IMG/VR virus record: IMGVR_UViG_3300037419_001521
Source: a virus
Lineage: Duplodnaviria; Heunggongvirae; Uroviricota; Caudoviricetes
Reading direction: 5' to 3' (one strand)
DNA length: 64,000 nucleotides
Shown: positions 1-64,000 of the stretch, one piece after another
Layout: the number at the start of each line of letters is the position of its first letter
Position numbering within the stretch: the stretch's first letter is position 1
Translations under genes and position numbers: made by a program
The notes under the pieces: model-generated
Told to the model about the DNA's origin: nothing
Databases searched by the model: none
What the model saw: the letters and a program-made list of their open reading frames with translations, nothing else

Positions 1-12
1 ATCCCGGACTAC

Positions 13-3000
13 ATGCAGATTATCGCTGCTGGTGCGGGACTTGGTCCTGATTATCACCCGAATATTCCGCAGGGTGTTCCGAATGTCCCGGCGGCCCCGA
101 AGCCTGGTGTAGCTCCGGCTATTCCGAGCGGCGCTGCCACGCCTGACAATATGCTGCCTCAGCTGCTCGGTAAAACTCCGGGTCATGCTCGCGGCGGTTT
201 GATCAGCGGCGACGGTACCGATACTTCAGATTCGATTCTGTCGTTCCTGTCTCGGGACGAGTTCGTTACCCGCGCGGCGATGGTACGCAAATACGGCCTC
301 GGGTTCTTCCAGGCACTTAATGCTGGTGCGATCAATCCGGCGACGTTGCCGCGCTTCGCTACTGGCGGTGCTGTCGGTGGTGCTACGGCTGCGACCGGTC
401 CGGTTTCGGATTCGCAGGTGATTCAGCTTCTGCCGATGCAATTGACGCAGATGCAGGACACGATCAGTCAATTGGCGCGTCAGCTTCCGGCCGAGTTCCA
501 GAAGATGTACGACGCGATCGAATCCGGCACGACCAAAGCGCAGGACAAGATCGGCACCGACTGGACCGATTCCACGAACGCCTGGAAAGACACGGTGGGC
601 AATAAGTTCACCGGCGACACCGGCAAGTTGTGGGAGAAGTTCTGGAGCGATTCGCACGACACCGCGAAAACCCAGCAGGAAAAGATCGGCACCGAATGGG
701 CTGACAGCATCCTGCACTGGAGCGGCCTGATCGATACGCAAGTTATCAGCGGCCTCGGCGGGCAGTGGACCACGTTCTGGAATCAGACCAACGACACCGC
801 GAAACAGCAGCAGGATCGGATCAATTCCGGTTTCCGCGACAATCTCGCGACAGGCCTGAGGAATTCCACGGTCGGACTCGTTGCCGACGTCAATACCGAA
901 TGGTCGAAGATCGAAGGCGTATTCGCGCGGCCGGTCAACGCGATCATCGGTGTCTGGAATCAGAGCGTCGTCGGTGCTGTGCCCGGTTTGCAGCCGATGA
1001 CTCCGATTCCCGGTTTCGCCAACGGCGGCCAGCCTGACGGTTCTCCCGGCTACATCAACGGCATGGGCGGCTCTCGCGAGGATAAGCACGTCGTTGCTGT
1101 CTCCAACCGCGAGTACATCGTCAACGCCGAAGCCACGAGTCGCAACCGCGCTGTTCTGGATGCGATCAACTTCGGCGGCGAGCGCGCTGTGGTTCCGGCT
1201 TACGGGCTGGGCGGCATGACGATGGCCCACGAAGCGCCCGAGGTCCCCGGATTCTCGTTGGGCGGCATCGCTTTCCGGCACCTGCGCAAGGCTGCTGGAC
1301 TGCACTTCGCAGACGGTGGCGCTACTGATGGTTCGTCGCAGGCGGCTGTCACTCGCGCGTTGAGCTGGGCTTCGGCCCTGTCGGGTCAGCCGTACAACGC
1401 CGAGGGGTGGTTGGACTGCTCGGGCTTCATCTCGGGTGTCTACGACATGCTGCTCGGTCGCTCTCCGCACCGGGAATTCACGACGGTCGACAACTTCCGC
1501 GCGCTCGGGTTCGTGCCCGGCCGTGGCGGCATCATGGACATCGGCGTGACCCCGCTGCCTGGCAATGCTGGTCACATGGCCGCGACTCTGGCTGGGCATC
1601 GGCTCGAATCCGGCGGATCGCACGGCAACATCATGGTCGACGGTAGTGCTGTGGGCGCTGACTCCGGTCAGTTCTCCGATCACTACTACCTGCCTGGTGA
1701 GCTGTTCAGCCCGCCGTATACCGGTCCTGGGTCGAACGGCGAGGGTGGGCCGTCCGGCTCGTTTGTCGGCATGCTCGGCGGCGCTGTGACGGCTCTGGGT
1801 ACCGGTGTGCAGAACCTGTTTTCAAGCATGTTCCAGCAGATGACCGACCCGATTCTGTCGGGTATTCCAGATGTGCAGGGCGCTGGCGCTTTCCCGAAGG
1901 CGATGGCTACCAAGGTCCGGGATGCGCTGATCGGCGGAATCAAGGGCCAAGAGGCCACGATGCTGCTCGGCGGCACGATCCCGCAGGGTATGCACAAAGA
2001 GATCATCGACAAAGCCCTGGCGCTGACCAATACTCCCCCTCCCGGCTCGATCGAGGAGTGGGAGCGCGGTCTGGAAACGTTGATCACGCGGGAAAGCAAC
2101 TGGAACACCTCCGCGATCAATAATTGGGACTCCAACGCTGCTGCGGGTAATCCGTCGAAGGGTCTGGCGCAGACCACCGGCACGACATTCGACGCGTACA
2201 AGGTTGCTGGTCACGACAATATCTACGAAGGTGTGGATAACGTCGCGGCGGCGATCAACTACATCAAAGCGCGCTACGGCTCGATTTCGAATGTCCAGCA
2301 GGCTAATGCGAATATGCCCCCGGCGGGTTACGCGAACGGCACGAACAACGCCAAGAAGGGTTGGGCGTTCGTCGGCGAAAAGGGCGTCGAGCTGGTGAAT
2401 TTCGCTGGCGGCGAGACTGTTATTCCACACGAGCTGGTGCAGAAGTTGCCTCTTCAGGACAACAATGCGATGCAGCAGTTCGGGTTCGGTCCGGGCCAGC
2501 AGAATCAAACCCCCGGTTCTGCGACACCTCCGTTCGATCCGGCGCAGCTGGCGGCTCAGTCGCAATTGCAGGCCAACGCGGCCGGATTGAATTTCTTGCA
2601 GACCAGTGCCGAGGAGAACTTCCGTGGTGCGACCGGTCAGAGTTTGTTCAATTCCGATGGGTTCATTCCGGCGATCTTCAAAACCGTTCCGGGATACATG
2701 CTGAACTTGATGCAGTGGCAGCAGTCCGGTCAGCTCGGTAGGCCGTATTCGGCGCTGTCGAACGCGATCGGGTCTCAGTTGGCGGCACCGCCGACGAATC
2801 CGCTCGATCCGGGCCAGCAGGGCGTTCCGACGAATCCGCAGGGTCAGGGTCCGACGTCGATCAACCCGAACATTCCGGGTCAGCTGCGTACCGATCTGCT
2901 CAACGAGCAGAAAAACCCGGCCGATCCTGGTCAGCAAGGGGTTCCGGTCGCTCCGCAAGGTCAGCCGCCGACGAACGTGGACCCGTTGCATCCCGCGCTT

Positions 3001-3111
3001 CGGCCGGTGGATGTGCATTTCCACGTCGCGGATATGCAGGACGCGTTGCGGCAGTGGCGTCAGCATCAGCGCGAGCAGAGCCTCGGGTTCGACCCGTTCG
3101 GCGATCTGTAA
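13..3111 (+). CDS. tail tape measure protein (5' end outside window)
   Basis: 1032-aa ORF open at the window start. Repetitive Gln/Gly/Ala-rich text. Embedded NlpC/P60-like motif WLDCSGFISGVYD and transglycosylase-like motif GLAQTTGTTFDAY...AAINYIKARYG. Followed directly by tail genes. Confidence 0.85.
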   Translation: MQIIAAGAGLGPDYHPNIPQGVPNVPAAPKPGVAPAIPSGAATPDNMLPQLLGKTPGHARGGLISGDGTDTSDSILSFLSRDEFVTRAAMVRKYGLGFFQALNAGAINPATLPRFATGGAVGGATAATGPVSDSQVIQLLPMQLTQMQDTISQLARQLPAEFQKMYDAIESGTTKAQDKIGTDWTDSTNAWKDTVGNKFTGDTGKLWEKFWSDSHDTAKTQQEKIGTEWADSILHWSGLIDTQVISGLGGQWTTFWNQTNDTAKQQQDRINSGFRDNLATGLRNSTVGLVADVNTEWSKIEGVFARPVNAIIGVWNQSVVGAVPGLQPMTPIPGFANGGQPDGSPGYINGMGGSREDKHVVAVSNREYIVNAEATSRNRAVLDAINFGGERAVVPAYGLGGMTMAHEAPEVPGFSLGGIAFRHLRKAAGLHFADGGATDGSSQAAVTRALSWASALSGQPYNAEGWLDCSGFISGVYDMLLGRSPHREFTTVDNFRALGFVPGRGGIMDIGVTPLPGNAGHMAATLAGHRLESGGSHGNIMVDGSAVGADSGQFSDHYYLPGELFSPPYTGPGSNGEGGPSGSFVGMLGGAVTALGTGVQNLFSSMFQQMTDPILSGIPDVQGAGAFPKAMATKVRDALIGGIKGQEATMLLGGTIPQGMHKEIIDKALALTNTPPPGSIEEWERGLETLITRESNWNTSAINNWDSNAAAGNPSKGLAQTTGTTFDAYKVAGHDNIYEGVDNVAAAINYIKARYGSISNVQQANANMPPAGYANGTNNAKKGWAFVGEKGVELVNFAGGETVIPHELVQKLPLQDNNAMQQFGFGPGQQNQTPGSATPPFDPAQLAAQSQLQANAAGLNFLQTSAEENFRGATGQSLFNSDGFIPAIFKTVPGYMLNLMQWQQSGQLGRPYSALSNAIGSQLAAPPTNPLDPGQQGVPTNPQGQGPTSINPNIPGQLRTDLLNEQKNPADPGQQGVPVAPQGQPPTNVDPLHPALRPVDVHFHVADMQDALRQWRQHQREQSLGFDPFGDL

Positions 3112-3189
3112 CAACACAATCGAGAAAGGGCTCTTTCGTTCACTCACCGTGGATGGAGGAGCCCTTTCTTTGTGCCTGAAAGGTAATCA

Positions 3190-4128
3190 ATGGCCCCGCC
3201 TCCAGAAAAGCTCGAGATTTATTACGACGCTCCGGACGGTAAGCGCTACCACATCTCGGGCGGCGATCTCGAAGGCGCGGAAGGTATCCGTTTGGCGAAT
3301 CAGAGTCTCGGCACGATGTTCGAAGATCTTTTCGAGTCGCCGATCGATACGATTTATCAGTCGACAGCTTTCGAGGTCGGTGGCCGGTTCGGTGGTTTGC
3401 GCGAGAATATGTTCGAATTCGCGCTCGCTTTCAATGTCCGGGCGACCGGCGATACCGCGTGGCGGATCAACAACTCGCGGTTCCGGAAGTCGTTGAATTA
3501 CAAGCAAGACGGCAAGCTGTGGGTGAAGATCGTCGGCGAGTCGACGCGATACCTGTCGGTGCGGATGCAGAAGACGCCGAAGCTGAAGGTTCAGACCGAC
3601 CCGAACGAACGCCGCTACGGGCTGCTGCTGGTCAATTTCGTCGCGGCGTATCCGCGCTGGGTCGAAGACGACTGGACGCAAACGTACACGACGACGATGA
3701 ACACCACCTCCGGCGGCACCGAGACAACGCATTTCACGGCGTGGAACCCGACCAACAATGAATGCTGGATGAAGTGGTTTCTCCAAGCGGGAAATACCGG
3801 CGTGGTGTACACATTGCCGGATTTCTCGTGGGGTGACGATCGTTTCAATCGGGCCACCGAGGATGCGTCGCGGATGATCATCATGCCTGCGCTCAACAAC
3901 GGTGAGAACGTCGTGGTCGATACCGACGATTTGACGATGGCCGGTCAGGTCAACTCCAGTCTCGATACAGCGGTGTATCTGCGGATGAACGGCGTGGAGT
4001 TTCTGTACCCGTTGCCCGCGTATACCGAGCCGACGCAAATCCCAGTCGCTATCACCGGTTCTCTGCCGGGTAATCAGATTCAGCTTCGGTGCCCGCGCAC
4101 CTGGTCCAGCCCGTGGGGATTGGAGTAG
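3190..4128 (+). CDS. distal tail protein-like minor tail protein
   Basis: 312-aa ORF immediately after the tape measure gene (the usual Dit position). No specific motif recognised. Confidence 0.5.
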   Translation: MAPPPEKLEIYYDAPDGKRYHISGGDLEGAEGIRLANQSLGTMFEDLFESPIDTIYQSTAFEVGGRFGGLRENMFEFALAFNVRATGDTAWRINNSRFRKSLNYKQDGKLWVKIVGESTRYLSVRMQKTPKLKVQTDPNERRYGLLLVNFVAAYPRWVEDDWTQTYTTTMNTTSGGTETTHFTAWNPTNNECWMKWFLQAGNTGVVYTLPDFSWGDDRFNRATEDASRMIIMPALNNGENVVVDTDDLTMAGQVNSSLDTAVYLRMNGVEFLYPLPAYTEPTQIPVAITGSLPGNQIQLRCPRTWSSPWGLE

Positions 4129-4130
4129 CG

Positions 4131-5885
4131 ATGCCGATCAAGCCGACGATCATCAGGACACCTCCCGGTGCGGCGCGCAGATATCGCACAGAAGCCGCCG
4201 GTGCGCGCAAGCCTATCAAACACGGCAGTACGCGTGCTACTACGCCGACCGTTACGCATATCGATGTCGAGACCGAATACTGGAATATCGTCAATCGTCT
4301 CAAAGGCGAGCGTGAGAAGCGGGTCAATCCTCCGCTGGTGCGCCTCTGGGACGGTAACTGGGTCCTTCGCGGGCGTGTCGCTCACGCGTATACAGCGTCG
4401 TTTCAAGAGATCGACTGCGAGACCGGCGTGGGCAAGCTCGAGATGCCTAAAGACTACTATCTGTCGCAGTGGGTGGTAGACCATGATGGTCGTACGACCA
4501 AGAATATCCACGTCACCGTCGACAAAGATGGCGTCCGTTGGTCCGGCCGTATGGACCGGTACGAAATCGAGAAAACAAACGACGGTAAAGTTGTAATTCG
4601 AGTAATCTTCAAACACGATTACGAAGAATTCAAACACATCCTTTGTTGGGCAAATCCTTTCCTGCCTGCGGAAATACAATTCCCCAGATTGTGGATTCTA
4701 TTCGGACCCGCTAAATGGGCACTTAAAACAACGCTTTTCTGCAATATTCTCCGCCTCGAAGCGTCATTGTTTATGCTGCCCGACGATCCCATGGATGCAC
4801 GCCAGTGGTTCAATTTGGATCAAAGCACGTGGAGTATGGTCGTCAAGCCCGATACAGCGGCCGATAATTCTGTTTTCGGAATTGTTTTGTCGAGGTTCAA
4901 AGACTTCCACACCGTCGCGAAGAACACCCTTGAAGATGCCCAGCTCACGCCTACTTTCCGGCGATGGCTGACCGGCGATCCTCCCGCGTGGGAAGGCGCT
5001 AATCTCCGGCACGGCTGCTTGGTCATCGACATCGAAGACAAATCCGCCTGGACGACCGGTACTTCGGGTGGTGGAGACATTTTCTCCGGCCTTTTGTACT
5101 GGCTGCAAGGATTCGACGCCAACGGTTTCAACTCCGATGGTACGACGCCTGTCGCAGACCCCGCGTGGCCGGGCGAATACTACGAACCGGGATGGAAAGG
5201 CGTCCTGCCTCAGGCGCCTGCTCTGATCTACCGCGAAGGCGAGCACACCGGCATTCAAACGAGCCTTTTCACGGGCTCTCCACCGAAGGACGTCCAGCAC
5301 GTAACCGGTGGCCACTCAATGCCCGGTTTGAATGAATTGATATCCGCAGTGATAAATATGAGCGGGGATATCATCGCTGCAATGATCGGGGTCCCGCCAA
5401 TTGGCGGCATGCTCGATTCTTTGCTCAAACCGTTATATACCGATGTGTTCCTCGCATTTATGGCCTGGAAAGATATCGACCGCGCTCAGAGTCTCGGTTT
5501 CAGCCATTATCGCGAACGTTTCGCAGGCGATCCCGGTCGCGCATACAGTATTTCCGCCCTGCTCATGCTCCGCGCTTCTCTGTGGGCTACTCGCGAGACA
5601 TTCACGCATAAATTGACCGTCCTCGACGGGATGCCGTGGATTGTCGGGCAGCAGGGTTTCGGTCAGTTCTACATCGGTGACCGAATCGGTTCTACGGTGC
5701 GCGGAACTCCGCTCGGAAAGATCTACATCGACCGCGTTTCGGAAATCACCCTGCATTGGGATCGCAAGACCGCGCCGACGTGGGACATCACTATCGGTCA
5801 GCGCAAACCGTTCGATCCCGTCGCGAAAGCCTTCGAGCGCATCCAAGAGCTGATGGGCGCTATCCATGAACTCGGCGTGTGGTAA
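4131..5885 (+). CDS. minor tail protein (Tal-like, tail tip)
   Basis: Long ORF following the Dit-like gene. Start placed at ATG 4131 (MPIKPT), which sits 3 nt after the upstream stop with a GGAG-like RBS. Confidence 0.55.
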   Translation: MPIKPTIIRTPPGAARRYRTEAAGARKPIKHGSTRATTPTVTHIDVETEYWNIVNRLKGEREKRVNPPLVRLWDGNWVLRGRVAHAYTASFQEIDCETGVGKLEMPKDYYLSQWVVDHDGRTTKNIHVTVDKDGVRWSGRMDRYEIEKTNDGKVVIRVIFKHDYEEFKHILCWANPFLPAEIQFPRLWILFGPAKWALKTTLFCNILRLEASLFMLPDDPMDARQWFNLDQSTWSMVVKPDTAADNSVFGIVLSRFKDFHTVAKNTLEDAQLTPTFRRWLTGDPPAWEGANLRHGCLVIDIEDKSAWTTGTSGGGDIFSGLLYWLQGFDANGFNSDGTTPVADPAWPGEYYEPGWKGVLPQAPALIYREGEHTGIQTSLFTGSPPKDVQHVTGGHSMPGLNELISAVINMSGDIIAAMIGVPPIGGMLDSLLKPLYTDVFLAFMAWKDIDRAQSLGFSHYRERFAGDPGRAYSISALLMLRASLWATRETFTHKLTVLDGMPWIVGQQGFGQFYIGDRIGSTVRGTPLGKIYIDRVSEITLHWDRKTAPTWDITIGQRKPFDPVAKAFERIQELMGAIHELGVW

Positions 5886-5936
5886 TTCCGAAACCGTCAA
5901 TTGTTTAGCCTAACTAATATTTAGATTGGCCCGCTT

Positions 5937-6296
5937 ATGCACGAAAGTATCCACCCCGGCGTGCGCACCGGAAATGATTTGACGCTCGGCGAACGCGTAG
6001 CCGACACCGCAGTCAACGGAATGGGTAGCTGGGCATTCATCGGTATTCAGACGGTCATCGTCATCGCCTGGATAGTGCTGAATCTGATCGCCTGGCGATA
6101 CCGCTGGGACCCCTACCCGTTCATCCTTCTGAACCTCGCGTTTTCCACTCAGGCGGCGTACGCGGCTCCGCTGGTTCTTCTCGCCGGTCGCAGGCAGGAC
6201 ACCCGCAGCCAGGAAATCGCCCGCCATGACCTGGAAACCGACCTGGACACCAACGCGGTCGTCCGAAAAATCGCGGCGAAGCTGGAGGTCGAGTAA
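5937..6296 (+). CDS. DUF1003-like small membrane protein
   Basis: GSWAFIG...WDPYPFILLNLAFSTQAAYAAPLVLL..RRQ pattern typical of the DUF1003 family. Two predicted TM segments. Sits between tail genes. Confidence 0.55.
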   Translation: MHESIHPGVRTGNDLTLGERVADTAVNGMGSWAFIGIQTVIVIAWIVLNLIAWRYRWDPYPFILLNLAFSTQAAYAAPLVLLAGRRQDTRSQEIARHDLETDLDTNAVVRKIAAKLEVE

Positions 6297-6776
6297 ATGG
6301 AATCGAAACGGCGGTTCACCCAGCAAGGCGACTGCGACCCCGCAGATCCTGAAGAGCATTTCTTGTGGGCGCTGACGCAAATTCAGATGGGTCAGTACGA
6401 AGTCATGCCGATCCAGCCGAACACCGCACGCACGATCAGTAAACATCTGCACGAACTCGGTTTCCGGCATCACCCCAAGCTCCAGAAAAAGAAGCTTCAG
6501 ATGCCGGTCCGAGGCCAGCAGAGCGCTTACAACGGCTTGGCTCGATGGGTGCCGATGGAGGCCGACGAACCCGATCCGATGGTACTGCCGGACGTAAGGG
6601 GCATGACGTCGGAAGAGCGCGAATGGATCACCCAGGAACTCAAAGACGTCGGGCATATCACCGACCCGCCGCCGGATATCGGCCCTGTCGCCCGCGTGAC
6701 GTCATGGGAGGACTTGCAGGTTCTGTCGCAGCGCGTGACTACAGCCGAGGCGGTACTTCGCGATGACAGCGCCTAA
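6297..6776 (+). CDS. hypothetical protein (possible moron inside the tail module)
   Basis: 159-aa ORF with a 1-nt gap to the upstream gene. No motif recognised. Confidence 0.45.
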   Translation: MESKRRFTQQGDCDPADPEEHFLWALTQIQMGQYEVMPIQPNTARTISKHLHELGFRHHPKLQKKKLQMPVRGQQSAYNGLARWVPMEADEPDPMVLPDVRGMTSEEREWITQELKDVGHITDPPPDIGPVARVTSWEDLQVLSQRVTTAEAVLRDDSA

Positions 6777-8439
6777 TCAACCGCCTCCGTCCGGCAACTT
6801 CATCTACGCCTACGGTCTCGACCCCTCGGGTGATCAAAGCGTCAGCCACCAGCAGACCGACTGGACCACTCAGACCATTCAATCCGCGCTCGGTGCGGCG
6901 GGAGGTATTACCGGATCGTGGACGAATGCGCAGAACACCCACGCGCAGATCGTTTCTCAGCCGCTGCTCGACAACGCGAATCAGATCGGGCAATCGGCGA
7001 CCACGCTGACCAATCACGAAAACCGCATTCACCGGCTCGAAGACGGCAGCCAGATCGCGGTCTATTACAGCAACGACACCTGGCATAAGCCGAGCGGATT
7101 CACTTACCACCACGTGCATTGCATAGGTGGTTCCGGTGGCGGTCAGGGCGGTCAGGACGCCGGGCCTTTCCAATCCGCTACCGGTACATGCTACGGCGGT
7201 CAGGGCGGCGGTCAGGGCGGTTATCAGATCACCGATTTCGCTGACGCCGACCTGCCGCTGTCTTCGTATTCGATTTCGATCGGCACCGGCGGCTTCGGCG
7301 CGTACGCGTATCTGTCCGATAATTTCCAGCGCGCCGACAACACCGCGTTGGGTGCGTATTGGCGCAACGACTCCGGCGACTCCGGATATCAAGCCGCGAT
7401 CATGAGCAATCGAGCCGAGGCCGGTGTCGTTCCGAGTCCCGGATTCGTCAGCTCCAACCGCATCATCACCTTCCTGAGCACCTACACCGCCGCCGAGCTA
7501 CTGACCGACAACTACGTGGTCACGGCTCAGGTCACGACACCGGTGCGCGGCGAAGCAACCAACCTCGGTTCATTCACCGGCGTGTATATCGCGGCCCCCA
7601 GCACCTACGGCAGCTCGACGAAGTGGGTGGGTTTCGCCGCGTCGGCAACTCGCGGTAGCGCCATGATCACCCAGACCGGAACGCCGGACCTCCAATCGGA
7701 CGGGCAGACGTCGGTCGCGACCTCGACGACCAATATCGCTGACGGCCAGACGATCGCTTTGCGCCGCAACGGCAATGTCTTCACCGGGTTCATCAACGGC
7801 AATCAAGTCTGTCAGTGGACCGACACCGGCAACACCGTGTCCAGCGGGGCCGGGTATCGCCACTTCGGCATCTTGCTGCAAGGCGTGACCTCCGAAGACA
7901 GCCACGGCACCGTAGCCGCGCAGCTGGACTCCCCCGCGATCTCGCAGATCATCGCATCCGACCTCGACGCCACAGCCGGTACGGCAACCACGTTCTCCGG
8001 CGGCGCGGTCACGGTCACCGGCGGTGGTGGCTCTGCGGGGTCGGTGTTCGGCGCGTCCGGTCCAGCAGCGGCCGGTTCCGGCAATCAGACCACGCTCAAC
8101 GCAGGCGGTGGTACGGGTGGCTCGAGTGCGAGTGTTCCCGGCCAGGCCGGTGGTAATGGCGCGGGCTCTACCGGTGGTGCGGGTGGTGTGAATCCCGGCG
8201 ACCCCGGCCACGACGGTGCGAACCTGCCGACCGGTTCATACGGGCCGGGTGCTGGCGGTGGTGGCGGTGCGGGCAGTACGTCAACCAGCGCTGAAGGCGG
8301 TAAAGGCGGTAACGGCGGTTTCCCCGGTGGTGGTGGAGCTGGCGGTGGCGGCACACCCGCGAAGACGAAAAATCCCGGCGGCGGCGGCAATGGCAATGCC
8401 GGATATTGCGTCGTCATCTCCAACAACAGCGCGACATAA
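6763..8439 (+). CDS. glycine-rich minor tail / tail fibre protein
   Basis: 558 aa. C-terminal third is almost pure Gly-rich repeats (GGGGSAGS.., GGNGAGSTGGAGG..), typical of actinophage minor tail proteins. Confidence 0.7.
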   Translation: MTAPNQPPPSGNFIYAYGLDPSGDQSVSHQQTDWTTQTIQSALGAAGGITGSWTNAQNTHAQIVSQPLLDNANQIGQSATTLTNHENRIHRLEDGSQIAVYYSNDTWHKPSGFTYHHVHCIGGSGGGQGGQDAGPFQSATGTCYGGQGGGQGGYQITDFADADLPLSSYSISIGTGGFGAYAYLSDNFQRADNTALGAYWRNDSGDSGYQAAIMSNRAEAGVVPSPGFVSSNRIITFLSTYTAAELLTDNYVVTAQVTTPVRGEATNLGSFTGVYIAAPSTYGSSTKWVGFAASATRGSAMITQTGTPDLQSDGQTSVATSTTNIADGQTIALRRNGNVFTGFINGNQVCQWTDTGNTVSSGAGYRHFGILLQGVTSEDSHGTVAAQLDSPAISQIIASDLDATAGTATTFSGGAVTVTGGGGSAGSVFGASGPAAAGSGNQTTLNAGGGTGGSSASVPGQAGGNGAGSTGGAGGVNPGDPGHDGANLPTGSYGPGAGGGGGAGSTSTSAEGGKGGNGGFPGGGGAGGGGTPAKTKNPGGGGNGNAGYCVVISNNSAT

Positions 8440-8447
8440 GGACTCCT

Positions 8448-8834
8448 GTGCAGAAAAAGATTGCGCGCCTGCATATCGAAGACGTTCAAGGTTACGGCAG
8501 TTACGCGCGCTGCTACGAATTGACGCCACCTATTTTCGACGGCGGGCTCGGCTATAAGTTCATGACAATCGTCGTTCATCCGAAACGCGAGCACGCCGAC
8601 GCTGAAGTGTTCGTTTTCTACGCGAACCATCTCGGGCTTCCGGCGGAGTTGTCGATGAAACGTCGCGGCGGGTCCTTCACTCCTTTGGGTTGTCCTCACG
8701 AAGCCGGTCAGCATTACCTCGACGGATGTTTCGTGTGGGCGCTGGCCTCCAATGGGTACGAAATCGAAGGCTACGGCTACAAAGCGCTTCCGGACGGCCT
8801 GGATTACGACCCGGATGACCTTCCTGATTATTGA
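8448..8834 (+). CDS. hypothetical protein (tail-associated)
   Basis: Start placed at GTG 8448 after an AAGGA RBS, just past the upstream stop. Stop overlaps the endolysin start. Confidence 0.45.
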   Translation: MQKKIARLHIEDVQGYGSYARCYELTPPIFDGGLGYKFMTIVVHPKREHADAEVFVFYANHLGLPAELSMKRRGGSFTPLGCPHEAGQHYLDGCFVWALASNGYEIEGYGYKALPDGLDYDPDDLPDY

Positions 8835-9994
8835 TGCACAACCTGGCGCTTATCGGATTGATTCTCGTTTCCGGCGTCGGGTCGGTTGTCGCGGCTATGT
8901 CCGTGGTCAGCATTCTCCAGCTCTACGACTGGATTTACGAACGTCTTTCTCCTCCAGAAGATTTATACGACAAAGGTGACATCATGGCTGTCCAGCCTAC
9001 ATATACCGAACTCGACCGGATGGGCAATTCTTGCGATTCCCGGTACGGCGCTCGGATCACCAATTTCCTGCTCCACACCGAAGAGGGCAATTCCACCGCC
9101 GAAGGTCTTGCCGCGTTCTGCAACAACACCGGCAACGGCGCGTCCTACCATTACACCGTCCGTAACGGAATCGTCTGCGACGTCGTGGATACCGATTACG
9201 CGAGCTGGTCGGTCGGTGACGCTAATTCCTACACCATCAATTTGTGTTTCGCCGGTTCTCGCGCGGCATGGAGTCGTGACCAGTGGCTGGCTATTTCCGG
9301 TGATTTGCAGATCGCTGCGTGGCTAGCGGTTCAGGATTGCAAGAAGTACGGCATCTCGACCGCTGTGATCGCGCCTCCGTACCACCGCGCGGACGGTATT
9401 TCCGACCATCGGTACGTCACCGACATCATCGGCTGGGGCACGCACACCGACGTCGGCGACAATTTCCCGTGGGACGTCTTCACCGGCTACGTCAACGGGT
9501 ACGTCAATCCCGGCCCGGTCCCGAACGCGATCAACGACAAAGCCGCGCAGGCTAGTTGGCTCGGTACTCGGATCACCGCTGGCGAAGGTGTCTGCCCCGA
9601 CAAGGTCGGCCGGTACGCGCAATTCCAGAACGGATACGTGTATTGGAGCCCGGCCACCGGCGCGCACACCGTCCCGAATTCCCTTTTCGGCAAATGGGCG
9701 ACATTGAAGTGGGAGGCCGGTCTGCTCGGTTACCCGATTCTCGACAACGCGGTAGTGACCGGCGGCGAATGCCAAGCCTTTCAGGACGGCTGCCTCTACC
9801 ACGAAGACGGTAAGCCTGTCGTCGCTGTCCACGGCGCGATTCTGAATTCGTGGGCGAAGGCCGGTTACGAAAAGTCTCCGCTCGGCTGGCCGATTACCGA
9901 TGAAACTCCGTTCGGCGACGGCGTCGTGCAGCAGTTCGACCACGGAAAGATTTATTGGAGCCCGTCGGGCATTGTGACGATCAAGGATCAGTAG
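8831..9994 (+). CDS. endolysin: N-acetylmuramoyl-L-alanine amidase (PGRP/Amidase_2-like) with two C-terminal LGFP repeats; possible SAR N-terminus
   Basis: Amidase_2-like segment (ITNFLLHTEEGNS..SYHYTV..). Two LGFP repeats (LGYPILD.., PLGWPITDE..). N-terminal 30 aa are Gly/Ala/Ser-rich and hydrophobic (LALIGLILVSGVGSVVAAMSVVSIL). Alternative start ATG 8983 has an AAGGTG RBS. Confidence 0.75.
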   Translation: MMHNLALIGLILVSGVGSVVAAMSVVSILQLYDWIYERLSPPEDLYDKGDIMAVQPTYTELDRMGNSCDSRYGARITNFLLHTEEGNSTAEGLAAFCNNTGNGASYHYTVRNGIVCDVVDTDYASWSVGDANSYTINLCFAGSRAAWSRDQWLAISGDLQIAAWLAVQDCKKYGISTAVIAPPYHRADGISDHRYVTDIIGWGTHTDVGDNFPWDVFTGYVNGYVNPGPVPNAINDKAAQASWLGTRITAGEGVCPDKVGRYAQFQNGYVYWSPATGAHTVPNSLFGKWATLKWEAGLLGYPILDNAVVTGGECQAFQDGCLYHEDGKPVVAVHGAILNSWAKAGYEKSPLGWPITDETPFGDGVVQQFDHGKIYWSPSGIVTIKDQ

Positions 9995-9996
9995 TA

Positions 9997-10740
9997 GTGA
10001 AATTCGGTCTCAACCCCACCCCTCCGGAAGCCGTTTCGCTGAAGCTGTCGAATTACCTCGACCTCGGCGCGCTTCCGAAGATTCCCGGCAGTTTCGGGCA
10101 TGAAAATATCCTCACCGATTACGGGATGCTGGCCAATGACCAGTACGGGGATTGCGTCGTCGCCGGTGCGTGTCACGAAGTGATGATCTGGAATGCCGCC
10201 GCAGGCCATCCGGTGCCGACCTTCACCGACGAAACCGCGCTGGCGGACTACTCGGCGATCACCGGATTCACGCCCGACGATCCGAGCACCGATCAGGGTA
10301 CCGACATGGCCGCCGCTGCGCGGTACCGGAAGAACACCGGCATCGTCGATGCGGCCGGTAACCGGCATAAAGTCGCTGCGTATCTGGCAATCGAGCCGGG
10401 CAACCTCCACGAGCTGGCGGCGGCGTCGTATCTGTTCGGAGCTGTCGGAATCGGCATCGAAGTCACCGACGTCGCGATGAATCAGTTCGAAAACGGCCAG
10501 CCTTGGAGCTACCGGCGCGGCGGAAATATCCTCGGCGGCCACTACGTGCCGATCGTCGCGAAGCGGCAGGGATATTACATCGCGGTCACCTGGGGAAAGC
10601 TCCAGAAAATGACGTGGGCGTTCTATGTCCAGCGCAGCATGACCGCAATCGCCTACGTATCCGAGGAATACCTCAACAACGGCGTTTCGCCCGAGGGATT
10701 CAACAAAACAGCGCTGCTGCGCGACCTCGGACGACTGTAA
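9997..10740 (+). CDS. C39/papain-like cysteine peptidase-domain protein (lysis-associated)
   Basis: Q-x3-DCVVAGACHEVM resembles the Cys motif of C39-like peptidases. Downstream GGHYVPIV is His-motif-like. GTG start 3 nt after the endolysin stop, with an AAGGA RBS. Confidence 0.45.
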   Translation: MKFGLNPTPPEAVSLKLSNYLDLGALPKIPGSFGHENILTDYGMLANDQYGDCVVAGACHEVMIWNAAAGHPVPTFTDETALADYSAITGFTPDDPSTDQGTDMAAAARYRKNTGIVDAAGNRHKVAAYLAIEPGNLHELAAASYLFGAVGIGIEVTDVAMNQFENGQPWSYRRGGNILGGHYVPIVAKRQGYYIAVTWGKLQKMTWAFYVQRSMTAIAYVSEEYLNNGVSPEGFNKTALLRDLGRL

Positions 10741-10756
10741 GAAAAGGAAAACATAT

Positions 10757-10990
10757 ATGCTGACCTACCTGAAGAGCCTGTGGGCGATGGAGCCTGTCCG
10801 CAGCGTTCTGTATACCGTCCTGACTGGCCTCGTCGGTATTCTGTTGATCAAGGCTGGCTTTACGTCGAATGTCGGTGATCTGATCGACGCGATTATCGCC
10901 GCTGTGCTCGGAATTCCGGCCACTGAAATCGTTCGCTCGCAGGTTTGGCCCTCCGCGAAGGTAGCTGCGATCACCGCTCCGAAGGTGTGA
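10757..10990 (+). CDS. holin-like small membrane protein
   Basis: 77 aa with two hydrophobic segments. Strong RBS (GAAAAGGAAA). Immediately follows the lysin genes. Confidence 0.5.
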   Translation: MLTYLKSLWAMEPVRSVLYTVLTGLVGILLIKAGFTSNVGDLIDAIIAAVLGIPATEIVRSQVWPSAKVAAITAPKV

Positions 10991-10991
10991 T

Positions 10992-11309
10992 GTGACTACC
11001 GGCCTCGCTACAGCGATCCTGACGTTGCTTGTCGGGAGTGACATCCTGCAAGTACTCGCCAGTCTGTGGGCTACCCGGCGCAAACGTGGGGCTGATACCG
11101 CAAGCGAATTAGCTAAGAACGCATTAGCGCAGGTGACCAGCCTGCAAGAGCGCTACGGCGCAATGGAGCGTAAATACGATTCGCTCGAGGAGGATATCCG
11201 GAAATTCCGGGAGGCACTTTATCCACACCAGCGGTGGGACATGCTCGCCCACAAGGAGGCGCTGAAAAGTGATCCCAATTTCCCGTCCCCGCCCGAGTTG
11301 TTCATCTGA
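10992..11309 (+). CDS. membrane protein with N-terminal TM and coiled coil (lysis-associated)
   Basis: GTG start 1 nt after the holin stop. N-terminal TM segment followed by a charged coiled-coil region. Confidence 0.4.
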   Translation: MTTGLATAILTLLVGSDILQVLASLWATRRKRGADTASELAKNALAQVTSLQERYGAMERKYDSLEEDIRKFREALYPHQRWDMLAHKEALKSDPNFPSPPELFI

Positions 11310-11346
11310 GCGCCCGCACACCCCTATTCATCAGAACTGAGATTTC

Positions 11347-11739
11347 ATGTCATACGATTCCAATACCGGTATCCGTGACGGTCAGCCTTTCGAATTCAAG
11401 GCCGCTGCCGCCGAGACCGCTTCCACCACCCACGCTGTCGCGCACCTCACCGGGGCGTCCGTCGCTTCGATCACCGTCAAGGTCACCGCCGCGTCCGGCA
11501 CCACTCCGACTCTGCTCGTCACTGTCGAGGGCTCCGACGACGGCAGCACTTGGTACACCCTCGGCCAGATCGGCGCGAACGGTAGCGCTGTCGGTGCCAC
11601 TGCGACCGCCCCGACGAACTTCACCACCTCTGCGACCGGCCGAGGCGCTTTCGTGGTCCCCGAGTTCATCCGGACGCGCTCTACGATCGGCGGCACCACC
11701 CCGAGCTTCACCTATTCGGTCGAGGCCGTTCTGTCCTGA
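11347..11739 (+). CDS. hypothetical Ser/Thr/Gly-rich protein
   Basis: 130-aa ORF with GC-rich third codon positions. Followed by a strong terminator. Confidence 0.45.
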   Translation: MSYDSNTGIRDGQPFEFKAAAAETASTTHAVAHLTGASVASITVKVTAASGTTPTLLVTVEGSDDGSTWYTLGQIGANGSAVGATATAPTNFTTSATGRGAFVVPEFIRTRSTIGGTTPSFTYSVEAVLS

Positions 11740-11750
11740 TGTCCAACCTA

Positions 11751-11800
11751 AGAACCCCCCCGGCCTCAGTAGTTATCTACCGGCCGGGGGGGTTCTTTTC
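11751..11800 (+). terminator. intrinsic terminator T0 (first unit of the hairpin array)
   Basis: AGAACCCCCCCGGCC / GGCCGGGGGGGTTCT inverted repeat followed by TTTTCG. Confidence 0.7.
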
Positions 11801-11904
11801 GTTGACCGAAACTTGCTACCACGCGCACTTCGGTCGTCCCGCCCGCCACATCCCATCGCGTCGAGTCGGGACACTCACCATACAGTCTCCGACACCCTCG
11901 GGTC

Positions 11905-11941
11905 CACCGGATTGACCCCCTCGCAACGCATCCGGTAGCCT
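11905..11941 (+). promoter_or_regulatory. promoter-like P0 (-10 TAGCCT at 11936-11941)
   Basis: CCCTCGCAACGCATCCGGTAGCCTGACGGCG is homologous to the P1 block. The -10 fits TANNNT. Confidence 0.4.
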
Positions 11942-12043
11942 GACGGCGAACGAGGGTTCGGACAGCTACATGAGGCCGAGGGCCAGCAGGACGATGCACG
12001 TTTCCGCCAGGACCGAAGTCGCATCCCGACCAGTTCACGAGGT

Positions 12044-12098
12044 AGACCCCCGGTATCGGTGAAGTTATCTGTCCTTCATCGCCGCCGGGGGTCTTTTC
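12044..12098 (+). terminator. terminator T1
   Basis: AGACCCCCGG ... CCGGGGGTCTTTTCG. Stem extended by TATCGGTGAAG / CTTCATCG. Confidence 0.65.
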
Positions 12099-12099
12099 G

Positions 12100-12136
12100 C
12101 GTATCCCCCTGCGACGCAGCAACTTCCTGGTATCCT
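12100..12136 (+). promoter_or_regulatory. promoter-like P1 (extended -10 TGGTATCCT)
   Basis: TGnTANNNT extended -10 at 12128-12136, about 30 nt after the T1 T-tract. Confidence 0.45.
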
Positions 12137-12244
12137 GACGGCGTGTCTCCGATAGGCACTGCGTGCGACCTGCCCGACCGGATATATTTCCGGCCCGTCA
12201 GGACCGACTAGTTGATGATGAGGGCGGGCACTTCGCACTAAGGG

Positions 12245-12293
12245 AGACCCCCGGCTGTGAACTGCGAACAACTCTCCAGTCGGGGGTCTTTTC
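12245..12293 (+). terminator. terminator T2
   Basis: AGACCCCCGGCTG ... CAGTCGGGGGTCTTTTC. Confidence 0.65.
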
Positions 12294-12299
12294 ATGAAT

Positions 12300-12331
12300 T
12301 CGCCTGCGCCGCAGCAGGTTCCTGGTATTCT
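12300..12331 (+). promoter_or_regulatory. promoter-like P2 (extended -10 TGGTATTCT)
   Basis: GCGCCGCAGCAGGTTCCTGGTATTCTGA is homologous to P1. Confidence 0.45.
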
Positions 12332-12426
12332 GATGAGGTGCCCCAGATGGGTACACGGCCTATCTTCCCGTTCAAGCGCATCTGTAATCGACAACCGAGC
12401 CGAGCGGGCTCTGGCCATCATGAGGG

Positions 12427-12476
12427 AGACCCCCGGTGTGTGGACGCAATGCCCGCTTTCGGCCGGGGGTCTTTTC
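12427..12476 (+). terminator. terminator T3
   Basis: AGACCCCCGG ... GGCCGGGGGTCTTTTC. Confidence 0.65.
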
Positions 12477-12479
12477 ATA

Positions 12480-12509
12480 TTGACTGCCCCGCAACACTTC
12501 CGATAACCT
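12480..12509 (+). promoter_or_regulatory. promoter-like P3 (-10 TAACCT)
   Basis: CCGCAACACTTCCGATAACCTGACA is a degenerate copy of the P1 block. Confidence 0.35.
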
Positions 12510-12550
12510 GACACTGCTTGTCTCCGTTCGCTCGGATCAGGCGTCGCACA

Positions 12551-12604
12551 AGACCCCCGGTTCGATGAAGATCCCTATGCCTTCATCGAACCGGGGGTCT
12601 TTTC
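12551..12604 (+). terminator. terminator T4
   Basis: Perfect 16-bp stem CCCCGGTTCGATGAAG / CTTCATCGAACCGGGG followed by TCTTTTCG. Confidence 0.7.
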
Positions 12605-12605
12605 G

Positions 12606-12640
12606 TGTATCCACGCGCAGCGCAGTGCTTCTGGTAGACT
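12606..12640 (+). promoter_or_regulatory. promoter-like P4 (extended -10 TGGTAGACT)
   Basis: CGCGCAGCGCAGTGCTTCTGGTAGACTCGGA is homologous to P1. Confidence 0.45.
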
Positions 12641-12684
12641 CGGAGTATCAGCACAGTTACGCTGATCTGAAGGAGAACCCGCAG

Positions 12685-12750
12685 GTGTGGGTTGTGCTCA
12701 TGGAGCACATCCGCCAGTGCGCGGAGTACAGCCGCCGCATTGACGCATGA
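12685..12750 (+). CDS. possible 21-aa micro-ORF inside array unit 4
   Basis: AAGGAGAA RBS 9 nt before GTG 12685 (VWVVLMEHIRQCAEYSRRIDA). Stop falls inside the T5 hairpin. Not conserved in other units. Confidence 0.25.
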   Translation: MWVVLMEHIRQCAEYSRRIDA

Positions 12751-12793
12751 CCCCCGGTTTCGGTAGCTGCCCTACTGGAGCCGGGGGTTTTTC
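12749..12793 (+). terminator. terminator T5
   Basis: GACCCCCGG ... CCGGGGGTTTTTC. Confidence 0.6.
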
Positions 12794-12878
12794 GGTATCA
12801 TTGCGACCGGCTGCTCATCAGATATGCGGCGGCCCGACGTGAGATCAAAAGCCCTCGGCGCAGGGTTCTCACACCTTC

Positions 12879-12934
12879 AGACCCCCGGTATCGGTGGAGC
12901 ACACGCCCGCTTCATCGCCGCCGGGGGTCTTTTC
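12879..12934 (+). terminator. terminator T6
   Basis: AGACCCCCGGTATCGGTGGAG ... CTTCATCGCCGCCGGGGGTCTTTTCG. Near-copy of T1. Confidence 0.65.
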
Positions 12935-13503
12935 GTGTGTTACAGTCCTAGATACAAGTCGGCCCCGGAAGGTGCTCCAACACCAACCAGGGCCTGGGTG
13001 AGAATCTAGACCGAGGCAGATTCAGCACCGTAGGACCAGATCCTACCAATGATTCTGGCTATCAGCCAATCTCTCCCACTTGCGTCACTGACGCGTGTCT
13101 GCGTGCTGCGACCCGCCGTTCCGGTATGGGCGAGCCCGTCGTGTGTCGGTGACTGCTGCCCGCACGACGGAAGGGAGATTCATTCGCGCCTTGACGACAG
13201 GCGTTATAGGCACGTTCGCCTCAAACCAACAGCCCCGGTAGATGTCTCTAACGAAAGCCTGCGGTACCGGTCGCAGGGCCGTCGACCTGGCCTGATCAGC
13301 TGCGTCGCCGGTGAACTGAAGCCTTGCGCCCACCCGGACGTGAGGCTATCGGCGCTGGGTTGGCAAGCGGAGACGGACAATTGGGATGGCACGGCCTGGG
13401 ATGGCCAACTTGACAAGCATTTATTCCTATCCAGACCCCAGCCCTTGTCCGCTTCGATCGAATACAGTTATAAATGGCTAACAGTCAGCGAAAGGACTGA
13501 GAC

Positions 13504-13866
13504 GTGACCAGATCGGTCAAATTCAATCGACGCTCCCCGCACCAGCGACCCACTACCCCCTGCTTGTGGTGTGGCACGGAAGTACGCGGAGGGCAGGCAT
13601 CCTATTGCCATGACACTCACCGCGAAGCCGCACGCAAAGCTCGTCGCCGCCGCAAAGATTGGAAGAACGGCGGCCTGACCGGATGCGACATGCCGGACGA
13701 GCCCAGTTACGCCGACCGGGGGCTAGCCGTCAGCGCCAGCCGTGCCAGCGGGCTCGAGATCTTCGTCTGCAAGTGCGGAGAGTACCACGTCGTTCCTGTT
13801 GGGGCCGGAGGTGAATCGCCGGAGTTTTACACATGGAAGCCGAACCCTAATAGACGTCAGGAGTAG
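13504..13866 (+). CDS. hypothetical zinc-ribbon protein
   Basis: 120-aa ORF with CLWCG...CHDTH and CKCGEYH motifs. Confidence 0.45.
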   Translation: MTRSVKFNRRSPHQRPTTPCLWCGTEVRGGQASYCHDTHREAARKARRRRKDWKNGGLTGCDMPDEPSYADRGLAVSASRASGLEIFVCKCGEYHVVPVGAGGESPEFYTWKPNPNRRQE

Positions 13867-13974
13867 GCAAGCCTGAGTTGGGGTTGATTTGTGGGCAACA
13901 CTGGGTATCCGTGGGGTGTAACACCCTAACCTCACTTACGATTCAAGCGATGACTGAACACACAGGAGATCAGC

Positions 13975-14526
13975 ATGGCAAAGAAGGTGATCGTCACTCA
14001 TCAGGCGATCGACGATCTAGACGGCAAAGAGCTAGGCCCGGAAGACGACGGTAAGACCGTTCACTGGTCCATCGAAGGGGAACACCTCGAGATGGAGCTG
14101 TCCGAGGCCAACAGGCAGCTATTCCTCGCCGACATGGAGAAGTGGAGACGTATCTCCCGACCGGATGGTGCACCTCGGCGCAAAGACGAAGCCGCTAAGC
14201 CGATCAGCACTACAACAGGCCCACTCGGGGAGCTTCTGCCGGATGCCAAACGCGTTGCCCCCCAAGGCAAAAAGGCTAAGGCGGCACCGACAGGCAAGGC
14301 CAAACGAGATAAGACCAGATGGCGTGTCGGCATCCGCACCTGGGCCGCAGAGAACGGTATCGACTGCCCCGCGACGGGCCGTGTGCCGAGGACAGTCACG
14401 GACGCTTGGGACAGAGCGCATCCAAAAGAAGCGGCAGCGATCCACAAAAAGGTGGCAGCCGCCAAAGGCGCAAAAGAGCACGACCTACTCAGCATGGATG
14501 AAGACAGCGAGGACGCAGCAGCATGA
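13975..14526 (+). CDS. Lsr2-like nucleoid-associated DNA-binding protein
   Basis: N-terminus MAKKVIVTHQAIDDLDGKELG..TVHWSIEGEHLEMELSEAN matches the Lsr2 dimerisation domain. C-terminus IRTWAAENGIDCPATGRVPRTVTDAWDRAH matches the Lsr2 RGR DNA-binding motif. AGGAG RBS. Confidence 0.75.
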   Translation: MAKKVIVTHQAIDDLDGKELGPEDDGKTVHWSIEGEHLEMELSEANRQLFLADMEKWRRISRPDGAPRRKDEAAKPISTTTGPLGELLPDAKRVAPQGKKAKAAPTGKAKRDKTRWRVGIRTWAAENGIDCPATGRVPRTVTDAWDRAHPKEAAAIHKKVAAAKGAKEHDLLSMDEDSEDAAA

Positions 14527-15092
14527 CGAACAATCGAGTGAAGAGCGCCATCCCCTCCGGGATCAAGTGCCGAAGGAACGGGCAGCATACCTGGGACGAG
14601 ACCGGTGACGCGGGCATAGAAATCAAGGGGGACGCCGCGCTCTACATCCGATTCAAGTGCCTCAACAACTGCGGCGGAATCAAAACGAGACGCTGGACCG
14701 CAGACGGCGTGCGCGCTACCTGGGAAGAGTCCGCAGCAGACAAGATCACCTACACCGACCCCAGCTACCTGCTGAAGAAGACCGCCGACGAAGATATCGA
14801 CGAACTCAAAGGCGCGCTCCAGACCGCGATCAGCCAGGCGGTGGTTCAGATGTGCGACCCGAAGGGCACGCTGTCGAAGCCCACCAAGAAGACTCCAGCC
14901 AAGAAGACGGCCGCCAAGAAGGTCACAGCTAAGACGGTCACGGCCAAGAAGGTCGCCGAGGCGGAGCCATTGAAGCGCGCCAGTGAGCGCAAGCCTGCGG
15001 CCCGAACCTCCCGCAAGCCGGTGGAGCCGGTCGGCGGCCGGAAGACTGCCGCGAAGCAGCCGACGAGTAGACGCGCCAAGCAGTCGGCGTAA
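14523..15092 (+). CDS. DNA-binding protein with histone H1/HupB-like Lys/Ala-rich tail
   Basis: C-terminal PTKKTPAKKTAAKKVTAKTVTAKKVAE repeats. ATGA overlap with the Lsr2-like gene. Confidence 0.55.
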   Translation: MTNNRVKSAIPSGIKCRRNGQHTWDETGDAGIEIKGDAALYIRFKCLNNCGGIKTRRWTADGVRATWEESAADKITYTDPSYLLKKTADEDIDELKGALQTAISQAVVQMCDPKGTLSKPTKKTPAKKTAAKKVTAKTVTAKKVAEAEPLKRASERKPAARTSRKPVEPVGGRKTAAKQPTSRRAKQSA

Positions 15093-15095
15093 AGC

Positions 15096-15147
15096 AAAAC
15101 CCCCGGCTCCTGCGGATCGATTGAGATCCTGTGGAACACCGGGGGTT
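15096..15147 (-). terminator. stem-loop terminator serving the leftward block (possibly bidirectional)
   Basis: AAAACCCCCGGCTCC...CACCGGGGGTT. On the minus strand it is followed by a TTTTGCTTT tract. Confidence 0.55.
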
Positions 15148-15209
15148 AGCTGTATGCCCTGGGGCCAGCCGAGTTATGTCACGTGACGGAATTGGCCGGC
15201 TGGGACCCG

Positions 15210-15452
15210 TCAGATGCGGGTATGCTCCTTCCCGTCGTCGTCCCATCCGACAGGCTTGACCGACTCCGGGCCGTTCTCGATTGCGCGCGTCAGGCGGCGA
15301 GCGGCCAAACCCACCTGCTCCTCCGAATACTCCTGCTCGGCCGCAGCGTGCGCGGATTCCTCCGCCTTCTCGGCAGACAGGAAACGCAGGACGGCTTGCA
15401 CCAGCTCGTTGTGAGCTGCGTAGAACTCGCCCAATCCATCCGGGTTGCGCAT
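15210..15452 (-). CDS. small acidic protein, paralogue A (related to 18031-18267)
   Basis: C-terminus GLAARRLTRAIENGPESVKPVGWDDD aligns with ALAARALTEAVDILPDDSKPVGWIRD in the paralogue. Start at ATG with a GGGGAA RBS. Confidence 0.5.
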   Translation of the reverse strand: MRNPDGLGEFYAAHNELVQAVLRFLSAEKAEESAHAAAEQEYSEEQVGLAARRLTRAIENGPESVKPVGWDDDGKEHTRI

Positions 15453-15478
15453 CTCGTTCCCCTGCTTCTGAACGGCAA

Positions 15479-15754
15479 TCACCAGATGATCACCAGCTTC
15501 TGATAGTCGTGCACGTCGTTGATGCAGACCGCGTACCGAGCCCCGCTGTTGATCGCCGAGGAAAGCCTCTGCTGGCACTCGTACGGCAGCAGGAACCCGT
15601 GCTCTTCCCGTGTCCCCGGCTTCGGCTTCTGGAACCCTCCTGCGGAGCCGGTACCGCCGATGGGGCCAGGATCAGCCCCGGCGATTCCCACCGCGCCAGC
15701 AGTGGCCGCGACCGCCGAGAATGCAACGGCGGCGATCGTCTTCTTGATGTTCAT
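15479..15754 (-). CDS. small secreted protein (signal peptide plus about 65-aa mature part with two Cys)
   Basis: MNIKKTIAAVAFSAVAATAGAVGIAGA-DPG is a classical signal peptide. GAAGAGGAAA RBS. Lies inside a longer spurious ORF. Confidence 0.6.
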   Translation of the reverse strand: MNIKKTIAAVAFSAVAATAGAVGIAGADPGPIGGTGSAGGFQKPKPGTREEHGFLLPYECQQRLSSAINSGARYAVCINDVHDYQKLVIIW

Positions 15755-15834
15755 TCGATTTCCTCTTCCCCCCGAAGGGTGTGGGTTGCCGACAAATCGT
15801 ATCATCGGCGAAATATATTGCGGTGTAACGATTC

Positions 15835-16530
15835 TCAGCTCCACAGCTGAGGCATGATGTCGACGAAGTCTTTGCGCGCCTGCTGGATTCGAGCGTCGTA
15901 CTCCAATTCGCGCTGACGCCTGGCTTCGGACGCGGCCCTTTCTTCCGGCGCCGACCGCCGCCGTGTATGCCGCGCGATAGTGCCATCTTCGCGATAGACC
16001 GGCTGGAAATCGTCGCCGTACAGCTGCCGCGCCTTCGCGAAGACGGCCATTTCCTCGTCGGTGTAGGTCGGCCGCCCCTCTCCGAGTCGGTTGATCAGAT
16101 CCTCGTAAATCTCGCGTCGGGCTTCGCGGTCGGCGACCGAATAACCGAGGTGATAGCGAAGCGAAGCGATAGCCAGGTCGTTGAACGACGAATCGAACTC
16201 GTCGATGATCCAATCGATATCTTTCAGATACTTCGGCCCGTTCACGAGTTCGAGGTAGCTTTTCCCGAAGGTCTCGATATCGAGGGTCAGGCCGAACGAC
16301 AACAGCAGCTGCCAGCCCTGGGTTCGAGTGCGCCCGAACCGAAATCGCGGATCGATGTCATAATCGAAACGCTCGCGCAGAGTGACGGAAAGCGCCCTCC
16401 CGAAGTAAACGGTCCAGCTGAAGTGTGAACGCTCTCGCTCGAATCGGATCTTAGAAAGCTTCAATCCGATGGTCCACGCGCCGACAGCCGTGCAGATACC
16501 GAGCGCTACTGAGATGATCATGACCTTCAA
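15835..16530 (-). CDS. membrane-anchored protein
   Basis: 231 aa. N-terminal TM (MKVMIISVALGICTAVGAWTIGL). Stop overlaps the next gene. Confidence 0.5.
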   Translation of the reverse strand: MKVMIISVALGICTAVGAWTIGLKLSKIRFERERSHFSWTVYFGRALSVTLRERFDYDIDPRFRFGRTRTQGWQLLLSFGLTLDIETFGKSYLELVNGPKYLKDIDWIIDEFDSSFNDLAIASLRYHLGYSVADREARREIYEDLINRLGEGRPTYTDEEMAVFAKARQLYGDDFQPVYREDGTIARHTRRRSAPEERAASEARRQRELEYDARIQQARKDFVDIMPQLWS

Positions 16531-16886
16531 TCCTCGAAGGGGTCGAGCAGTTCGTAGATGGATTCGGGGTCGCTGGCGTACCGGCGCATGAACTCCTCGA
16601 ATCGTTCGCGCGGGAGCCAGCCTTTCTGCTCGACGATTAGCCCGCTATCCTCCCACGACCCCTCGATGGGGTACTTCTCGAAGCGGTGCTCTACGGTCGT
16701 GCCGATCTTGTCCGCCCACTGAAGCCGCTCCTCGGGGGTACGCCGGTAGTCGTCGGGACTCGCGTTGGTGAGGTATTCCAGCATTTCCGCCCGCGTGCCA
16801 ACAAAGGTGGGTAGCTCGACGAATGAAGACCACTCCATGTACAGGTCGACATCCGGCGCGGCTTTGAAGATGCTTCTCTGGACCAT
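16527..16886 (-). CDS. hypothetical protein
   Basis: 119-aa ORF with ATGA coupling to the downstream gene. Confidence 0.5.
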   Translation of the reverse strand: MVQRSIFKAAPDVDLYMEWSSFVELPTFVGTRAEMLEYLTNASPDDYRRTPEERLQWADKIGTTVEHRFEKYPIEGSWEDSGLIVEQKGWLPRERFEEFMRRYASDPESIYELLDPFED

Positions 16887-16887
16887 G

Positions 16888-17238
16888 TCAGTTGAGCCGC
16901 TGGATTTGCACCTGGCCGAATTCGTTGACGATCAGCGTCGACCGGTGTTCCTTCTGAACGGCAGCGATGATCGCCCACCCGATACTCCAGATGCCACAGG
17001 TGAAGATCGTGAGGATCAGATGCAGGGTGTGGTTGCACTTCGAGCCACGCACGAGGACTGCGCTGACATCGGTTTGAGTCTCCACGCGCGCGCCCAGAGC
17101 AACCTCGCGGGTGATGGCATTGGCGAGCGCGAACCTGCGTTGCTCCATGGAGGCGACTGCCATTACGGGCGGGGGCGGCGGGGCGAACTGATCCCTCTGC
17201 GGGGGCGGCGGGACCTGCTGGCCAAATGGATTGGTCAC
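16888..17238 (-). CDS. Pro-rich protein with C-terminal TM
   Basis: Start placed at GTG 17238 after an AAAGGA RBS. PPPPQRDQFAPPPPP N-terminus and C-terminal hydrophobic segment LILTIFTCGIWSIGWAIIAAV. Confidence 0.4.
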   Translation of the reverse strand: MTNPFGQQVPPPPQRDQFAPPPPPVMAVASMEQRRFALANAITREVALGARVETQTDVSAVLVRGSKCNHTLHLILTIFTCGIWSIGWAIIAAVQKEHRSTLIVNEFGQVQIQRLN

Positions 17239-17507
17239 GGATATTCCTTTCGGATTGATTGAGAAATGGGCTTTGTTCTTTTCGCCCGTGGATGCCAGGC
17301 GATCGGCACCCACCAGCGGGTGTTGTTGGAAAGCTCCCCGAAGGGGCCTCGCGTCTTCCACGGCAACCACAACTGAACGCGGTCACGCCACCGGAATGCG
17401 ATAGTCAGCGAGCCCCACGGCGTCCCGAACTGAAGGCGCGAAGCTGCGCCATATTTGCGACACTCGGCGTCGAGCGCACAGAAATGCACAGACCAGTCTT
17501 TACTCAA
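17235..17507 (-). CDS. hypothetical Trp-rich protein
   Basis: 90-aa ORF overlapping its neighbours by 4 and 8 nt. Confidence 0.45.
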   Translation of the reverse strand: MSKDWSVHFCALDAECRKYGAASRLQFGTPWGSLTIAFRWRDRVQLWLPWKTRGPFGELSNNTRWWVPIAWHPRAKRTKPISQSIRKEYP

Positions 17508-26141: not shown

Positions 26142-26486
26142 ATGGCAACCAGAAACCTCGCGCAAGCCAAGCGGGATGCCAAGCGGCCGGTCGGCGAACC
26201 GCCGATGATCACAGTCCAGGTCCCGCTCGAGCAGTGGGGCAAGCTCCTCGGGATGCCGTTCACGGGACCGCCGGTGATAGCTGTCACACTGCCGATCGCG
26301 AAGTGGCGCAAGCTCCTCGGGGAGATGTCGGTTCGACAGTTGGCCTCGAGACTGCCGATGCGCAGCGACGGTCGACAGTGGTCGGCTTCGTACGTCTCCC
26401 GGTTCGAGACCGGACTGCGGGGTGGCTCCGAAGAACTCCGGGCGGCCATCCAGAAGGCTATCGCCGAAGCGACACACGCGGCGTAA
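26142..26486 (+). CDS. XRE-like HTH protein (Cro-like position)
   Basis: HTH MSVRQLASRLPMRSDGRQWSASYVSRFETGLRGG. Divergent from the minus-strand HTH gene. Confidence 0.5.
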   Translation: MATRNLAQAKRDAKRPVGEPPMITVQVPLEQWGKLLGMPFTGPPVIAVTLPIAKWRKLLGEMSVRQLASRLPMRSDGRQWSASYVSRFETGLRGGSEELRAAIQKAIAEATHAA

Positions 26487-26530
26487 CCCCTCACCTCCTT
26501 TTTACTTCTTATTCGAGAGTGGGTACCCCC

Positions 26531-26707
26531 ATGCCTGAATCCGATCAGCAGTTCAAAATGAAACTCAAGTCCGACGAGCTGTCGAGAATCAAAACCGTGG
26601 AGCCCACTCCTGAGGTCGTCGACAAAGTCCGCGAATTGTGCGCCCAGCAGGCCGAAACGATCGCTGAGTGCCGGATGTTCCTCGAGATGCTGGGGATCGC
26701 TCCATGA
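26531..26707 (+). CDS. small hypothetical protein
   Basis: 58 aa. Its stop overlaps the next start (ATGA). Confidence 0.4.
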   Translation: MPESDQQFKMKLKSDELSRIKTVEPTPEVVDKVRELCAQQAETIAECRMFLEMLGIAP

Positions 26708-27015
26708 CAGCTACTTTCAAACGTCAGCGTTTCTTCCTCGCGGTGCCGGAACCGTGGACGGAAAACGCGATGTGCAACGGACGGCCGACCGAAGATTTCG
26801 ATATCGATCAGCTGCCGGATCGCGGTTACAAACGGTATCACGCCGCGCAGATGTTGTGCCACGGATGTCCGGTGATCGGCGACTGCGCGTGGTGGGCGTA
26901 CCGCACCGAAAGTATCGGCTATGTCTACGCCGGGGTGCCGGTTCCTATTCAGCGCCACGAATCTCAGATGGCGCAGTTGTATTCGATCGCTCAGCAACGG
27001 AGAGCAGCAGCATGA
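26704..27015 (+). CDS. WhiB-like (Wbl) transcription factor
   Basis: Four Cys arranged C-x26-C-x2-C-x5-C (CNGRP...CHGCPVIGDC). AWWAY and Gly-rich turn typical of WhiB. Confidence 0.65.
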   Translation: MTATFKRQRFFLAVPEPWTENAMCNGRPTEDFDIDQLPDRGYKRYHAAQMLCHGCPVIGDCAWWAYRTESIGYVYAGVPVPIQRHESQMAQLYSIAQQRRAAA

Positions 27016-27311
27016 ACATCGATTTCACCGAACATGAACACTGGGTCAACAAGTATTACTGGGCCAGAAACGAAATGCTCTCGTATAAGCGAATCATGGA
27101 AGAGGCGATGGAGGAAATCCTGACCCTCGCAGGCCCGGCGTACGCGAACAACGAAGCGACGCTACTGGTCAACGGCAGGCCGGTATTGAACCGAGTCGCA
27201 ATCAAGCAGACGACCTTCACGATCAGCGACGTCCGCAAGCAATTCCCTGAGGTCGCCGCCCAGCTCGACAGCGAAAAGACCATCTGGCAGAACAAGCCCG
27301 TAAAGGATTGA
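27012..27311 (+). CDS. hypothetical protein
   Basis: ATGA overlap with the WhiB-like gene. Confidence 0.45.
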   Translation: MNIDFTEHEHWVNKYYWARNEMLSYKRIMEEAMEEILTLAGPAYANNEATLLVNGRPVLNRVAIKQTTFTISDVRKQFPEVAAQLDSEKTIWQNKPVKD

Positions 27312-27312
27312 C

Positions 27313-27633
27313 ATGAACTACACCCAAGCGGAGTTCGACAACCTCCGGGACGTCAACGACCGACTCCGCGCCGAGAATGCCGAGCTGAAGACGAATGCCG
27401 ACCGCCTCGCGGTGACCCACGCGAGAATATCGCTGGAACTCGGCAACGTGAAGCAGCTGAACAACGATCTCACCGACAAGCTCGCGCGGCTCGAAGAGCG
27501 CCACCACCGGGTGTGTTCCAGGTTCGACACCGAAGAGCAGCTGTCTTTCAAGTATCGGACCGCGTTGGACATCCTGCTCGAGCGGTTGATCGACTTTCAG
27601 ATTCAGCCACTGGTCGACGAGATCGGGATCTGA
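27313..27633 (+). CDS. hypothetical coiled-coil protein
   Basis: 106-aa ORF. Confidence 0.45.
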   Translation: MNYTQAEFDNLRDVNDRLRAENAELKTNADRLAVTHARISLELGNVKQLNNDLTDKLARLEERHHRVCSRFDTEEQLSFKYRTALDILLERLIDFQIQPLVDEIGI

Positions 27634-28110
27634 ATGTCGCAACCGAAACGGTATCTCCGCAAAGCCCGGATCGTGGAAGCGATGCGCTGGGGGCCGACGT
27701 ACCGAGATATGGGCACTGCCTTTCAATGGCTGGGCAGCAACGGCATTTCCGCGCGGTGGGACCCGAACGCGAATTTCCCGCCGAAAGCCGATGAAGGTCT
27801 GCCCCGGCTGCATGTATTCAATTCTCGCTGGGATTGCATCGAAGTCCGGATCGGCGACCTGCTCGTCCTCGAAGCCCCTCGGCGAATCAAAGTCGTCCCG
27901 CGAGACGAATTCACCCCCGACAACTACTCGCTCCACACAGGAGGGACCGAAATGAACGTCCACATCCTCGAACATCCCGCAGGCGATCGAATCATTCTCG
28001 CCGACCCGAACGACGAGGGCGAGGAAGCGCTGGGTTACCTGAAGCCGAATGAAGCCCGCGCGCTCGGGGTACAGCTCATCGAAGCAGCGAACCAGGCGGA
28101 AGGGCAGTGA
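27634..28110 (+). CDS. hypothetical protein
   Basis: 158-aa ORF. Confidence 0.45.
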   Translation: MSQPKRYLRKARIVEAMRWGPTYRDMGTAFQWLGSNGISARWDPNANFPPKADEGLPRLHVFNSRWDCIEVRIGDLLVLEAPRRIKVVPRDEFTPDNYSLHTGGTEMNVHILEHPAGDRIILADPNDEGEEALGYLKPNEARALGVQLIEAANQAEGQ

Positions 28111-28114
28111 TCGT

Positions 28115-28342
28115 ATGGGCAATAACGATAGCGATCGTCGCAACGGTGGTGATCCTCGCGGGACGGGCAGCGGGCTACACCTGGACCCAACGCTGATGAA
28201 GACCTTCGGCGTCGAGATCGTCGATGAATCCGATTATCCGATCGAGTTGAAGATCGACGGCTCGCATTCCACCTATCTCAGCCCGAAAGAAGCGTTCGAA
28301 TTGGCGTTCGCGTTGATCGACGTCTACTTGAAGATCACCTAG
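28115..28342 (+). CDS. hypothetical protein
   Basis: Internal ATG of ORF 28049. Start uncertain. Confidence 0.35.
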   Translation: MGNNDSDRRNGGDPRGTGSGLHLDPTLMKTFGVEIVDESDYPIELKIDGSHSTYLSPKEAFELAFALIDVYLKIT

Positions 28343-28352
28343 AAGGAAAACA

Positions 28353-28736
28353 ATGGCATTCGAAGTGTACGACCGCAAGAATCTCCACACCGCCCCGTCG
28401 AAGCTCGACCCTGTCGGCACAATCCGCAGCAACGGCGACCTCACTATCAGCCCGGAAGCTTACGAATTGATGGGCGAGCCCAAGCAGGTCGAATTGCTGT
28501 ACGACCCGCAGAACAAGATCGTCGGCATGCGTGAGTCGGAGGAATACCACGCCTACCGGGTGGCGCGCACAACCTGCGGGTGGAAATTGATCTCCATGAA
28601 GTCGATGCTGAAGTTCTACGGCATCACCGTCACCGAGTCCACGCGGTACAACATCACCGTTCGCGACGGCGTGGCGCAGATCAACCTCCGTAAGCCGATC
28701 AAAGTCGTTTCCCGCCGCGTGAAGGTGGAGGACTGA
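28353..28736 (+). CDS. hypothetical protein
   Basis: GAAGGAAAACA RBS. Confidence 0.5.
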   Translation: MAFEVYDRKNLHTAPSKLDPVGTIRSNGDLTISPEAYELMGEPKQVELLYDPQNKIVGMRESEEYHAYRVARTTCGWKLISMKSMLKFYGITVTESTRYNITVRDGVAQINLRKPIKVVSRRVKVED

Positions 28737-28738
28737 TC

Positions 28739-28894
28739 ATGGCAATCGCTAAAGGCGGCTCGAACGGAGCCTGGAACGGTTATGTCATGGTGCCGTCGAG
28801 CTGGGACCCGAAAGTCGTCTCGCGGGATATCCGGAAAGTGTTCCCCGCCCTCACCATCACCGTCGAGAACAACCCGAACGGCGGGAAGTACTGA
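28739..28894 (+). CDS. small hypothetical protein (51 aa)
   Basis: Fills the gap between the neighbouring genes. TGATG overlap downstream. Confidence 0.35.
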   Translation: MAIAKGGSNGAWNGYVMVPSSWDPKVVSRDIRKVFPALTITVENNPNGGKY

Positions 28895-29274
28895 TGAGAG
28901 AGATCACACCAGCGCAATTCATCGATCAGGTCGCCGCCGAACTCGACGAACACGGCTGGACCACAGGGATGACCAAAGCCGACAACGGGTGCGTATGTCT
29001 GTACGGCGCAATTCACGAAGCTGTCGATTTCTACCGCAAGCGCGGGTATTTCGTCGATCGCGGCGATGGCTGGCCGGTGTATTGGGAAGACTGGCCGGTC
29101 GCGGAAACCGCTGTGATGAGTATCTGGAACGCCGCGCAGCAACGGACCGCGTCTTTGATGTCGATGCAGTTCGTGCAGCCCGAGGCCATCGTGTACTTCA
29201 ACGACCATGTAGCCGGTTCGGTCGACGACGTGAAGGCGCTCCTCGAAGAGGCGAAGAAAGAGCTGACCGAGTGA
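28894..29274 (+). CDS. hypothetical protein
   Basis: 126-aa ORF. Confidence 0.45.
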   Translation: MREITPAQFIDQVAAELDEHGWTTGMTKADNGCVCLYGAIHEAVDFYRKRGYFVDRGDGWPVYWEDWPVAETAVMSIWNAAQQRTASLMSMQFVQPEAIVYFNDHVAGSVDDVKALLEEAKKELTE

Positions 29275-29534
29275 GATCGCAAACCGACGACCGCACCGAA
29301 CTCGACGTCGATCTCGACACCCACCCGAAATGCAGGGCTAAAAACTGCTCTCGCCCGGCTGAATACTTCCTGAAAAGCCACGGTTGCATGGCCGTTATCG
29401 CTTGCACGAAACACACCTGGAAAACCGTGAACTACCTCATGGAAGGCATTTCGCTGCTCGGGTATCTGAAGTGCAGTCAATGCGGCAAATATTTCTACTC
29501 CACCGAGCAATACACGACCGTCATTCCGATCTAG
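29271..29534 (+). CDS. Cys-rich small protein
   Basis: GTGA overlap with the upstream gene. CRAKNC...HGCMAVIAC...CSQCGKY. Confidence 0.4.
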   Translation: MRSQTDDRTELDVDLDTHPKCRAKNCSRPAEYFLKSHGCMAVIACTKHTWKTVNYLMEGISLLGYLKCSQCGKYFYSTEQYTTVIPI

Positions 29535-29545
29535 GGAGGAGAGTC

Positions 29546-29716
29546 ATGTCCAGCAAGCGGCCCGACCGCAAACCTATCCGCCGAGAGCAAGCCGACCAAC
29601 GCCGCGAAGACCGTTCACCCGGCGAGCAGTGGCGCAACCTGGATCGTCGTCTCGGCCCCGACCGTGGGGCTATGCAGGAACGCGCGCAGCTGTACGTACG
29701 GATGGACGACCAGTGA
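29546..29716 (+). CDS. small basic protein (56 aa)
   Basis: AGGGAGGAGAG RBS. Confidence 0.4.
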   Translation: MSSKRPDRKPIRREQADQRREDRSPGEQWRNLDRRLGPDRGAMQERAQLYVRMDDQ

Positions 29717-30492
29717 CCCGGCGGCTCGTTATCGGCTCGACGGCGGCGCACGTTCATGGCTATCTCGACCGGCTCCCCGATGATTTGGACGCGTTCTCCG
29801 ACGAACCGGCGGACGGCAAAGACGATTTCTTCTGGGACGACGCGCTCGCTGAGTGGATTCCTGATGGCACGGACCGGCTGGCGACTCTCGACGAGCTGTA
29901 CACCATCAAGCTCTCGCACGCGTATTGGGAGCTGAAGAACGGCACCTGGCGCAAACATATGCACGACTTGGTGGCGTTGCAGGATGCGGGTGCGGAAGTC
30001 GATCAACCGCTGCACGATCTGCTGTACGGCGTGTGGGAGCGCAGGCACGGAAAGAAGCGCGTCGATCTTACCCAGGAATCCGACGAGTTCTTTTCCGATG
30101 CGGTTCGCCGCGCGTACGACCACGATAGTTTGCACCGCTCCGTAGCGTATAGCGAGCGCCCGCTGTATGAGGAAGTATTGAAAGCGGGAAAGAGTGTTCA
30201 GATGGATATGAAGAAAGTCTGGGCGCTGCCGTTCGAATTGCAAGTCAAGCTGTTTCGCGAAGAGGTCTACGTTACCGCACTGGAGCGGATCGTCATTCCT
30301 TCTGATTACACCGCAAGTCCACGCGCTGCGTATATGTGGGCTCTCCGGCGGACTATCACGTCGTTGACGAAAGGTAAGTCCGCGCAGTTCATCGCCGAGC
30401 ATTACAAAACCTTCCGCGATCCCGACATCGATTACGTGAAGCACCATTTGTCGAACGCGGACAAGCTTATCCCACTGGAGGCCGACGCATGA
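29713..30492 (+). CDS. hypothetical protein
   Basis: GTGA overlap start. 259 aa. Confidence 0.45.
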   Translation: MTRRLVIGSTAAHVHGYLDRLPDDLDAFSDEPADGKDDFFWDDALAEWIPDGTDRLATLDELYTIKLSHAYWELKNGTWRKHMHDLVALQDAGAEVDQPLHDLLYGVWERRHGKKRVDLTQESDEFFSDAVRRAYDHDSLHRSVAYSERPLYEEVLKAGKSVQMDMKKVWALPFELQVKLFREEVYVTALERIVIPSDYTASPRAAYMWALRRTITSLTKGKSAQFIAEHYKTFRDPDIDYVKHHLSNADKLIPLEADA

Positions 30493-30577
30493 TCGATTTC
30501 ATTCATTCTCTTCTGCACCACCCGATTCACACCCTCGAGCAGCGGTACGTCACCCCGATCGAAATCTGGAGCTGGTA

Positions 30578-30967
30578 ATGGCATTCACCGCCAAGCACGT
30601 CGAAGAAGCCCTCGAATCTTTCGACATCGTCTACAGCAGCGACAGTGGTCGTTGGAGCTTCGAGCCCTGCACCAAGCACAGCCCTGGGTTCTCCTGGACT
30701 GAGTTCGGGTACGCCCTCGACGATAAAGACCCGATCATTGCCTCCGGATTGGGCGTGATCACCGGCGTTGTCGTCGATTCCGGCCACGAAGGTCACGGCG
30801 AGTACTGCGAGCTGGTGTTCAAGCTGACCCTCGACGACGGCACCGAGCAGTACTTCAAGAAGGTCGGCTATTACGCGAGCTTCTACGGCACCGACTGGGA
30901 CGGCGGTTTCTACGAAGTGAAGCCCACCGAAAAGGTCGTCACCGTGTACCCGCGACTGGATTCGTGA
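30578..30967 (+). CDS. paralogue family member 1 (four tandem paralogues)
   Basis: Shares YxxVFE..DGT..FKKxG..SYxG..WDxGxFYEVxP.EKxxTVY with the next three genes. Confidence 0.5.
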   Translation: MAFTAKHVEEALESFDIVYSSDSGRWSFEPCTKHSPGFSWTEFGYALDDKDPIIASGLGVITGVVVDSGHEGHGEYCELVFKLTLDDGTEQYFKKVGYYASFYGTDWDGGFYEVKPTEKVVTVYPRLDS

Positions 30968-31290
30968 TGGATCTCGACGACATCACAGACGCGCTGTACA
31001 AATACCGCGACTCCTATGACTGGGAGGACTGGGTATACCGCCAAGGTACGCACATGGTGCCCGAACTGGGCTGTGTTCGCGTCGTAGATGCCACTTTCGA
31101 CGACCCGGACGAAGGCGACGAGGTTTACATCGTTTTCGAGATCCTCACGGACATCGACGGCCCTAATCGCTTTTACAAGATCGACGGCACATATTCATCG
31201 TTCGGCAGAAGTCGTTGGTCCGACTGTGTGCACCAAGTAAAGCAGGCGTTGCAGTGGACGACCGTTTACAAGCGAGTGGAGGACTACTGA
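30964..31290 (+). CDS. paralogue family member 2
   Basis: EVYIVFEILTDIDGPNRFYKIDGTYSSFG. Confidence 0.5.
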   Translation: MMDLDDITDALYKYRDSYDWEDWVYRQGTHMVPELGCVRVVDATFDDPDEGDEVYIVFEILTDIDGPNRFYKIDGTYSSFGRSRWSDCVHQVKQALQWTTVYKRVEDY

Positions 31291-31682
31291 TGCTTTCCGT
31301 CAGTCAGATCGAAAGCGCTATCGAGAACTTCAGCCACCGCGTTCCGTTCAGCTACATCAACGGGCTCGGCAAGGAAGTCTCCGGCACCACCACCTTCAGT
31401 GGCTGGGAGGGATTCTTCGACATGCTCACCCGCAACGGTGTCGAACTCGAAGGTGTCGGCACAGCGTATCGAGTCGACGAAGTCGGCGGTGAAGGTGAAG
31501 GCGACTACATGCACGTCGTTTTCGAAATCATCGACAAAGACGGCACCGCGCGGTTGTTCAAGAAGGAAGGCCGCTGGGTCTCCTACGACGGCGCGTATTG
31601 GGACGAGGGCGACTGCGATTTCTACGAAGTAGTGCCCAAAGAAAAAACCATCACCGTTTACGAAAGGAAAACAGGTCGGTGA
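31290..31682 (+). CDS. paralogue family member 3
   Basis: YMHVVFEIIDKDGTARLFKKEGRWVSYDGAYWDEGDCDFYEVVPKEKTITVY. Confidence 0.5.
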   Translation: MLSVSQIESAIENFSHRVPFSYINGLGKEVSGTTTFSGWEGFFDMLTRNGVELEGVGTAYRVDEVGGEGEGDYMHVVFEIIDKDGTARLFKKEGRWVSYDGAYWDEGDCDFYEVVPKEKTITVYERKTGR

Positions 31683-32056
31683 CCGACGATAATTTCGAGC
31701 TGTACAAAGCGCACCACCTCCTCGCTGAAACAAAGCAGTGGGATCAGTGGAGTTACTGCGCGAGCAAGCCGGTCTCCGTCGAGGGGTTGGGGACCGTCGA
31801 AATCGCGCACACCCTCGAAGACACCCGCACCAAGCGCAGCAATTATTACGACAGCGCGTATGAGCAGGGTTCGACCGCTCCGGCCGGAATGATCTTCAGG
31901 GTCACCTACCCGGACGAGTCTGTGCGTCATTTCCAGAAGAGCGGCACGTTCGACTCTTACGGCGAGGCCGAGTACACCGGATCGTTCTTCGAAGTGGCGA
32001 CGGTGGAAAAGACGATTCTCACCTTCGAGCCGACCACCGTTCGTAAGTTCGCGTAG
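31679..32056 (+). CDS. paralogue family member 4
   Basis: GTGA overlap start. FRVTYPDESVRHFQKSGTFDSYGEAEYTGSFFEVATVEKTILTF. Confidence 0.5.
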   Translation: MTDDNFELYKAHHLLAETKQWDQWSYCASKPVSVEGLGTVEIAHTLEDTRTKRSNYYDSAYEQGSTAPAGMIFRVTYPDESVRHFQKSGTFDSYGEAEYTGSFFEVATVEKTILTFEPTTVRKFA

Positions 32057-32070
32057 AAAGTAGCTGTTTC

Positions 32071-32949
32071 ATGCCTTGGATGTGGGTTTTCTCCATTCTG
32101 TTTTTCTTGCTCGCGCTCGGGTGTGTGGGCCTGGCTTTCGTATTCAAAGACGACGACGGGCATATCGGGTTCGGGCTCGGCGCATTCGTCCTGGTCATTC
32201 TCAGTTTCGGGTTCGGAATGTGGTCGATCATCGGCGTTGTACCTACCCGGAATGTCGGCATCGTCACGACGTTCGGCAAGCCGGTGGGTATTCGGTCGAA
32301 CGGGTTGACGTGGAAAGCGCCGTGGGAGCACCTGACCGATCTCGACGGCACCATTCAGACCGACTCTCAGATCGGCGGGTTCGACAGCAATGGTCACTGC
32401 ACCGGCGGCACTGCGGTCCGGCTGGCCAATAACAGCACGGCATGCGTCGACAACACCATTCAGTGGCGGATCAACCCCGACGCCGGTGACGCGCTGTTCC
32501 GCGACTACTCCACCTTCCCGAAGATTCAGGACAGCCTCGTCACCCGCAACCTGAACGCGACGCTCAACACCGAGTTCGCTGCCTACAACCCACTGAGCCC
32601 GGAAGCCGCCGGTGGCCCGAACCTGACCGATCTGTCAGCGAAGGTCACCAAGGATCTCCAAGCGAAGGTCGGCACCCAGATCGAAGTGCGGGGCGTCATC
32701 ATCTCGATCGTTCACCTCGACGGGGAGACTCAAGGCAAGGTGAACGCTCTCCAAGCGCAGATCGCCAACACCCACATCGCCGAAGAGTCGCAGAAGACCG
32801 CCGCCGCGCAGGCTCAGGCGAACAAGATCCTCGCCGACAGTGTGAACAACGACCTGAACGTGCTGATCTCACGCTGCTTGGATCTAGTGAATTCCGGTAA
32901 GGGGGTCATGCCCTGCATCCCCGGCGCTGGCCTGCCTTTCGGGCGGTAA
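32071..32949 (+). CDS. SPFH/band-7 (stomatin/prohibitin-like) membrane protein
   Basis: Two N-terminal TM segments, then VPTRNVGIVTTFGK...IQWRINP... and an Ala/Gln-rich coiled coil, typical of the SPFH domain. Confidence 0.65.
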   Translation: MPWMWVFSILFFLLALGCVGLAFVFKDDDGHIGFGLGAFVLVILSFGFGMWSIIGVVPTRNVGIVTTFGKPVGIRSNGLTWKAPWEHLTDLDGTIQTDSQIGGFDSNGHCTGGTAVRLANNSTACVDNTIQWRINPDAGDALFRDYSTFPKIQDSLVTRNLNATLNTEFAAYNPLSPEAAGGPNLTDLSAKVTKDLQAKVGTQIEVRGVIISIVHLDGETQGKVNALQAQIANTHIAEESQKTAAAQAQANKILADSVNNDLNVLISRCLDLVNSGKGVMPCIPGAGLPFGR

Positions 32950-32952
32950 CCG

Positions 32953-33222
32953 ATGTCTGCCGAATCCCGGAAGCGATGGAATTTCGACCGTCGCGGGGTA
33001 CCGGACATTCTGACCCACAACGGCGTCGAGTACATCAGCCGGAAGGAAGCGGCGCACAGGCTGGACCTCACGCCCGGCGGACTCGACTACCAGGTACGCA
33101 AATCGCAGCTGATCGGGTACCGAATACCCGCCGTCAATAACCCGTCCTACAACCCGACCAGGCCGCCGGTGTTTTTTCGCGCCGAAGATATCGCAGCCCT
33201 GCTGGAAGAGAGGTCCGCGTGA
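32953..33222 (+). CDS. hypothetical protein
   Basis: 89-aa ORF. Confidence 0.4.
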   Translation: MSAESRKRWNFDRRGVPDILTHNGVEYISRKEAAHRLDLTPGGLDYQVRKSQLIGYRIPAVNNPSYNPTRPPVFFRAEDIAALLEERSA

Positions 33223-33521
33223 TCAACTGGCTCGGTCAGGAATTCCAGGTCGGCGATTACGTCGGCTGCGGTCGGCGGGACGGGAACACCAGCTGCTACC
33301 GCCTCGGCCGGGTGGTCGGTTTCGACGAACCGAAGCGCACCGCGAATATCGCCTGGCTGTACGAACCGTGGCCCCGCAATTCCGATACACCGTGGATTTC
33401 GATCACAACCTACTCCGGCAGGGCTTCGATCGGAAATCCCAGCATTGACACTCTGTTCCTCCTCGATATCACTTCGTTCGCTCCAGCTCTCCGAGAAACA
33501 CTCACCAAGAAAGGTCACTGA
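33219..33521 (+). CDS. hypothetical protein
   Basis: 100-aa ORF. Confidence 0.4.
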   Translation: MINWLGQEFQVGDYVGCGRRDGNTSCYRLGRVVGFDEPKRTANIAWLYEPWPRNSDTPWISITTYSGRASIGNPSIDTLFLLDITSFAPALRETLTKKGH

Positions 33522-33527
33522 ATACTC

Positions 33528-33791
33528 ATGGCTTACACCCGGATTTTCGACCGTGACTTCAACGTCGTCTACCAGCTGCGCCCCGACGAGGCCCTGACCG
33601 ACACCTACCTCGACGCGCACCCGCTGGGCCACTACTGGACCGATTCGACGCTGAACAGCCAGCAGTTCACGGCCGTGACCACCAACGATGACGGCACGCA
33701 CAGCTATCAGGTCATCAGCGCCGTGCCGGATGTCGTTATCTGCGCGTGCGGTCACCCGAAGGGGACTGCCTCCTGGACGGCCTTGTCATGA
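33528..33791 (+). CDS. hypothetical protein
   Basis: 87-aa ORF. Confidence 0.4.
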   Translation: MAYTRIFDRDFNVVYQLRPDEALTDTYLDAHPLGHYWTDSTLNSQQFTAVTTNDDGTHSYQVISAVPDVVICACGHPKGTASWTALS

Positions 33792-33952
33792 CTATCTGCC
33801 TGCCCCATCGGTGGATCACGCAAGGCGGCCCGTTCACCCGCGTGAATTTCAGCACCAATTCTTCGTTCTTCCAAGGCTGGATCACAGTGAAGTACCAGCT
33901 GGTGAAATGCCGGAAGTGCGGGAAGGTGCAGCGCAGGAGGGTCCGTCGGTGA
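33788..33952 (+). CDS. small zinc-ribbon protein
   Basis: ATGA overlap. CRKCGK motif. Confidence 0.35.
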   Translation: MTICLPHRWITQGGPFTRVNFSTNSSFFQGWITVKYQLVKCRKCGKVQRRRVRR

Positions 33953-34203
33953 AGATCGTGAAAGCAGTCGCGATGCGGTCCGGCGGGGATTCCTACCAGG
34001 TTCCGTCTACGTGGTGGGCCTGGACCGAATCCGGCGAGCCGCTGTTTCTGAAATACCACCTGGGGCGGGCGCGAGTATGGCGTCGATTCGGTTCGTCCAG
34101 TCCGAAACTGCTGGCATACACCCGCCACGGCAACGCGCTGGACAGCCGGATCGAGCTGGGCGAATTCTGCGACATCCTCGGCTTGGAGTTGGAGATCTCG
34201 TGA
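33949..34203 (+). CDS. hypothetical protein
   Basis: GTGA overlap start. Confidence 0.35.
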   Translation: MKIVKAVAMRSGGDSYQVPSTWWAWTESGEPLFLKYHLGRARVWRRFGSSSPKLLAYTRHGNALDSRIELGEFCDILGLELEIS

Positions 34204-34439
34204 GTTACAAACCTCTTTTCAGCGACACCGAGGAATACAAAAAGGAAGCAATCGGTGCGCCTCGGTGCAAAGACGGCACGGTGGTTTCGTTCCACGACTG
34301 GGAATGCATAGCAGTAGCCCTCGGGTTCTCCAGCGCTGTCGATATGTTCCGCACATTCAAAAATGCTGATGATCGGCGCGAAGAGTGGTTGATGTGGAAC
34401 GCCGACAAAGCGATAGCGAACCATGAACGGTCTCGTTAG
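34200..34439 (+). CDS. hypothetical protein
   Basis: GTGA overlap start. Confidence 0.35.
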   Translation: MSYKPLFSDTEEYKKEAIGAPRCKDGTVVSFHDWECIAVALGFSSAVDMFRTFKNADDRREEWLMWNADKAIANHERSR

Positions 34440-34461
34440 GCTGAAAAGTAAGGGAAAAGAA

Positions 34462-34704
34462 ATGCCGGTTTTCAAAGCGCAAGCGGCACCGGAGTTGTAC
34501 GTCACCGACAAAGGAGCTATCAAAGGTTACTGGCTGATTCGCACCTGGGCCGACGACCGCTGGCATATAACGCAAGCAAACAAGCACGTCGAGGTCCACG
34601 GAATGGCTGCCGATTGGTTCGTCTGCTACCTGGATATCGACCTCAATGATGTAGCAATTCAGGTGCAGTTCTTCGACAGCGTTCCGGCGGACTGGATCGA
34701 ATGA
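34462..34704 (+). CDS. hypothetical protein
   Basis: AAGGGAAAAGAA RBS before ATG 34462. Confidence 0.4.
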   Translation: MPVFKAQAAPELYVTDKGAIKGYWLIRTWADDRWHITQANKHVEVHGMAADWFVCYLDIDLNDVAIQVQFFDSVPADWIE

Positions 34705-35150
34705 AGTTCAAAGACCTGACCGGCAACGAAATCTCCGGGACGGTTCACTGCCAAGGGGCGCTGGCGGGCACGGTGTGGGTTCACGACGGTAATCGATGGT
34801 TTCTCGTTCACGCCACCAAACGCGCCGAAGTCGAATACGAAACACCTGTCTACATCCCGCCGGTCCCGAAAGCTGTCGAAAAGATCGCTGAAGACATCGT
34901 AGAAGCTTACCGGGAATCTCGCAGGGTTTTCGCCAGCTTGGGTGTCACGCCGGTTGACCCGGATCTCGAATGGGCGGTCGCCACTCTTCATGCGGCGGAA
35001 AGAGCCCGCAAGTCCCGGCAGCCGTTCATCAATTCGCATTCGTTGATGCTCGGAAAGAATCTCGCCGGGGATTTCTATTCCAATCATCATCAGATCAAAT
35101 CCGCAGTCGCCGACAAGCGATTGAAGGAACTCGCATCAGAGGAAGAGTAA
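34701..35150 (+). CDS. hypothetical protein
   Basis: 149-aa ORF. Confidence 0.45.
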   Translation: MKFKDLTGNEISGTVHCQGALAGTVWVHDGNRWFLVHATKRAEVEYETPVYIPPVPKAVEKIAEDIVEAYRESRRVFASLGVTPVDPDLEWAVATLHAAERARKSRQPFINSHSLMLGKNLAGDFYSNHHQIKSAVADKRLKELASEEE

Positions 35151-35593
35151 TGAACATTCGTACAGGGCATCTCAATGTTCTGCGCGCGGTCGGTTTGAAG
35201 TTCGCGGTCTGCGTCGACCTGGACGGAAGCTATCAAGGCAGCGAAGCGGCGGTCGTTGTCGCGGATTGGTCCGACTATCTCGACGAGAATGCTCAGATCG
35301 GGGTGGTTGTCGTCGGCTACGGGTCCTGCTCGGGATGCGACGAATGGGAAGCCATCGGGGATGAAGACCCGGTCGGGAAGCTGAACGCCGTCATGCGGGT
35401 GTACAACGAGATCAAGTGGTTCGACAACCTCGCGGAGCTTCAGGCGTATGTAGCGGGCGCTGCGGCCGGTAAGGAATCGTGGAGTTCGGATCACGCCCTT
35501 CAGTGGTACGGGCATTCGGATGGGTTCCCGCGATTCCAAGGCTTTGTTGCCGCGTTGCGTCACGGTGATCGCCTCGAAGGTGCCGACGACTGA
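35150..35593 (+). CDS. hypothetical protein
   Basis: Start at the internal ATG overlapping the upstream TAA. Confidence 0.4.
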   Translation: MNIRTGHLNVLRAVGLKFAVCVDLDGSYQGSEAAVVVADWSDYLDENAQIGVVVVGYGSCSGCDEWEAIGDEDPVGKLNAVMRVYNEIKWFDNLAELQAYVAGAAAGKESWSSDHALQWYGHSDGFPRFQGFVAALRHGDRLEGADD

Positions 35594-35802
35594 TGTCCGA
35601 TACCAACCAGCCGCGTATGGAGCGCCTCGGCGCAATTATCCGCACCGACGAGCACACCGACATCGAAGTAATGGCCTCGGCGGTGATGTCTCTTATCATC
35701 GCGTCGCAGATTCTCGGGGATATGACACCGCAAGAAATCGCTGAAGCCGCAGCCATCGCGCTCGTGGAAAAAGGCGGCTTTCACAGAAGGCAGTACTGCT
35801 GA
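35593..35802 (+). CDS. hypothetical protein
   Basis: 69-aa ORF. Confidence 0.4.
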   Translation: MSDTNQPRMERLGAIIRTDEHTDIEVMASAVMSLIIASQILGDMTPQEIAEAAAIALVEKGGFHRRQYC

Positions 35803-35969
35803 TGATGAATGAACAAGTGCACGTCGACTTCAATATCTCGACAACAGCCGGAAGTGTCAATGTGACGCACAACTTCACGGCCACCAGTAAAGACGAAATG
35901 GGTAAGCAGCTCCACCGGCTGTATTGGCAGATCCGGGATGCACTTCGACTCGAGGACGCGGGATTGTGA
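35802..35969 (+). CDS. small hypothetical protein (55 aa)
   Basis: Fills the gap. Overlaps its neighbours. Confidence 0.3.
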   Translation: MMNEQVHVDFNISTTAGSVNVTHNFTATSKDEMGKQLHRLYWQIRDALRLEDAGL

Positions 35970-36217
35970 AGCTTTACATCTACGAATACGTCGGCGGGAT
36001 CTCCAGTAGTTACCACGATGGCGGCGGCCTGGTCATCATCACCGACCGTGATCCGGCTGACGTCTGGCGCGAGCATGTCGGCCCGGCGAAATCGTCGTCG
36101 AGTTCCTACGACCTGGACCCGGAAACGCTGGTGGGCAAAACGCCGGATCTGGTGCTGGATATCGGTGATCAGTCGCCCGAACGGATCTTCATCTTCCCCG
36201 ACGCGGGGTGCTGCTGA
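35966..36217 (+). CDS. hypothetical protein
   Basis: GTGA overlap start. Confidence 0.35.
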   Translation: MKLYIYEYVGGISSSYHDGGGLVIITDRDPADVWREHVGPAKSSSSSYDLDPETLVGKTPDLVLDIGDQSPERIFIFPDAGCC

Positions 36218-36396
36218 TGGACGAGGCCACCTACACCGTCAACTACTACGTCGAGGAATCCCGCAGCGTTCATATCCGAGTCGACCTCGGGCCGGATGAA
36301 GGCGAAGCCGAAGCGATTGCTTTCCGCGACGAAGTGTACCCCGGCTGTTCTTTGTTCAAACAGGAATTGTGGCACAAATACACAGAGGTGGTATGA
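36217..36396 (+). CDS. hypothetical protein
   Basis: Short ORF ahead of the nuclease gene. Confidence 0.3.
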   Translation: MDEATYTVNYYVEESRSVHIRVDLGPDEGEAEAIAFRDEVYPGCSLFKQELWHKYTEVV

Positions 36397-37193
36397 CAGA
36401 CGAATTCGATTCAGTTCTCAACGTCGACGGCGCGGAAGATGCTGCGTTGCTGGAGGACATCAAGCAATTCATCCTCGACGCGGAGGCAAACAAGCCTCGG
36501 TCTCTGCAACGGACACCTGGTTGTTCGGAAGTTGGCCATCCGTGTCAACGGAAGCTCGCTTACCTGATCAACGCATCGCGCCGCGACAACACCGAGTTCC
36601 GGGGGATCAACCGGTTTTCCGATCCGATGCCCGCGATCTTCGGTACAGCGATGCACACCTGGCTCGAAGACGCGGTGCAGGTAGCCAACGAACGACTCGG
36701 GCGGCTGCGGTGGATTCCCGAAGTGAAGGTGGAGGTCCGGCCAGGACTGCCGGGTACGTGCGACTTGTACGACCTGGACACCCAATCGGTACTCGACTAC
36801 AAAGTCCTCGGCAAAACCAGCTACGACAAAGTGGCCAAGTACGGGGTCTCGCCGACGTATCGGGCGCAGCGGCATTTATACGGGCGCGGGTATAAAAACC
36901 TCGGGATGCCGGTCAAGTACGTCGGCAACATCATCCTCTCCCGGACCGGGACGCTGCGGCAGATGTTCCTCGACCGAGAGCCGTACGACGACGCGTATGT
37001 AGACGAGATCCTGACTCGCATCGACGACACCGAGCGGTTGATGGCTGACAAGGATATCGAAAACGATCCGCGCGGCTTCCTGGAAATTCCGATCACTCCG
37101 GGTGACGACTGCCAATACTGCGGGTGGTGGTCACTCAATCCGACCGGCTATTTCCAGTGCGGCGGCAAGCAGGAAATGAGGAAGGCGGCATGA
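36393..37193 (+). CDS. Cas4/RecB-family PD-(D/E)xK exonuclease with C-terminal Cys cluster
   Basis: GCSEVGHPCQRKL...DLYDLD...LDYK plus C-terminal CQYCGWW...C, as in Cas4-like phage exonucleases. Confidence 0.6.
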   Translation: MTDEFDSVLNVDGAEDAALLEDIKQFILDAEANKPRSLQRTPGCSEVGHPCQRKLAYLINASRRDNTEFRGINRFSDPMPAIFGTAMHTWLEDAVQVANERLGRLRWIPEVKVEVRPGLPGTCDLYDLDTQSVLDYKVLGKTSYDKVAKYGVSPTYRAQRHLYGRGYKNLGMPVKYVGNIILSRTGTLRQMFLDREPYDDAYVDEILTRIDDTERLMADKDIENDPRGFLEIPITPGDDCQYCGWWSLNPTGYFQCGGKQEMRKAA

Positions 37194-37351
37194 AGCGCCC
37201 GTACACCGTTGACGAGATCACCGAAGGGCGCAACTGGCTGATCGGTTTTCGCGACCGGTTGATGGACGAGTGGCCTGACACCGCTCACGAAACGAAGATC
37301 ACGACCGACATTATCGCGATGCTGCACGAATTGATGGCGACGAAGCAATGA
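37190..37351 (+). CDS. small hypothetical protein
   Basis: ATGA overlap. Confidence 0.35.
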   Translation: MKRPYTVDEITEGRNWLIGFRDRLMDEWPDTAHETKITTDIIAMLHELMATKQ

Positions 37352-37527
37352 CGCCGTGGGATGCCGTAGGGCTGACACTCCTCGTGTATCTCGCCGCGAT
37401 CGGGCTGGATGTGATCGTTGTACGCGTACTACTGAAATTCAGTCGGCGTAAACAACCGCGCGTGCAACCGAATGTCGTGCATCTCGACGATTGGCGTAAT
37501 CGCAGTGATCCTCCGAAATCCAGCTGA
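37348..37527 (+). CDS. small membrane protein (59 aa)
   Basis: ATGA overlap. One TM (GLTLLVYLAAIGLDVIVV). Confidence 0.35.
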   Translation: MTPWDAVGLTLLVYLAAIGLDVIVVRVLLKFSRRKQPRVQPNVVHLDDWRNRSDPPKSS

Positions 37528-37623
37528 AAGCGAACCGGAAATAGGTGTGGCAGTCTTCGAATTGAGGGCGAAAACACTTTCCCAGAGTGCCCTTGTAAAC
37601 AAGTAGGGAGAAAGAAAAAAAGT

Positions 37624-38271
37624 ATGACCAATCCGGCCAGTGAAAATAACGACTTCGATACCCTGTTGATGGGTATGAAGGGGGACCCTGCCGTCAAGTT
37701 CCCCACCCCCGGCTCTTTTGTCGAGGGTACGGTCGTGGCGAAAGAGGCGGCACCGAAGCGGAAGTTCAACCGCAACCCGAACGCCCCGGTGGAGTACGAA
37801 CTGTACAAGACCGGTCCGAACCAGGGTCAGCCGATCAAGGAATTGATTGTCACCCTCCAGACCGCGTTGCGCGATCCGGCAATCGAGAACGATCGTGGCC
37901 TGCGGCGGGTGTTCTTCCCGTTCCAGATGCAGCAGGAGCTTGCCAAGGCGGTCAAGGCCGCAAACGGTCAGGGTCTGCCGATCGGGGCCTTCCTTCGGAT
38001 CGTGTTCACGCACGAGATTCCGTCTCAGGGTGGCGGTTCCCCGCGTAAGGAGTACAGCGTCGAGTACCGCGCCCCCGAGGACCAGATGATCGCTCAGACC
38101 CCGACTCCGGCCCCGGTTCAGCAGCAGGTGTACCAGGCTCCGGTTCAGCACACCCCCTCGGTCGTCACTCCTCCGGCGGGTTCGGCGCAGGCGGTTCCGG
38201 CTCTTCCGCAGCTGTCCCCCGAGTTGCTTGCGGCTTTGCAGGCTTCGGGCGTGACCATTCCGGGTCAGTAA
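37624..38271 (+). CDS. hypothetical protein with Pro/Gln-rich tail (possible ssDNA-binding/annealing partner of the nuclease)
   Basis: Very strong RBS (GGGAGAAAGAAAAAAAGT). 215 aa. No motif recognised. Confidence 0.45.
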   Translation: MTNPASENNDFDTLLMGMKGDPAVKFPTPGSFVEGTVVAKEAAPKRKFNRNPNAPVEYELYKTGPNQGQPIKELIVTLQTALRDPAIENDRGLRRVFFPFQMQQELAKAVKAANGQGLPIGAFLRIVFTHEIPSQGGGSPRKEYSVEYRAPEDQMIAQTPTPAPVQQQVYQAPVQHTPSVVTPPAGSAQAVPALPQLSPELLAALQASGVTIPGQ

Positions 38272-38378
38272 TTATTTCTATTTCTGATTGATCGGTTTTC
38301 CCGGTTCCGCAGATTGTGCGGCGAGGTTCGCGACCTGACCGGGAAGCAACTCCTCTTCAACCAATCAACGGAGTAGTC

Positions 38379-38549
38379 ATGCCTCGGTGCAGCGCGTCGG
38401 AATACAACCTCGAATGCATCCTGTCGGACGGTCACGGCGGTAAACACGTCGCGCACGACAACGACAACGACGGAGCGCTCGTTTTGTTCGACGACGACTT
38501 CACCCGCGCAATCAACTATCTCCTCAACGGAAAGGACTGGCCCGCATGA
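38379..38549 (+). CDS. small hypothetical protein
   Basis: GGAGTAGTC RBS. Confidence 0.35.
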   Translation: MPRCSASEYNLECILSDGHGGKHVAHDNDNDGALVLFDDDFTRAINYLLNGKDWPA

Positions 38550-38917
38550 CAGACCCGGTGAACCATCCCCCGCACTACCTCTCCGGCCGATTCGGTGTCG
38601 AGTGCATCGAATTCTCGCGGTATATGACTTTCCCCGCCGGAAACGCTTTCAAGTACATCTGGCGGCACGCCGATAAAGGCAATCCGGTGCAGGACCTGGA
38701 GAAGGCGCTCGTATACCTCGAATGGGCTCGCGACGACTACGCCAACGGTTGCACGAATCCCGTCCTGTCGGACTACGAGCAGCACGTCCGGATTATGGCC
38801 GAGAAGTACCTGACCGGCACCGACAATACTGTGTACGCCGCGTTGAACTTCATCTGGGACGGAGCGCTCTGGAATGCGGCTGACTGCGTCAAGAAAGAGC
38901 TGGACCGGCTGCGGTGA
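38546..38917 (+). CDS. hypothetical protein
   Basis: 123-aa ORF. Confidence 0.45.
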   Translation: MTDPVNHPPHYLSGRFGVECIEFSRYMTFPAGNAFKYIWRHADKGNPVQDLEKALVYLEWARDDYANGCTNPVLSDYEQHVRIMAEKYLTGTDNTVYAALNFIWDGALWNAADCVKKELDRLR

Positions 38918-39075
38918 AGGTATGGGGCGGTGAACTCGACCGCGAAGCCTCGCTTGTGAATGCCGCCCGCGCGTTTGTCGACTGTTTGTATGAATTCGGA
39001 ACGTCGACCCGGCAGACAGCACAGGCTTTCGAGCAACTGGAACTAGCACTGGAATTGTATGAGGACAACAAATGA
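38914..39075 (+). CDS. small hypothetical protein
   Basis: GTGA overlap. Confidence 0.3.
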   Translation: MKVWGGELDREASLVNAARAFVDCLYEFGTSTRQTAQAFEQLELALELYEDNK

Positions 39076-39275
39076 TTGACATCGACGAAGCCGCCGCGAA
39101 CGTGGTGATCGACCACCTCCGAAGCGATCTCGAATTCTGCGACGTATACGAAGACGACCGATACGCCGACCTCGACAACGATACTCAGCGAGAGATCCAC
39201 GGCCGGGCGATCGAGATCATGTCCGGGCTTGCCGACGCTATCCGCGAGGGTGAAATCGATCTCGGGTATTTCTGA
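39072..39275 (+). CDS. hypothetical acidic protein
   Basis: 67-aa ORF. Confidence 0.4.
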   Translation: MIDIDEAAANVVIDHLRSDLEFCDVYEDDRYADLDNDTQREIHGRAIEIMSGLADAIREGEIDLGYF

Positions 39276-39496
39276 TGGATCAATCTGATATCGCGATGGC
39301 GGCAATCGAACTGATCCGCAACGAACTCAACAACACAATCCAGACGCTGCAATTCCGGCAGTCGCTCGGGGTGGAACCGGACGAAGACGAGACGATCGCT
39401 ATGGCTATCGAAAAGTTCTTCACCCCGGCGCTCGAGCAGATCGAGACGTGGAAGCAGGTACTGACGGTGCTGAAACATCTCGAAGAGGGTGAATGA
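39275..39496 (+). CDS. hypothetical protein
   Basis: 73-aa ORF. Confidence 0.4.
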   Translation: MDQSDIAMAAIELIRNELNNTIQTLQFRQSLGVEPDEDETIAMAIEKFFTPALEQIETWKQVLTVLKHLEEGE

Positions 39497-39741
39497 AGAA
39501 ACGTGAACTGATCGCGCTGCTCGAAGACTACGCGTCCATCTCGGAACACAACCGGGACATCGCCGAGCATTACCGCGATCTAGCCGAACGTCGAGGGTTG
39601 GTGCTGCTGAAGGTGTGGCTGCTCGCCGAGACGGTCGAAGACAAAACGCTTGCCAACGAAATCCGGATGACGATGATGGGTGAGATCCTGCCTGACGCGC
39701 TGATCATCCACGAGCAACCGGACGACGAAGAGGACGAGTAA
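39493..39741 (+). CDS. hypothetical protein
   Basis: 82-aa ORF. Confidence 0.4.
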   Translation: MKKRELIALLEDYASISEHNRDIAEHYRDLAERRGLVLLKVWLLAETVEDKTLANEIRMTMMGEILPDALIIHEQPDDEEDE

Positions 39742-40544
39742 TGACCGTGTGGGCCGATCTCAATCCGACGAAGATCGCGGTGTCCGGCGACTGGCACGGC
39801 AATCAGCACTTCGCGAAGCGGGCGATCGAATACGCGAAAAACCAAGGCGCGGAAGCAATCCTGCACGTCGGCGACTTCGGATACACGTTCAGCCGGAAGT
39901 TCATGTCGGGCGTCGACTACGCGCTCGTGCGGGCGGGTCTTCCTCTGGCGTTCGCGGACGGCAACCACGAAAACCACGAACTGCTGAACAACCTGGTCGA
40001 CGCGTACTCCGACATGAACGGCGGGCAGCTCGGCGCAATCCAGTGGCGGGGAAGCGCCAACGTCTTCTATCTGCCGCGTACGTTCCGGTGGGAGTGGTCG
40101 GGGGTGCGGTTCCTGGCCCTGGGTGGCGCGCATTCCGTCGATCGACAGTGGCGGACCCCTGGTGTCGAGTGGTGGCCGGACGAACGAATCTCGTGGCGGC
40201 AAGCGCAGAACGCAGCCATGGGCGGCCCGGCGGACGTGATGATCTGCCACGACGTCCCGGCTGGTGTCGACATCCCGTGGATCGGAGGCAACCCGCTCGG
40301 CTTTCCGCCGGAGGACCTGATTCAGGCTGAGAACCACCGCGAGCTGCTGCGGAGCGTCGTCGACTACGTCCAGCCGAAGGTTTTGTACGCCGGGCACTAC
40401 CACGGGCGGCTGACCGCTGAACTTCCCGGCACGACAGTGGAAATCCTCGACATGGACCGCGACCCGATCAGCAACAACACCGTCATCGTCGACCTCGAAA
40501 GCCTGAAGGAAAGACATGAAGAAACGCCTGACCAAGTTCGGTAA
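39741..40544 (+). CDS. calcineurin-like metallophosphoesterase
   Basis: GDWHG...GDFGY...GNHENH...GHYHG motifs. Confidence 0.65.
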   Translation: MTVWADLNPTKIAVSGDWHGNQHFAKRAIEYAKNQGAEAILHVGDFGYTFSRKFMSGVDYALVRAGLPLAFADGNHENHELLNNLVDAYSDMNGGQLGAIQWRGSANVFYLPRTFRWEWSGVRFLALGGAHSVDRQWRTPGVEWWPDERISWRQAQNAAMGGPADVMICHDVPAGVDIPWIGGNPLGFPPEDLIQAENHRELLRSVVDYVQPKVLYAGHYHGRLTAELPGTTVEILDMDRDPISNNTVIVDLESLKERHEETPDQVR

Positions 40545-40617
40545 CGCGGTATGCGACGTCCTCGAAGACGGCCTGGACCTTATCGCTATCGCTCTGCTGT
40601 TCCTGCGGGGTGAGTGA
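40516..40617 (+). CDS. 33-aa membrane peptide
   Basis: AAGGAAAGAC RBS. Hydrophobic C-terminus. Overlaps both neighbours. Confidence 0.25.
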   Translation: MKKRLTKFGNAVCDVLEDGLDLIAIALLFLRGE

Positions 40618-40991
40618 TGAGCGTTCCTCCGTGGATGAGCTTGCTGCTGGCCCGGCCGAACGACTCGGTGGCATCGGACTTCGAAATGGCGCAAGCGATG
40701 CGGCTCCGGGAGATAGCTCTGCCGCCGGATATGCGGATGACCGGACCGAAACGAGAACTCCGCGACGCTATCCTCGCCCGGAAACTGATGAGCGAAGGCG
40801 ACCCGGTGTATCCCGACGACCCGCTGCGGACGATCAGAGAGATGTGCGAACGCAACGACGCGCGGATCGTGCTGAAGAACCGGATCGAAGACCTATCCGA
40901 ATGGATGGCCGAAGAGGATGTCGCGCGCTGCGAGGAAGTAGCCCGGACTATCTATTCGTGGACAGCTACCGCACGCCGGGTCGGTCGATGA
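40617..40991 (+). CDS. hypothetical protein
   Basis: 124-aa ORF. Confidence 0.4.
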   Translation: MSVPPWMSLLLARPNDSVASDFEMAQAMRLREIALPPDMRMTGPKRELRDAILARKLMSEGDPVYPDDPLRTIREMCERNDARIVLKNRIEDLSEWMAEEDVARCEEVARTIYSWTATARRVGR

Positions 40992-41170
40992 CAGGGCTGG
41001 ACGCGTTTCTCCGTAAATGGTTCTCCACGTGGGAGGGATCTCTGTGGCGCACGCGGTACTTGTGTACGTACTTATGCACCGACCCCGCAGCTTCGGAAGA
41101 AATCCTCATGGAAGAACTGGCGTGGGTCGCCAACGATCATTTCGCCGAATGGAACGAAGAGGGTGAATGA
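40988..41170 (+). CDS. small hypothetical protein
   Basis: ATGA overlap. Confidence 0.35.
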   Translation: MTGLDAFLRKWFSTWEGSLWRTRYLCTYLCTDPAASEEILMEELAWVANDHFAEWNEEGE

Positions 41171-41481
41171 AGACATGCTCGAAATGCGGGATAGCCAAAC
41201 CGGTCGAGGATTTCGCGTGGACGAAGAACAACAACGGGCGGCTGCGACGCGGGCAATGCAAACCGTGTGTCAATGAACGCAGCCGCCGCTACACCCGAAG
41301 CGCGAGGGTCAATCCCATCCGCAGGGCTGATGTAGAAGATGAATACGCCTGGGCTGTGACGATCTTGGGCTGGTCGCATGAACGAGCGTTGGAATGGCTG
41401 CGGAAAGCGTGCGACGTCCCGATGAACACCCTGGAGGAATGGGAATTGAAAGTACCTACCGAGTGGTCGTATGTCGACTAA
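41167..41481 (+). CDS. zinc-finger protein
   Basis: CSKCG...CKPC motifs. Confidence 0.45.
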   Translation: MKTCSKCGIAKPVEDFAWTKNNNGRLRRGQCKPCVNERSRRYTRSARVNPIRRADVEDEYAWAVTILGWSHERALEWLRKACDVPMNTLEEWELKVPTEWSYVD

Positions 41482-41911
41482 AAAGCGGATTCGCGGCGAC
41501 GGTGTCGAACTTGCCTGCACGCGATGCGAGCGCCGACTTCCGCACGATCAGTTCGCCGACGTCAAAACGCGCGGAAGGGTGTACGTCGACTCGTATTGCC
41601 GGGAATGCCAATCTATCGCCAGGCGTGAACGGTGGCAGAAATACTCGGCTGCACACCCGCCCGAAAAGAAAACCAAAGGCGGTCAACCGGCGTGCGTGCG
41701 ATACGACTACGCGATAGCTCGGCTGTTTTTGGATTACACCAACGACCAAGCGATTGCGTGGCTGGCTCGAGGATATAACAAGCTGCCCGAAACGATCGCG
41801 AAATGGGTCGACGGCGTGGACTACACGAAAGAACTGGAATGGCTGAATACCGATGTCGGGAATGATGCGCTCACGGACGACGGGGTGCAGGTGTTGCGGA
41901 CCGTGGGGTAA
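41471..41911 (+). CDS. zinc-finger protein
   Basis: CTRCE...CREC motifs. Confidence 0.45.
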   Translation: MSTKKRIRGDGVELACTRCERRLPHDQFADVKTRGRVYVDSYCRECQSIARRERWQKYSAAHPPEKKTKGGQPACVRYDYAIARLFLDYTNDQAIAWLARGYNKLPETIAKWVDGVDYTKELEWLNTDVGNDALTDDGVQVLRTVG

Positions 41912-42064
41912 TGAACGGGCTGTCGAAAAGCGGTGGTGGCAACGGTGGCGACGCGAGTATGAAACACGCCAAGACAACGAACTCTGCGACGAGTGCCCGC
42001 GAGACCTGCGCGGTTGCCCGCCCGACACCAACGACTGCTGCACCACTCATCGAGAGGAGAACCC

Positions 42065-42289
42065 GTGAAATACAAGAATCTCGTCAAGCTCTACGACGCG
42101 TGGTGGAAAGACCCATCGATCCTCGACGACCTGCCGTACGACGAAGTTGTGGAATACCTCGACCGCGCGCTGTACGTCATCTCGGAGATCCGGCGCATCG
42201 AAAAGCGTACCGAAGATGCCGCGAAGGAACTCGACAACGCCCAGCAGGCAATCGCCGAAGCGGTCGGATACATGAGGGCCGAGCGATGA
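42065..42289 (+). CDS. hypothetical protein
   Basis: GTG start after a GAGAGGAGAACCC RBS. Confidence 0.4.
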   Translation: MKYKNLVKLYDAWWKDPSILDDLPYDEVVEYLDRALYVISEIRRIEKRTEDAAKELDNAQQAIAEAVGYMRAER

Positions 42290-42362
42290 TTATCGGCTGG
42301 GACACCGACGTATGGTTCGACGCCGACGATCCGAACGAATACGACTGGGGTGAAGACGACGA

Positions 42363-43031
42363 ATGAGCCGCACCTGGGTTACCTCCGACCTGCACATCTC
42401 ACACCGTGCCCTGGCCAAGCTGCGGGGATTCGACTCGACTGACGAAGGTATCGCCGCACACGACGCCGCTCTGGCCGCGAACTGGGATGCGCGTATCGGC
42501 CCGAAGGATCGAGTAAAGGTGCTCGGCGATATCTGCCTGGGCGGCAAGGGGTTGCGGGCTGACCGTATCGCGCTGAAGTGGATCTCCGAGCGGCCGGGAA
42601 TCATCGACCTCATACCCGGCAACCACGACTCGGTTCACCCGCTGCACTCCGGGGCGCACAAATACCTGCGGATGTACCTCGAAGTGTTCGAAACGGTGCA
42701 GCAGTCGGCGATCATGAAGATCAACGGCCACCGGGTGTGGTTGTCGCACTTCCCTTTCGCCGGAACTGGTGATCACACCTTCGAAGAGCGCTACACCGCC
42801 TGGAGGTTCCCGCAAATCCCCGGTCAGTTCCTCCTTCATGGTCACACCCACTCGAGCGAGAAGCGGCGCGGCCGGATGATCCACGTCGGACTGGATGCGT
42901 GGGATCTGTGCCCGGTGCCGCTGGACGCGATCGAAAAACTGATGCAGGAAGCTATCGACGAAGAGCGGGAATGGAACGTGGTCAGCAGGAGAGCGACCGT
43001 AGGAATGTTCGACGGAATCAGCGAACCGTAA
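42363..43031 (+). CDS. metallophosphoesterase (second copy, divergent sequence)
   Basis: SDLH...GDICLGG...GNHDS...GHTHS motifs. Confidence 0.6.
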   Translation: MSRTWVTSDLHISHRALAKLRGFDSTDEGIAAHDAALAANWDARIGPKDRVKVLGDICLGGKGLRADRIALKWISERPGIIDLIPGNHDSVHPLHSGAHKYLRMYLEVFETVQQSAIMKINGHRVWLSHFPFAGTGDHTFEERYTAWRFPQIPGQFLLHGHTHSSEKRRGRMIHVGLDAWDLCPVPLDAIEKLMQEAIDEEREWNVVSRRATVGMFDGISEP

Positions 43032-43270
43032 TGGCTGACTTCGAAATCCACGGCAACAACATAGACGGCGTCACGATCTCCTGGGGCGACTCGAAACGAC
43101 AATTCGAGGTCTACCACGCCGAGATTCATGCCGGGCCTGTTTCCGACAGACCGTATCACTGGGCCACCACCAGCCCGATGCCCTACAAGCAAATCATCAC
43201 GCTCGACGTCCGTGAAATCCGCGAACCGACCAACCCCGAGGTCACCAGCGAAGGAATATGGCTGCATTGA
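43031..43270 (+). CDS. hypothetical protein
   Basis: 79 aa. Confidence 0.4.
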   Translation: MADFEIHGNNIDGVTISWGDSKRQFEVYHAEIHAGPVSDRPYHWATTSPMPYKQIITLDVREIREPTNPEVTSEGIWLH

Positions 43271-44073
43271 ACAAGCATTCGAAGCCGGAATTCCGGCAGA
43301 TAGCGTTCGACAATCTCGCGCTGCTCGGTCAGGTCGGGTCGGGGCTGCACGGCGTCACTACCGGTAATGACGACCGCGACGAAATGGGCGTGTGCGTCGA
43401 ACCGCCGGAGTACGTGATCGGCAACGCGCCATTCGAGCAGTACCTTTTCCGCACCCAACCAGAAGGTGTCCGTTCCGGTGTAGGTGATCTCGACCTCGTT
43501 GTCTATAGCTTGCGGAAATGGGCTCGACTGGCCGCGCAAGGTAATCCCACGGTATTGCTTCTGCTCTACCTTCCCTCATCCGAGATTGTCCACGTCAACC
43601 ACATCGGCTGCGACTTGCAAAATCGGTCGGAGATGTTTATGTCTCGGCAGGTCGCGGCGCGGTTCGGCGGGTACTTGGTGTCGCAGCGCGACCAGCTGCT
43701 CGGGTTGAAGTCGAAAAAGCACACCAACCGCCCGGAATTGGTCGATGAATACGGATTCGATACCAAGTTCGCTTATCATATGGTCCGTTTGGGGATTCAA
43801 GGCGTCGAATTGCTGACCACCGGCAAGATTACCCTGCCTATCCCGGAACCGCATCACACTTGGCTGCTCGACCTGCGTAACGGCAAGCACACCAAACAAG
43901 AGGCTCTGGACGCGGCGGAATGCCTCCTCGACGAGCTGGAGCACCTGGAACTCCACGCCGACCTTCCCGAGCACCCCGACTATGCCGCTATCAACCGGTG
44001 GCTCACCCAGACCTACATCGATTGGTGGGAGCTGAAAGGGTCGGCGTGGCGCACTGCCCGAAATGCGGCCTAG
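43258..44073 (+). CDS. Pol-beta superfamily nucleotidyltransferase
   Basis: GSGLHG(x8)DDRDEMG is the classical [GS]..D.D NTase motif. Confidence 0.55.
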   Translation: MAALNKHSKPEFRQIAFDNLALLGQVGSGLHGVTTGNDDRDEMGVCVEPPEYVIGNAPFEQYLFRTQPEGVRSGVGDLDLVVYSLRKWARLAAQGNPTVLLLLYLPSSEIVHVNHIGCDLQNRSEMFMSRQVAARFGGYLVSQRDQLLGLKSKKHTNRPELVDEYGFDTKFAYHMVRLGIQGVELLTTGKITLPIPEPHHTWLLDLRNGKHTKQEALDAAECLLDELEHLELHADLPEHPDYAAINRWLTQTYIDWWELKGSAWRTARNAA

Positions 44074-44273
44074 CGGTCATCGAATCGACTCTGCCGAACG
44101 GGCATCAGCTCATCCTCGAATCTGCGCCACATCCAGACGGGCAAGTGCTGTCGATCAACGGCGGTGCGACATTCCTCGACGGCCCGACTCTCGCTGAAGC
44201 CCGCCGGGTGGGTCTGCCGGTGTACCGCCGCCACAACGTGTTCTGCCGGGAAATCTACAAAAGGATCGACTAA
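44046..44273 (+). CDS. zinc-ribbon protein
   Basis: CPKCG...C motif. Start uncertain (GTG). Confidence 0.35.
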   Translation: MAHCPKCGLAVIESTLPNGHQLILESAPHPDGQVLSINGGATFLDGPTLAEARRVGLPVYRRHNVFCREIYKRID

Positions 44274-44416
44274 TGAAGTCTCGCCCGATCGCCGCCGATC
44301 TCGCAGCGGTGGTCATTCCAGTCGCGTTGGTGCTCTTCACATTTCATCTTTTCTGGCTGCTACTCATCGCCGGATATTTCGTCGGGGTCGTCGCCCAGGC
44401 CCCTATGGAGGAATGA
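44273..44416 (+). CDS. 47-aa membrane peptide
   Basis: Hydrophobic (VIPVALVLFTFHLFWLLLIAGYFVGVV). Confidence 0.3.
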   Translation: MKSRPIAADLAAVVIPVALVLFTFHLFWLLLIAGYFVGVVAQAPMEE

Positions 44417-44712
44417 TGCTCGACCAGCTCTTCCCTGAGAGCGACAGGTGCCCGAACTGCCTGAACAGCACATGGCACGGCACACCGAAATTCTCGCACT
44501 ACTCCCCCTCGGGCGGCGTGGTCTGCCCTGGATCGCATGTGTTCGTCGTCGACTACGGCAAGGCGCGACTGACACCGGAGGGTGAATTGATCACCGAAAT
44601 CGGAGACCTGATCGTCCACCACATCGCCAACGTCTCCAACGGAATCAAAGTTGCTCCGTATCAGGCGGCCACCGACATCATCGGCAAATACCGCGTCGAA
44701 AGGAAGAAATGA
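44416..44712 (+). CDS. hypothetical protein
   Basis: 98 aa. Confidence 0.4.
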   Translation: MLDQLFPESDRCPNCLNSTWHGTPKFSHYSPSGGVVCPGSHVFVVDYGKARLTPEGELITEIGDLIVHHIANVSNGIKVAPYQAATDIIGKYRVERKK

Positions 44713-45026
44713 GCGTCAAACAAAACCTGCGTGCCGCGAAGCAACTGATCATCGACAAAGGGTGGGCGCAGGGGGTCTACCAAAATGAGGAAGGCTGCTT
44801 CTGCATGGTCGGTGCCGTCCGAGTAGCTATGGGCATTACCGCCTATGACGCCCAGGAAGGGCCGATGGAACCGCCTGAAATCAGGGCGATAGTTCGGGGC
44901 CTCCGAGGTATGGGTAAGCCGATCGACTGGTCCGGCGACATTATCGACTGGAACGACGCGCCGGGGCGCACCGAGCGTGAAGTCCTCGAACTGTTCGACG
45001 AAGCGATCCGCATTGCAGACGAATGA
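44709..45026 (+). CDS. hypothetical protein
   Basis: 105 aa. Confidence 0.45.
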   Translation: MSVKQNLRAAKQLIIDKGWAQGVYQNEEGCFCMVGAVRVAMGITAYDAQEGPMEPPEIRAIVRGLRGMGKPIDWSGDIIDWNDAPGRTEREVLELFDEAIRIADE

Positions 45027-45142
45027 CATCGAATGGTACGGCGCGGAAGCCGGGGTTTTCCTCGATCGGTTGCAGCTGCGCGTACTCGAAACGATGAACC
45101 CGACTATCAACCCGCTCCGCGTAATCGACCGGATAGCCGAAT

Positions 45143-45310
45143 ATGACCGATAGATACATCATCCGGAAGACGAAAGCGCTGCTGCCGTGGCGAGTGACCA
45201 CTCCGGGCGGCACCACATTCAATTCCCCGACCCACGCGCATGCCGTCGAGATCATCGATCATCTGCTCGGCTTCTATCACGCGCACCGCCGCAGTCACCA
45301 GAAGGGGTGA
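45143..45310 (+). CDS. small hypothetical protein (55 aa)
   Basis: Protein-like translation filling a gap. Also a possible 46-aa ORF at 45013-45153 with a TTG start. Confidence 0.25.
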   Translation: MTDRYIIRKTKALLPWRVTTPGGTTFNSPTHAHAVEIIDHLLGFYHAHRRSHQKG

Positions 45311-45311
45311 A

Positions 45312-45536
45312 GTGAACGACAGAACGAACTATTTCCGCAACGAAGAGTGGAATCCGATCGTCCTCAAAGCCGCGAAGGTTTTGTATCGCCGACTCCGGAT
45401 GAGCGACCCCGACGCCCCGAAGTGGGCTGATCTGAGTATCGATGCAGTCGATCACTACTGCATTGCCGCGCGTAACTGCATCGAAGCATTCCATTACGAA
45501 GCGGCGCGCAACGTCATCGTCTACGAAAGCTATTGA
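45312..45536 (+). CDS. hypothetical protein
   Basis: GAAGGGG RBS. GTG start. Confidence 0.4.
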   Translation: MNDRTNYFRNEEWNPIVLKAAKVLYRRLRMSDPDAPKWADLSIDAVDHYCIAARNCIEAFHYEAARNVIVYESY

Positions 45537-45545
45537 GGGTAGGTA

Positions 45546-47951
45546 GTGAGCGCCGAAGAACCCGGATACGGATCAGAAGCGGTTGATTACTGGCAGGCGG
45601 GTTTTCGGGGCGTGCTGCCGCTGCCATACGGAAAGAAGTTCCCGCCCCCGAAAGGATGGACCGGTTATGACGCGCCGTGGCCTTCGTTCCCGGATATTCA
45701 AGCGTGGGTCGAGGAACAGCCGGGCGGCAACCTGGGACTGCGTCTGCCGAATACGGTCGTAGGAATCGACGTAGACGGCTACAACGACAAGCGCGGCGGT
45801 CTCACCCTCGAATACGCCGAAACGCTCTGGGGGAAGCTGCCCGACACCGTTCGGTCTACGTCACGTATCGACGGCGTCTCCGGCATTCGGCTGTATCGCG
45901 TACCGGCGGGCACTGAACTCGAAACCGTCGTCGCATTCCCGGACAAGGGGCTGGCGGGAATCGAAGTCTGTCAGTTCTTCCACCGGTATGTCGTCGCATG
46001 GCCGAGCTACCACGAAGGAACGCAGCGCCGGTACCGGTGGATCGACACGCGCGGCAACGTCAGTAGCGACATCCCCCGGCCGAGCGAACTCCCCGAACTG
46101 CCCGCCGAGTGGATCGAAGGACTGCGCCGCAAATCTGCCGGGTCGGCAACGGTGTCCGCTGATGCGCTGAAGAACCTCGCCGCGCTGCCGGGTGGGGTCA
46201 TGTCGCCTGCGGTGGCGTCGGAGTTGGCTCGGGCTCAGCTTGCGCTCACGAGTGGGGCCGGGAGTCGGCATGACGTCGTTCTCGCTGCTGTCGGTGCGCT
46301 GTTCCGGCTGGCTGAGCGCGGCGGCGAGACCGGTATCCGCGAAGCGCTGGACAAGCTGGGGCACGCCTTCATTGCCGCAGTGACGAAAGACGGTTCGCGG
46401 ACGCGGGAAGAGGCGCAGCTCGAGTGGGATCGGATGGTGCGGGGTCAGCGTATCCACGACCTGATCGCATCCACTCCGTCTGTGCCGACCTTGTCGGATC
46501 TGCTGGGCAAGAAGACCACCGAACCCGACTGGATGAACAACCCGAAGATTTCGACTGTCGACTGGCGGCCGATCGGACCGACGTTCACCGCTGAGTACAA
46601 CCCGGCACTGAAGCCCGATCCGGCGACGATCCGAGCGAATCCAGATCACGCCGGGAAGACGATCCTGCACGACGTCACGGTCACGATCAACGGCCACCGA
46701 ATGCTTGACGAGTTCGATGCCGCGCTGATGGGTGAACCATTCGGAATTTCCGAACAGTTGGACGAGTTCGACGCTGCGTTGATGTACGGCGAGGTGCTGG
46801 ACGATATCGACGCAGCGGTGATGGCCGAACAGGAGGAAGAGGGCACCACCCAGTCGCGCACGTCGTGGGGTCTGGTCGACATGGCCGCGATCCTAGCCGG
46901 AGATCTGAAGCCGGAGGAGCCTACGGTGCTGCATCGCGCGGACGGCAAGGCGGTGTTCTACCGAGGGCGGGTCAATGCGGTGGTCGGTCCGCCCGAAGCG
47001 GGTAAGTCTTGGCTGACGTTCATGGCGTGCTCGGAGGAGATGCAAGGCCGCAACAGCATCCTGATCCTCGACTTCGAAGACACGCCGGAGAATGTCGCGC
47101 TGCGCTGCCTGGCGATCCGGTTGTCGGGTCAGGGTACGACGAAACAGATGTTGATCGATCACCTCGGGTATATCGCGCCGGACACGATGATGGGTGAAGC
47201 CGAACGCGATGAATTCTTTGCAGACCTCGACCGGCTCAATCCTACGGTGATTGTTGTCGATGGTGTGAACGCCGCGATGACGCTGCTCGGTTTGGAATTG
47301 GAGAAGAACAGGGATTGCACGCAGTTCTTTCAATTGATTCTCAAACCGTTGGCGCTCACCGGCGCGGCTGTCATTACTGTCGATCACGTCACTAAATCGC
47401 GGGAATCGCGCGGTAATTACGCTATCGGCGCGCAAGCCAAACGAGCTATGACAGACGGTGCGATGCTCGGAGTGGAAGCTGTCGAACAATTCGGACGCGG
47501 ACGCCTCGGTAAATTGGAAGTGTCGGTGTTGAAAGACAAACCCGGAGGGGTCCGGGCTATCGCGGAAAAGCGTGGAGACAAAGGGATCGATTATCTGGGT
47601 TCCGTTATTGTCGATGCCCGCAACGAAGGCGTTGTCGATATGCGTTTCGTATTCGAAGAAAATAAACCGGACGAACCGGAAACGATGACGAAAGGTGAAA
47701 AGGATCTCGTCGTCAAAATGATCGAAGTATCGAACAAGATGCAGCAATACGATCCGGACGGCAAGGGCCTGACCATCAACTCCATCGTGGACGTGTCGCG
47801 CGGCAGGAGGGTGGACGTCATCGCCGCGATCGACACTCTGGTCCGGACGCACCACCTCGAAGTCACCTCCGGGGCGCGCGGTTCCAAGATCCACCGACTG
47901 GTGCGCCCCTACCTCGGACCCGAACTGGATGCGCTTCTCGGTGACGACTAG
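45546..47951 (+). CDS. bifunctional primase-polymerase / RecA-fold (DnaB/KaiC-like) replicative helicase
   Basis: N-terminal PrimPol-like region (LPLPYGKKFPPPKGWTGY, GIDVDGY). C-terminal Walker A (GPPEAGKSW) and ILILDFEDT helicase core. Confidence 0.75.
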   Translation: MSAEEPGYGSEAVDYWQAGFRGVLPLPYGKKFPPPKGWTGYDAPWPSFPDIQAWVEEQPGGNLGLRLPNTVVGIDVDGYNDKRGGLTLEYAETLWGKLPDTVRSTSRIDGVSGIRLYRVPAGTELETVVAFPDKGLAGIEVCQFFHRYVVAWPSYHEGTQRRYRWIDTRGNVSSDIPRPSELPELPAEWIEGLRRKSAGSATVSADALKNLAALPGGVMSPAVASELARAQLALTSGAGSRHDVVLAAVGALFRLAERGGETGIREALDKLGHAFIAAVTKDGSRTREEAQLEWDRMVRGQRIHDLIASTPSVPTLSDLLGKKTTEPDWMNNPKISTVDWRPIGPTFTAEYNPALKPDPATIRANPDHAGKTILHDVTVTINGHRMLDEFDAALMGEPFGISEQLDEFDAALMYGEVLDDIDAAVMAEQEEEGTTQSRTSWGLVDMAAILAGDLKPEEPTVLHRADGKAVFYRGRVNAVVGPPEAGKSWLTFMACSEEMQGRNSILILDFEDTPENVALRCLAIRLSGQGTTKQMLIDHLGYIAPDTMMGEAERDEFFADLDRLNPTVIVVDGVNAAMTLLGLELEKNRDCTQFFQLILKPLALTGAAVITVDHVTKSRESRGNYAIGAQAKRAMTDGAMLGVEAVEQFGRGRLGKLEVSVLKDKPGGVRAIAEKRGDKGIDYLGSVIVDARNEGVVDMRFVFEENKPDEPETMTKGEKDLVVKMIEVSNKMQQYDPDGKGLTINSIVDVSRGRRVDVIAAIDTLVRTHHLEVTSGARGSKIHRLVRPYLGPELDALLGDD

Positions 47952-48030
47952 TTCCCCCTCCTTGAAGGAACCACTGATTCCCGACCGATTCCGACTAATT
48001 CCCGGAACCAATCGAACTTCCCCCCGCTGT

Positions 48031-48085
48031 GGTTCCCCACACCCCCACCCCGCCCCTTTATAAAGGGGTCGGGGGGGTGGGAACC
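48031..48085 (+). terminator. long GC-rich palindrome centred on TTTATAAA (terminator or other site)
   Basis: GGTTCCCCACACCCCCACCCCGCCCCTTTATAAAGGGGTCGGGGGGGTGGGAACC. Confidence 0.45.
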
Positions 48086-48499
48086 GCTCGGGGTTCCGCG
48101 CGAGGAACTGACGCTGAAAAGAAAAAAGACCGAGAACCAGTCGAAGAGGCGCTGGGTGACACCGTTCGGCGCTCAAGCCAGGCCGCAGGTCGGTCACTGT
48201 CGCGACTGCAAGCGAACAGTGCTGACGGCGCGCTATGATGCCCAGCCCCGCCACTTCGATCCCCAGCCGTTGTCAAGTGAAGGCGAACTCGTCGCGCTGC
48301 TTCTAGGCTTGAAGACATGGTGGATCTTCGACTCGTACATCTACAAACGCAACGCCGAAGCGATTAAAAGCAGTCCGACAGGACGAGGCGGAATTATTCT
48401 CCGGGACCACAATTGCTCACTCCCGCAACCGCAGGGGTCGGCGACAAACTTCCGGATCAGAAATTACGACAGCGAGGACCCCGGATTTTGAGAACCAAT

Positions 48500-48745
48500 A
48501 TGATCGATTACTACCGCGCTGGCAATGACGCCCCCCGCATCGCGAAGGCAATCAAAGTCCTGGAAGATATCACGCCCGGTGAATTGTTCGGTTCGAAGTC
48601 TCTGCGAGAGCACATCATGATGCGGAGCGATCTCGCCGACCGGACGGTTCAGAATCTGATTTACGACGCCACGCATTGCGAAAGCCCGATCCTGCGAAAA
48701 ATCGGAAACGGACGCCAGACTCGGTACGCGAGGATCAAGGATTGA
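48500..48745 (+). CDS. small HTH protein
   Basis: LREHIMMRSDLADRTVQNLIYD is a helix-turn-helix-like segment. Confidence 0.4.
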   Translation: MIDYYRAGNDAPRIAKAIKVLEDITPGELFGSKSLREHIMMRSDLADRTVQNLIYDATHCESPILRKIGNGRQTRYARIKD

Positions 48746-49194
48746 CCGACAAACCGAAATGCCCCGTCTGCATCGAACAGCGTGGCGCTTGTTTCCGGAA
48801 GTGCGAGTATCCGGACAACTACTGCCGGGAACATCACTTCGAACGTGAACGCGCAAAGAAGACCAAGCGCCACCGCTCGACCGTCGAAAAAAAGTACAAC
48901 CTCCCGCCCGGCGGTTACGACGCCATCAAAGAATCCCAAGACGGGAAATGCTACATCTGCCGCCGCGCGACCGGTAAATCGAAAAACCTCGCCGTCGAGC
49001 ACGACCACGCGTGTTGCGATCGTCAGGGTTCGTGCGGCGAATGTGTCCGGTGCCTGGCGTGCGCGTCGTGTAATCGCGGAGTCCTCGGCCATCTACGCGA
49101 CGACGTCGAAGCTTTGAAACGCGCGATCGACGTGATCGAACTCCGGCCCGCTCAGGAAGTGCTCAACGAAATGCGAAACCGAGATGCAGCATGA
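48742..49194 (+). CDS. endonuclease VII-like Holliday junction resolvase
   Basis: CYICRR...LAVEHDHACCD...CVRCLACASCNRGVLG matches the Endonuclease_7 Zn/His-Me motif. Start uncertain (TTG). Confidence 0.6.
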   Translation: MTDKPKCPVCIEQRGACFRKCEYPDNYCREHHFERERAKKTKRHRSTVEKKYNLPPGGYDAIKESQDGKCYICRRATGKSKNLAVEHDHACCDRQGSCGECVRCLACASCNRGVLGHLRDDVEALKRAIDVIELRPAQEVLNEMRNRDAA

Positions 49195-49331
49195 CGACGA
49201 AACGAGACGCAATCTCTCTCGCTGTCGCCTGGTCGAATATCGAATGGAAGCGATGCAGCATCGACGTCGACCTGTTTCTCATCAAGTTGCAGGAGCAGGG
49301 GTACGAGGTCGTCGAATTGGACGAATCGTGA
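49191..49331 (+). CDS. small hypothetical protein
   Basis: ATGA overlap. Confidence 0.3.
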   Translation: MTTKRDAISLAVAWSNIEWKRCSIDVDLFLIKLQEQGYEVVELDES

Positions 49332-49642
49332 AATCCCCGCTCAAAGGCGCGCACGGCTGGCTGATCGTCCTCGGTGCCGTCGCCGCGATCGACCTGCTGG
49401 CCCAGGAAGGCCAAACCCTGAGCGAAGCGCTGCACGCCGGACGCCGCCGCCACCCGGTGATCGTCACGACCGCTGTGCTGGCGACCGCGTACCACCTCCT
49501 GCTCGGCGACCACCCCACCCTCGGCCGCTTCGATTCGTTCCGGCTGCGGTTCCCGATGTTCAAAATTCTGCGCCGCTTCCACCCCGTACCCCCACCTACC
49601 CCCTACCCGACGCCTGTTCGTCCGTCAGAGAGCCACCCGTGA
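49328..49642 (+). CDS. hypothetical membrane protein
   Basis: GTGA overlap. Hydrophobic N-terminus and Pro-rich C-terminus. Confidence 0.4.
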   Translation: MKSPLKGAHGWLIVLGAVAAIDLLAQEGQTLSEALHAGRRRHPVIVTTAVLATAYHLLLGDHPTLGRFDSFRLRFPMFKILRRFHPVPPPTPYPTPVRPSESHP

Positions 49643-49923
49643 ACCAGAAAACCGCACCCCTGAAGTCGGGCGAGTGGTCGGTCGGATGCTGCGGCGGCCG
49701 TTTCACCGGTCTGCGCACCGCGCACTGCACTGTCTGCCACCAAACCTGGACCTCCCCCGCCGGGTTCGACCGCCACCGCCGCTACGGCAAATGCCTGACC
49801 CCCGACACGATGCGCGACAAAGCCGGATACCTCAACTGGCACAACGTCTTTCAGGACGCCGGACGCAACTATCCCTGCTGGTCTTTCACCGGCGACGGAC
49901 GATTCACCGAGGACGACGAATGA
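49639..49923 (+). CDS. zinc-finger protein
   Basis: CCGG...CTVCH...C motifs. Confidence 0.4.
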   Translation: MNQKTAPLKSGEWSVGCCGGRFTGLRTAHCTVCHQTWTSPAGFDRHRRYGKCLTPDTMRDKAGYLNWHNVFQDAGRNYPCWSFTGDGRFTEDDE

Positions 49924-50090
49924 ACCGCAGCGAAGCCATCGACCGCGTATACGGCTACCTCAATGAGATCGAAGGTGAATGGGGTCCGTTCGACACCCCT
50001 GTCGAGGTAGAGGCGATCGAAGTCCTGACCGCTCTCGGTGTCACCCGCGACGAATTGATTGCCCATAATCTTATCCGCGAAAGCGAATGA
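49920..50090 (+). CDS. small hypothetical protein
   Basis: ATGA overlap. Confidence 0.35.
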   Translation: MNRSEAIDRVYGYLNEIEGEWGPFDTPVEVEAIEVLTALGVTRDELIAHNLIRESE

Positions 50091-50459
50091 ATGAAGATCG
50101 TCAGTAAAGCCGAACTGGTAAAAATGCCGAAAGGCACGCTGTTCGCCGATTTCCGCGAAGATGCCGACAGAATGTGGACGAAAGGTCCGGAATTCATTCT
50201 GCATTCGCCGGTTTTCTTCCGCGACGGCGAAGAGCCGCAGGACTTCTTTTACGCCAGTATCGACACTCCAGATCACGACGACCTCTGGGAACTGGTCGGC
50301 AATTGCGACGACATGGTTCGGACCGGCAAGTCGTATCCGGTCGATCTGGTGGTTGCGCGCGAAGGGCTCTACGACCCGAACACTCGCTACATCGTGTGGG
50401 AGCCCGACGACGTCGCGCGGATCATCAACCTCCTGCAAGGCGGGGACGAGGATGACTGA
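50091..50459 (+). CDS. hypothetical protein
   Basis: 122 aa. Confidence 0.45.
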   Translation: MKIVSKAELVKMPKGTLFADFREDADRMWTKGPEFILHSPVFFRDGEEPQDFFYASIDTPDHDDLWELVGNCDDMVRTGKSYPVDLVVAREGLYDPNTRYIVWEPDDVARIINLLQGGDEDD

Positions 50460-50575
50460 CGACGATAGCGTGCTCGAATCCCGCATCCCCATCTTGAATC
50501 CGTGGGCGAAGGTCGCCGTCGTGGCGTTGCACTCGCATATCGCTGACGAACCGTGCGACGACAACTGCTCCGTCT

Positions 50576-50589
<14 letters not shown>
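50452..50589 (+). CDS. small hypothetical protein
   Basis: Overlaps the upstream gene by 8 nt. Confidence 0.3.
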
Positions 50590-52200
<1,611 letters not shown>

Positions 52201-52204
<4 letters not shown>

Positions 52205-52374
52205 TGTCGAAATGCAGTAGCGACCGGCAGAAGATTCGGTATCGCAGTGAACTGGACGCGAAGATCGCATTGTGGTCGACCAGCCGCCGCGACCGAGACG
52301 AGTGCCGGTACTACCGCTGCCCGCGCTGCGGCGGATTCCACCTGACCTCCCAATCGAGAGGAAATCGCCGCTGA
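52201..52374 (+). CDS. zinc-ribbon protein (57 aa)
   Basis: CRYYRCPRCG motif. Confidence 0.35.
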
Positions 52375-52679
52375 TGGTGTGGATCAGCAGGACCGGCCCG
52401 GCACCAGCACGCCCGCACTTGCACAACTGCCGACAACCGACCGCACATCAACGCTGGGGAGGGCCGCAGCCGGACGGATGTATCGGGGATGTCTGGATGT
52501 GCGACGACTGCGGCCGGGTCTGGAAGATCAAATACCTGATCGGTGGCCAGACCCACTGGAGCGAAGTCGGCCCGTTGCTCAGCGCCTGGTACCGACGGAT
52601 CGCGAAAAGCAAGGGATTGCAGTTACCTCCACCACCGCCGCCTCCACCGCCACCTCTCGAAGGCCAGGGTGCACGTTGA
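52374..52679 (+). CDS. hypothetical protein with poly-Pro tract
   Basis: PPPPPPPPPPPP near the C-terminus. CDDCG zinc motif. Confidence 0.4.
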   Translation: MVWISRTGPAPARPHLHNCRQPTAHQRWGGPQPDGCIGDVWMCDDCGRVWKIKYLIGGQTHWSEVGPLLSAWYRRIAKSKGLQLPPPPPPPPPPLEGQGAR

Positions 52680-52695
52680 TCGAAAGGAAAGAATT

Positions 52696-53049
52696 ATGAA
52701 CACCGAAGTCGCCGCGCGGATCATAGAAGCTATCGAAACCAATCCGGAACAGCACGATCAGGCTTATTGGCGGAAGCGGACGGCATGCGGAACGACGATG
52801 TGTATCGCTGGCTGGACGTGCTACCTCAACGGCGATGAATTTGTTCCGTATCAAGATTCTCGGTTTTCCTTCGAGGTGAGGACCAAGGATGGCTCGGAGA
52901 TGTCGATAGCTGCACGTGCGGCAGATCTGCTCGGCCTCAGCGAAGACGTCAATATCGATCAGCTGTTCTGGGAGGACGACGACACAGTCGCGCTGAACCG
53001 GTTGCGGCGCATCGCCGAAGGTGACCCGAAGTGGTGGACGGCCGAATGA
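52696..53049 (+). CDS. hypothetical protein
   Basis: AGGAAAGAATT RBS. Confidence 0.45.
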   Translation: MNTEVAARIIEAIETNPEQHDQAYWRKRTACGTTMCIAGWTCYLNGDEFVPYQDSRFSFEVRTKDGSEMSIAARAADLLGLSEDVNIDQLFWEDDDTVALNRLRRIAEGDPKWWTAE

Positions 53050-53219
53050 CCCCCGATGAGTTGATCGACAACATGATCGACAAGTGGCACGACGGCGGGG
53101 GCCTCGGGGTGACCTTGCCGGAATACCTCCGCATGACCGACGCGCAGTACGCCCGCTGGGTGATGTCGAAGATGCCGGAGGAAGAGCTGGCCGAGTGGGC
53201 GAAAGGGTGGGATGTGTGA
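53046..53219 (+). CDS. small hypothetical protein
   Basis: ATGA overlap. Confidence 0.35.
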   Translation: MTPDELIDNMIDKWHDGGGLGVTLPEYLRMTDAQYARWVMSKMPEEELAEWAKGWDV

Positions 53220-53773
53220 CCGTTCAGCGCTGCGCTGCGTGTGGCAATCCGGTGTTCCCTCATCCGTACCGGCACCCGATCGTTGTCAGTAGCGGCGGGG
53301 ATACTGCTCGGATGGAACCACTGCAAATCAAACTGACCGGTCGACAGGCCAATGAACTGACGGACCGGATCATCGACATTCTCGGCCAAGACGTCTCGCT
53401 GTGGTTGCACGAGCCGCAGAACACCGACACCCCGCAGGGCAAGATGCATCCGTGCGAGATCGGGCACCTCGCGAACGCGATCATCGCCGCCATCCTCGAG
53501 CCTATCGACCCGCCCGATCCGGAGCAGTGCCTCAAAGAAGCGGTCACCCATCGCGAAACCTACGAAGCGCTGAGGACTCTGGTCGGCAATGTCGACAGCG
53601 AGGAACGCCGGGAAACGTGCGCGGTCTGCTACGACCCTCTCGGCGACGGCGAGGAGATCACCGACTGCCACGGCAAGAATTGGCCGATCCATCGAGGAGC
53701 CTGCGCCCAGCACGCCGGGGTGCCCGACGACGGATTCGAGCCCGGCCCATACCGACTCGGAAGGACAGAATGA
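53216..53773 (+). CDS. hypothetical Cys-containing protein
   Basis: GTGA overlap. CAACG...CAVC...C motifs. Confidence 0.4.
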   Translation: MTVQRCAACGNPVFPHPYRHPIVVSSGGDTARMEPLQIKLTGRQANELTDRIIDILGQDVSLWLHEPQNTDTPQGKMHPCEIGHLANAIIAAILEPIDPPDPEQCLKEAVTHRETYEALRTLVGNVDSEERRETCAVCYDPLGDGEEITDCHGKNWPIHRGACAQHAGVPDDGFEPGPYRLGRTE

Positions 53774-54015
53774 AAGTCAAATCGATCGACCTGGACGACA
53801 ACGGCTACCCCGAAACGGTGACAGTCGTGATGACCCGAAAGGAAGCGCAGCTCATCGCGAAGTGGACGGGCAGCAATTCCCCGTTGACGACCGATGAATT
53901 CCTGCCGGGGCATGGTCGCGCCGGTTCGGCTATCTATTACGCGCTGAGTCGCTGCGTGTTTCATCCGTTCTGGGCGGACGGCGTGGATGACGCGATTGCG
54001 GGCTGCGAGGATTGA
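53770..54015 (+). CDS. hypothetical protein
   Basis: ATGA overlap. Confidence 0.4.
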   Translation: MKVKSIDLDDNGYPETVTVVMTRKEAQLIAKWTGSNSPLTTDEFLPGHGRAGSAIYYALSRCVFHPFWADGVDDAIAGCED

Positions 54016-54359
54016 AGCTTTTCGTCGATGACGAGCGTCCGGCCCCTGCTGGCTGGATCTGCGCCGTAACGAGTTTCGAGGCGATCGAACTCCTGCGCAG
54101 CCATCGCGACTCCGGCGACACCCTCGAAGCCCTGTCGCTGGATCACGATCTCGGCACCCGCATGGAGACCTACGAAGACGAGACCACCCGGCCGATCATG
54201 TTGTGGATGTGCGAGCACGACTTCTGGCCGACCGAATTGTACATCCACACCGCGAACCCATGCGGTCAGGAATGGCTCGTCGGCATGGCGCTTCGATACG
54301 CCCCGGCGGGCACCCTTCGCGGATACGGCCCCAACTACTGGGGCACCTGCGTCGAGTGA
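54012..54359 (+). CDS. hypothetical protein
   Basis: TTG start overlapping the upstream stop. 115 aa. Confidence 0.35.
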   Translation: MKLFVDDERPAPAGWICAVTSFEAIELLRSHRDSGDTLEALSLDHDLGTRMETYEDETTRPIMLWMCEHDFWPTELYIHTANPCGQEWLVGMALRYAPAGTLRGYGPNYWGTCVE

Positions 54360-54422
54360 CCGTAGCTACCTGACAGCTACCACTTCGCCTCTTGTAATTC
54401 TCATCCCGGAGTCCGGAGAGTC

Positions 54423-54602
54423 ATGTCCGACAAGTTCCTAACCCGAGCGCAAGTTGCCGAAAGGCTTGATCTCGCACCAAAAACCCTTGCCAACTGGGCA
54501 TCTGCTGGCAAGGGGCCGAGGTGCATTCGCCTCGCTGGCGGTGCCGTCCGGTATCCGCGCGAGGAGTACGAAGCCTGGGAGCAGCAGCAGCTCACCGCAT
54601 AA
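54423..54602 (+). CDS. xis: excisionase-like HTH protein (59 aa)
   Basis: MSDKFLTRAQVAERLDLAPKTLANWASAGKGP is a MerR/Xis-type HTH. Lies directly upstream of int. Confidence 0.6.
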   Translation: MSDKFLTRAQVAERLDLAPKTLANWASAGKGPRCIRLAGGAVRYPREEYEAWEQQQLTA

Positions 54603-54616
54603 GAAAGAGATCCGCA

Positions 54617-55723
54617 ATGGCAAGCGTCTGGATTCAGCCGAAAAACGGAAAATACCTGGTCCGCTGGTATGTCGACGACCCGAAGGCCGAGAAGTCGGAG
54701 ACCTTCACCAAGCTGGGGAATACGAAGACTCCCGGCACGGCGAAGTACCGCCAGCGCGAGCTGGAAGAACAGCTAGCCAAGGGGACGTACGTCGACCCAA
54801 AGCTCGGAAAGCAGAAACTTGGTGCGGTCGTTGACAAGTGGGCGGCTCGCGCCAACGTCGAGAGCACCGAGGATATTCGCCAGTCATTCCGCAATGACCT
54901 CGGCGACTTGGCTGGAATGGCCGTTGATGACATCCGGGCTCCACATGTGCGCGACTGGCTTGATGTTCTGCGCAACGGCCGTCCATGGGCCGGAGGAACG
55001 GCTCTCGCTCCCGGCACGGTGAAGCGCCGCCTCGACATGCTGAAAACCGTGCTCAACCAGCTGGTTTCCGATGAAGTCCTGGTGAAGAATCACGCGGCGA
55101 ACGTGAAGGCCCCGCCGGTCAGTTCGGTTGTGCTGCCGGAAGATTTGATGACCCTCTCCGACGCCCAGATCATCCTCAAGGAGGCCCGCGACAGCCGACT
55201 GAGGGCGATGTGCTCGGTGTCGATGAAATGCGGTCTACGGCCCGCTGAGGTGGCAGGACTACGCGTCCGGGACATCCTGGTCGACGCGTGCTCTATCGCG
55301 GTCATGCAGCAGATCACCCGCAGGCGAGTGGCGACAAGCGTACTGAAGACGGAGACGTCGCGTCGAATCATTGCAGCACCGGCCGATCTCATCGCCGATC
55401 TCACGCCGTTCATGCAGGGCAAAGGGCTCGACGATCTGCTGTTCACTACCGCGAACAACCGGCCGTACAGCAGCAAGGATCTCGGCGATTGGCTCGCCCG
55501 CCGGACGGTCAGTGCGGGGCTGCCGCGTCAGTTCACCTGGAAGGACTTCCGGCACTTCTACGCGTCCTGCCTGATCTTTCAGGGGATCAACGTGAAGACC
55601 GTGCAGAAGAGCATGGGACACGCCTCGGCTTCGATCACTCTGAACGTTTACACGCACCTGTGGCCGAACCAGGAAGCGGCGGTCAGGAGCGCGGTCGAGG
55701 ACATCTGGGGCTTGGCAGCCTAA
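54617..55723 (+). CDS. int: tyrosine integrase
   Basis: SAM-like N-domain. Catalytic C-domain with R...HxxR...Y (FRHFYASCL...LNVYTHL). AAGAAAGAG RBS. Confidence 0.85.
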   Translation: MASVWIQPKNGKYLVRWYVDDPKAEKSETFTKLGNTKTPGTAKYRQRELEEQLAKGTYVDPKLGKQKLGAVVDKWAARANVESTEDIRQSFRNDLGDLAGMAVDDIRAPHVRDWLDVLRNGRPWAGGTALAPGTVKRRLDMLKTVLNQLVSDEVLVKNHAANVKAPPVSSVVLPEDLMTLSDAQIILKEARDSRLRAMCSVSMKCGLRPAEVAGLRVRDILVDACSIAVMQQITRRRVATSVLKTETSRRIIAAPADLIADLTPFMQGKGLDDLLFTTANNRPYSSKDLGDWLARRTVSAGLPRQFTWKDFRHFYASCLIFQGINVKTVQKSMGHASASITLNVYTHLWPNQEAAVRSAVEDIWGLAA

Positions 55724-55732
55724 CCCCCTGGG

Positions 55733-56018
55733 GGTATATCCCGGAACAGCCGCTACCACTGGTGAGTTCCGGGATATCTCCGGGATGAGCGGCTCGGAAT
55801 TGGACATATCGGAACGCTGAATCCCTCTGACCTGCATGTTCGCTAGATTTCGGGTCACTTGCGCTTGCTCTTACCCACGAACGCAGAACCTACCAGATTG
55901 GGGTCCCGATCTCCTGCCTGACCTGCATTTTTGCCCCTCCCCCGAGTTCCCGGCATCTCCCCGGCATGACCTGGGCTTCCTCGTCTGTTCCGGGAAATCT
56001 CCGGGATCTCCGGTATAC
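55733..56018. other. putative attP region with arm-type integrase-binding repeats
   Basis: Four copies of GTTCCGGGA(T/A)ATCTCCGGGAT-like sites at 55733-47 (inverted), 55766-86, 55945-67 and 55987-56018. They flank a central region containing an 11-bp direct repeat CTGACCTGCAT (55827-37 and 55918-28). Confidence 0.55.
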
Positions 56019-56401
56019 GGTACGGGGGTATTTTGTGGATGTCAGGGCCGTCTCGGGAGGGGCCGGGAAGTGCCAGGATAAGGGACAGTTTCGACCTCTA
56101 CGTCCCACGCGGAACTACCTTCGCCGCCGCTGTCGCGGTGTTGAGTCAGATCCTATGCCCCGAGGGCCGTATCGGCGTGTCGCAACATGACACACCGGTG
56201 AATTTTTCCGCCCAGCAATCGGGCAGTTACGAGACACGCCGATACGGGGCGACACGCCGCTAATGACCAGGGGTTTTCCGGAACCGACTTGACGGGGCTA
56301 CTGTCGACCGGGCGTACTGCAATCAGCCCGAGAGGGTGCCAACCAAATAAAGAGCCCCCCACCGGATGTAGCGATCCAGTGAGGGGCGGAAACCAGGAAG
56401 A

Positions 56402-57241
56402 ATGGACCTTCCCAGCATGCGAAATGCTATCAGCCGTCGTCGCACGGCCATCACCCCCTTCACCGATCTGTCCGGTATCGCGGAGCAGGCCGCCGGTCGC
56501 CTCGGAATCCAGGACAACCCCGCGCTGACCCTCGCGAAGTCCGACAACGAGATCGCACAGGACCGCCGCCTGGCCGAGGAGATCCGCACCCACGATCGCA
56601 ACGATGCCCGCGCCAGTGCCGAATCCGCTGCCCGCCGGGCTGCCAAGCGACGCAAGCTCGAAGAGCAGATCGAAGACATCGAACTCGCCGACGAGCTGGC
56701 CGCCCTTCAGGCGCGCGTGAACCACCGCCGGGCCGCCGACCCTCACGCTATGACCGCCGCCTTGCACCGGATGGGGAAGCGTCTACCCGGCGCGCTCATC
56801 GGTGTCGCGGTCGTCGGCACGCTGTGGTCGGGCGTCAACGTCCAGCACAACCTCTTCCCCGTCGCGAACTTCGCCGACCCCCTGTACTGGATTTCGTTCG
56901 GCTTCGAAGCCCTGATCTCGGTCCCGTTGATCGTCATCATGGCCACCACCGCTGTCGCCGCGAAGCACGGCCGTGAGGTCAACCGCCGCAAGGTGGTCCT
57001 TATCGAGGCGGCCCTGCTCGGCTTGTCGATCGCGCTGAACGTCGGTCCGCATATCGGCCACGGGCGGGAGATGCTGGAGTTCGGTCTCGCGCCGGTCATG
57101 GTCGCTGCGGCGGTGTGGCTGCACCCGTGGGTCTCCGGTATCTTCGCCGGTCTGATCGCCGACACCATGCCCGCCCCGGCGGACCGCGAGCTTCACCCCG
57201 TCGAGATCGCTCCCAACGGTGCGGAGATCGTCGCTGCTTGA
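56402..57241 (+). CDS. membrane protein (DUF2637-like)
   Basis: Basic coiled-coil N-terminus followed by 4-5 TM segments. Confidence 0.45.
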   Translation: MDLPSMRNAISRRRTAITPFTDLSGIAEQAAGRLGIQDNPALTLAKSDNEIAQDRRLAEEIRTHDRNDARASAESAARRAAKRRKLEEQIEDIELADELAALQARVNHRRAADPHAMTAALHRMGKRLPGALIGVAVVGTLWSGVNVQHNLFPVANFADPLYWISFGFEALISVPLIVIMATTAVAAKHGREVNRRKVVLIEAALLGLSIALNVGPHIGHGREMLEFGLAPVMVAAAVWLHPWVSGIFAGLIADTMPAPADRELHPVEIAPNGAEIVAA

Positions 57242-57403
57242 CTGCGCCCGGCCGGGAATCCTGACGACCAGGTGACTCGGCCGCGCCGCTCTCATTGCTC
57301 AGACCTCCTGGTGCGCGCTACATTTGCTGCACATCGGGAGGTTCTGACGTGGGGGGTTACGGCCGGTCGGTCACCACCGAAGACATCGAAGGAAGGCTTG
57401 CGC

Positions 57404-57814
57404 ATGATCGACCCCGCTTTGATCGACGAAGGGTACACGAAACTCGCTGCGGCGTCGCGCAGTCCGTGGTCTGTTGAGTACGACAGCGACGGCGACGAAT
57501 GCCGCGATTACGGGAGGTGGCCGTGCGAGATCGTCGGCCCGAAATCCACCTCCCCGTACGGTACAAATCGCGTGTCCGAGATCGCTGACATGACTCCTGC
57601 CGACGCCGAGCTGATCGCGTACATGCGCAACACCATCGCCGATCTGCTGGATACCGCCAGGACGCTCGAGCGTGTCCGCGAAGCGTTGAGCGACCACCCC
57701 CGCTGCGAGAAGCACCCCGACGACGACGAGGTCAAGTGCGGGTGGAAACGCGCCGTCGCCAGTGTGCAATTGGCGCTCGAGGAGGGTGATGATCAGCGCT
57801 CTCGTGCTGTATGA
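57404..57814 (+). CDS. hypothetical protein
   Basis: Start at the internal ATG after a GAAGGAAGG RBS. Confidence 0.4.
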   Translation: MIDPALIDEGYTKLAAASRSPWSVEYDSDGDECRDYGRWPCEIVGPKSTSPYGTNRVSEIADMTPADAELIAYMRNTIADLLDTARTLERVREALSDHPRCEKHPDDDEVKCGWKRAVASVQLALEEGDDQRSRAV

Positions 57815-58028
57815 ACGTCACACCGGCGAGCATCAAGTCTTCACGTTCGATGATCCGGGGGCGGCTACTCGGTGGCGACTATGGCTCGAAACCTGCCCGG
57901 ACTACATGTTCACCGGCCGGAATATCGAGATCGCGTCGTTGTCGTCGGACAGCCTGGCTACGATACGGCAGACGCACTCGCGGTATTTCTACGGCCGGGA
58001 GGCTGACTTGCTGTCTCGATACACCTAG
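57789..58028 (+). CDS. hypothetical protein
   Basis: GAGGAGG RBS. Confidence 0.4.
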   Translation: MISALVLYERHTGEHQVFTFDDPGAATRWRLWLETCPDYMFTGRNIEIASLSSDSLATIRQTHSRYFYGREADLLSRYT

Positions 58029-58053
58029 GCGGGATTGATCGAATGTACGAGTC

Positions 58054-58437
58054 ATGACTTTCTACAACCGTGAAGGAAAAGAGATCTCGCTGCTGGAATG
58101 GGGGAGGTTGTGCGAAACGACGTCGTATCGGTTCATCGAACATGCCGTCGTTGTCGATAACGCGCGTCCGAGCCGGGGGTTTCAGGTCACCACGATCTGG
58201 CTGGGCAACGACGATGAAACCGACCCCTCCGGCATGCCGCTGATCTTCGAAACGATGGTATTTCGCCTTCGCCACGACGGTAAGCACTCGGTATTCGAAG
58301 CGCGGTATCGAACTGAAGCCCAGGCTCGCAGGGGGCACGAAAAGGTGCTCGCTGAAGTCGTCGGCGACATGAAAGAGCCCGTGGTGTCGTATCCGCTCGC
58401 GCCGTGGGTGCCGGAATTCAGCAATCAGGACATATAG
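58054..58437 (+). CDS. hypothetical protein
   Basis: 127 aa. Confidence 0.45.
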   Translation: MTFYNREGKEISLLEWGRLCETTSYRFIEHAVVVDNARPSRGFQVTTIWLGNDDETDPSGMPLIFETMVFRLRHDGKHSVFEARYRTEAQARRGHEKVLAEVVGDMKEPVVSYPLAPWVPEFSNQDI

Positions 58438-58445
58438 GAGAAATA

Positions 58446-58652
58446 GTGAGTAAGTGGCTTGTGACGTTCGAAATGCTCGGCGGCCTGGGGAGCGTGCGGA
58501 TCGATCGGGATTCCGTGGTGGCGCTGGAGCGGGAGGCCGGTAAGGCTACAACCATCGCCTTGGCGAGCGGTCACAGCTACAGCGTCGCCGGGTATATCGA
58601 CGAGGTGGAGAAGAAGCTTGGGTTCTCATCCGGCGAGAACAGCGGCTCGTGA
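58446..58652 (+). CDS. small hypothetical protein
   Basis: GTG start after an AGGAG RBS. Confidence 0.4.
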   Translation: MSKWLVTFEMLGGLGSVRIDRDSVVALEREAGKATTIALASGHSYSVAGYIDEVEKKLGFSSGENSGS

Positions 58653-59023
58653 TCGTTGAGTATCTGATCAAGCGCTGGCCGGACGTATTCGATGAGACGC
58701 CAAAGCAGCGCGAAGCCAACATTGCCGCCGGGGGCATGAAGCCGGACTGGATGACATGGGAAGAGTGGTGCGATCCCAGCCGTCCGGGTTTGTTCGACAG
58801 GGAATGCCATTGGTACGACGACCCGAAGTACGTCCGCTGCCGCCCGGAGTGGTGTAGTGGCGCTCTCGACCATGATCACCGGCCGCACATCATCCGGTGG
58901 TACTGGGCTTCGCCGCTGAGCTGGATACTGCCGCCGCTCTACTTCATGCGGCAAGGTGCATCCGCCGGGCTGGCCTTCGCAATAACTCTCGGAAATAAGA
59001 AGTCTTCGAATGACCGAAGATGA
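58649..59023 (+). CDS. hypothetical Trp/Cys-rich protein
   Basis: GTGA overlap. Confidence 0.4.
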   Translation: MIVEYLIKRWPDVFDETPKQREANIAAGGMKPDWMTWEEWCDPSRPGLFDRECHWYDDPKYVRCRPEWCSGALDHDHRPHIIRWYWASPLSWILPPLYFMRQGASAGLAFAITLGNKKSSNDRR

Positions 59024-59189
59024 TCTCAGCGGGTTGTCGTACAAAGAGCGCCGCGACCTCTTGTTTGCGCGGGACACGCCTGATGACGTGCTCGACCAAC
59101 TTCAGTTCACCGACGAAGAGACGTGGCGTTTTCTGGACGATCTTGCCGAACTATGGAGAAAGAACGGACTTCCGATAAATGGCGAGTAG
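59010..59189 (+). CDS. small acidic protein (59 aa)
   Basis: Protein-like. Overlaps its neighbours. Confidence 0.3.
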   Translation: MTEDDLSGLSYKERRDLLFARDTPDDVLDQLQFTDEETWRFLDDLAELWRKNGLPINGE

Positions 59190-59424
59190 CGCGGATGCGG
59201 GAGATATTGTGCGGACCAGGGGGCTGCGGTCTATGTCGGTCCACGTCATGGTCGATAATCACGCCGAAGTCCTCCGGATGGTCGAGTGGATGGCTAAAAT
59301 CGAGGTATTCGGCGTCTATGCGGAACCGATTCCCAACATGGAAGCCTGGGGGGTCTATTGGTACGCCCCGGATCTCGAAGGATATCAGCGTCTCGTCCAG
59401 TACGTAGCTTCTTGGAATGGGTGA
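59179..59424 (+). CDS. hypothetical protein
   Basis: 81 aa. Confidence 0.4.
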   Translation: MASSADAGDIVRTRGLRSMSVHVMVDNHAEVLRMVEWMAKIEVFGVYAEPIPNMEAWGVYWYAPDLEGYQRLVQYVASWNG

Positions 59425-59427
59425 ATA

Positions 59428-59718
59428 ATGAGCACAGTAGACCGTCGCGAGATCGTCCGGCGGCGAATGGAGTTCGTCATCAAGGGTCGGGGCTGGGGTG
59501 AAAATTCTGCCGTGGTCGGTGACGTGGAACAAGCGATCATGGACGCCCGCGCTATATATCAAGAGGTGGTCGGCGGCAAAACCGACACGGACGACTGGCT
59601 GCGTGTCACATGGGCGGATGACGAATTGATATTCTGGTTCGAAGTAGACGAACGGGTTGCCCAGCGGATCGACGAGCGAATCGAGGAGCTTATGAAACAG
59701 AGTAGGGGCAACGCGTGA
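59428..59718 (+). CDS. hypothetical protein
   Basis: 96 aa. Confidence 0.4.
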   Translation: MSTVDRREIVRRRMEFVIKGRGWGENSAVVGDVEQAIMDARAIYQEVVGGKTDTDDWLRVTWADDELIFWFEVDERVAQRIDERIEELMKQSRGNA

Positions 59719-60038
59719 TCAAGCCGGAGAATATCCTCAGCGTCGACCAGTTGTACGAACTCCGTGAAGCGTTCATGCATTCGTACGAAGCGGGGCGGTT
59801 CCCCGAAGACATCCCCGAGTGAATCGAAAACTTCACCGATGGTGACGGCGGGATCACCAACCTGATCGACCTGGCGAATCATTACTTGGCCCAGCGAGAC
59901 GAAGCGATCAAGCTGCTGGAGTACGCGATGCATTTACGGATGCACGGAGAATGCGCCCCCGGCGGCAACGAGACCTGGCGAGAATTCGATACCCGAAATG
60001 AGACGTTCCTCCGCGCGGTGTGGGGCGACGAAGAATGA
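59715..60038 (+). pseudogene. ORF interrupted by an in-frame TGA at 59820-59822 (35 aa plus 72 protein-like codons in the same frame)
   Basis: VIKPENILSVDQLYELREAFMHSYEAGRFPEDIPE-stop-IENFTDGDGGITNLIDLANHYLAQRDEAIKLLEYAMHLRMHGECAPGG... Both halves read as non-repetitive protein-like sequence. Confidence 0.35.
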
Positions 60039-60057
60039 AGAACGGAAAGTCCAGCAA

Positions 60058-60483
60058 GTGACCATCAATGAATCCATCAGGTCCCGGCTCTCCAACGGGA
60101 AGTTCCGCACAGCTCAGATATACGCGGAAGCCGACTCTCGGCTGACTCACGAAGAGCGCGACCTTATCCGTTCTCTCGATATGGCTTTCGGCAATTCCGG
60201 CGTCATCGGGGGTGCCTTCGCGGATATCTTGAGCGCGGCCGTGGCACATCTGCTTCGCGGGCAGGACGACGAACGGCTCGACGAGTTCAGGCAGGAAGTC
60301 AGCAATCGGCTCGCGGTCGGTGATCTTCAGGATTATGCATTGCCGGTTACAGATGCGCCGGTGATTGTGGCCCTGGACGAGGAGCCGCTGTCGGTGGTAC
60401 TTACCCGGATCAGATCCGCTGGCGGTCGCGTAAATCTGTTCGTCGAAGGGCAGGACTTCCCGCTCGCAGTGGATTGGCGTTGA
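60058..60483 (+). CDS. hypothetical protein
   Basis: GTG 60058 avoids overlap with the upstream frame. Alternative ATG at 59998. Confidence 0.4.
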   Translation: MTINESIRSRLSNGKFRTAQIYAEADSRLTHEERDLIRSLDMAFGNSGVIGGAFADILSAAVAHLLRGQDDERLDEFRQEVSNRLAVGDLQDYALPVTDAPVIVALDEEPLSVVLTRIRSAGGRVNLFVEGQDFPLAVDWR

Positions 60484-60656
60484 TGCGCGACATCGCGGAC
60501 ACCCTTGCATTTCTGGCATGTCGGGAACTTTCGGATCGCAAAATCGAGGTTCCCGACATGAAAGAACTGCGGGGGGCTATGGTCGAAAAGTTTCAATACG
60601 TGCTCGAGAATCTGCCCGAAGACTGGGCGAAAAACAACGAGCTTGACAACGAGTAG
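60483..60656 (+). CDS. small hypothetical protein
   Basis: TGATG overlap. Confidence 0.35.
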   Translation: MRDIADTLAFLACRELSDRKIEVPDMKELRGAMVEKFQYVLENLPEDWAKNNELDNE

Positions 60657-60710
60657 ACTGCTATATTGAGCGTCTAGCTGGGGGCTTCAGTTCATACGGA
60701 GGGAATCGTC

Positions 60711-62876
60711 GTGGTCTACGACATCGAAGAAATCATCGTGCGCCGGACGTTGCGGGTACCGGTTCCCGAGGGTCCGTTCGGCGACGGCAGGGCGGTGGCC
60801 CGTCAGTTCGATGTCGCCCTCATGGACGCCGGGTACAAGCTGTCGGACGATCTGTTCGCGAAGCTGTCCTACCTCGAGCCGGGTGTGGCGATCGATCTCG
60901 CGGTGCGCACCCTGGCTACGGTCCGGAAGATGGTCGGTGATCACGTCAAGCACAACGTGTATTTCATCGACTTCCCGAAGAATGTCCCGGACACCTACGA
61001 GTTCTGGACCGACTGCCTGATCAACGCCCTTCTCGTAGGGGAAACAGCCGCGTATGTCGCCGGTGAGACGGTGACGTTCGGGGCGGTGAACCTGCTGAGC
61101 TTGCCGGATTACGGCCGGTACCGTCACAGCTACTACGAAATGCTCGAGCGTCACGGCGAGTTCATCCGGTCGGCCGGGGATCGCGTGACGGTGTTGCAGG
61201 CCGGTCAGCCGATCGATTTCGAGGCCCGGGACTTGTACCTGAAGATGGCGGCGGCGACGGTTCCCGGTAACGATCAGGACCGCGAAGACCTCCGCAAGCT
61301 CGCGTACGGGCAGGCGTTCGATTTCGTTCAGCCGCAGACCATCCCCGTCCGGGAGAACCGCGCGCTGATCAACGAGGTCCGCGTCGAACTCGGCGTAGAT
61401 CCGTTGGTGGATACCGTCACTGACGTTTTGCGGCTGGCCTGCGCACTGTCGGGCGGGGACGTCACGCTCGTCGAGCACACCCGGTTCAAGTCGTTCAACC
61501 GCCGGACCCGCAAGGTGCTGCTGAAGGCGTTGCACGACATCGTTTCCGCGAAGCAGACCGCACTCGGGGATGTCAACCGGTACGCCGAACGATGGAAGCG
61601 CCTCGGTGGTCTCCTGCACCCGAACGAGCACCCGAAGCTGACCGGGGCCGTCAAGGTGTTCGCCGCTGCGCGAGGCGACGGTAAGATCCATTCGACTGCT
61701 TCGCTGTTCGAGCAGACCGTCGATTCAGGTGATCCGCTGGCGGCGGCGATGCTTCTGCGGCTTCTGGCTCCGGGGATGTTGCACCGCGCGGCGGATCAGT
61801 TGTTGCGCCTCGGGCCGGATGCGGATATCCAGCTGAAGACCGCACTCGAGATCGTCGATGCCGCAGACAGTGTGTCGGGGCGGGTGCTGTTCTCGCTGCG
61901 GCAGCACGTCATGAATCGCCTCGAGCGTTCGACCGGCAAGCGACTGTTCGTCAATCAGAGCGGCCGGGGTGTGGTGCGTCGGGATGCTCGCGGTCCGATC
62001 TCGAAGCCTGTTTTGCAGTACCTGGCGCACGCTCTGGACGCCAAAATCCGCGATCGGGTATTCGACGGCCGCCGGTGGGTGATCGATCCGGCTGCGAGCG
62101 GTATAGCCCTTCCGATTTCCGGGAAGACGATCGCGGGTGGCGTCGGCACGCTGCCGCGCGGTTCGGTCCTACCGGTGGACGCCGAGACGCTGCGGTTCTT
62201 CATGTATTGGCACCAGACGAGCCAGCACACCGATTACGACTTGTCTGCGTTGATGCTGACCGACGAATTCGGCTACGACGGCCACGTGTCGTGGACCAAT
62301 TACGGTCGGGGCGGCTGGGCGAAGTACTCCGGTGATATCACCAATGCCCCGCACGGCGCGAGCGAGTTTATCGACATCAACCTCCGGAAGGCTCCGTGCA
62401 GCGTGGTCGTTCCGCAGGTGCACATCTATTCCGGCGAGGGCTTCGATGAAGTGAAGGAGTCGTTCTTCGGATTCATGCTGCGCGACAGCAGCCAGGAGGG
62501 TGCACCGTTCGAGCCGCGTACCGTCCGCATGAAGTCCGAGCTTCGCGGGGCCGGTCGGGTGGCGATGCCGATGATGTTCAACCATGACGAGGATTGGAAC
62601 TGGCAGGCGGTGTGGCTGAACCTGACCATCGCCGGTCGGGAGTCGTGGAATAGCCGCAACCAGCTGGAGAGCAGCCGGGCCACGACCAAGGACATCATCA
62701 AAGCGATTGCCACCCAGAAGTACCTCACCGTGGGGTATCTCGCGGATCTGGCCGGGCGTGACGAGGTGGTCCGGGAAGAGCCGGTGGTGTACGTCGGATT
62801 CGAAGCGCCGGACAACCTCCCGGAGGGCAGCACTGTGATCACACTCACAAATCTTGCTGACCTGATTCCCGCTTAG
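60711..62876 (+). CDS. large hypothetical protein (721 aa)
   Basis: GTG start 6 nt after a GGAGGG RBS. The C-terminal roughly 200 aa (YWHQTSQHTDYDLS...SGDITNAPHGASEFIDINL) could be TerD-like. I cannot assign the family. Confidence 0.5.
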   Translation: MVYDIEEIIVRRTLRVPVPEGPFGDGRAVARQFDVALMDAGYKLSDDLFAKLSYLEPGVAIDLAVRTLATVRKMVGDHVKHNVYFIDFPKNVPDTYEFWTDCLINALLVGETAAYVAGETVTFGAVNLLSLPDYGRYRHSYYEMLERHGEFIRSAGDRVTVLQAGQPIDFEARDLYLKMAAATVPGNDQDREDLRKLAYGQAFDFVQPQTIPVRENRALINEVRVELGVDPLVDTVTDVLRLACALSGGDVTLVEHTRFKSFNRRTRKVLLKALHDIVSAKQTALGDVNRYAERWKRLGGLLHPNEHPKLTGAVKVFAAARGDGKIHSTASLFEQTVDSGDPLAAAMLLRLLAPGMLHRAADQLLRLGPDADIQLKTALEIVDAADSVSGRVLFSLRQHVMNRLERSTGKRLFVNQSGRGVVRRDARGPISKPVLQYLAHALDAKIRDRVFDGRRWVIDPAASGIALPISGKTIAGGVGTLPRGSVLPVDAETLRFFMYWHQTSQHTDYDLSALMLTDEFGYDGHVSWTNYGRGGWAKYSGDITNAPHGASEFIDINLRKAPCSVVVPQVHIYSGEGFDEVKESFFGFMLRDSSQEGAPFEPRTVRMKSELRGAGRVAMPMMFNHDEDWNWQAVWLNLTIAGRESWNSRNQLESSRATTKDIIKAIATQKYLTVGYLADLAGRDEVVREEPVVYVGFEAPDNLPEGSTVITLTNLADLIPA

Positions 62877-62976
62877 CCCGTGCTATTCTAGACGAGCGAG
62901 GCCATGGAGAAGCTTCCTTCTATACTTCATTTGGCGAAAAATCAGCGTCTCCGCCTTCCTCGCACCGTCATCGAGA

Positions 62977-63014
62977 AAACCCCGGGTTCTTTGTCCGAGA
63001 CTCGGGGTTTTTTC
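62977..63014 (+). terminator. intrinsic terminator after the 721-aa gene
   Basis: AAAACCCCGGG...CCGAGACTCGGGGTTTTTTC. Confidence 0.6.
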
Positions 63015-63083
63015 GGCTCCGTACCACGAATGAGAATGCCGCCGGTCGGCTCCTGGCAGAGATTTCAGTCCGGCGGCAGGCAC

Positions 63084-63129
63084 AAAAAAACCCCCGAAGC
63101 TGCACGTGAGCCTCGGGGGTTTTTGTTTT
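63084..63129. terminator. bidirectional terminator
   Basis: A7-CCCCCGAAG...CCTCGGGGG-TTTTTGTTTTG. The A-tract and T-tract flank a GC stem. Serves convergent genes. Confidence 0.6.
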
Positions 63130-63149
63130 GTCCGGAATCGGCCGGGGGG

Positions 63150-63764
63150 CTAGATCGTGAAGGTGGACGACTGCTCGGGGAGCTGGACATCGCAAACGAT
63201 CTGCTCACCGCGTTGTGCGTGGTTTCTGAAGAACCAAGCATGCCCGTCGCGGACCCCTCGAGCGATTGTGCGCTGTTCGGTTTCGACAACCGCCGGTTCC
63301 TTGCCCTTGGCGGCCTTCACGACGTCGCGGGTAATCCCGTGGACGTCCCAGGTGACGTCGCGGACCGGGCCGCTGCGCTTGTTCCACAGTTCGACGACAC
63401 CGGGGCCGAACTCCGCGCGCAGCGCTTTGAACAGCCGCTCTTGTGCTTCCTCTTCGGTGATGTCGGGGAAGAACAGTGTCGAGGAGATCTTGACACCGCA
63501 GGTGCGAATCGCCGCGTACTCCTCACCGTTGTCGTCGGCGACGTAGATCGAGTCCGGCTTGTAATGCGACTCGGTGCCGTAGATCGTCTTGACGCAGAAA
63601 GACTGCCGCTCGCGGTAATAGTCGTCGCCGCCTTTGAGGTGACCGGGAGTCAGGACGGGGCCATAGAATTCCGGTGCCGGGACGTAGACCAGGTCTTCCG
63701 GCGTGAGGGTTTCGATTTCCCCTTCGTTCAGCACGCGAGCCGTGATGGAACCGAACTGGGTCAT
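63150..63764 (-). CDS. hypothetical protein (204 aa), leftward and convergent with the 721-aa gene
   Basis: ATG after a GGAAGAAGGAAT RBS. No motif recognised. Confidence 0.5.
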   Translation of the reverse strand: MTQFGSITARVLNEGEIETLTPEDLVYVPAPEFYGPVLTPGHLKGGDDYYRERQSFCVKTIYGTESHYKPDSIYVADDNGEEYAAIRTCGVKISSTLFFPDITEEEAQERLFKALRAEFGPGVVELWNKRSGPVRDVTWDVHGITRDVVKAAKGKEPAVVETEQRTIARGVRDGHAWFFRNHAQRGEQIVCDVQLPEQSSTFTI

Positions 63765-63942
63765 GATATTCCTTCTTCCTGAAACGAGGGCTTCTCGCTT
63801 CTTTCTTTGTGGACGCAGCATCGAGGGCTTCTCGACTCTGCGCAGGTCTAGCGTAATGCGCTGCCCCGTTATTAGCAAGCGAAAGAAATTTACCGTTACC
63901 GAGAGTTACTATTACATAAACAATCAAATCTTGGAACGGTAA

Positions 63943-64000
63943 ATGGATTACTTCGAAGACGGTATTCACAAGGTCGAGGCCGATCGCCTGCGGGCCATTC
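63943..64000 (+). CDS. start of a rightward gene (runs off the window)
   Basis: ATG 63943 (MDYFEDGIHKVEADRLRAI...) directly after the AT-rich region. Confidence 0.3.
   Translation, partial: MDYFEDGIHKVEADRLRAI

What the first reader, a model, noticed from the sequence alone, without database searches (positions are those of the whole stretch)
8831..10740. Endolysin with a possible signal-arrest-release N-terminus, LGFP wall-binding repeats and a separate C39-like peptidase; no lysin B seen
The amidase ORF begins with a 27-residue Gly/Ala/Ser-rich hydrophobic stretch typical of SAR domains, yet an internal ATG at 8983 with a good RBS would give a cytoplasmic form, so two isoforms could be made. 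LGFP repeats indicate a Corynebacteriales-type cell wall. The next gene carries a C39/papain-like Cys motif (QYGDCVVAGACHEVM) and may be a second lytic enzyme. No cutinase-like LysB (GxSxG) gene is present in the cassette.
Basis: partly seen in the sequence, partly recalled or inferred. Interest (0 to 1): 0.55.

Follow-up and report, generated by a model that had tools for sequence, protein, structure and literature searches.

The report
Membrane-anchored phage amidase with papain-like partner
A temperate Nocardia-type phage carries a cell-wall amidase that has gained a membrane-spanning N-terminus, unreported for phages of mycolic-acid bacteria in the two surveys read, followed by a cysteine peptidase from a large unnamed family that looks like a new kind of phage lysis enzyme.

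Summary
The ORF at 8834-9994 encodes a hydrophobic N-terminus (residues 4-30), an acidic linker, an Amidase_2 domain and LGFP repeats. An internal ATG lies at 8984 (not 8983), behind the strongest ribosome-binding site in the cassette. TMD-less (no transmembrane domain) amidase-only homologues start exactly there.

The extension is real coding sequence. A relative (L003) that is about 28% diverged in DNA keeps it hydrophobic and in frame.

It is more hydrophobic than the proven SAR (signal-arrest-release) domains of P1 Lyz and Mu gp22. "Exported and membrane-tethered" is therefore supported; "released like a SAR" is open.

The next gene (9997-10740) is not a C39 peptidase. It has a papain/cathepsin (C1-like) fold with no Pfam, NCBIfam or PDB sequence match. 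It belongs to a family of about 5,400 cluster representatives. Members sit next to varied endolysins and are found fused to Amidase_2, SLT, M23 and pseudomurein-hydrolase domains, so it is very probably a second wall hydrolase.

Two holin-like genes follow (two TMDs, then one). They resemble Ms6 gp4/gp5.

No lysin B was found in the 64 kb window.

Verdict: a new variant of known lysis systems, of moderate interest.

The parts
8406..8834 (+). Upstream ORF (142 aa as listed; 128-135 aa in relatives). Function unknown, no TMD. Its TGA stop overlaps the amidase ATG (TGATG).
   Evidence: An ORF of the same size occupies this position between the minor tail gene and the lysin gene in L003, L004, L005 and L007; only the C-terminal DNA of the L003 copy was compared by sequence. 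No Pfam, PHROG or NCBIfam hit.
8834..9994 (+). Long-form endolysin (386 aa): N-terminal TMD, acidic linker, Amidase_2 domain and LGFP repeats.
   Evidence: Pfam Amidase_2 and LGFP. phrog_2998 endolysin 1e-112, matching residues 48-384 only. Closest cultured-phage relative is TPA2 LysA at 55.6%.
8843..8923 (+). Transmembrane segment, residues 4-30. It follows an uncharged MHN stub.
   Evidence: KD19 maximum 2.39. Conserved as a hydrophobic segment in L003 despite 27/96 nt differences. Only 1.8% of random-mutation replicates keep both the ORF and the hydrophobicity.
8924..8983 (+). Acidic linker, residues 31-50, net charge -4. It contains the internal Shine-Dalgarno AGGTGA at 8974-8979.
   Evidence: L003 has a 4-codon in-frame deletion here, yet AAGGTGA is conserved 7/7.
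8984..9994 (+). Putative short, cytosolic isoform (336 aa). It starts at the ancestral amidase start, M51.
   Evidence: Of 23 amidase-only homologues read besides the window's own variant, 21 begin M-x-x-P-x-[YF]-x-E-[LI]-D/N... at this position; one has a non-TMD N-terminal extension and one starts further in. SD duplex -8.3 kcal/mol.
9053..9412 (+). Amidase_2 catalytic domain, residues 74-193. Candidate zinc-site motifs are LLH81TEEG, SDH192RYVT and TH204TD206.
   Evidence: The motifs are conserved in homologues. The zinc-ligand assignment rests on general knowledge of the family.
9536..9991 (+). LGFP wall-binding repeats, residues about 235-386.
   Evidence: Pfam LGFP 2.5e-36. PS1 structures 6SWZ/6SX4 E=1e-28.
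9997..10740 (+). Papain-fold (C1-like) cysteine peptidase, 247 aa, with no signal sequence. Cys53 codon at 10153-10155; His182 codon at 10540-10542.
   Evidence: AF2 pLDDT 92.4. Foldseek top hits are xylellain and cathepsins and phage Peptidase_C1 proteins. Invariant N47, C53, H60, H182, W199 and Q203. Domain fusions to wall hydrolases.
10757..10990 (+). Holin-like protein of 77 aa with two hydrophobic segments.
   Evidence: KD peaks at residues about 13-35 and 35-60. Weak Phage_holin_9 hit, E=9e-4.
10992..11309 (+). Protein of 105 aa: one N-terminal TMD, then RRKR and a helical, charged C-terminal tail. Predicted topology N-out/C-in.
   Evidence: phrog_9090 membrane protein, E=8e-4. Same architecture as LysF1b / Ms6 gp5 (PMC13056207).

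Best explanation
This is the lysis cassette of a temperate siphophage that infects a Nocardia-like mycolic-acid bacterium.

**The first enzyme.** It is an Amidase_2-LGFP endolysin whose ancestor was an ordinary cytoplasmic prophage amidase. A roughly 30-residue transmembrane helix and a roughly 20-residue acidic linker were fused in front of the old start codon.

- Translation from ATG 8834 is coupled to the upstream gene and has no SD of its own. It gives a form that the Sec/YidC machinery inserts N-in/C-out. The amidase and its wall-binding repeats then sit outside the membrane on a tether before lysis. This form is probably held in check until the two holin-like proteins collapse the membrane potential. 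It is then released (SAR-like) or simply becomes active.
- Translation from the retained ancestral start, ATG 8984, which has a strong SD, probably gives a second, cytosolic form.

**The second enzyme.** It is a soluble papain-fold Cys/His cell-wall hydrolase (most simply a stem-peptide endopeptidase or amidase). It reaches the wall only after the membrane is breached. Together the two genes are a split two-domain endolysin.

**What is shown and what is inferred.**
- Shown: domain identities, the conserved TMD, the conserved internal SD/ATG, the fold, and the family's contexts and fusions.
- Inferred: export, topology, release, production of two isoforms, and the bond cleaved.
For: **Domains.**

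**TMD.**
- KD19 is 2.39.
- It is conserved in L003: of 32 codons, 11 are identical, 9 differ only synonymously, and 12 carry hydrophobic or small-residue swaps.
- The linker has a 12-nt in-frame indel.
- Random-mutation simulation gives p about 0.018.
- In both phages the start overlaps the upstream stop.

**Topology cues.** The N-terminal stub MHN is uncharged, and the flank after the TMD has net charge -4 (window) or -3 (L003).

**The TMD is an add-on.**
- 21 of the 23 amidase-only homologues read besides the window's own variant start at the equivalent of M51; one has a non-TMD N-terminal extension and one starts further in.
- None of the other 119 top homologues has a strong TMD: two reach KD19 1.56, internally.

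**Internal SD.**
- Duplex energy is -8.3 kcal/mol (window) and -8.5 (L003), against -3.2 and -2.2 for the long-form start.
- AAGGTGA is conserved 7/7 within a linker that is 64% identical in DNA.

**Possible sign of an extracytoplasmic location.** There are eight cysteines, all conserved in L003. The median in 119 TMD-less homologues is 3, and C313 and C320 are essentially unique.

**Papain-like gene.**
- Model pLDDT is 92.4.
- The fold is C1-like.
- It lies immediately downstream of endolysins of different types: GH25-like in L004, L005 and L007, PF11860 muramidase in L008/L009, and an amidase in MW202816.
- In 75 IMG/VR loci, about 10 immediately upstream ORFs carry a peptidoglycan-hydrolase or wall-binding (LysM) Pfam domain, covering six catalytic types plus LysM.
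- Small TM ORFs are enriched nearby: 83/416 near versus 87/1088 far.
- Fusions exist with Amidase_2 (in the same order as here), SLT, Peptidase_M23, Pei plus PMBR, and Ig-like domains.

**Holin-like pair.** The architecture matches Ms6 gp4/gp5 and LysF1a/LysF1b.
Against: - No experiment supports export, release or two isoforms.
- The TMD is more hydrophobic and longer than the SAR domains of P1 Lyz and Mu gp22. This argues against spontaneous release.
- Only two lineages carry the TMD: the window with its 99% variant, and L003. Scans of IMG/VR and JGI metagenomes found no more. Conservation statistics are therefore thin.
- The SD/ATG could be an inherited relic. About 11% of internal ATGs score as well.
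- A conserved V/A-A-A|M motif at residues 19-22 could be a signal-peptidase site.
- A Bradyrhizobium Mu-like prophage carries the papain-like gene inside its head module rather than in a lysis cassette.
- Most upstream neighbours in IMG/VR loci have no recognisable hydrolase domain.
Confidence: 0.55

Rival explanations
1. The N-terminal helix is a stable type II signal anchor, not a SAR. The long form stays tethered for good and acts only on peptidoglycan next to the membrane, or serves as a regulatory or minor species. Bulk lysis is then done by the cytosolic short form and the papain-like enzyme after holin action.
For: - KD19 of 2.39 and 25-27 uncharged residues, against 2.07 over 20 aa for P1 Lyz and 1.09 for Mu gp22.
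- GAST of 0.40 is at the low end for SAR domains.
- The catalytic domain is autonomous, since homologues work without the TMD. SAR-style refolding is therefore not needed.
- The long-form start has a weak SD and the short-form start a strong one.
- In other phages, GH25 lysins with a C-terminal TMD sit beside the same papain-like gene (L023, L028). Permanent tethering may be a recurring design.
Against: - There are no basic residues on the cytoplasmic stub, whereas stable anchors usually obey the positive-inside rule.
- The core, residues 8-26, is 47-58% Gly/Ala/Ser/Thr with a conserved small-residue face.
- An active tethered amidase made early would risk premature lysis.
Confidence: 0.3
2. 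The N-terminus is a cleavable Sec signal peptide. The amidase would be secreted and freed by signal peptidase I, as for Oenococcus phage fOg44 Lys44, and kept inactive until the membrane potential collapses.
For: - A conserved small-x-small motif lies before M22: VAA|M in the window and AAA|M in L003.
- Gly14 and Gly16 sit 6-8 residues upstream.
- A precedent for signal-peptide endolysins in Gram-positive hosts is cited in PMC6116114.
Against: - There is no positively charged n-region.
- The hydrophobic run continues for 9 residues past the putative cleavage site, giving one 27-residue helix that would bury the site.
- No signal-peptide predictor could be run here.
Confidence: 0.1
3. The 150-nt extension is not translated. 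The amidase is made only from ATG 8984 as an ordinary cytoplasmic, holin-dependent endolysin.
For: - Amidase-only homologues outside this lineage that lack any N-terminal extension start at this position.
- The strongest SD of the cassette precedes 8984, and none precedes 8834.
- GC3 of the extension (0.61) is below that of the amidase ORF as a whole, 8831-9994 (0.73).
Against: - The open frame, the hydrophobicity and the ATG/stop overlap are all conserved in L003 at 72% DNA identity.
- The only indel is a multiple of three.
- Simulation gives p about 0.018.
- A 148-nt non-coding gap that happens to encode a perfect TM helix in frame is improbable.
Confidence: 0.1
4. The papain-like protein is a true protease acting on a protein target, not a wall hydrolase. 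Candidates are a host envelope protein, a phage protein, or a defence factor.
For: - Its closest folds are proteases: xylellain, cathepsins, papain.
- One member lies in the head module of a Mu-like prophage.
- 50-58% identity across phyla is unusually high for endolysin domains.
Against: - Repeated adjacency to unrelated endolysin types.
- Fusions to Amidase_2, SLT, M23, Pei/PMBR and wall-binding domains.
- Enrichment of small TM genes nearby.
- The named hosts listed (Nocardia, Mycobacterium, Bradyrhizobium, Acidoferrum) are expected, from general knowledge, to have meso-DAP peptidoglycan, which could explain the conservation.
Confidence: 0.15

Closest known systems
SAR (signal-anchor/arrest-release) endolysins: P1 Lyz, phage 21 R, Mu gp22
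   Same: - N-terminal, uncleaved-looking hydrophobic helix on a phage endolysin.
- Partly rich in Gly/Ala/Ser.
- Partnered with small membrane proteins that could trigger release.
   Different: - Here the helix is an add-on to an autonomous Amidase_2-LGFP enzyme rather than part of a lysozyme fold.
- It is longer and more hydrophobic.
- It has no basic N-terminal stub and no cysteine in the helix.
- The host is a mycolate-type actinobacterium.
Mycobacteriophage Ms6 / F1-cluster lysis cassette (gp1 chaperone, LysA Lysin384/Lysin241, LysB, gp4 with two TMDs, gp5 with one TMD)
   Same: - Holin-independent export of LysA is a known theme.
- Two LysA products from in-frame starts are documented (PMC6116114).
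- A 2-TMD gene followed by a 1-TMD (N-out/C-in) gene comes after the lysins (PMC13056207).
   Different: - Export here would be by a fused TMD, not a chaperone.
- The LysB slot is occupied by a papain-like enzyme.
- The internal start removes a TMD rather than a peptidase domain.
Predicted SAR-like endolysins of Streptomyces cluster BE phages (PMC11705968)
   Same: Actinobacteriophage endolysins with predicted N-terminal SAR-like helices, also known only from bioinformatics.
   Different: - Those are small P1 Lyz-like lysozymes of a non-mycolate host.
- This one is an amidase with LGFP repeats.
- Reviews state that no mycobacteriophage LysA (PMC6116114) and none of 16 Gordonia reference phages' LysA proteins (PMC9671378) has a signal peptide or SAR.
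Split lysin A of Gordonia/Rhodococcus phages ('lysin A, protease C39 domain' plus a second lysin A gene)
   Same: Two adjacent genes each carry one catalytic module of what is elsewhere a single LysA. One module is a Cys peptidase.
   Different: The peptidase here is unrelated at profile level to the D29 LysA N-terminal domain (hhalign probability 0.2%). It has a two-lobed C1-like fold.
Peptidase family C1 (papain, cathepsins, xylellain 3OIS)
   Same: - Overall fold (TM-score 0.55-0.66).
- Catalytic Cys at the start of the central helix.
- His in a beta-strand (GGHY).
- A conserved Trp two residues after the expected Asn position.
   Different: - No sequence-level match to Pfam Peptidase_C1 or to any PDB sequence.
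- The residue aligned by motif with papain Asn175 is variable.
- The context is phage lysis, not proteolysis.
LGFP domain of Corynebacterium glutamicum PS1 mycoloyltransferase (6SWZ/6SX4)
   Same: Clear homology of the C-terminal repeats, E=1e-28. It is a cell-envelope anchoring module of Corynebacteriales.
   Different: It is attached here to a phage amidase rather than a mycoloyltransferase.

Membership tests
Amidase_2 (PF01510) endolysin with LGFP (PF08310) wall-binding repeats | Profile match above the curated threshold for both domains | tested here: met
   Amidase_2 40.1 bits (cut-off 26). LGFP 124.2 bits (cut-off 22) with 3 repeats. phrog_2998 endolysin 1e-112.
Amidase_2 (PF01510) endolysin with LGFP (PF08310) wall-binding repeats | Zinc-binding and catalytic motifs intact | tested here: inconclusive
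   LLH81TEEG, SDH192RYVT and TH204TD206 are present and conserved in homologues. Assignment of the ligands rests on general knowledge of the fold, not on a structural alignment done here.
SAR endolysin | N-terminal transmembrane helix with no obvious cleavage, on an endolysin | tested here: met
   Residues 4-30, KD19 2.39. Conserved in L003.
SAR endolysin | Helix weakly hydrophobic and rich in Gly/Ala/Ser/Thr (about 50-60% in proven cases) | tested here: inconclusive
   GAST is 0.40 (window) and 0.43 (L003) overall, and 0.47 / 0.58 in the core. P1 Lyz is 0.55. KD19 is higher than in P1 Lyz and Mu gp22.
SAR endolysin | Sec-dependent export followed by membrane release on depolarisation, with activation on release | not testable with these tools
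   Needs fractionation with and without energy poisons, and topology reporters.
Dual-start endolysin (Ms6 Lysin384/241 type) | In-frame internal start codon with its own ribosome-binding site | tested here: met
   ATG 8984 with AGGTGA 4 nt upstream, -8.3 kcal/mol. Conserved in L003 at -8.5.
Dual-start endolysin (Ms6 Lysin384/241 type) | Two polypeptides actually produced | not testable with these tools
   Needs a Western blot, N-terminal mass spectrometry or ribosome profiling.
Peptidase_C39 / actinophage 'lysin A protease C39 domain' | Profile match to PF03412, or homology to the LysA N-terminal Cys-peptidase domain | tested here: not met
   No Pfam hit for any of 38 members at E<=10. hhalign of the family profile against D29 LysA gives probability 0.2%.
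Papain-like (clan CA) cysteine peptidase, C1-like fold | Two-lobed papain fold, with the Cys at the N-terminus of the central helix and the His on a beta-strand | tested here: met
   pLDDT 92.4. Helix 53-68 starts at Cys53, and His182 lies in strand 178-190. Foldseek probability 1.00 to xylellain, cathepsins and papain. Cys53 and His182 are invariant.
Papain-like (clan CA) cysteine peptidase, C1-like fold | Sequence membership of Pfam Peptidase_C1 (PF00112) | tested here: not met
   No hit. No PDB sequence hit at E<=10.
Endolysin (peptidoglycan hydrolase) - the papain-like gene | Genomic association with lysis genes and fusion to wall-hydrolase or wall-binding domains | tested here: met
Endolysin (peptidoglycan hydrolase) - the papain-like gene | Demonstrated cleavage of peptidoglycan | not testable with these tools
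   Needs an enzyme assay on sacculi.
Lysin B (cutinase-like mycolylarabinogalactan esterase) | Any ORF in the window with similarity to LysB or with a cutinase/esterase profile | tested here: not met
   tblastn with D29 LysB gave a best E of 0.5. The five non-structural ORFs carrying GxSxG, and 37 larger ORFs overall, gave no hydrolase Pfam hit. Caveats: Gordonia-type LysBs are divergent, and the source contig is longer than the window.

The most novel reading that the evidence does not exclude
Two things together.

(a) The first export-competent, depolarisation-released (SAR-type) lysin A in a phage of the mycolic-acid bacteria. It would be made alongside a cytosolic isoform from the retained ancestral start. 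One gene would then supply both a pre-positioned and a holin-dependent pool of the same amidase.

(b) The downstream gene defines a large unnamed family of C1-fold cysteine cell-wall hydrolases, with about 5,400 cluster representatives. The family is used as an endolysin module by phages of actinobacteria and proteobacteria, and, judging from one fusion to pseudomurein-binding and Pei domains, possibly by viruses of methanogenic archaea.
Probability: 0.3. Interest if true: 0.7.

Novelty: new variant of a known kind. Interest (0 to 1): 0.5.

Why it matters
**Endolysin export in mycolate-type hosts.** How endolysins cross the membrane in these hosts is poorly understood. Only the Ms6 chaperone route has been shown. 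Surveys report no signal or SAR sequences in mycobacteriophage or Gordonia lysin A proteins.

- A natural amidase with a fused TMD gives a directly testable second route.
- TMD-less sister proteins and a retained internal start give a built-in comparison of exported and cytosolic forms.

**A missing endolysin domain.** The papain-fold partner belongs to a very large family that current annotation resources leave blank (Pfam, NCBIfam and PDB give no match; PHROG lists it as unknown function).

- If it is a wall hydrolase, thousands of phage lysis cassettes are missing an endolysin call.
- It would also be a new catalytic module for engineered lysins against meso-DAP-type walls.

Tried and rejected
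- **Megablast of window 1-25000 against 50,697 phage records:** no match. No annotated close relative was available.
- **tRNA and Rfam scans around the cassette:** nothing relevant.
- **C39 hypothesis:** rejected by Pfam and hhalign.
- **PLDc_2 gene in the relatives' cassettes as a possible LysB substitute:** rejected. It resembles NucT/DrmC nucleases, and the window has no copy.
- **TMD borrowed from the 141-aa multi-TM protein that precedes the lysin in L004/L005:** tblastn gives no hit at 8834-8983.
- **More TMD-amidase lineages:** searches of IMG/VR and JGI metagenomes with residues 1-125 found only TMD-less relatives.
- **LysB profile from D29 LysB hits:** abandoned, because tblastn recovers only mycobacteriophage LysBs.
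- **AlphaFold DB (afdb50) fold search:** the library was not available.
- **Lipobox enrichment near the papain-like genes:** marginal, 20/416 versus 35/1088, and not used.


Full report
**What is there**

The region lies at the end of the tail-gene block of a phage-like sequence with 59.8% G+C. Upstream are a tape measure gene, a Sipho_Gp37 gene and a DUF7257 minor tail gene. Further along the window are Lsr2, a prim-pol/helicase, a ribonucleotide reductase small subunit and a tyrosine integrase. No phage record shares DNA with it. The protein relatives are from Nocardia, Tsukamurella, Gordonia and Rhodococcus phages and prophages.

The genes run head to tail on the + strand:
- 8406-8834: unknown function
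- 8834-9994: amidase
- 9997-10740: papain-like protein
- 10757-10990: 77 aa
- 10992-11309: 105 aa
- 11347-11739: 130 aa

**The amidase**

Pfam gives Amidase_2 (residues 74-193, E=5.6e-10) and three LGFP repeats (E=2.5e-36). The LGFP part matches the solved LGFP domain of C. glutamicum PS1 at 1e-28. The PHROG endolysin profile phrog_2998 matches residues 48-384 only. The first 47 residues replace what is a roughly 120-residue N-terminal domain in that family. TPA2 LysA, the closest cultured-phage relative (55.6%), is 535 aa with such an extra domain.

**The N-terminal extension**

Residues 4-30 are uncharged and hydrophobic, with a KD 19-residue maximum of 2.39. Before them is MHN. After them is an acidic linker with net charge -4.

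Among the 120 best homologues out of 5.8 billion proteins, only the window's own 99% variant has such a segment. I read 24 of the amidase-only homologues. Of the 23 besides the window's own variant, 21 begin M-x-x-P-x-[YF]-x-E-[LI]-D/N..., exactly aligned with M51 of the window protein; one (P0029) has a non-TMD N-terminal extension and one (P0052) starts further in. The extension is therefore a lineage-specific addition in front of an ancestral start.

It is coding, not an accidental open frame. A Logan contig (L003), whose papain-like gene is 86% identical, has the same arrangement. Its product begins MHNLILVGFVLAAGVGAVAAAMTVVSIIALIDWFFDRQALFNEGETMATQPTYT.
- Over the first 32 codons, 27 of 96 bases differ. 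Of those codons, 11 are identical, 9 differ only synonymously, and 12 carry hydrophobic or small-residue swaps.
- The linker has a 4-codon indel that keeps the frame.
- In 20,000 random-mutation replicates, only 1.8% kept an open frame with hydrophobicity at least as high as observed.
- In both phages the ATG overlaps the stop of the upstream gene (TGATG), and there is no SD (-3.2 and -2.2 kcal/mol).

**The internal start**

The duplex energy is -8.3 kcal/mol, the strongest in the cassette. L003 has -8.5. AAGGTGA is conserved 7/7 although the encoded residues differ (DKGD versus NEGE) and the linker is only 64% identical in DNA. About 11% of internal in-frame ATGs score as well, so this is suggestive rather than decisive. 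Two products from one lysA gene are documented for Ms6 and Corndog (PMC6116114).

**SAR or anchor?**

I measured two proven SAR domains with the same script.

| Protein | KD19 | GAST | Length |
|---|---|---|---|
| P1 Lyz | 2.07 | 0.55 | 20 aa |
| Mu gp22 | 1.09 | — | — |
| Window | 2.39 | 0.40 | 25-27 aa |
| L003 | 2.47 | 0.43 | — |

. The core, residues 8-26, is richer in small residues (0.47 and 0.58) and has a conserved small-residue face. The lack of basic residues in the cytoplasmic stub fits easy exit. In Mu, Lys6 and Lys7 are what make release depend on a helper protein (PMC9239132). On balance, export and tethering are well supported by sequence logic, while release is open. A V/A-A-A|M motif at residues 19-22 leaves a cleavable signal peptide possible but less likely.

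One further hint of an extracytoplasmic life is the cysteine count. The amidase-LGFP part has eight cysteines, all conserved in L003. The median in 119 TMD-less homologues is 3. C313 and C320 are found in 1 and 0 of those 119.

**The second gene**

The protein has no Pfam, NCBIfam or PDB sequence match, and its PHROG (19005) has unknown function. With 38 homologues the AlphaFold model is confident (pLDDT 92.4, pTM 0.90).

Foldseek places it with C1 papain-family enzymes:
- xylellain 3OIS (E=1.6e-8, TM 0.66), procathepsins B and K, Der p 1 and papain;
- phage "Peptidase_C1" proteins in BFVD (TM up to 0.71), some annotated with peptidoglycan-binding or muramidase parts.

Cys53 opens the central helix. 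His182 (GGHY) lies on a strand. N47, H60, W199 and Q203 are invariant. It is unrelated to the D29 LysA N-terminal Cys-peptidase domain, so "C39" is not the right label.

**What the family does**

It has 5,447 cluster representatives at E<=1e-3 and 1,345 at E<=1e-30. Identities of 50-58% hold between members from Nocardia, Mycobacterium, Bradyrhizobium and Acidobacteria.

Genomic context:
- In close relatives it follows a GH25-like lysin with an Rv3766_C or an LGFP tail (L004, L005, L007).
- In an environmental phage it overlaps the end of a PF11860 muramidase-PG_binding_1 gene (L008/L009).
- In a Manatee Spring myovirus it overlaps an amidase gene.
- In 75 IMG/VR loci, about 10 immediately upstream ORFs carry GH25, Amidase_2, Amidase_3, CHAP, Phage_lysozyme, LysM or Rv2525c-like domains.
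- Small ORFs with a TM segment make up 20% of ORFs within 700 nt, against 8% beyond 2 kb.

Fusion proteins settle the direction:
- Amidase_2 + papain-like (P0385, in the same order as the two genes here)
- SLT + papain-like + Cu_amine_oxidN1 (P0300)
- papain-like + Peptidase_M23 (P0328)
- PMBR repeats + Pei (Peptidase_C71) + papain-like (P0312)
- papain-like + Ig-like domains

The gene is very probably a second wall hydrolase. Together the two genes are a split two-domain lysin. The protein has no export signal. The exception to this picture is a Bradyrhizobium Mu-like prophage, where the gene sits among head genes.

**The membrane proteins**

The 77-aa product has two hydrophobic segments and a weak Phage_holin_9 match. 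The 105-aa product has one N-terminal TMD followed by RRKR and a charged helical tail, which implies N-out/C-in. This pairing matches Ms6 gp4/gp5 and LysF1a/LysF1b, which jointly time lysis (PMC13056207; PMC9671378).

**Lysin B**

None is detectable in the window. This is common among related cassettes. The source contig reaches at least 82.9 kb, so a distal lysB cannot be excluded.

**Novelty**

Reviews state that all mycobacteriophage endolysins lack signal peptide or SAR sequences (PMC6116114), and that none of the LysA proteins of 16 Gordonia reference phages has one (PMC9671378). Predicted SAR-like lysins are reported for Streptomyces BE phages and four lactococcal phages (PMC11705968). 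The TMD-amidase is therefore a new variant of a known strategy in a host group where it had not been described. The papain-fold family is an unannotated but apparently widespread lysin module. I rate the interest as moderate.

Noticed in passing
window 11744-12940: An apparently non-coding stretch of about 1.2 kb just after the cassette holds seven copies of a GC-rich hairpin plus T-run (AGACCCCCGG..CCGGGGGTCTTTTC), spaced 128-298 nt apart. Some copies share 35-74 nt of extra sequence. It looks like an array of terminator-like stem-loops or small RNA genes. No Rfam or tRNA hit.
   Followed up: partly
window 8984-9994 (amidase residues 67, 96, 115, 138, 169, 254, 313, 320): The two TMD-bearing amidases share eight conserved cysteines. 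The median in 119 TMD-less homologues is 3. C313 and C320, seven residues apart in an LGFP repeat, are essentially unique. This may reflect disulfide stabilisation of an exported enzyme.
   Followed up: partly
P0242, P0295, P0303 (homologues of window 9997-10740): Some family members carry an intein inserted one residue before the catalytic Cys (NDQYG|C...N|CCVWAGAAHE). P0242 has a LAGLIDADG_3 hit and P0295 an Intein_splicing hit; P0303 is inferred only from its two-stretch match. This marks the motif as the functional core.
   Followed up: partly
L023:3855-4658 and L028:4162-5010: In two IMG/VR phages the gene just upstream of the papain-like gene is a GH25 muramidase with a Pro-rich linker and a C-terminal transmembrane segment. 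Membrane-tethered lysins therefore partner with this family in more than one way.
   Followed up: partly
L004:4591-5983 and L005:4589-5985 (Nocardia jiangxiensis prophage); L007:3746-4858: Close relatives swap the lysin module while keeping the papain-like gene and the two small membrane genes. L004 and L005 have a 141-aa multi-TM protein plus a GH25-like/Rv3766_C lysin. L007 has a GH25-like catalytic part joined to LGFP repeats.
   Followed up: partly
L003:7321-7842; L004:7555-8082; L005:7552-8079: Relatives carry a PLDc_2 gene (NucT/DrmC-like nuclease) just after the lysis genes. The window has no copy.
   Followed up: yes
L006:5001-5768 (Bradyrhizobium Mu-like prophage): A 54%-identical family member sits between the Mu gpT-like capsid gene and Gp36/tail genes rather than in a lysis cassette.
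   Followed up: no
window 13975-14526; 24042-24920; 54521-55723: The window encodes an Lsr2-like protein, an HTH_31/DUF5753 regulator and a tyrosine integrase. These fit a temperate actinobacteriophage or prophage.
   Followed up: no
window 8406-8834: An ORF of 128-142 aa with no detectable family occupies the position between the minor tail gene and the lysin gene in all relatives, whatever the lysin type; only the C-terminal DNA of the L003 copy was compared by sequence. Its stop overlaps the lysin start. Its role is unknown; it could be tail-related or could assist the lysin.
   Followed up: no

What the first reader, a model, noticed from the sequence alone, without database searches (positions are those of the whole stretch)
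11751..12940. Tandem array of seven terminator hairpins interleaved with extended -10 promoter motifs between the lysis cassette and the early genes
A 1.2-kb stretch with no credible protein-coding potential holds seven copies of a GC-clamp stem-loop (gACCCCCGG..25-40 nt loop..CCGGGGGTCTTTTC), each ending in a T-tract. Five of them are followed 25-35 nt later by a conserved block (GCGACGCAGCA..TTCC TGGTATCCT GA, with variants TGGTATTCT, TGGTAGACT, TAACCT, TAGCCT) that fits the actinobacterial extended -10 consensus TGnTANNNT. This would yield five to six autonomous roughly 90-170-nt transcription units (promoter, variable body, terminator) in tandem. That is neither a CRISPR array (the repeats are inverted and the spacing is irregular) nor a tRNA array (no T-loop or acceptor motifs). 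The bodies differ but share an AGGGAG box just 5' of the hairpin. Possible roles are a small-RNA battery (decoy or anti-defence RNAs, immunity-related sRNAs) or a multi-terminator insulator between late and early transcription. One unit carries a 21-aa micro-ORF with a perfect AAGGAG RBS (12685-12750).
Basis: seen in the sequence. Interest (0 to 1): 0.85.

Follow-up and report, generated by a model that had tools for sequence, protein, structure and literature searches.

The report
Tandem small-RNA gene array in phage
A temperate actinobacterial phage carries, right after its late genes, six back-to-back mini-genes (promoter, about 90-150 bases of mostly non-coding RNA, strong terminator), a phage-borne battery of small RNAs that is conserved but reshuffled in its closest relatives and whose targets are still unknown.

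Summary
Seven strong + strand hairpins with U-tracts lie at 11750-12935. The motif occurs 7 times there against 0.09 expected, and nowhere else in the 64 kb.

Six hairpins are followed by a promoter-like block found only here: TTGACY-18-TAnnnT, TGGTAnnCT, or TATCAT alone.

The region is non-coding:
- Gene callers call nothing.
- No mechanical ORF has a family hit.
- Indels against orthologues break every frame.
- The exception is a possible 21-aa micro-ORF in unit 5.

Two related metagenomic phages carry their own versions of the array, with at least 4 and 5 hairpins. A Nocardia jiangxiensis prophage has a single unit in the same place.

Evidence for function:
- Promoters are 93-95% identical between phages whose synonymous sites are 62-74% identical.
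- Some bodies are 85-89% conserved; others are replaced.
- The hairpins pair better as + strand RNA.
- 11 of 12 units start with a stem-loop at the predicted +1.

Best reading (confidence 0.55): a tandem array of autonomous small-RNA genes, in effect non-coding morons or sibling sRNAs, which also insulates a downstream conserved leader and Lsr2-like operon from late transcription. There are no transcript data and no targets. I found no Rfam family and no published equivalent. Novelty: a new variant of a known kind.

The parts
11347..11739 (+). Last gene of the rightward late operon (130 aa, unknown function). It is the anchor used to find related loci.
   Evidence: Gene called. Weak PHROG and Pfam hits only. 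Homologues at 88, 82, 67 and 67% identity precede the arrays or single units in L270, L271, L272 and L001.
11750..11802 (+). HP1: terminator of the late operon (AAGAACCCCCCCGGCC...GGCCGGGGGGGTTCTTTTC), 10 nt after the stop codon.
   Evidence: 16-bp perfect arms (I7). dG -40 kcal/mol.
11912..11941 (+). P1: TTGACC-18 nt-TAGCCT, with the CGCAAC box in the spacer.
11948..12099 (+). Unit 1: predicted RNA of about 152 nt. It has a helix at the 5' end (GAAC...GUUC), a CACGAGGU box, and terminator HP2 (12044-12094).
12105..12136 (+). P2: CGCAGC box plus extended -10 TGGTATCCT (12128-12136).
   Evidence: 83% identical to the corresponding region in L271 and L270.
12143..12294 (+). Unit 2: predicted RNA of about 152 nt. 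It has a 5' stem-loop (GUGUCU-CCGAU-AGGCAC), a structured body (z = -2.5), an AAGGGAG box, and terminator HP3 (12245-12289).
12300..12331 (+). P3: CGCAGC box plus extended -10 TGGTATTCT (12323-12331).
   Evidence: 93-94% identical to L270 and L271, where neutral sites are 62% identical.
12338..12477 (+). Unit 3: predicted RNA of about 140 nt. It has a 5' stem-loop (GUGCCC-CAGAU-GGGUAC), a CAUGAGGGAG box, and terminator HP4 (12427-12472). It is the orthologue of unit 1 in L270 and L271.
12480..12509 (+). P4: TTGACT-18 nt-TAACCT, with the CGCAAC box.
   Evidence: The L159 variant has TTGACC here.
12516..12605 (+). Unit 4: predicted RNA of about 90 nt, with terminator HP5 (12550-12601, a perfect 21-bp stem).
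   Evidence: I2.
12611..12640 (+). P5: CGCAGT box plus extended -10 TGGTAGACT (12632-12640).
12647..12794 (+). Unit 5: predicted RNA of about 148 nt with a structured body (z = -2.6). It has the AAGGAG RBS (12670-12675), the 21-codon micro-ORF 12685-12750, and terminator HP6 (12749-12790).
   Evidence: GC3 of 18/21 was read from the sequence. No family hit. No orthologue in the relatives.
12797..12802 (+). P6 remnant: a TATCAT -10 element directly after the HP6 U-tract. The -35 and CGCAAC box are deleted; the L271 and L276 orthologues keep TTGACT-18-TATCAT.
12809..12935 (+). Unit 6: predicted RNA of about 127 nt with two body hairpins (invariant loop CAUCAGAUAU) and terminator HP7 (12879-12930). 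It is the most conserved unit and is present in all three array-bearing phages.
   Evidence: Body 85% identical to L271 against 62% at neutral sites.
12938..12946 (+). P7: extended -10 TGTTACAGT. Homology between the phages begins exactly here.
12953..13427 (+). Conserved, highly structured non-coding block. It is a leader or long ncRNA ahead of the orf58 / Lsr2-like / 189-aa operon. Its 5' hairpin (12960-12994) is hypervariable.
   Evidence: 88.5% identical to L271 (p = 9e-41 against 62%). Indels are not multiples of 3. Consensus fold -183 kcal/mol, with wobble-consistent changes. A cluster of 20 changes, some compensatory, separates it from the otherwise 99.5%-identical L155. No Rfam hit.
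13690..15147 (+). Downstream operon: a 58-aa gene (13690-13866), an Lsr2-like nucleoid protein (13975-14526), a lysine-rich 189-aa protein (14523-15092), and the closing hairpin 15098-15147.

Best explanation
**What it is.** The region is a tandem array of six autonomous small-RNA genes. They sit between the terminator of the phage's late operon and a conserved leader that heads an Lsr2-like operon.

**How each unit is built (inferred).**
- A host sigma-A-type promoter: TTGACY-18-TAnnnT, or an extended -10 TGGTAnnCT.
- A transcript of about 90-150 nt that opens with a stem-loop at +1.
- A variable body, usually with a purine-rich SD-like GAGG box.
- A strong intrinsic terminator (GACCCCCGG...CCGGGGGUCUUUUC), which also serves as the 5' boundary of the next unit.

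The stem-loop at the 5' end and the terminator at the 3' end should make the RNAs stable.

**How it works (inferred).**
- The variable bodies are the working parts. They would act in trans, by base-pairing or by binding a protein, on host or phage transcripts outside the sequence I hold.
- Unit 5 may instead, or also, encode a 21-aa peptide.
- As a side effect, the stack of seven terminators insulates the downstream P7 / leader / Lsr2-like operon from late read-through.

**How it evolves (inferred).** The array grows, shrinks and swaps units by recombination between the near-identical terminator and promoter junctions.

**Shown:** sequence architecture, strand specificity, conservation pattern, absence of coding.
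**Inferred:** transcription start and stop, RNA stability, trans action.
For: **Terminators**
- Seven hairpins of -28.5 to -40.5 kcal/mol with U-tracts.
- G.U pairs make the + strand RNA fold the better one in 5 of 7 window hairpins and 8 of 9 relatives.

**Promoters**
- The only two full -35/-10 sites in 128 kb are here, as are 4 of 23 extended -10 sites.
- The composite block is unique to the array.
- A covariance model of the terminator-promoter junction scores 54 bits or more only in arrays.

**Selection**

| Comparison | Element | Identity | Neutral (4-fold sites) | p |
|---|---|---|---|---|
| window vs L270 / L271 | promoter | 93-94% | 0.62 (vs L271) | - |
| window vs L271 | unit 6 body | 85% | 0.62 | 5e-6 |
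| L270 vs L271 | unit bodies | 87-89% | 0.74 | <=0.002 |

**RNA features**
- A helix starts at the 7th nt after the -10 in 11 of 12 units, against 25% of random positions.
- The 5' stem-loop of units 2 and 3 and their orthologues is 100% paired, with two pairs changed on both sides.

**Non-coding**
- No genes called, no frame periodicity, no PHROG hit.
- Indels of 7, 1 and 4 nt in orthologues.

**Comparative series**
- One promoter-body-terminator unit sits in the same place in a Nocardia jiangxiensis prophage.
- L272 has only a terminator there.
- L271 has 5 hairpins and L270+L276 at least 4, with partly different units.
Against: - There are no transcript data of any kind. Promoters and terminators are consensus-level predictions.
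- The bodies share no common seed. The commonest 6-mers occur in only 4 of 12 units.
- No complementary target was found in the 64 kb or in 50,697 phage genomes.
- Body folding z-scores are unremarkable for 4 of 6 units.
- High identity of some bodies could reflect recent recombination in these mosaic genomes rather than selection. Local 4-fold identity ranges from 0.55 to 0.90.
- Unit 6 lacks a -35 element in this phage.
- The comparison set is three phage lineages only.
Confidence: 0.55

Rival explanations
1. **Pure transcriptional insulator.** The hairpins are a redundant stack of terminators that stops the strong late operon from reading into the leader and Lsr2-like operon. The RNAs between them are by-products without a function of their own.
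For: - HP1 sits 10 nt after the last late gene, and all seven hairpins are unidirectional + strand terminators.
- The array lies exactly between two same-strand operons.
- No targets or shared seed were found.
Against: - Relatives manage with one terminator at this position (L272, L001).
- An insulator needs no promoters, yet the promoter blocks are the best-conserved part, at 93-95% against 62-74% at neutral sites.
- Promoters firing towards the protected operon would work against insulation.
- The bodies of unit 6 and of the L270/L271 units are conserved above the neutral level.
- 5' stem-loops are kept by compensatory change.
Confidence: 0.15
2. **Graveyard or nursery of protein-coding morons.** Each promoter-terminator cassette once carried, or still carries, a very small protein gene. 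Most bodies are decayed remnants, and unit 5 still encodes a 21-aa peptide.
For: - Unit 5 has a canonical AAGGAG RBS 9 nt before GTG, GC3 of 18/21, and a stop overlapping the terminator.
- SD-like GAGG boxes persist in other units.
- The cassette design equals the textbook moron: own promoter and terminator (PMC3594210).
Against: - No ORF is conserved between orthologous units, and their indels are not multiples of three.
- Gene callers call nothing, and there are no family hits.
- In units 2 and 3 the only start codons after the SD-like box lie inside the terminator stem (read from the sequence).
- Decayed remnants would not keep promoters, 5' stem-loops and bodies above the neutral level.
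Confidence: 0.12
3. **Regulated attenuation cascade.** The array is a long leader of the downstream operon. Promoters feed into terminators that are read through only when a phage antiterminator or a structural switch is active, so the short RNAs are the OFF state of a developmental switch.
For: - The units are in the same orientation as, and directly upstream of, a conserved 490-nt structured leader and the Lsr2-like operon.
- The GGGAGA box pairs with the UCUUUU tract in the predicted folds, which could modulate termination.
- The conserved CGCARY box in the promoter spacer could be a regulator site.
Against: - No antiterminator gene or put/nut-like element was identified.
- No alternative antiterminator structure competing with the very stable (about -30 to -40 kcal/mol) hairpins is evident.
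- The operon has its own promoter-like site, P7, after the last terminator.
- In L271 a reverse-strand gene separates the array from the leader.
Confidence: 0.1
4. **DNA-level element.** The inverted repeats are binding sites or cruciforms for replication, partition, packaging or a DNA-binding protein such as the neighbouring Lsr2-like protein.
For: - GC-clamped inverted repeats cluster in a gene-free region.
- A nucleoid-protein gene lies nearby.
Against: - The stems contain G.U pairs that are C.A mismatches on the other strand, so pairing is strand-specific.
- T-tracts occur on one side only.
- Inner stems and loops differ between copies while pairing is kept.
- Lsr2 prefers AT-rich DNA (established knowledge), and this region is 60% GC.
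Confidence: 0.03

Closest known systems
Multicopy ('sibling') sRNA genes, e.g. Listeria LhrC1-5, Pseudomonas PrrF1/F2, Neisseria NgncR_162/163
   Same: - Several homologous small-RNA genes lie close together, each with its own promoter and its own intrinsic terminator.
- LhrC copies each have their own promoter, and they act through short motifs including the terminator loop (PMC5880928).
   Different: - Those are chromosomal, with 2-5 copies and near-identical bodies that share a seed (CU-rich in LhrC).
- Here the array is phage-borne, has 6 units, and the bodies are largely unrelated. The conserved parts are the promoter and terminator scaffold.
- No seed, regulator or target is known here.
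Phage morons (independent promoter-gene-terminator cassettes expressed from prophages)
   Same: - Each is an autonomous transcription unit inserted between phage operons.
- Each is present or absent among close relatives, and sits at the end of the late operon (PMC3594210).
   Different: - Classic morons encode proteins, are single insertions, and often differ in GC content.
- Here the cassettes are non-coding (one possible 21-aa ORF), come six in a row, share one promoter-terminator design, and have the same GC content as the phage.
Abundant stable non-coding RNAs of Cluster A mycobacteriophages (L5, D29, StarStuff right-end RNA)
   Same: - Actinobacteriophage non-coding regions of several hundred bases give small, stable, highly expressed RNAs of unknown function (PMC5712189).
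- This shows that such phages do make sRNAs.
   Different: - Those come from one early promoter (Pleft), lack canonical terminators, and are not tandem promoter-terminator units.
- There is no sequence similarity.
- They sit at a different genome position.
Prophage sRNA islands of enterobacterial lambdoid phages (e.g. IsrK of Gifsy-1, EHEC prophage sRNAs)
   Same: - These are prophage-encoded trans-acting sRNAs at moron-type sites.
- One EHEC prophage sRNA counteracts xenogeneic silencing by H-NS (PMC13502914, listed). That is a loose contextual parallel to the Lsr2-like gene next to this array.
   Different: - They are single genes rather than a uniform tandem array, in different hosts, often with Hfq dependence.
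- No homology.
- The link to Lsr2 here rests on gene neighbourhood alone.

Membership tests
Intrinsic (Rho-independent) terminators | GC-rich stem-loop in the RNA | tested here: met
   Seven hairpins with 16-22 pairs, dG -28.5 to -40.5 kcal/mol.
Intrinsic (Rho-independent) terminators | U-rich tract immediately 3' of the stem, on the transcribed strand only | tested here: met
   UCUUUUC or UUUUUC follows every stem, and there is no matching A-tract upstream except AAGA. G.U pairs favour the + strand.
Intrinsic (Rho-independent) terminators | Measured termination in vivo or in vitro | not testable with these tools
   Needs Term-seq or in vitro transcription with actinobacterial RNA polymerase.
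Sigma-A (sigma-70-type) promoters of Actinobacteria | -10 hexamer TAnnnT, with either a TTGACN -35 at 17-18 nt or an extended -10 TGn | tested here: met
   Met for P1 to P5 and P7. P6 has the -10 only. The consensus itself is from established knowledge of mycobacterial promoters. The generic E. coli-type scan found none, because the -10 elements are not TATAAT-like.
Sigma-A (sigma-70-type) promoters of Actinobacteria | Conservation above the neutral level in relatives | tested here: met
   93-95% identity against 62-74% at 4-fold sites.
Sigma-A (sigma-70-type) promoters of Actinobacteria | Mapped transcription start site | not testable with these tools
   Needs 5'-end mapping.
Multicopy / sibling trans-acting sRNAs | Two or more related sRNA genes, each with its own promoter and terminator | tested here: met
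   Six predicted units. Units 2 and 3 are paralogous over 74 nt at 77% identity (D2). This is prediction only.
Multicopy / sibling trans-acting sRNAs | Shared seed or body sequence among the copies | tested here: not met
   The bodies align poorly. The best shared 6-mers occur in 4 of 12 units.
Multicopy / sibling trans-acting sRNAs | Identified base-pairing targets | tested here: inconclusive
   None in the 64-kb window or in the phage database. The host genome and the phage left arm were not available.
Phage morons | Independent transcription unit with its own promoter and terminator, inserted between phage genes and variably present in relatives | tested here: met
   Definition from PMC3594210.
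Phage morons | Carries a protein-coding gene; GC content differs from the flanks | tested here: not met
   Non-coding except for a possible 21-aa ORF. GC is 0.60-0.62, like the flanks.
CRISPR array or solitary CRISPR-repeat mimics | Direct repeats of fixed length separated by spacers of fixed length, transcribed from one leader | tested here: not met
   The repeats are inverted arms with variable inner parts. Unit spacing ranges from 128 to 330 nt, and each unit has a promoter. Tandem Repeats Finder was not run on the array.
tRNA / tmRNA gene array | Cloverleaf recognised by ARAGORN | tested here: not met
   No tRNA or tmRNA gene in the whole window.
Any Rfam family | Covariance-model match at or near the gathering score | tested here: not met
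   The only matches are chance-level: MIR1094 at 26.8 bits against a gathering score of 80, and ftsZ-DE at 20.3 bits against 72.
Type III toxin-antitoxin RNA repeats (ToxI-like) | Head-to-tail direct repeats of about 36 nt under one promoter, directly upstream of a toxin gene | tested here: not met
   The repeat search found only the dispersed hairpin and promoter families, with no short head-to-tail repeats. Units are 90-150 nt with their own promoters, and no toxin-like gene follows.

The most novel reading that the evidence does not exclude
The array is a fast-evolving, RNA-only targeting battery. A conserved scaffold (promoter, 5' stem-loop, GAGG box, terminator) presents hypervariable central segments. 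Those segments act as antisense or guide sequences against host or rival-phage transcripts, and new specificities arise by cassette swapping at the repeated terminator-promoter junctions.

**For:** the mid-body of unit 3 is only 39-45% identical between phages whose neutral sites are 62% identical, while its flanks are 85-94% identical.

**Against:** no matches to any of 50,697 phage genomes, and no partner protein is evident.
Probability: 0.1. Interest if true: 0.85.

Novelty: new variant of a known kind. Interest (0 to 1): 0.55.

Why it matters
- Phage-encoded small RNAs are an under-explored layer of phage-host interaction. In actinobacteriophages the few known examples have no assigned function.
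- If the prediction holds, this locus packs six independently promoted sRNA genes into 1.2 kb. They share a reusable promoter-terminator scaffold, and their contents turn over between close relatives.
- That would make it a compact natural system for three questions:
  - what phage sRNAs do in Mycobacteriales hosts, which lack Hfq;
  - how sRNA genes are born, duplicated and replaced;
  - how late transcription is insulated from prophage-expressed genes such as Lsr2-like silencers.
- The scaffold (short sigma-A promoter, 5' stabilising hairpin, very strong terminator) would also be a ready-made expression cassette for synthetic RNAs in actinobacteria.

Tried and rejected
- **Known RNA families.** Rfam at E<=1 over 11000-14000 gave only chance hits. 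ARAGORN found no tRNA.
- **Nucleotide similarity to sequenced phages.** None at E<=1e-5. At E<=10 there were only 24-40-nt chance hits in cyanophages and Caulobacter phages. The bodies are therefore not spacer-like copies of known phages.
- **Collection scans for the hairpin or the promoter-plus-hairpin pattern.**
  - IMG/VR gave nothing, or only the N. jiangxiensis prophage.
  - GTDB genomes gave 115 single generic terminators in many phyla, with no arrays.
  - The metagenome collection gave 35 single, apparently random hits, and it does not contain the window's own samples.
- **Targets.** blastn-short and RNAduplex of every body against the whole window found only each body's own antisense strand. 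The complements of the invariant unit 6 loops are at chance level.
- **Pairing between HP7/unit 5 and the leader hairpin.** An 8-nt complementarity (UGGAGCAC against GUGCUCCA) is dropped. It is expected by chance, and it does not co-vary in L155, where only the leader changed.
- **Protein coding.** Mechanical ORFs on both strands (149, 118, 84, 61 and 152 aa) have no PHROG hits. Gene callers skip them.
- **Analogous arrays in more distant relatives.** Endolysin-related IMG/VR loci and three Nocardia prophages have none.
- **A decayed eighth unit in the leader (13088-13200).** I suspected this by eye, but MAFFT does not support it. It is kept only as a weak lead.
- **Shared C-rich loop motifs, as in 6C or LhrC.** The loops are heterogeneous, so I did not pursue this.


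Full report
**Context**

The window is a siphovirus-type actinobacteriophage.
- Recognisable genes: tape measure protein (13-3111), minor tail proteins, an endolysin (8831-9994), DNA primase/polymerase, a ribonucleotide reductase subunit, and a tyrosine integrase at 54521-55723. The integrase indicates a temperate phage.
- It has no nucleotide match among 50,697 deposited phage genomes.
- Its proteins are at most 49% identical to those of Rhodococcus, Gordonia and Mycobacterium phages.
- Identical or 99.5%-identical copies occur on several metagenomic contigs.
- The nearest cultured relative is a prophage of Nocardia jiangxiensis NBRC 101359.
- Gene callers on those contigs call nothing between the stop of a 130-aa late gene (window 11739) and a 58-aa gene at 13690, a gene-free stretch of 1.95 kb.

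Hairpins:
- Seven hairpins lie at 11750-11797, 12044-12094, 12245-12289, 12427-12472, 12550-12601, 12749-12790 and 12879-12930.
- They fold at -28.5 to -40.5 kcal/mol, and each is followed by UCUUUUC or a close variant.
- The 3' arm plus T-tract is confined to this region apart from one unrelated site. Expected 0.09 matches.

Promoter-like blocks:
- A conserved block, CGCA[AG]Y then 8-10 nt then TAnnnT, follows five hairpins and occurs nowhere else in the window on either strand.
- Two copies are complete TTGACY-18-TAnnnT sites. These are the only two in 128 kb of both strands.
- Three copies are extended -10 sites (TGGTATCCT, TGGTATTCT, TGGTAGACT).
- A sixth unit keeps only its -10 (TATCAT, 12797-12802).
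- A seventh extended -10 (TGTTACAGT, 12938-12946) follows the last hairpin.

**It is RNA, on the + strand, and not coding**

- The stems contain G.U pairs, which would be C.A mismatches in the complementary strand. The + strand fold is the more stable one in 5 of 7 window hairpins and 8 of 9 hairpins of relatives. The two exceptions in the window are perfect palindromes.
- Codon-position GC periodicity is absent from 11775-13600, except around the micro-ORF.
- No mechanical ORF on either strand has a PHROG or Pfam match.
- Orthologous units differ by indels of 7, 1 and 4 nt.
- ARAGORN and Rfam find nothing.
- The micro-ORF of unit 5 (AAGGAG, 9 nt, GTG at 12685, stop at 12750 overlapping HP6) has GC3 of 18/21, which looks like coding sequence. 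It has no orthologue and no family hit, so it remains possible but unproven.

**Relatives**

I searched with the 130-aa protein and fetched the contigs that encode its homologues. Two further lineages with arrays came up.

| Lineage | Anchor protein identity | What follows the anchor gene |
|---|---|---|
| L271 | 82% | 5 hairpins; four promoter blocks (TGGTATCCT, TTGACT-18-TAGCCT, TTGACT-18-TATCAT, TTGACT-18-TAGATT) |
| L270 + L276 | 88% | at least 4 hairpins. L270's contig ends inside the array. L276, from the same sample, begins with a 26-nt overlap and carries the rest, so the assembly broke at the repeats |
| L001 (= L139, N. jiangxiensis) | 67% | exactly one unit: TTGACC-18-TAGCTT, about 55 nt of body, then AAGACCCCCGG...CUGGGGGUCUUUUU |
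| L272 | 67% | only the -35/CGCAAC remnant fused to a bidirectional terminator |
| More distant Nocardia prophages | <=59% (lysis-cassette protein) | no gap and no array |

- Unit content differs between the arrays. Window unit 3 is the orthologue of unit 1 in L270 and L271. Window unit 6 is the orthologue of the last unit in both. Window units 1, 2, 4 and 5 and L271 unit 4 are lineage-specific.
- Terminator inner stems are exchanged between units: L271 HPd is 96% identical to window HP2, not to HP7.
- A covariance model of the terminator-promoter junction scores 54-95 bits at every array junction. Everywhere else in 644 kb of related and control loci it scores no more than about 27 bits, on plain terminators.

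**Selection**

As a neutral yardstick I used identity at four-fold degenerate sites of the flanking orthologous genes: 0.62 for window against L271 (n = 662) and 0.74 for L270 against L271 (n = 943).

| Element | Identity | Note |
|---|---|---|
| Promoter blocks | 93-95% | |
| 3' GAGG-box segment of unit 3 | 85-90% | |
| Unit 6 body | 85% | p = 5e-6 |
| L270/L271 unit bodies | 87-89% | p <= 0.002 |
| Unit 3 5' stem-loop | 50% | still fully paired |
| Unit 3 mid-body | 39-45% | effectively replaced |

The scaffold and some bodies are therefore under constraint, while other bodies turn over. One caveat: these genomes are mosaic, and local neutral identity varies from 0.55 to 0.90, so recent exchange could inflate some of these values.

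**Transcript features**

- I took +1 as the 7th nucleotide after the -10, a rule fixed before looking. On that rule, 11 of 12 units from four phages begin with a helix of at least 4 bp within the first 3 nt. Only 25% of random window positions do so.
- For the homologous 5' stem-loop of window units 2 and 3 and the L270/L271 orthologues, all 24 cells pair. Two of six pairs changed on both sides, and slid controls pair 25-62%.
- Such 5'-terminal hairpins, together with a terminator at the 3' end, are typical of stable bacterial RNAs (established knowledge).
- Units 1, 2 and 3, and two units of L271, carry an SD-like CAYGAGG/AGGGAG box before the terminator. In the predicted folds its purines pair with the U-tract.

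**What lies downstream**

- Homology between the phages resumes exactly at TGTGTTACAGT and runs for 490 nt (12937-13427). This stretch is 88.5% identical to L271 (p = 9e-41). Its indels are not multiples of three. It ends at TTGACAAGCATTTATTCCTAT, after which the sequences diverge.
- The block folds into an extensive conserved structure (-183 kcal/mol). One long helix keeps five one-sided changes, all consistent with wobble pairing.
- Its first hairpin (12960-12994) is a hot spot. The otherwise 99.5%-identical L155 differs by 20 changes within 110 nt, including a C-G to G-C swap, and its allele resembles that of L271 and L276.
- Next come a 58-aa gene, an Lsr2-like nucleoid protein, a lysine-rich protein and a closing hairpin.
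- The array is thus wedged between the late operon and a separately promoted, probably prophage-expressed, operon.

**Interpretation**

The simplest account of all this is a tandem array of autonomous small-RNA genes built on one reusable promoter-terminator scaffold.
- The likely ancestor is a single unit, the state seen in the N. jiangxiensis prophage.
- The array was then amplified and diversified by recombination at the repeated junctions.
- The terminator stack necessarily also insulates the downstream operon.

I put 0.55 on this. The rivals are a pure insulator (0.15), decayed or miniature protein morons (0.12), an attenuation or antitermination cascade (0.10), and a DNA-level element (0.03). 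The function of the RNAs is unknown. I found no targets in the window or in phage databases, and the host genome was not available.

**Comparison with what is known**

- In design, the units equal morons: own promoter and terminator, variably present (PMC3594210). But they are non-coding and serial.
- As a gene family, they resemble multicopy sibling sRNAs such as LhrC1-5 (PMC5880928). But they lack a shared seed and are phage-borne.
- My literature searches turned up no description of a comparable phage array. That is absence in the searched library only.

I therefore class this as a new variant of a known kind. It is of moderate interest until transcripts and targets are shown.

Noticed in passing
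window 18589-18644 and 19145-19421: A second, different hairpin array. Six perfect-stem hairpins of about 50 nt have unrelated stems but a shared loop, TTTGGGTATC. Five of them lie head to tail at 54-60 nt spacing. They sit inside a 493-aa minus-strand ORF (18254-19735). In that ORF the loop reads as the peptide motif DTQ, and only residues 191-486 match a PHROG 'transposase' family. There is no Pfam hit, no tRNA and no TRF array. Whether this is a protein repeat or a structured nucleic-acid element upstream of the transposase-like gene is open.
   Followed up: partly
window 12937-13427: A 490-nt non-coding block, more conserved than the neighbouring genes (88.5% against 62% at neutral sites). 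It is strongly structured and bounded by TGTGTTACAGT and TTGACAAGCATTTATTCCTAT. It is present in five phage variants, including one (L277) with different downstream genes. No Rfam family matches.
   Followed up: partly
window 12950-13060 vs L155: A cluster of 20 substitutions or indels within 110 nt separates two phages that are 99.5% identical over 11.6 kb. The changes keep the 5' hairpin of the leader (C-G to G-C swap, shifted bulge). The L155 allele resembles that of L271 and L276, so this is probably a recombination patch at a specificity-type hairpin.
   Followed up: partly
window 13975-15092: An Lsr2-like nucleoid-associated protein (dimerisation plus DNA-binding domains) is followed by a lysine-rich, histone H1-like (HC2-type, below threshold) 189-aa protein, directly downstream of the array and leader.
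   Followed up: no
L270 end / L276 start; also L157, L158, L159: Metagenomic assemblies of this phage group tend to break inside the array. L270 ends at a terminator-promoter junction and L276 starts with the same 26 nt. The short contigs L157, L158 and L159 end at window positions near 11928, 12876 and 12612. Array copy numbers taken from assemblies are therefore lower bounds.
   Followed up: partly
L270 6356-6877, L271 6360-6881, L272 6471-6998: Relatives carry an extra PLD-like (PLDc_2) gene just before the 130-aa gene. It is absent from the window phage.
   Followed up: no
L271 8214-8393: In L271 a small reverse-strand gene (59 aa) is inserted between the last array hairpin and the conserved leader. 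This shows that the array and the leader can be physically separated.
   Followed up: no
window 11880-11885: A TACAGT hexamer, like the -10 element of P7, lies in the 110-nt spacer between HP1 and P1. It could be an additional weak promoter that reads through P1 (read from the sequence).
   Followed up: no
window 15098-15147, 25136-25173, 62976-63011, 63086-63124: Other terminator-like hairpins in the window. The first (AACCCCCGG...CCGGGGGTT, no T-tract) closes the Lsr2-like operon between convergent gene blocks. None has the promoter block.
   Followed up: no

What the first reader, a model, noticed from the sequence alone, without database searches (positions are those of the whole stretch)
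30578..32949. Four tandem paralogues of a roughly 110-130-aa protein followed immediately by an SPFH/band-7 membrane protein
Genes 30578, 30964, 31290 and 31679 all end with a shared (Y/F)xxVFE..DGT..(F/Y)KKxG..SYxG..(W/F)DxGxFYEVxPxEKxxTVY signature, indicating serial duplication and divergence. Directly downstream (32071-32949) is a stomatin/prohibitin-like SPFH-domain membrane protein. SPFH proteins scaffold membrane microdomains and protease complexes, and are rare in phages. A diversified four-member family next to an SPFH protein could be a membrane-associated host-takeover or defence-related module.
Basis: partly seen in the sequence, partly recalled or inferred. Interest (0 to 1): 0.6.

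Follow-up and report, generated by a model that had tools for sequence, protein, structure and literature searches.

The report
Nucleotidyltransferase partner-domain genes, quadruplicated in a phage
The four small paralogous genes are real, but they belong with the AbiEii/MenT-like nucleotidyltransferase gene just upstream, not with the membrane SPFH gene downstream; this enzyme-plus-partner module is widespread in phages and has not been described.

Summary
Genes A to D (30578-32056) are true paralogues, and 32071-32949 is a Band_7/SPFH membrane protein. The proposed SPFH link does not hold. SPFH follows the array only in the window's immediate lineage (window, L004, L120). It lies within 4-5 kb in 2 of 104 other related viral loci.

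The constant partner is the upstream gene 29713-30492. It is DUF7275, shown here to be an AbiEii/MenT-like nucleotidyltransferase (NTase). In 71 of 75 NTase-anchored viral loci, 1-4 small-family genes follow it directly. In 27 of 29 loci found through the small family, the NTase is adjacent.

In at least 120 protein clusters from T4-like phages, the small domain is fused to the C-terminus of the NTase. In the window, NTase, a 29-aa ORF and A to D are joined by overlapping stop/start codons. SPFH is not.

The small domain is acidic (pI about 4.5) and has no Pfam or NCBIfam model and no convincing PDB fold relative. It has at least 3,384 clusters at 50% identity.

Best reading: these are detached, multiplied regulatory or specificity subunits of a phage NTase. 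Their biochemical role is inferred, not shown.

The parts
29713..30492 (+). DUF7275 protein (259 aa): an AbiEii/MenT-like pol-beta-fold nucleotidyltransferase and the conserved partner of the small family. The GTG at 29713 is the likely start. The ORF list gives an earlier GTG at 29629.
30489..30578 (+). Tiny ORF (29 aa, MIDFIHSLLHHPIHTLEQRYVTPIEIWSW) bridging the NTase and paralogue A through ATGA and TAATG overlaps. It is seen only in the window's close lineage.
   Evidence: Sequence and translation. It is conserved with an in-frame 2-codon indel in L004 and L120. dN/dS is 0.21 against L004, based on few sites.
30578..30967 (+). Paralogue A (129 aa, pI 4.50): stand-alone NTase-partner domain.
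   Evidence: Positional orthologues are L004_1 and L043_1. dN/dS is 0.40.
30964..31290 (+). Paralogue B (108 aa, pI 4.28): the most diverged between relatives. Its start overlaps the stop of A (GTGA).
   Evidence: It is 47% identical to its L004 orthologue, with dN/dS 0.33.
31290..31682 (+). Paralogue C (130 aa, pI 4.62): the copy closest to the family consensus. Its start overlaps the stop of B (TGATG).
   Evidence: The AF2 model has pLDDT 91.7. dN/dS is 0.27.
31679..32056 (+). Paralogue D (125 aa, pI 5.00): the most divergent from the family profile. Its start overlaps the stop of C (GTGA).
   Evidence: Orthologues are L004_4, L043_4, L042_3 and L044_3. dN/dS is 0.19.
32071..32949 (+). SPFH/Band-7 membrane protein (292 aa; two N-terminal hydrophobic segments, SPFH domain at 56-248). 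It is a lineage-specific neighbour and not part of the conserved module.
   Evidence: Pfam Band_7 5.6e-14. phrog_200 1.7e-42. 370 phage records, annotated band-7-like membrane protein. Hydropathy. A 14-nt spacer separates it from D. SPFH is absent from most related loci.

Best explanation
The four genes encode stand-alone copies of a small acidic beta-rich domain. That domain is the dedicated partner of a phage nucleotidyltransferase (NTase) of the AbiEii/MenT (DUF1814-like) kind, encoded immediately upstream at 29713-30492. In many T4-like phages the same domain is the C-terminal part of the NTase polypeptide. In actinophages it has been split off and duplicated into 1-5 tandem genes that have since diverged.

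In this window NTase, a 29-aa ORF, A, B, C and D form one translationally coupled unit.

I infer that each paralogue binds the NTase and gates or redirects its active site. That would make it a regulatory or specificity subunit, comparable to the antitoxin half of MenAT/AbiE systems. On this reading the phage makes several differently tuned versions of one enzyme, and the likeliest substrate, by homology, is the 3' end of tRNA or another RNA.

The SPFH gene downstream is an unrelated accessory gene inserted in this lineage.

Shown here: the paralogy, the NTase identity, the conserved adjacency, the fusion, and purifying selection. Inferred: physical binding, the regulatory role, and the substrate.
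For: (1) Synteny from the small family. Of 29 IMG/VR loci found through the small-family motif, 26 have DUF7275 directly upstream on the same strand and 1 has it directly downstream. One of the two remaining loci is cut at the contig end.
(2) Synteny from the NTase. Of 75 loci found through DUF7275, 71 have 1-4 small-family genes directly downstream. Three of the four exceptions are truncated within 700 nt.
(3) Host range. The same pairing occurs in Mycobacterium phage WXIN with 4-5 copies and in Gordonia CQ-type and Streptomyces BE-type phages. It also occurs in Rhodococcus phage NiceHouse, Nocardia prophages and the T4-like Vibrio phage VH7D, where the small gene is upstream.
(4) Fusion. L030 encodes a 424-aa NTase-small-domain protein. 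All 120 listed homologues (348-424 aa, from JGI, ENA, Logan, NCBI and Tara sources) contain both domains. They sit in T4-like genomes with 0-1 free copies.
(5) Overlapping stop/start codons link NTase, orf29, A, B, C and D, whereas D and SPFH are 14 nt apart.
(7) The copies are maintained as distinct genes. Positional orthologues exist across phages, and the best hit lies in another locus for 242 of 257 proteins. dN/dS is 0.19-0.40.
(8) The small domain is strongly acidic, with net charge -7 to -12 and family median pI 4.58. It has near-invariant GGEGxG, G94, Y96, S98 and G101, and a C-terminal PKEKTITVYE tail that has no secondary structure in the monomer model. An interaction surface would look like this.
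(9) MenT toxins are known to be controlled by diverse, unrelated small partners (PMC7450476; PMC11375011).
Against: - No direct test of binding was possible. There was no multimer prediction and no experiment.
- In AbiE/MenAT systems the antitoxin gene lies upstream and is single-copy. Here the partner is usually downstream and multi-copy, which a plain toxin-antitoxin logic does not predict.
- The NTase is itself mildly acidic (pI 5.6), so a simple charge-complementarity argument is weak.
- E. coli Mosigvirus and Acinetobacter T4-like phages have a 318-aa DUF7275 protein with no detectable small domain nearby. The enzyme can therefore exist without it.
- The small domain has no recognisable fold relative that would indicate a mode of action.
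Confidence: 0.6

Rival explanations
1. The small proteins are acceptors rather than regulators. The NTase nucleotidylylates (or phosphorylates) their invariant Ser98/Tyr96 or the Thr/Tyr-rich C-terminal tail (KTITVYE). The modified proteins are then the active agents or a sink.
For: G94, Y96, S98 and G101 are near-invariant, and T120, T122 and Y124 are 74-89% conserved across 164 family members. The tail is unstructured in the monomer model. Adjacency and fusion with an NTase are documented. MenT-type NTases do transfer phosphate to a protein hydroxyl in their own active site (PMC11375011). From my own knowledge, not tested here: the type VII HEPN-MNT pair works by AMPylating a tyrosine.
Against: There is no evidence of modification. 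The conserved hydroxyl residues may simply be structural. A substrate fused to its own enzyme in more than 120 clusters would be unusual unless it is auto-regulatory, and that would merge this rival with the best explanation.
Confidence: 0.15
2. The small proteins act independently of the NTase and merely travel with it in a conserved early-gene block. On this reading they would be acidic inhibitors of host factors, for example nucleic-acid mimics against restriction or defence systems, or nucleotide-signal sponges.
For: The proteins are small, very acidic and phage-specific. Copy number varies from 1 to 5, and they evolve faster than the NTase (dN/dS 0.19-0.40 against 0.13). This profile is typical of arms-race proteins. 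There are no PADLOC hits and no known fold. One locus (L033) has a copy with no NTase within 5 kb.
Against: A covalent fusion to the NTase in at least 120 independent clusters and near-obligate adjacency across very distant phages are hard to explain without functional coupling. The overlapping codons point the same way.
Confidence: 0.12
3. The four paralogues and the SPFH protein form one membrane-associated host-takeover or defence module.
For: The adjacency is kept in three closely related genomes: window, L004 and L120. The genes share a strand. In two further loci an SPFH gene lies within 4 kb of the module (L085, L095).
Against: None of 29 and only 2 of 75 related loci have an SPFH gene nearby. 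Nocardia prophages with 71-75% identical NTase lack it. NiceHouse has both elements 19 kb apart. The paralogues have no membrane segments. A 14-nt spacer replaces codon overlap. Band-7-like genes occur in hundreds of actinophages that have no such array next to them.
Confidence: 0.04

Closest known systems
MenAT / AbiE nucleotidyltransferase toxin-antitoxin systems (DUF1814 NTases: AbiEii, MenT1-4)
   Different: The partner is a new beta-rich acidic domain. It is unrelated to AbiEi/COG5340, MazE-like MenA1 or COG4861. It usually lies downstream, in 1-5 diverged copies or fused at the C-terminus. It is carried by phages, both lytic T4-like and temperate, within early-gene blocks rather than on bacterial chromosomes as a defence island. 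The window protein does not reach the AbiEii Pfam cut-off. Toxicity and tRNA activity are untested.
Fused toxin-antitoxin CapRel(SJ46) and the mycobacteriophage Phrann gp29/gp30 pair (comparison from my own knowledge, not tested here)
   Same: In those systems a nucleotide-transferring toxin domain acting on tRNA or nucleotides is held in check by a small regulatory domain. That domain can be either fused or a separate adjacent gene. Phrann gp29/gp30 is phage- or prophage-encoded.
   Different: The enzyme family differs (RelA/SpoT-like synthetase rather than AbiEii-like NTase), and so does the regulatory fold. No multi-copy partner arrays are known there.
Actinophage 'band-7-like membrane proteins' (phrog_200; e.g. 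LeBron gp49)
   Same: The gene at 32071-32949 is an ordinary member. It has the Band_7 domain, N-terminal membrane segments, a length of about 290 aa and 38-52% identity to annotated phage genes. LeBron gp49 is a 298-aa TMD Band-7-like protein that is mildly cytotoxic on overexpression (PMC13148394).
   Different: Nothing notable, except that its position next to the NTase module is specific to this lineage.
PHROG families 8206, 18295, 13591 and 35118 (unknown function)
   Same: All four paralogues match phrog_8206 and phrog_18295, so the sequences are already catalogued as hypothetical phage proteins.
   Different: These entries carry no function or domain definition and no link to DUF7275. 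No Pfam or NCBIfam model exists.

Membership tests
SPFH / Band_7 (PF01145), gene 32071-32949 | Profile match above the curated threshold over the whole SPFH domain | tested here: met
   53 bits against a cut-off of 23.6, E 5.6e-14. Profile positions 2-176 of 176 align to residues 56-248.
SPFH / Band_7 (PF01145), gene 32071-32949 | N-terminal membrane anchor | tested here: met
   Two hydrophobic stretches, at about residues 1-28 and 30-59 (Kyte-Doolittle above 1.6 over 19 residues).
SPFH / Band_7 (PF01145), gene 32071-32949 | Operon partner of NfeD type, common in bacterial SPFH operons but not obligatory | tested here: not met
   The downstream gene 32953-33222 and the upstream paralogues have no Pfam hit at E up to 1.
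DUF7275 (PF23940), gene 29713-30492 | Profile match above the curated threshold | tested here: met
   206.5-207.8 bits against a cut-off of 27.
AbiEii / MenT (DUF1814) nucleotidyltransferases, gene 29713-30492 | Pol-beta motif I, hG[GS]x9-13Dh[DE]h | tested here: met
   IGS(8-9)...DLD(24-26), with G8 nearly invariant (at least 90%) and S9, D24 and D26 invariant in 30 homologues.
AbiEii / MenT (DUF1814) nucleotidyltransferases, gene 29713-30492 | Match to the AbiEii profile (PF08843, C-terminal motifs III/IV) above the curated threshold | tested here: inconclusive
   The window protein scores 12.7-14.2 bits against a cut-off of 22.5 (E 0.04-0.12), aligned to profile positions 135-217. Among homologues, 11 of 30 match at E up to 1, best 9.6e-8. 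Three database homologues carry a precomputed PF08843 hit.
AbiEii / MenT (DUF1814) nucleotidyltransferases, gene 29713-30492 | Bi-lobed NTase fold like MenT structures | tested here: met
   [not shown]
AbiEii / MenT (DUF1814) nucleotidyltransferases, gene 29713-30492 | Cognate antitoxin of a known type (AbiEi/COG5340, MazE-like, COG4861) encoded upstream | tested here: not met
   Upstream genes are small ORFs with no such Pfam hits. The conserved neighbour is the new small domain, which lies downstream.
AbiEii / MenT (DUF1814) nucleotidyltransferases, gene 29713-30492 | Growth inhibition neutralised by the partner; nucleotide addition to tRNA 3' ends | not testable with these tools
   This needs expression and tRNA assays.
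Small acidic partner domain (phrog_8206 / phrog_18295), genes A to D | Significant match of each paralogue to an independent family profile | tested here: met
   phrog_8206 matches at 1.1e-16, 5.1e-9, 2.9e-19 and 1.3e-6. The independent HMM gives 1.9e-17, 3.8e-8, 1.3e-20 and 1.9e-3.
Small acidic partner domain (phrog_8206 / phrog_18295), genes A to D | Conserved core GGEGxG ... G-x-Y-x-S-Y-x-G ... EV-P-x-EK-TITVYE | tested here: met
   The full core is present in C. It is partly degenerate in the others: GHEGHG in A, PDEGDE in B and EQGSTA in D.
Small acidic partner domain (phrog_8206 / phrog_18295), genes A to D | Adjacent to, or fused with, a DUF7275 NTase | tested here: met
   The window layout matches 27 of 29 and 71 of 75 related loci. 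There are also 120 fusion clusters.

The most novel reading that the evidence does not exclude
This is a previously unrecognised, widespread two-component phage system. One AbiEii/MenT-type nucleotidyltransferase is re-targeted or switched by interchangeable small acidic subunits. The subunits are fused in T4-like phages and multiplied to 2-5 diverged copies in actinophages. The system would let the phage modify, or protect, several different host or phage tRNAs or other RNA 3' ends. Its role would be host takeover or countering tRNA-directed immunity. The tandem array would then be a specificity repertoire shaped by an arms race.
Probability: 0.25. Interest if true: 0.75.

Novelty: new variant of a known kind. 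Interest (0 to 1): 0.55.

Why it matters
AbiEii/MenT nucleotidyltransferases are known as bacterial toxins that stop translation by extending tRNA 3' ends. They are also known as anti-phage abortive-infection effectors.

This work shows that a sister family (DUF7275, 729 phage records by tblastn) is carried by phages themselves. These range from T4-like myoviruses to temperate actinophages. The family almost always comes with a dedicated, so far unannotated partner domain of at least 3,384 clusters at 50% identity.

That gives a DUF a concrete biochemical hypothesis. It also defines a new domain family with a clear genomic signature. It raises a testable question: do phages use the host's own toxin chemistry for takeover or counter-defence, and do they diversify it through tandem partner paralogues?

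For annotation, the four 'hypothetical proteins' and their upstream neighbour should be treated as one unit. The band-7 gene should not be read as part of it.

Tried and rejected
- Near-identity DNA search of 30400-33300 against GenBank phages found nothing. The window comes from an uncultured phage on a JGI contig. Its nearest NTase relatives are in Nocardia genomes.
- Pfam (E up to 1), NCBIfam and PADLOC found nothing for A to D or for ten other family members.
- A profile search of PDB sequences with the small-family and NTase alignments gave no hit.
- Foldseek against BFVD returned only family members and unnamed proteins.
- The afdb50 library was unavailable.
- Literature searches for 'DUF7275' and for 'band-7-like membrane protein' + 'phage' gave 0 papers. 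A search for AbiEii + mycobacteriophage returned only the MenT papers.
- I looked for the module in T4 itself, in the e-tRNA region. It is absent.
- I looked for a small domain near the 318-aa NTase of E. coli Mosigvirus G53 and Acinetobacter AM101. None was detectable.
- The promoter and terminator scan of 27-36 kb was uninformative, with fewer sites than in shuffles.
- I considered recent in-genome tandem amplification and rejected it. Each copy's best relative is in another genome.
- I considered an assembly frameshift as the cause of the L030 fusion and rejected it. All 120 independent homologous clusters carry the same fusion.
Full report
**1. What is there**

On the + strand the window encodes A 30578-30967 (129 aa), B 30964-31290 (108 aa), C 31290-31682 (130 aa) and D 31679-32056 (125 aa). 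A 292-aa ORF follows at 32071-32949.

The similarity is more than chance:
- Pairwise blastp gives A-C 1.8e-15 and 1e-5 to 1e-7 for A-B, A-D, B-C and C-D.
- All four hit the same PHROG families of unknown function, phrog_8206 and phrog_18295.
- An HMM built only from distant metagenomic members scores C 1.3e-20, A 1.9e-17, B 3.8e-8 and D 1.9e-3.
- The window contains exactly four copies.

The downstream gene is a bona fide SPFH protein. It matches Pfam Band_7 at 53 bits against a cut-off of 23.6. It has two N-terminal hydrophobic segments.

**2. The SPFH gene is ordinary and is not the partner**

tblastn finds the SPFH protein in 370 phage records (257 Mycobacterium, 89 Streptomyces, plus Gordonia and Rhodococcus). 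These are annotated 'band-7-like membrane protein'. LeBron gp49 is one such gene and is mildly cytotoxic on overexpression (PMC13148394). In Gordonia phage Mareelih and Rhodococcus phage NiceHouse the band-7 gene has quite different neighbours.

The array-then-SPFH order is kept only in the window's nearest relatives, L004 and L120, whose NTases are 88% and 83% identical. Elsewhere it is not:
- The next relatives are Nocardia prophages L121 and L122. Both have the array but no SPFH.
- Mycobacterium phage WXIN has 4-5 copies followed by a 291-aa protein with no SPFH similarity.
- NiceHouse has both elements about 19 kb apart.
- None of 29 small-family loci and only 2 of 75 NTase-anchored loci have an SPFH gene within 4-5 kb.

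**3. The constant neighbour is the gene upstream**

Gene 29713-30492 matches Pfam DUF7275 (4e-61). The 259-aa gene call P0162 is identical to it, so GTG 29713 is the likely start.

I fetched 29 IMG/VR loci through the small-family motif. Of these, 26 have DUF7275 directly upstream on the same strand and 1 has it directly downstream. One of the two remaining loci is cut at the contig end.

I then fetched 75 loci through DUF7275. Of these, 71 have small-family genes directly downstream. Eleven loci have 1 copy, 24 have 2, 25 have 3 and 11 have 4. Three of the four negatives are truncated within 700 nt.

The pair spans phages of Mycobacterium, Gordonia, Streptomyces, Rhodococcus and Nocardia. It also occurs in low-GC uncultured phages and in the T4-like Vibrio phage VH7D, where the small gene is immediately upstream.

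**4. Domain fusion**

In L030 a single 424-aa ORF carries the NTase at the N-terminus and the small domain at the C-terminus, ending ...KPKQKTITVYE. A database search with this protein listed 120 clusters of 348-424 aa from five independent sources. All 120 contain both domains.

Two of them lie in 150-165 kb contigs of about 35% GC with T4-type portal, gp13 and UvsX/RecA genes. Those loci have no further free copy. This is classical Rosetta-stone evidence that the two proteins work together.

Within the window, NTase, a 29-aa ORF, A, B, C and D are joined by ATGA, TAATG, GTGA, TGATG and GTGA overlaps. D and SPFH are separated by 14 nt.

**5. What the upstream enzyme is**

Thirty homologues share the pol-beta nucleotidyltransferase signature G8-S9...D24-x-D26, with S9, D24 and D26 invariant and G8 conserved in at least 90%. 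Eleven of the thirty match Pfam AbiEii (PF08843) over its C-terminal motif region, best E 9.6e-8. The window protein itself is sub-threshold at 12.7-14.2 bits.

MenT/AbiEii enzymes are DUF1814 NTases with four motifs. They add nucleotides to tRNA acceptor ends and are controlled by diverse antitoxins (PMC7450476; PMC11375011).

DUF7275 is thus a phage branch of that superfamily. tblastn finds it in 729 phage records, including many T4-like coliphages and Acinetobacter phages. In some of these it is annotated 'putative nucleotidyltransferase'. The literature search found no paper mentioning DUF7275.

**6. What the small domain is**

- An exhaustive HMM search finds 3,384 clusters at 50% identity with E up to 1e-3, and 1,017 with E up to 1e-10. 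Some are tandem two-domain proteins.
- No Pfam, NCBIfam or PADLOC model matches.
- The AF2 model of C has pLDDT 91.7. It shows helix, hairpin, helix, then an antiparallel sheet. The last 15 or so residues have no secondary structure.
- Across 164 members the near-invariant positions are a GGEGxG hairpin loop, G94, Y96, S98, G101, V114 and P116, plus the C-terminal KTITVYE.
- The proteins are strongly acidic. pI is 4.3-5.0 and net charge is -7 to -12 in the window. The family median pI is 4.58.

**7. History of the array**

A, C and D (and more weakly B) each have positional orthologues in L004, L043, L042 and L044. For 242 of 257 family proteins the best relative is in another genome, not the same array. 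The duplications are therefore old and the copies are kept as distinct genes.

Against L004, dN/dS is 0.13 for the NTase. It is 0.19-0.40 for A to D and 0.24 for SPFH. All are under purifying selection, and the partners evolve faster than the enzyme.

**8. Mechanism**

Shown: the paralogy, the NTase identity, the near-obligate adjacency, the fusion, the coupling and the selection.

Inferred: the small proteins bind the NTase. I favour a regulatory or specificity-subunit role, analogous to the antitoxin half of MenAT/AbiE but with a new fold. The reasons are:
- the domain is acidic;
- it carries a conserved loop and a free conserved tail suited to occupying an active-site groove;
- it occurs at 1:1 when fused.

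The retention of several old, diverged copies fits different tunings or targets better than simple neutralisation.

Rivals are that the proteins are acceptors of nucleotidylylation, that they act independently, or the SPFH model. Points against my reading:
- no binding test was possible;
- the similarity to MenT is moderate;
- the gene order and copy number are unlike classical TA systems;
- some T4-like coliphages have the NTase without a detectable partner.

**9. Verdict**

The SPFH-centred interpretation is not supported. The real unit is an NTase plus its quadruplicated partner domain. This is a new variant of a known kind of system. It is widespread, unannotated and experimentally tractable in culturable actinophages.

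Noticed in passing
window 30489-30578 (+): A 29-aa ORF (MIDFIHSLLHHPIHTLEQRYVTPIEIWSW) fills the gap between the NTase and paralogue A. It overlaps both (ATGA, TAATG). It is conserved with an in-frame 2-codon indel and synonymous changes in L004 and L120 (dN/dS 0.21). More distant relatives lack it, and there the first small gene abuts the NTase.
   Followed up: partly
window 29629 vs 29713 (+): The mechanical ORF for the NTase starts at GTG 29629 (287 aa). All database homologues and the identical JGI gene call (P0162, 259 aa) start at the GTG at 29713.
   Followed up: yes
window 1-64000: The window looks like a temperate siphovirus-type actinophage. It has a tape measure (13-3111), minor tail proteins (3190-5885), an endolysin (8831-9994), a Cas4-like exonuclease (36369-37193), a primase/polymerase (45546-47951) and a tyrosine integrase (54521-55723). 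There are no tRNA genes. The nearest NTase relatives are in Nocardia genomes (70-75%), so the host is probably Nocardia-like.
   Followed up: partly
L039 (E. coli Mosigvirus G53, 2656-3612) and L040 (Acinetobacter phage AM101, 2665-3618): T4-like coliphages and Acinetobacter phages carry a 318-aa DUF7275 protein with an extra N-terminal region of about 100 aa. No small-family gene is detectable nearby. In G53 the gene sits in the e/nudE-to-tRNA interval. T4 itself lacks it there.
   Followed up: partly
P0018-P0023, P0026, P0034, P0039, P0040, P0106 and others: Some family members are 180-285 aa proteins with two tandem copies of the small domain. The domain therefore also occurs as covalent pairs, which echoes the tandem gene arrays.
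   Followed up: no
L001 6092-6967 (Mycobacterium phage WXIN): In WXIN the array is followed by a 291-aa protein with no SPFH similarity. The same position in the window lineage is taken by SPFH, and in L122 by a DnaB-type helicase. The slot after the array is therefore variable.
   Followed up: no
window 28894-29274 (+): A DUF6197 protein (126 aa) lies three genes upstream of the NTase in L004 and L120, and the corresponding window ORF has the same length and position. It is not seen in more distant loci.
   Followed up: no
[not shown]
   Followed up: no

What the first reader, a model, noticed from the sequence alone, without database searches (positions are those of the whole stretch)
55733..56018. 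attP architecture: four arm-type sites plus an 11-bp direct repeat pair downstream of int
GTTCCGGGA(T/A)ATCTCCGGGAT-like sites occur as an inverted pair on the left (55733-47 and 55766-86) and as two copies on the right (55945-67 and 55987-56018). The centre holds CTGACCTGCAT twice, 91 bp apart. The core does not look like a tRNA 3' end, so the phage may integrate into a protein-coding gene or another non-tRNA locus.
Basis: seen in the sequence. Interest (0 to 1): 0.5.

Follow-up and report, generated by a model that had tools for sequence, protein, structure and literature searches.

The report
Phage attachment site targeting a gene start
The repeats downstream of the integrase gene are a classical phage attachment site (attP), and its 21-bp crossover core copies the first codons of a conserved Nocardia gene of unknown function (DUF5926) rather than a tRNA, so this is a well-defined but ordinary kind of integration module with a new target.

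Summary
Window 55730-56031, just after xis (54423-54602) and a tyrosine integrase gene (54617-55723), has the anatomy of a lambda-type attP. It carries KYTCCGGGAWA arm-type repeats on both sides, one inverted plus two tandem on the left, two degenerate plus three tandem on the right.

The crossover core is not the CTGACCTGCAT pair but a 21-bp segment between the two copies, 55859-55879 (TTGCGCTTGCTCTTACCCACG). A Nocardia beijingensis integrated element has an integrase 61-63% identical, the same arms and the same boxes. It is bounded by a 21-bp direct repeat that matches this segment at 20 of 21 positions. The reverse complement of that repeat is the start codon plus codons 2-6 and two bases of codon 7 of the host DUF5926 gene (MGKSKRN, near-invariant in Nocardia).

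A more distant relative (44%) sits inside a ligD Prim-Pol gene. A 76% relative keeps the arms but has a different ~75-bp core cassette. No tRNA is involved. The integrase N-terminal domain co-varies with the arm-repeat sequence.

TGACCTG occurs three times and GGGGGTAT marks both edges; both motifs are conserved and unexplained. No lysogen of this exact phage and no empty attB were seen. This is a new member of a known kind, of modest interest.

The parts
54423..54602 (+). xis-like gene for a recombination directionality factor (59 aa, HTH_17/MerR-type)
   Evidence: Pfam HTH_17 at 6.9e-9. PHROG 66 'excisionase and transcriptional regulator' at 1.8e-11. A gene is called here in L001-L009.
54617..55723 (+). 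Tyrosine integrase gene (368 aa) with three predicted domains: N-terminal arm-binding, core-binding and catalytic
   Evidence: Pfam Phage_integrase at 7.4e-19. PHROG 1 integrase at 2.2e-44. Invariant R208, K244, R312, H335 and Y345 in alignment A4. AlphaFold model with a 3-strand sheet plus helix at residues 2-55, pLDDT 84-91. Foldseek hits to Tn1549 Int and to full-length lambda Int. The protein is 100% identical to P0001, found on ten metagenome contigs.
55730..56031 (.). attP as a whole (about 302 bp), delimited by the sequence block conserved among related elements
   Evidence: Alignments A1 and A2. Similarity to relatives starts at GGGGGTAT just after the int stop codon and ends at ACGGGGGTAT.
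55730..55737 (+). Left edge motif GGGGGTAT
   Evidence: One of only two copies in the window. Invariant in all four relatives in A1.
55736..55747 (-). Arm-type site P1 (inverted; reverse complement GTTCCGGGATAT)
   Evidence: I9, 100% complementary to P2. Present in L012, replaced by a hairpin in L013 and L010.
55766..55786 (+). Arm-type sites P2 (GTTCCGGGATA) and P3 (TCTCCGGGAT), in tandem
   Evidence: Invariant TTCCGGGA..TCTCCGGGA in window, L012, L013 and L010, and present in L181.
55827..55837 (+). Left CTGACCTGCAT box (accessory motif, not the core)
   Evidence: Conserved in L010, L013 and L181, and as CTGAACTGG in L180. It stays on the element side of the junction in the integrated elements.
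55841..55915 (.). Variable core cassette, the stretch replaced by unrelated sequence in the 76%-identical relative L012
55859..55879 (.). Predicted common core TTGCGCTTGCTCTTACCCACG (crossover region). Its reverse complement is C GTG GGT AAG AGC AAG CGC AA.
   Evidence: It matches at 20 of 21 positions the 21-bp direct repeat TTGCGCTTGCTTTTACCCACG that bounds the N. beijingensis element (L010 rc 8710-8772 region; L208 rc about 15972-15992). In L180 host identity starts 31 nt after the start of the box, and the window core starts 32 nt after it.
55855..55878 (-). Mini-ORF GTG GGT AAG AGC AAG CGC AAG TGA (MGKSKRK*), a copy of the 5' end of the host DUF5926 gene
   Evidence: The host gene L208 15972-16892 begins VGKSKRNSP. 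118 of the 120 best DUF5926 clusters, nearly all named Nocardia, begin M/VGKSKRN.
55887..55892 (-). -10-like hexamer TAGGTT (TANNNT) 8 nt upstream of the GTG; inferred replacement promoter for DUF5926 after integration
   Evidence: Read directly from the sequence. The same spacing is seen for the host TAAGTT and for TACGCT in the N. beijingensis element. This is inference only; the sigma-70 scan found nothing.
55918..55928 (+). Right CTGACCTGCAT box
   Evidence: Conserved in L012 and at the far junction in L208.
55946..55967 (.). Degenerate arm-type pair P'1/P'2 (GTTCCCGGCAT CTCCCCGGCAT), orientation ambiguous
   Evidence: D10, I18. TTCCCGG is invariant in window, L012 and L208.
55967..55974 (+). 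Third TGACCTG box (TGACCTGG)
   Evidence: Invariant TGACCTG in A2.
55987..56016 (+). Arm-type sites P'3 (GTTCCGGGAAA), P'4 (TCTCCGGGAT) and P'5 (TCTCCGGTAT), in tandem
   Evidence: (D1, D2). Conserved in L012 and L208.
56024..56031 (+). Right edge motif GGGGGTAT, within the invariant block ATACGGTACGGGGGTAT

Best explanation
Window 55730-56031 is the attP of a temperate actinophage, probably a Nocardia phage, that uses a lambda-type (heterobivalent) tyrosine integrase.

Mechanism. The integrase's N-terminal domain binds the KYTCCGGGAWA arm-type repeats: P1 inverted, P2 and P3 on the int-proximal arm, and P'1 to P'5 on the distal arm. Its core-binding and catalytic domains act on the 21-bp core at 55859-55879. 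Strand exchange with an identical or near-identical sequence in the host inserts the phage. That host sequence is the start codon plus the first 6 2/3 codons of the conserved DUF5926 gene.

Consequences. Because attP carries a copy of those codons, the host reading frame is rebuilt at the junction next to the P' arm, where the gene would now be transcribed from phage DNA. A -10-like TAGGTT lies 8 nt upstream of the GTG. At the other junction the host promoter is left driving a 7-codon stub. The upstream 59-aa HTH_17 protein is the likely excisionase.

What is shown: the repeats, their conservation, the junction positions in related integrated elements, the coding identity of the core, and the co-variation of the N-domain with the arm repeats.

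What is inferred: that this particular phage uses this core, the exact overlap region (proposed GCGCTTG, 55861-55867), promoter replacement, and which protein binds the TGACCTG and GGGGGTAT motifs.
For: (1) Position. xis and int lie immediately upstream, and gene callers find no gene between int and the next ORF.

(2) Statistics. The 21-mer occurs twice against 0 expected. The 11-mer, TGACCTGS and GGGGGTAT are all confined to this region.

(3) Conservation. The arms, boxes and edge motifs are shared with L012 (int 76%), L013 (61-62%) and the N. beijingensis element (61-63%). The left arm and box are also present in L181 (43-44%) and, with variant arm repeats, in L180 (44%).

(4) Junctions.
- The N. 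beijingensis element has P arm, box and core next to host DNA at one end, and core, box and P' arm next to DUF5926 at the other. It carries TTGCGCTTGCTTTTACCCACG as a direct repeat at both ends, and this matches window 55859-55879 at 20 of 21 positions.
- The L180 element interrupts a 322-aa ligD Prim-Pol gene that is intact in L206 and L207. Host identity begins 31 nt after the start of the box.

(5) Target. The reverse complement of the core is GTG GGT AAR AGC AAG CGC AA, matching the MGKSKRN start of DUF5926, which is found in 118 of the 120 best clusters, nearly all named Nocardia. L013's core carries synonymous variants (ATG...CGG) of the same peptide.

(6) Protein-DNA co-variation.
- P0005 keeps 77% identity in the N-domain but only 37-39% elsewhere, and it has the same arm repeats.
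- P0006 has 42% N-domain identity and variant repeats (TCACGGGAWTT).
- P0002 has 95% N-domain identity, identical arms and a different core.

(7) Structure. The predicted N-terminal fold is a three-strand sheet plus helix, and full-length lambda Int is among the fold matches.

(8) Variation. Among the contigs of the same phage, no variant position falls in an arm unit, a box or the core.
Against: - No lysogen of this exact phage was found. All ten contigs carrying the identical integrase are collinear with the window.
- No empty attB was seen directly. It is reconstructed from attL and attR of a 61-63% relative.
- A scan of 185,579 species genomes with a 23-mer found nothing. That pattern included 4 phage-specific bases, so it could not match attB and is uninformative.
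- The window core differs from the N. beijingensis repeat at one position (a synonymous AAG/AAA change), so the true host may be another species.
- The N. beijingensis element is a ~15-kb, possibly defective element with its int module inverted. Its assembly near the junction folds back through a REP-like hairpin.
- The inverted core-type half-sites are weak in the window (5 of 12 matches on the C side).
- The sigma-70 scan finds no promoter.
Confidence: 0.85

Rival explanations
1. It is attP, but the CTGACCTGCAT direct repeats are themselves the crossover or core sites, as the finding's 'centre' implies.
For: They are exact and unique to this region. They flank the centre, are conserved in relatives, and their reverse complement (CAGGTCA) resembles the putative C half-site GGGTCAC (read directly from the sequence).
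Against: In the N. beijingensis element the left box stays with the P arm at one junction and the right box stays with the P' arm at the other. The duplicated sequence at the two ends is the 21-mer between the boxes. In L180 host identity starts 31 nt after the start of the box. A 91-bp spacing and direct orientation do not fit a tyrosine-recombinase core.
Confidence: 0.03
2. The repeats are operators or regulatory sites (for a repressor or for Xis acting as a transcription factor) that control int or the downstream 279-aa gene, or they are replication iterons, rather than recombination sites.
For: Clustered repeats in an intergenic region next to regulatory genes are also typical of operators and origins. 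A separate repeat set (GACACGCC three times, 56167-56262) lies just to the right. The TGACCTG and GGGGGTAT motifs have no assigned binder.
Against: Element/host junctions in three independent Nocardia genomes fall inside the homologous region, with arms partitioned as expected for attL and attR. The arm repeats co-vary with the integrase N-domain. A dual role is not excluded, since arm sites overlapping int regulation are known in other phages (PMC2951348, title and abstract listing).
Confidence: 0.05
3. It is an attP in form, but the phage in the window is not able to integrate (a decayed or orphan module) or uses a different host locus from DUF5926.
For: No lysogen of this exact phage was found. 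Close relatives have retargeted cores: L012 has an unknown target and L180 targets ligD. The C-side half-site is weak in the window.
Against: xis and int are intact and identical on ten contigs from several samples, with no variation in arms or core. The core reproduces the near-invariant DUF5926 start codon-for-codon, with only a synonymous difference.
Confidence: 0.07

Closest known systems
Lambda-type heterobivalent tyrosine integrase systems (lambda Int with POP' attP; mycobacteriophage L5 Int with attP sites P1-P7 and Xis gp36)
   Same: - An attP of about 300 bp next to int, with xis adjacent.
- Repeated arm-type sites on both sides of a central core, in tandem pairs or triplets and including one inverted site.
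- A three-domain integrase with an N-terminal sheet-plus-helix domain.
- A common core duplicated at the ends of a related integrated element.
   Different: - The integrase is at most ~32% identical to any deposited phage integrase, and the att DNA matches none of 50,697 phage records.
- The core lies at the start of a protein-coding gene, not at a tRNA 3' end (L5) or an intergenic site (lambda).
- There are extra conserved TGACCTG boxes and GGGGGTAT edge motifs with no known counterpart.
- IHF-type sites were not assessed.
Mycobacterium abscessus MabC/MabN prophages integrating at attB-12 and attB-13 (Dedrick et al. 2021, PMC8092301)
   Same: These are tyrosine-integrase prophages of a mycolic-acid actinobacterium. 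[quoted passage not shown] The paper reports short cores of 3-25 bp at non-tRNA sites.
   Different: - The host genes differ (MAB_3824, MAB_3947), and the prophage ends that carry the common core are unrelated; both records start TAC....
- Those phages place attP inside the repressor gene (integration-dependent immunity). Here attP is intergenic, with no gene called across it.
Corynebacterium and Rhodococcus phage tyrosine integrases (SamW, Troy, Lederberg, Sleepyhead, corynephage 304L)
   Same: They are the best integrase matches among deposited phages, at 30-32% identity over more than 90% of the length.
   Different: They are too distant to share att sites. Their attP and attB were not examined here.

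Membership tests
Heterobivalent (lambda-type) tyrosine integrase / attP module | Tyrosine-recombinase catalytic domain with the R-K-(H)xxR-H/W-Y residues | tested here: met
   Pfam PF00589 at 7.4e-19. R208, K244, R312, H335 and Y345 are invariant in alignment A4. The first His of HxxR is replaced by Lys in the window protein.
Heterobivalent (lambda-type) tyrosine integrase / attP module | Separate N-terminal arm-binding domain (three-stranded sheet packed on a helix) | tested here: met
   The AlphaFold model has strands 2-9, 12-19 and 26-30 and helix 42-55, with pLDDT 84-91. Full-length lambda Int (1z1b, 5j0n) aligns over 360-365 columns. This is a prediction only; no Pfam arm-domain model matched at E<=1.
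Heterobivalent (lambda-type) tyrosine integrase / attP module | Repeated arm-type sites on both sides of the core, with a sequence different from the core | tested here: met
   The repeats co-vary with the N-domain across relatives.
Heterobivalent (lambda-type) tyrosine integrase / attP module | Common core shared by attP and attB and duplicated at both ends of the integrated element | tested here: inconclusive
   Met in a relative: the N. beijingensis element has a 21-bp direct repeat at both ends. For the window phage there is only homology, at 20 of 21 positions. No lysogen of this phage and no empty attB were seen.
Heterobivalent (lambda-type) tyrosine integrase / attP module | Inverted core-type half-sites flanking a 6-8 bp overlap region | tested here: inconclusive
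   A candidate is GGGTCACTT / GCGCTTG / CTCTTACCC (55852-55876). The extended 12-nt half-sites match each other at 10 of 12 positions in L013, 8 of 12 in L010 and only 5 of 12 in the window (read directly from the sequences). Cleavage positions are unknown.
Heterobivalent (lambda-type) tyrosine integrase / attP module | Adjacent recombination directionality factor (Xis) | tested here: met
   A 59-aa HTH_17 protein lies 14 nt upstream of int. PHROG 66 excisionase at 1.8e-11. A similar gene is present in L012, L181 and L180.
Heterobivalent (lambda-type) tyrosine integrase / attP module | Int-dependent attP x attB recombination | not testable with these tools
   This needs an integration assay or in vitro recombination.
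tRNA-targeting attP (core = 3' end of a tRNA or tmRNA gene) | The core contains a tRNA or tmRNA 3' segment, and a tRNA gene lies at the prophage junction | tested here: not met
   ARAGORN finds no tRNA in the window or in L010, L011, L180, L181, L012 and L013. Rfam at E<=1 gives no tRNA or tmRNA hit in 55600-56500. The junctions lie in protein-coding genes.
Integration-dependent immunity modules (attP inside the repressor gene) | The attP core lies within a repressor ORF that is truncated by integration | tested here: not met
   No gene is called between int and the 279-aa ORF in any of L001-L006. Only a 7-codon ORF crosses the core.

The most novel reading that the evidence does not exclude
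This integrase family may use a modular, retargetable attP scaffold. The arms, three TGACCTG boxes and GGGGGTAT edges stay fixed, while a ~75-bp core cassette is exchanged to redirect integration to different protein-coding genes: the DUF5926 start, the interior of ligD, and an unknown gene in L012. Each cassette that targets a gene start may bring its own start codon and promoter, so that the prophage takes over transcription of the host gene. The TGACCTG and GGGGGTAT motifs would then be sites for an accessory factor that has not yet been described.
Probability: 0.3. Interest if true: 0.5.

Novelty: new member of a known kind. Interest (0 to 1): 0.3.

Why it matters
- It gives a base-level attP map and a predicted attB for an uncultured actinophage whose integration module has no counterpart among deposited phages.
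- The target, the first 21 bp around the start of DUF5926, is a single gene whose first seven residues are near-invariant in the best-matching clusters, which are nearly all named Nocardia. The xis-int-attP cassette (about 1.7 kb) is therefore a candidate single-copy integration vector for Nocardia, a genus with few genetic tools.
- It adds an example of a tyrosine-integrase element inserting at a gene's translational start while rebuilding the reading frame.
- Comparison with relatives shows core-cassette swapping under conserved arms, which bears on how integrases acquire new targets.
- None of this changes current understanding of site-specific recombination.

Tried and rejected
- **Near and distant DNA searches of 50,697 phage records.** The int-att region and the att region alone gave no match. 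A 24-kb stretch of the window matched only ribonucleotide-reductase genes.
- **Scan of species genomes for TCACTTGCGCTTGCTNTTACCCA.** It gave 0 hits. In hindsight the pattern carried 4 bases of phage-specific flank, so it could not match attB, and one of the two capped scans was wasted.
- **Arm-motif and core-motif scans of IMG/VR and of JGI metagenome contigs.** Only chance hits appeared. None of the 80 metagenome loci encodes an integrase relative.
- **First reading of L010, that the element sits upstream of ribBA.** I pursued this with a RibBA-based scan and nine element-free N. beijingensis loci and then rejected it. The host flank is a multi-copy REP-like hairpin. The L010 contig folds back through it, L011 starts inside it, and the ribC contig of the same genome ends in it. 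The true neighbour is DUF5926, at the other end of the element.
- **A 19-nt match of the att region to a Marmoricola contig.** It lies in a coding region and is a chance hit.
- **Rfam.** There is no RNA family in the att region or at the junctions.
- **M. abscessus attB-12 and attB-13 cores.** They are unrelated to this core.
- **Sigma-70 promoter scan.** It found nothing in 55650-56450.

Full report
**Observation.**
- GTTCCGGGAWATCTCCGGGAT occurs exactly twice in 64 kb, at 55766-55786 and 55987-56007. None is expected in 100 shuffles even with three mismatches allowed.
- The left inverted partner is ATATCCCGGAAC at 55736-55747 (I9).
- The right site is three tandem units (55987-56016), and 55946-55967 is a degenerate pair.
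- CTGACCTGCAT occurs only at 55827 and 55918.
- I add a third TGACCTG at 55967-55974. Three of the four TGACCTGS hits in the window are here, all on one strand.
- I also add GGGGGTAT, which occurs only twice in the window, at the two outer edges 55730-55737 and 56024-56031.

**Context.** The ORF is a tyrosine integrase. Its real start is the ATG at 54617 (368 aa), and it is 100% identical to P0001 on ten metagenome contigs.
- A 59-aa HTH_17/excisionase-like gene lies just upstream, at 54423-54602.
- Gene callers place nothing between int and a 279-aa ORF at 56402.
- The window is a novel high-GC phage. Only a ribonucleotide-reductase gene matches deposited actinophages at the DNA level. The best deposited integrase matches are about 31% identical Corynebacterium and Rhodococcus phages.
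- No tRNA gene exists anywhere in the window, and Rfam finds no tRNA or tmRNA fragment in 55600-56500.

**Relatives.** The protein search gave integrases at 76% (P0002), 62% (P0003), 61% (P0004, N. beijingensis), 43% (P0005, N. brasiliensis) and 44% identity (P0006, Nocardia sp. CA-128927). Their loci were read.
- L012 (76%) has xis, int and then the same left arm, both CTGACCTGCA boxes, the same right arm and both GGGGGTAT edges. The ~75 bp between the boxes (window 55841-55915) is unrelated sequence, so the core cassette has been swapped.
- L013 and L014 (62%) have the left arm, the box and a core like the window's. Both contigs end at the same base just beyond the core.
- L181 (43%) has TTCTCCGGGAAATCTCCGGGATATC and a CTGACCTGG box, followed by host-like DNA that runs to a thiO-like (Pfam DAO) gene.
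- L180 (44%) has variant repeats (CTCACGGGAATTTCACGGGATTTCGGG) and a CTGAACTGG box, followed by host genes.

**Junctions.** For L180, two related genomes without the element (L206, L207) carry an intact 322-aa LigD Prim-Pol gene where L180 has a 91-aa stump abutting the element. Host identity begins at CTTCTGCATGAAC, 31 nt after the start of the box. That element is therefore inserted inside a protein-coding gene, and the crossover lies about 31 nt to the right of the box.

For the N. beijingensis element, both ends were recovered. In window orientation:
- The int-proximal end reads ...GGGTCAC|TTGCGCTTGCTTTTACCCACG|AGGGGTCAAC..., continuing into a host REP-like element.
- The far end reads host ...TTAGGACTG|TTGCGCTTGCTTTTACCCACG|GTGCGCGAG..., followed by TGACCTGCAT, the P' arm repeats and ACGGGGGTAT.

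The 21-bp direct repeat is thus the common core. The window carries it at 55859-55879 with one difference, starting 32 nt after the start of the left box, which is consistent with L180.

**Target.** The reverse complement of the repeat is C GTG GGT AAA AGC AAG CGC AA. In L208 this is the start of a 306-aa DUF5926 gene (VGKSKRNSP...).
- Of the 120 best DUF5926 clusters, nearly all named Nocardia, 118 begin M/VGKSKRN.
- The window core encodes the same residues with a synonymous AAG. L013's core uses ATG...CGG for the same peptide.
- Integration would therefore rebuild the DUF5926 reading frame at the P'-arm junction and leave a 7-codon stub (MGKSKRK*) behind the host promoter at the other junction.
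- A TANNNT hexamer lies 8 nt upstream of the GTG in the host flank (TAAGTT), in the N. beijingensis element (TACGCT) and in the window (TAGGTT, reverse complement of 55887-55892). I infer that the phage supplies a replacement promoter. A sigma-70 scan finds nothing, so this step is weak.

**Link between integrase and repeats.** Domain-wise identities to the window integrase, from a MAFFT alignment, are given.
- P0002: N-domain 95%, core-binding domain 80%, catalytic domain 69%. The arms are identical and the core is different.
- P0005: 77%, 37%, 39%. The arm repeats are the same.
- P0006: 42%, 44%, 47%. The arm repeats are variant.

The N-terminal domain therefore tracks the arm sequence. The AlphaFold model shows three strands plus a helix at residues 2-55 (pLDDT 84-91) ahead of the core-binding and catalytic domains. 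Foldseek returns Tn1549 Int and full-length lambda Int. Variant positions among contigs of the same phage avoid the arm units, the boxes and the core.

**A false lead.** L010 seemed to place the element upstream of ribBA. Nine element-free N. beijingensis loci showed that the flank is a multi-copy nested-hairpin (REP-like) element. L010 contains a 210-bp fold-back through it, L011 starts inside it, and the ribC contig of the same genome ends in it. The ribBA adjacency is an assembly artefact or an inversion and plays no part in the conclusion.

**Comparison with known systems.** The anatomy and the protein are those of lambda/L5-type heterobivalent integrase systems.
- Integration of tyrosine-integrase prophages at the translational start of a host ORF, with transcription then arising in the prophage, has been described for M. 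abscessus attB-12 and attB-13 (PMC8092301).
- Those prophage ends are unrelated, and those phages place attP within a repressor gene, which is not the case here.
- No deposited phage shares this att DNA.

**Verdict.** This is an attP, and its predicted target is the 5' end of DUF5926. It is a new member of a known kind.
- Open points are the binder of the TGACCTG and GGGGGTAT motifs, the exact cleavage sites, the host species, and the absence of a direct lysogen or an empty attB for this phage.
- Interest is modest (0.3), mainly as a potential Nocardia integration tool and as an example of core-cassette retargeting.

Noticed in passing
window 56160-56275 and 56354-56387: A second repeat set lies just to the right of attP. 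GACACGCC occurs three times, with a perfect 15-nt inverted repeat (56167-56181 / 56233-56247), and a GC-rich hairpin lies at 56354-56387. All of this is upstream of a 279-aa ORF (56402-57241) that has no Pfam or PHROG match. The repeats are conserved in L012 (about 2880-2985). This may be an operator or regulatory region.
   Followed up: no
L012 2547-2640: The 76%-identical relative keeps the arms and boxes but has a different, AT-richer core cassette. Its reverse complement also carries a start codon and a mini-ORF (MSYRNVATIT*), which hints at a different host gene start as target. That target was not identified.
   Followed up: partly
L010 8499-8708; L182-L205 ribC-ribBA spacers; L197 4900-4950: N. 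beijingensis carries multi-copy nested-hairpin (REP-like) elements. Many contigs end in them. One strain shows ribC joined to rpsO/ribF through one, and L010 has a 210-bp fold-back that scores, below threshold, as a plant miRNA family in Rfam. These elements are a likely cause of misassembly or inversion.
   Followed up: partly
L208 about 600-15995; L209 whole: The N. beijingensis element that shares the window's core is only about 15 kb. It has int, HTH regulators, small ORFs, a 301-aa and a 98-aa protein, a 1583-aa tape-measure-like protein and DUF6953. No terminase, portal or capsid gene was seen among its called genes, and its int module is inverted relative to the att site. It is either a phage remnant or a satellite-like element.
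   Followed up: no
L180 7120-7317: The integrase of the ligD-inserted element has a C-terminal extension of about 60 aa, with HC..H and CRAC motifs (zinc-ribbon-like), that is absent from the other family members.
   Followed up: no
window 50952-51926: The ribonucleotide reductase small-subunit gene is the only part of the 24-kb stretch searched (window 30000-54000) with nucleotide similarity (77-79%) to deposited Gordonia, Mycobacterium and Arthrobacter phages. The rest of that stretch matched no deposited phage.
   Followed up: no
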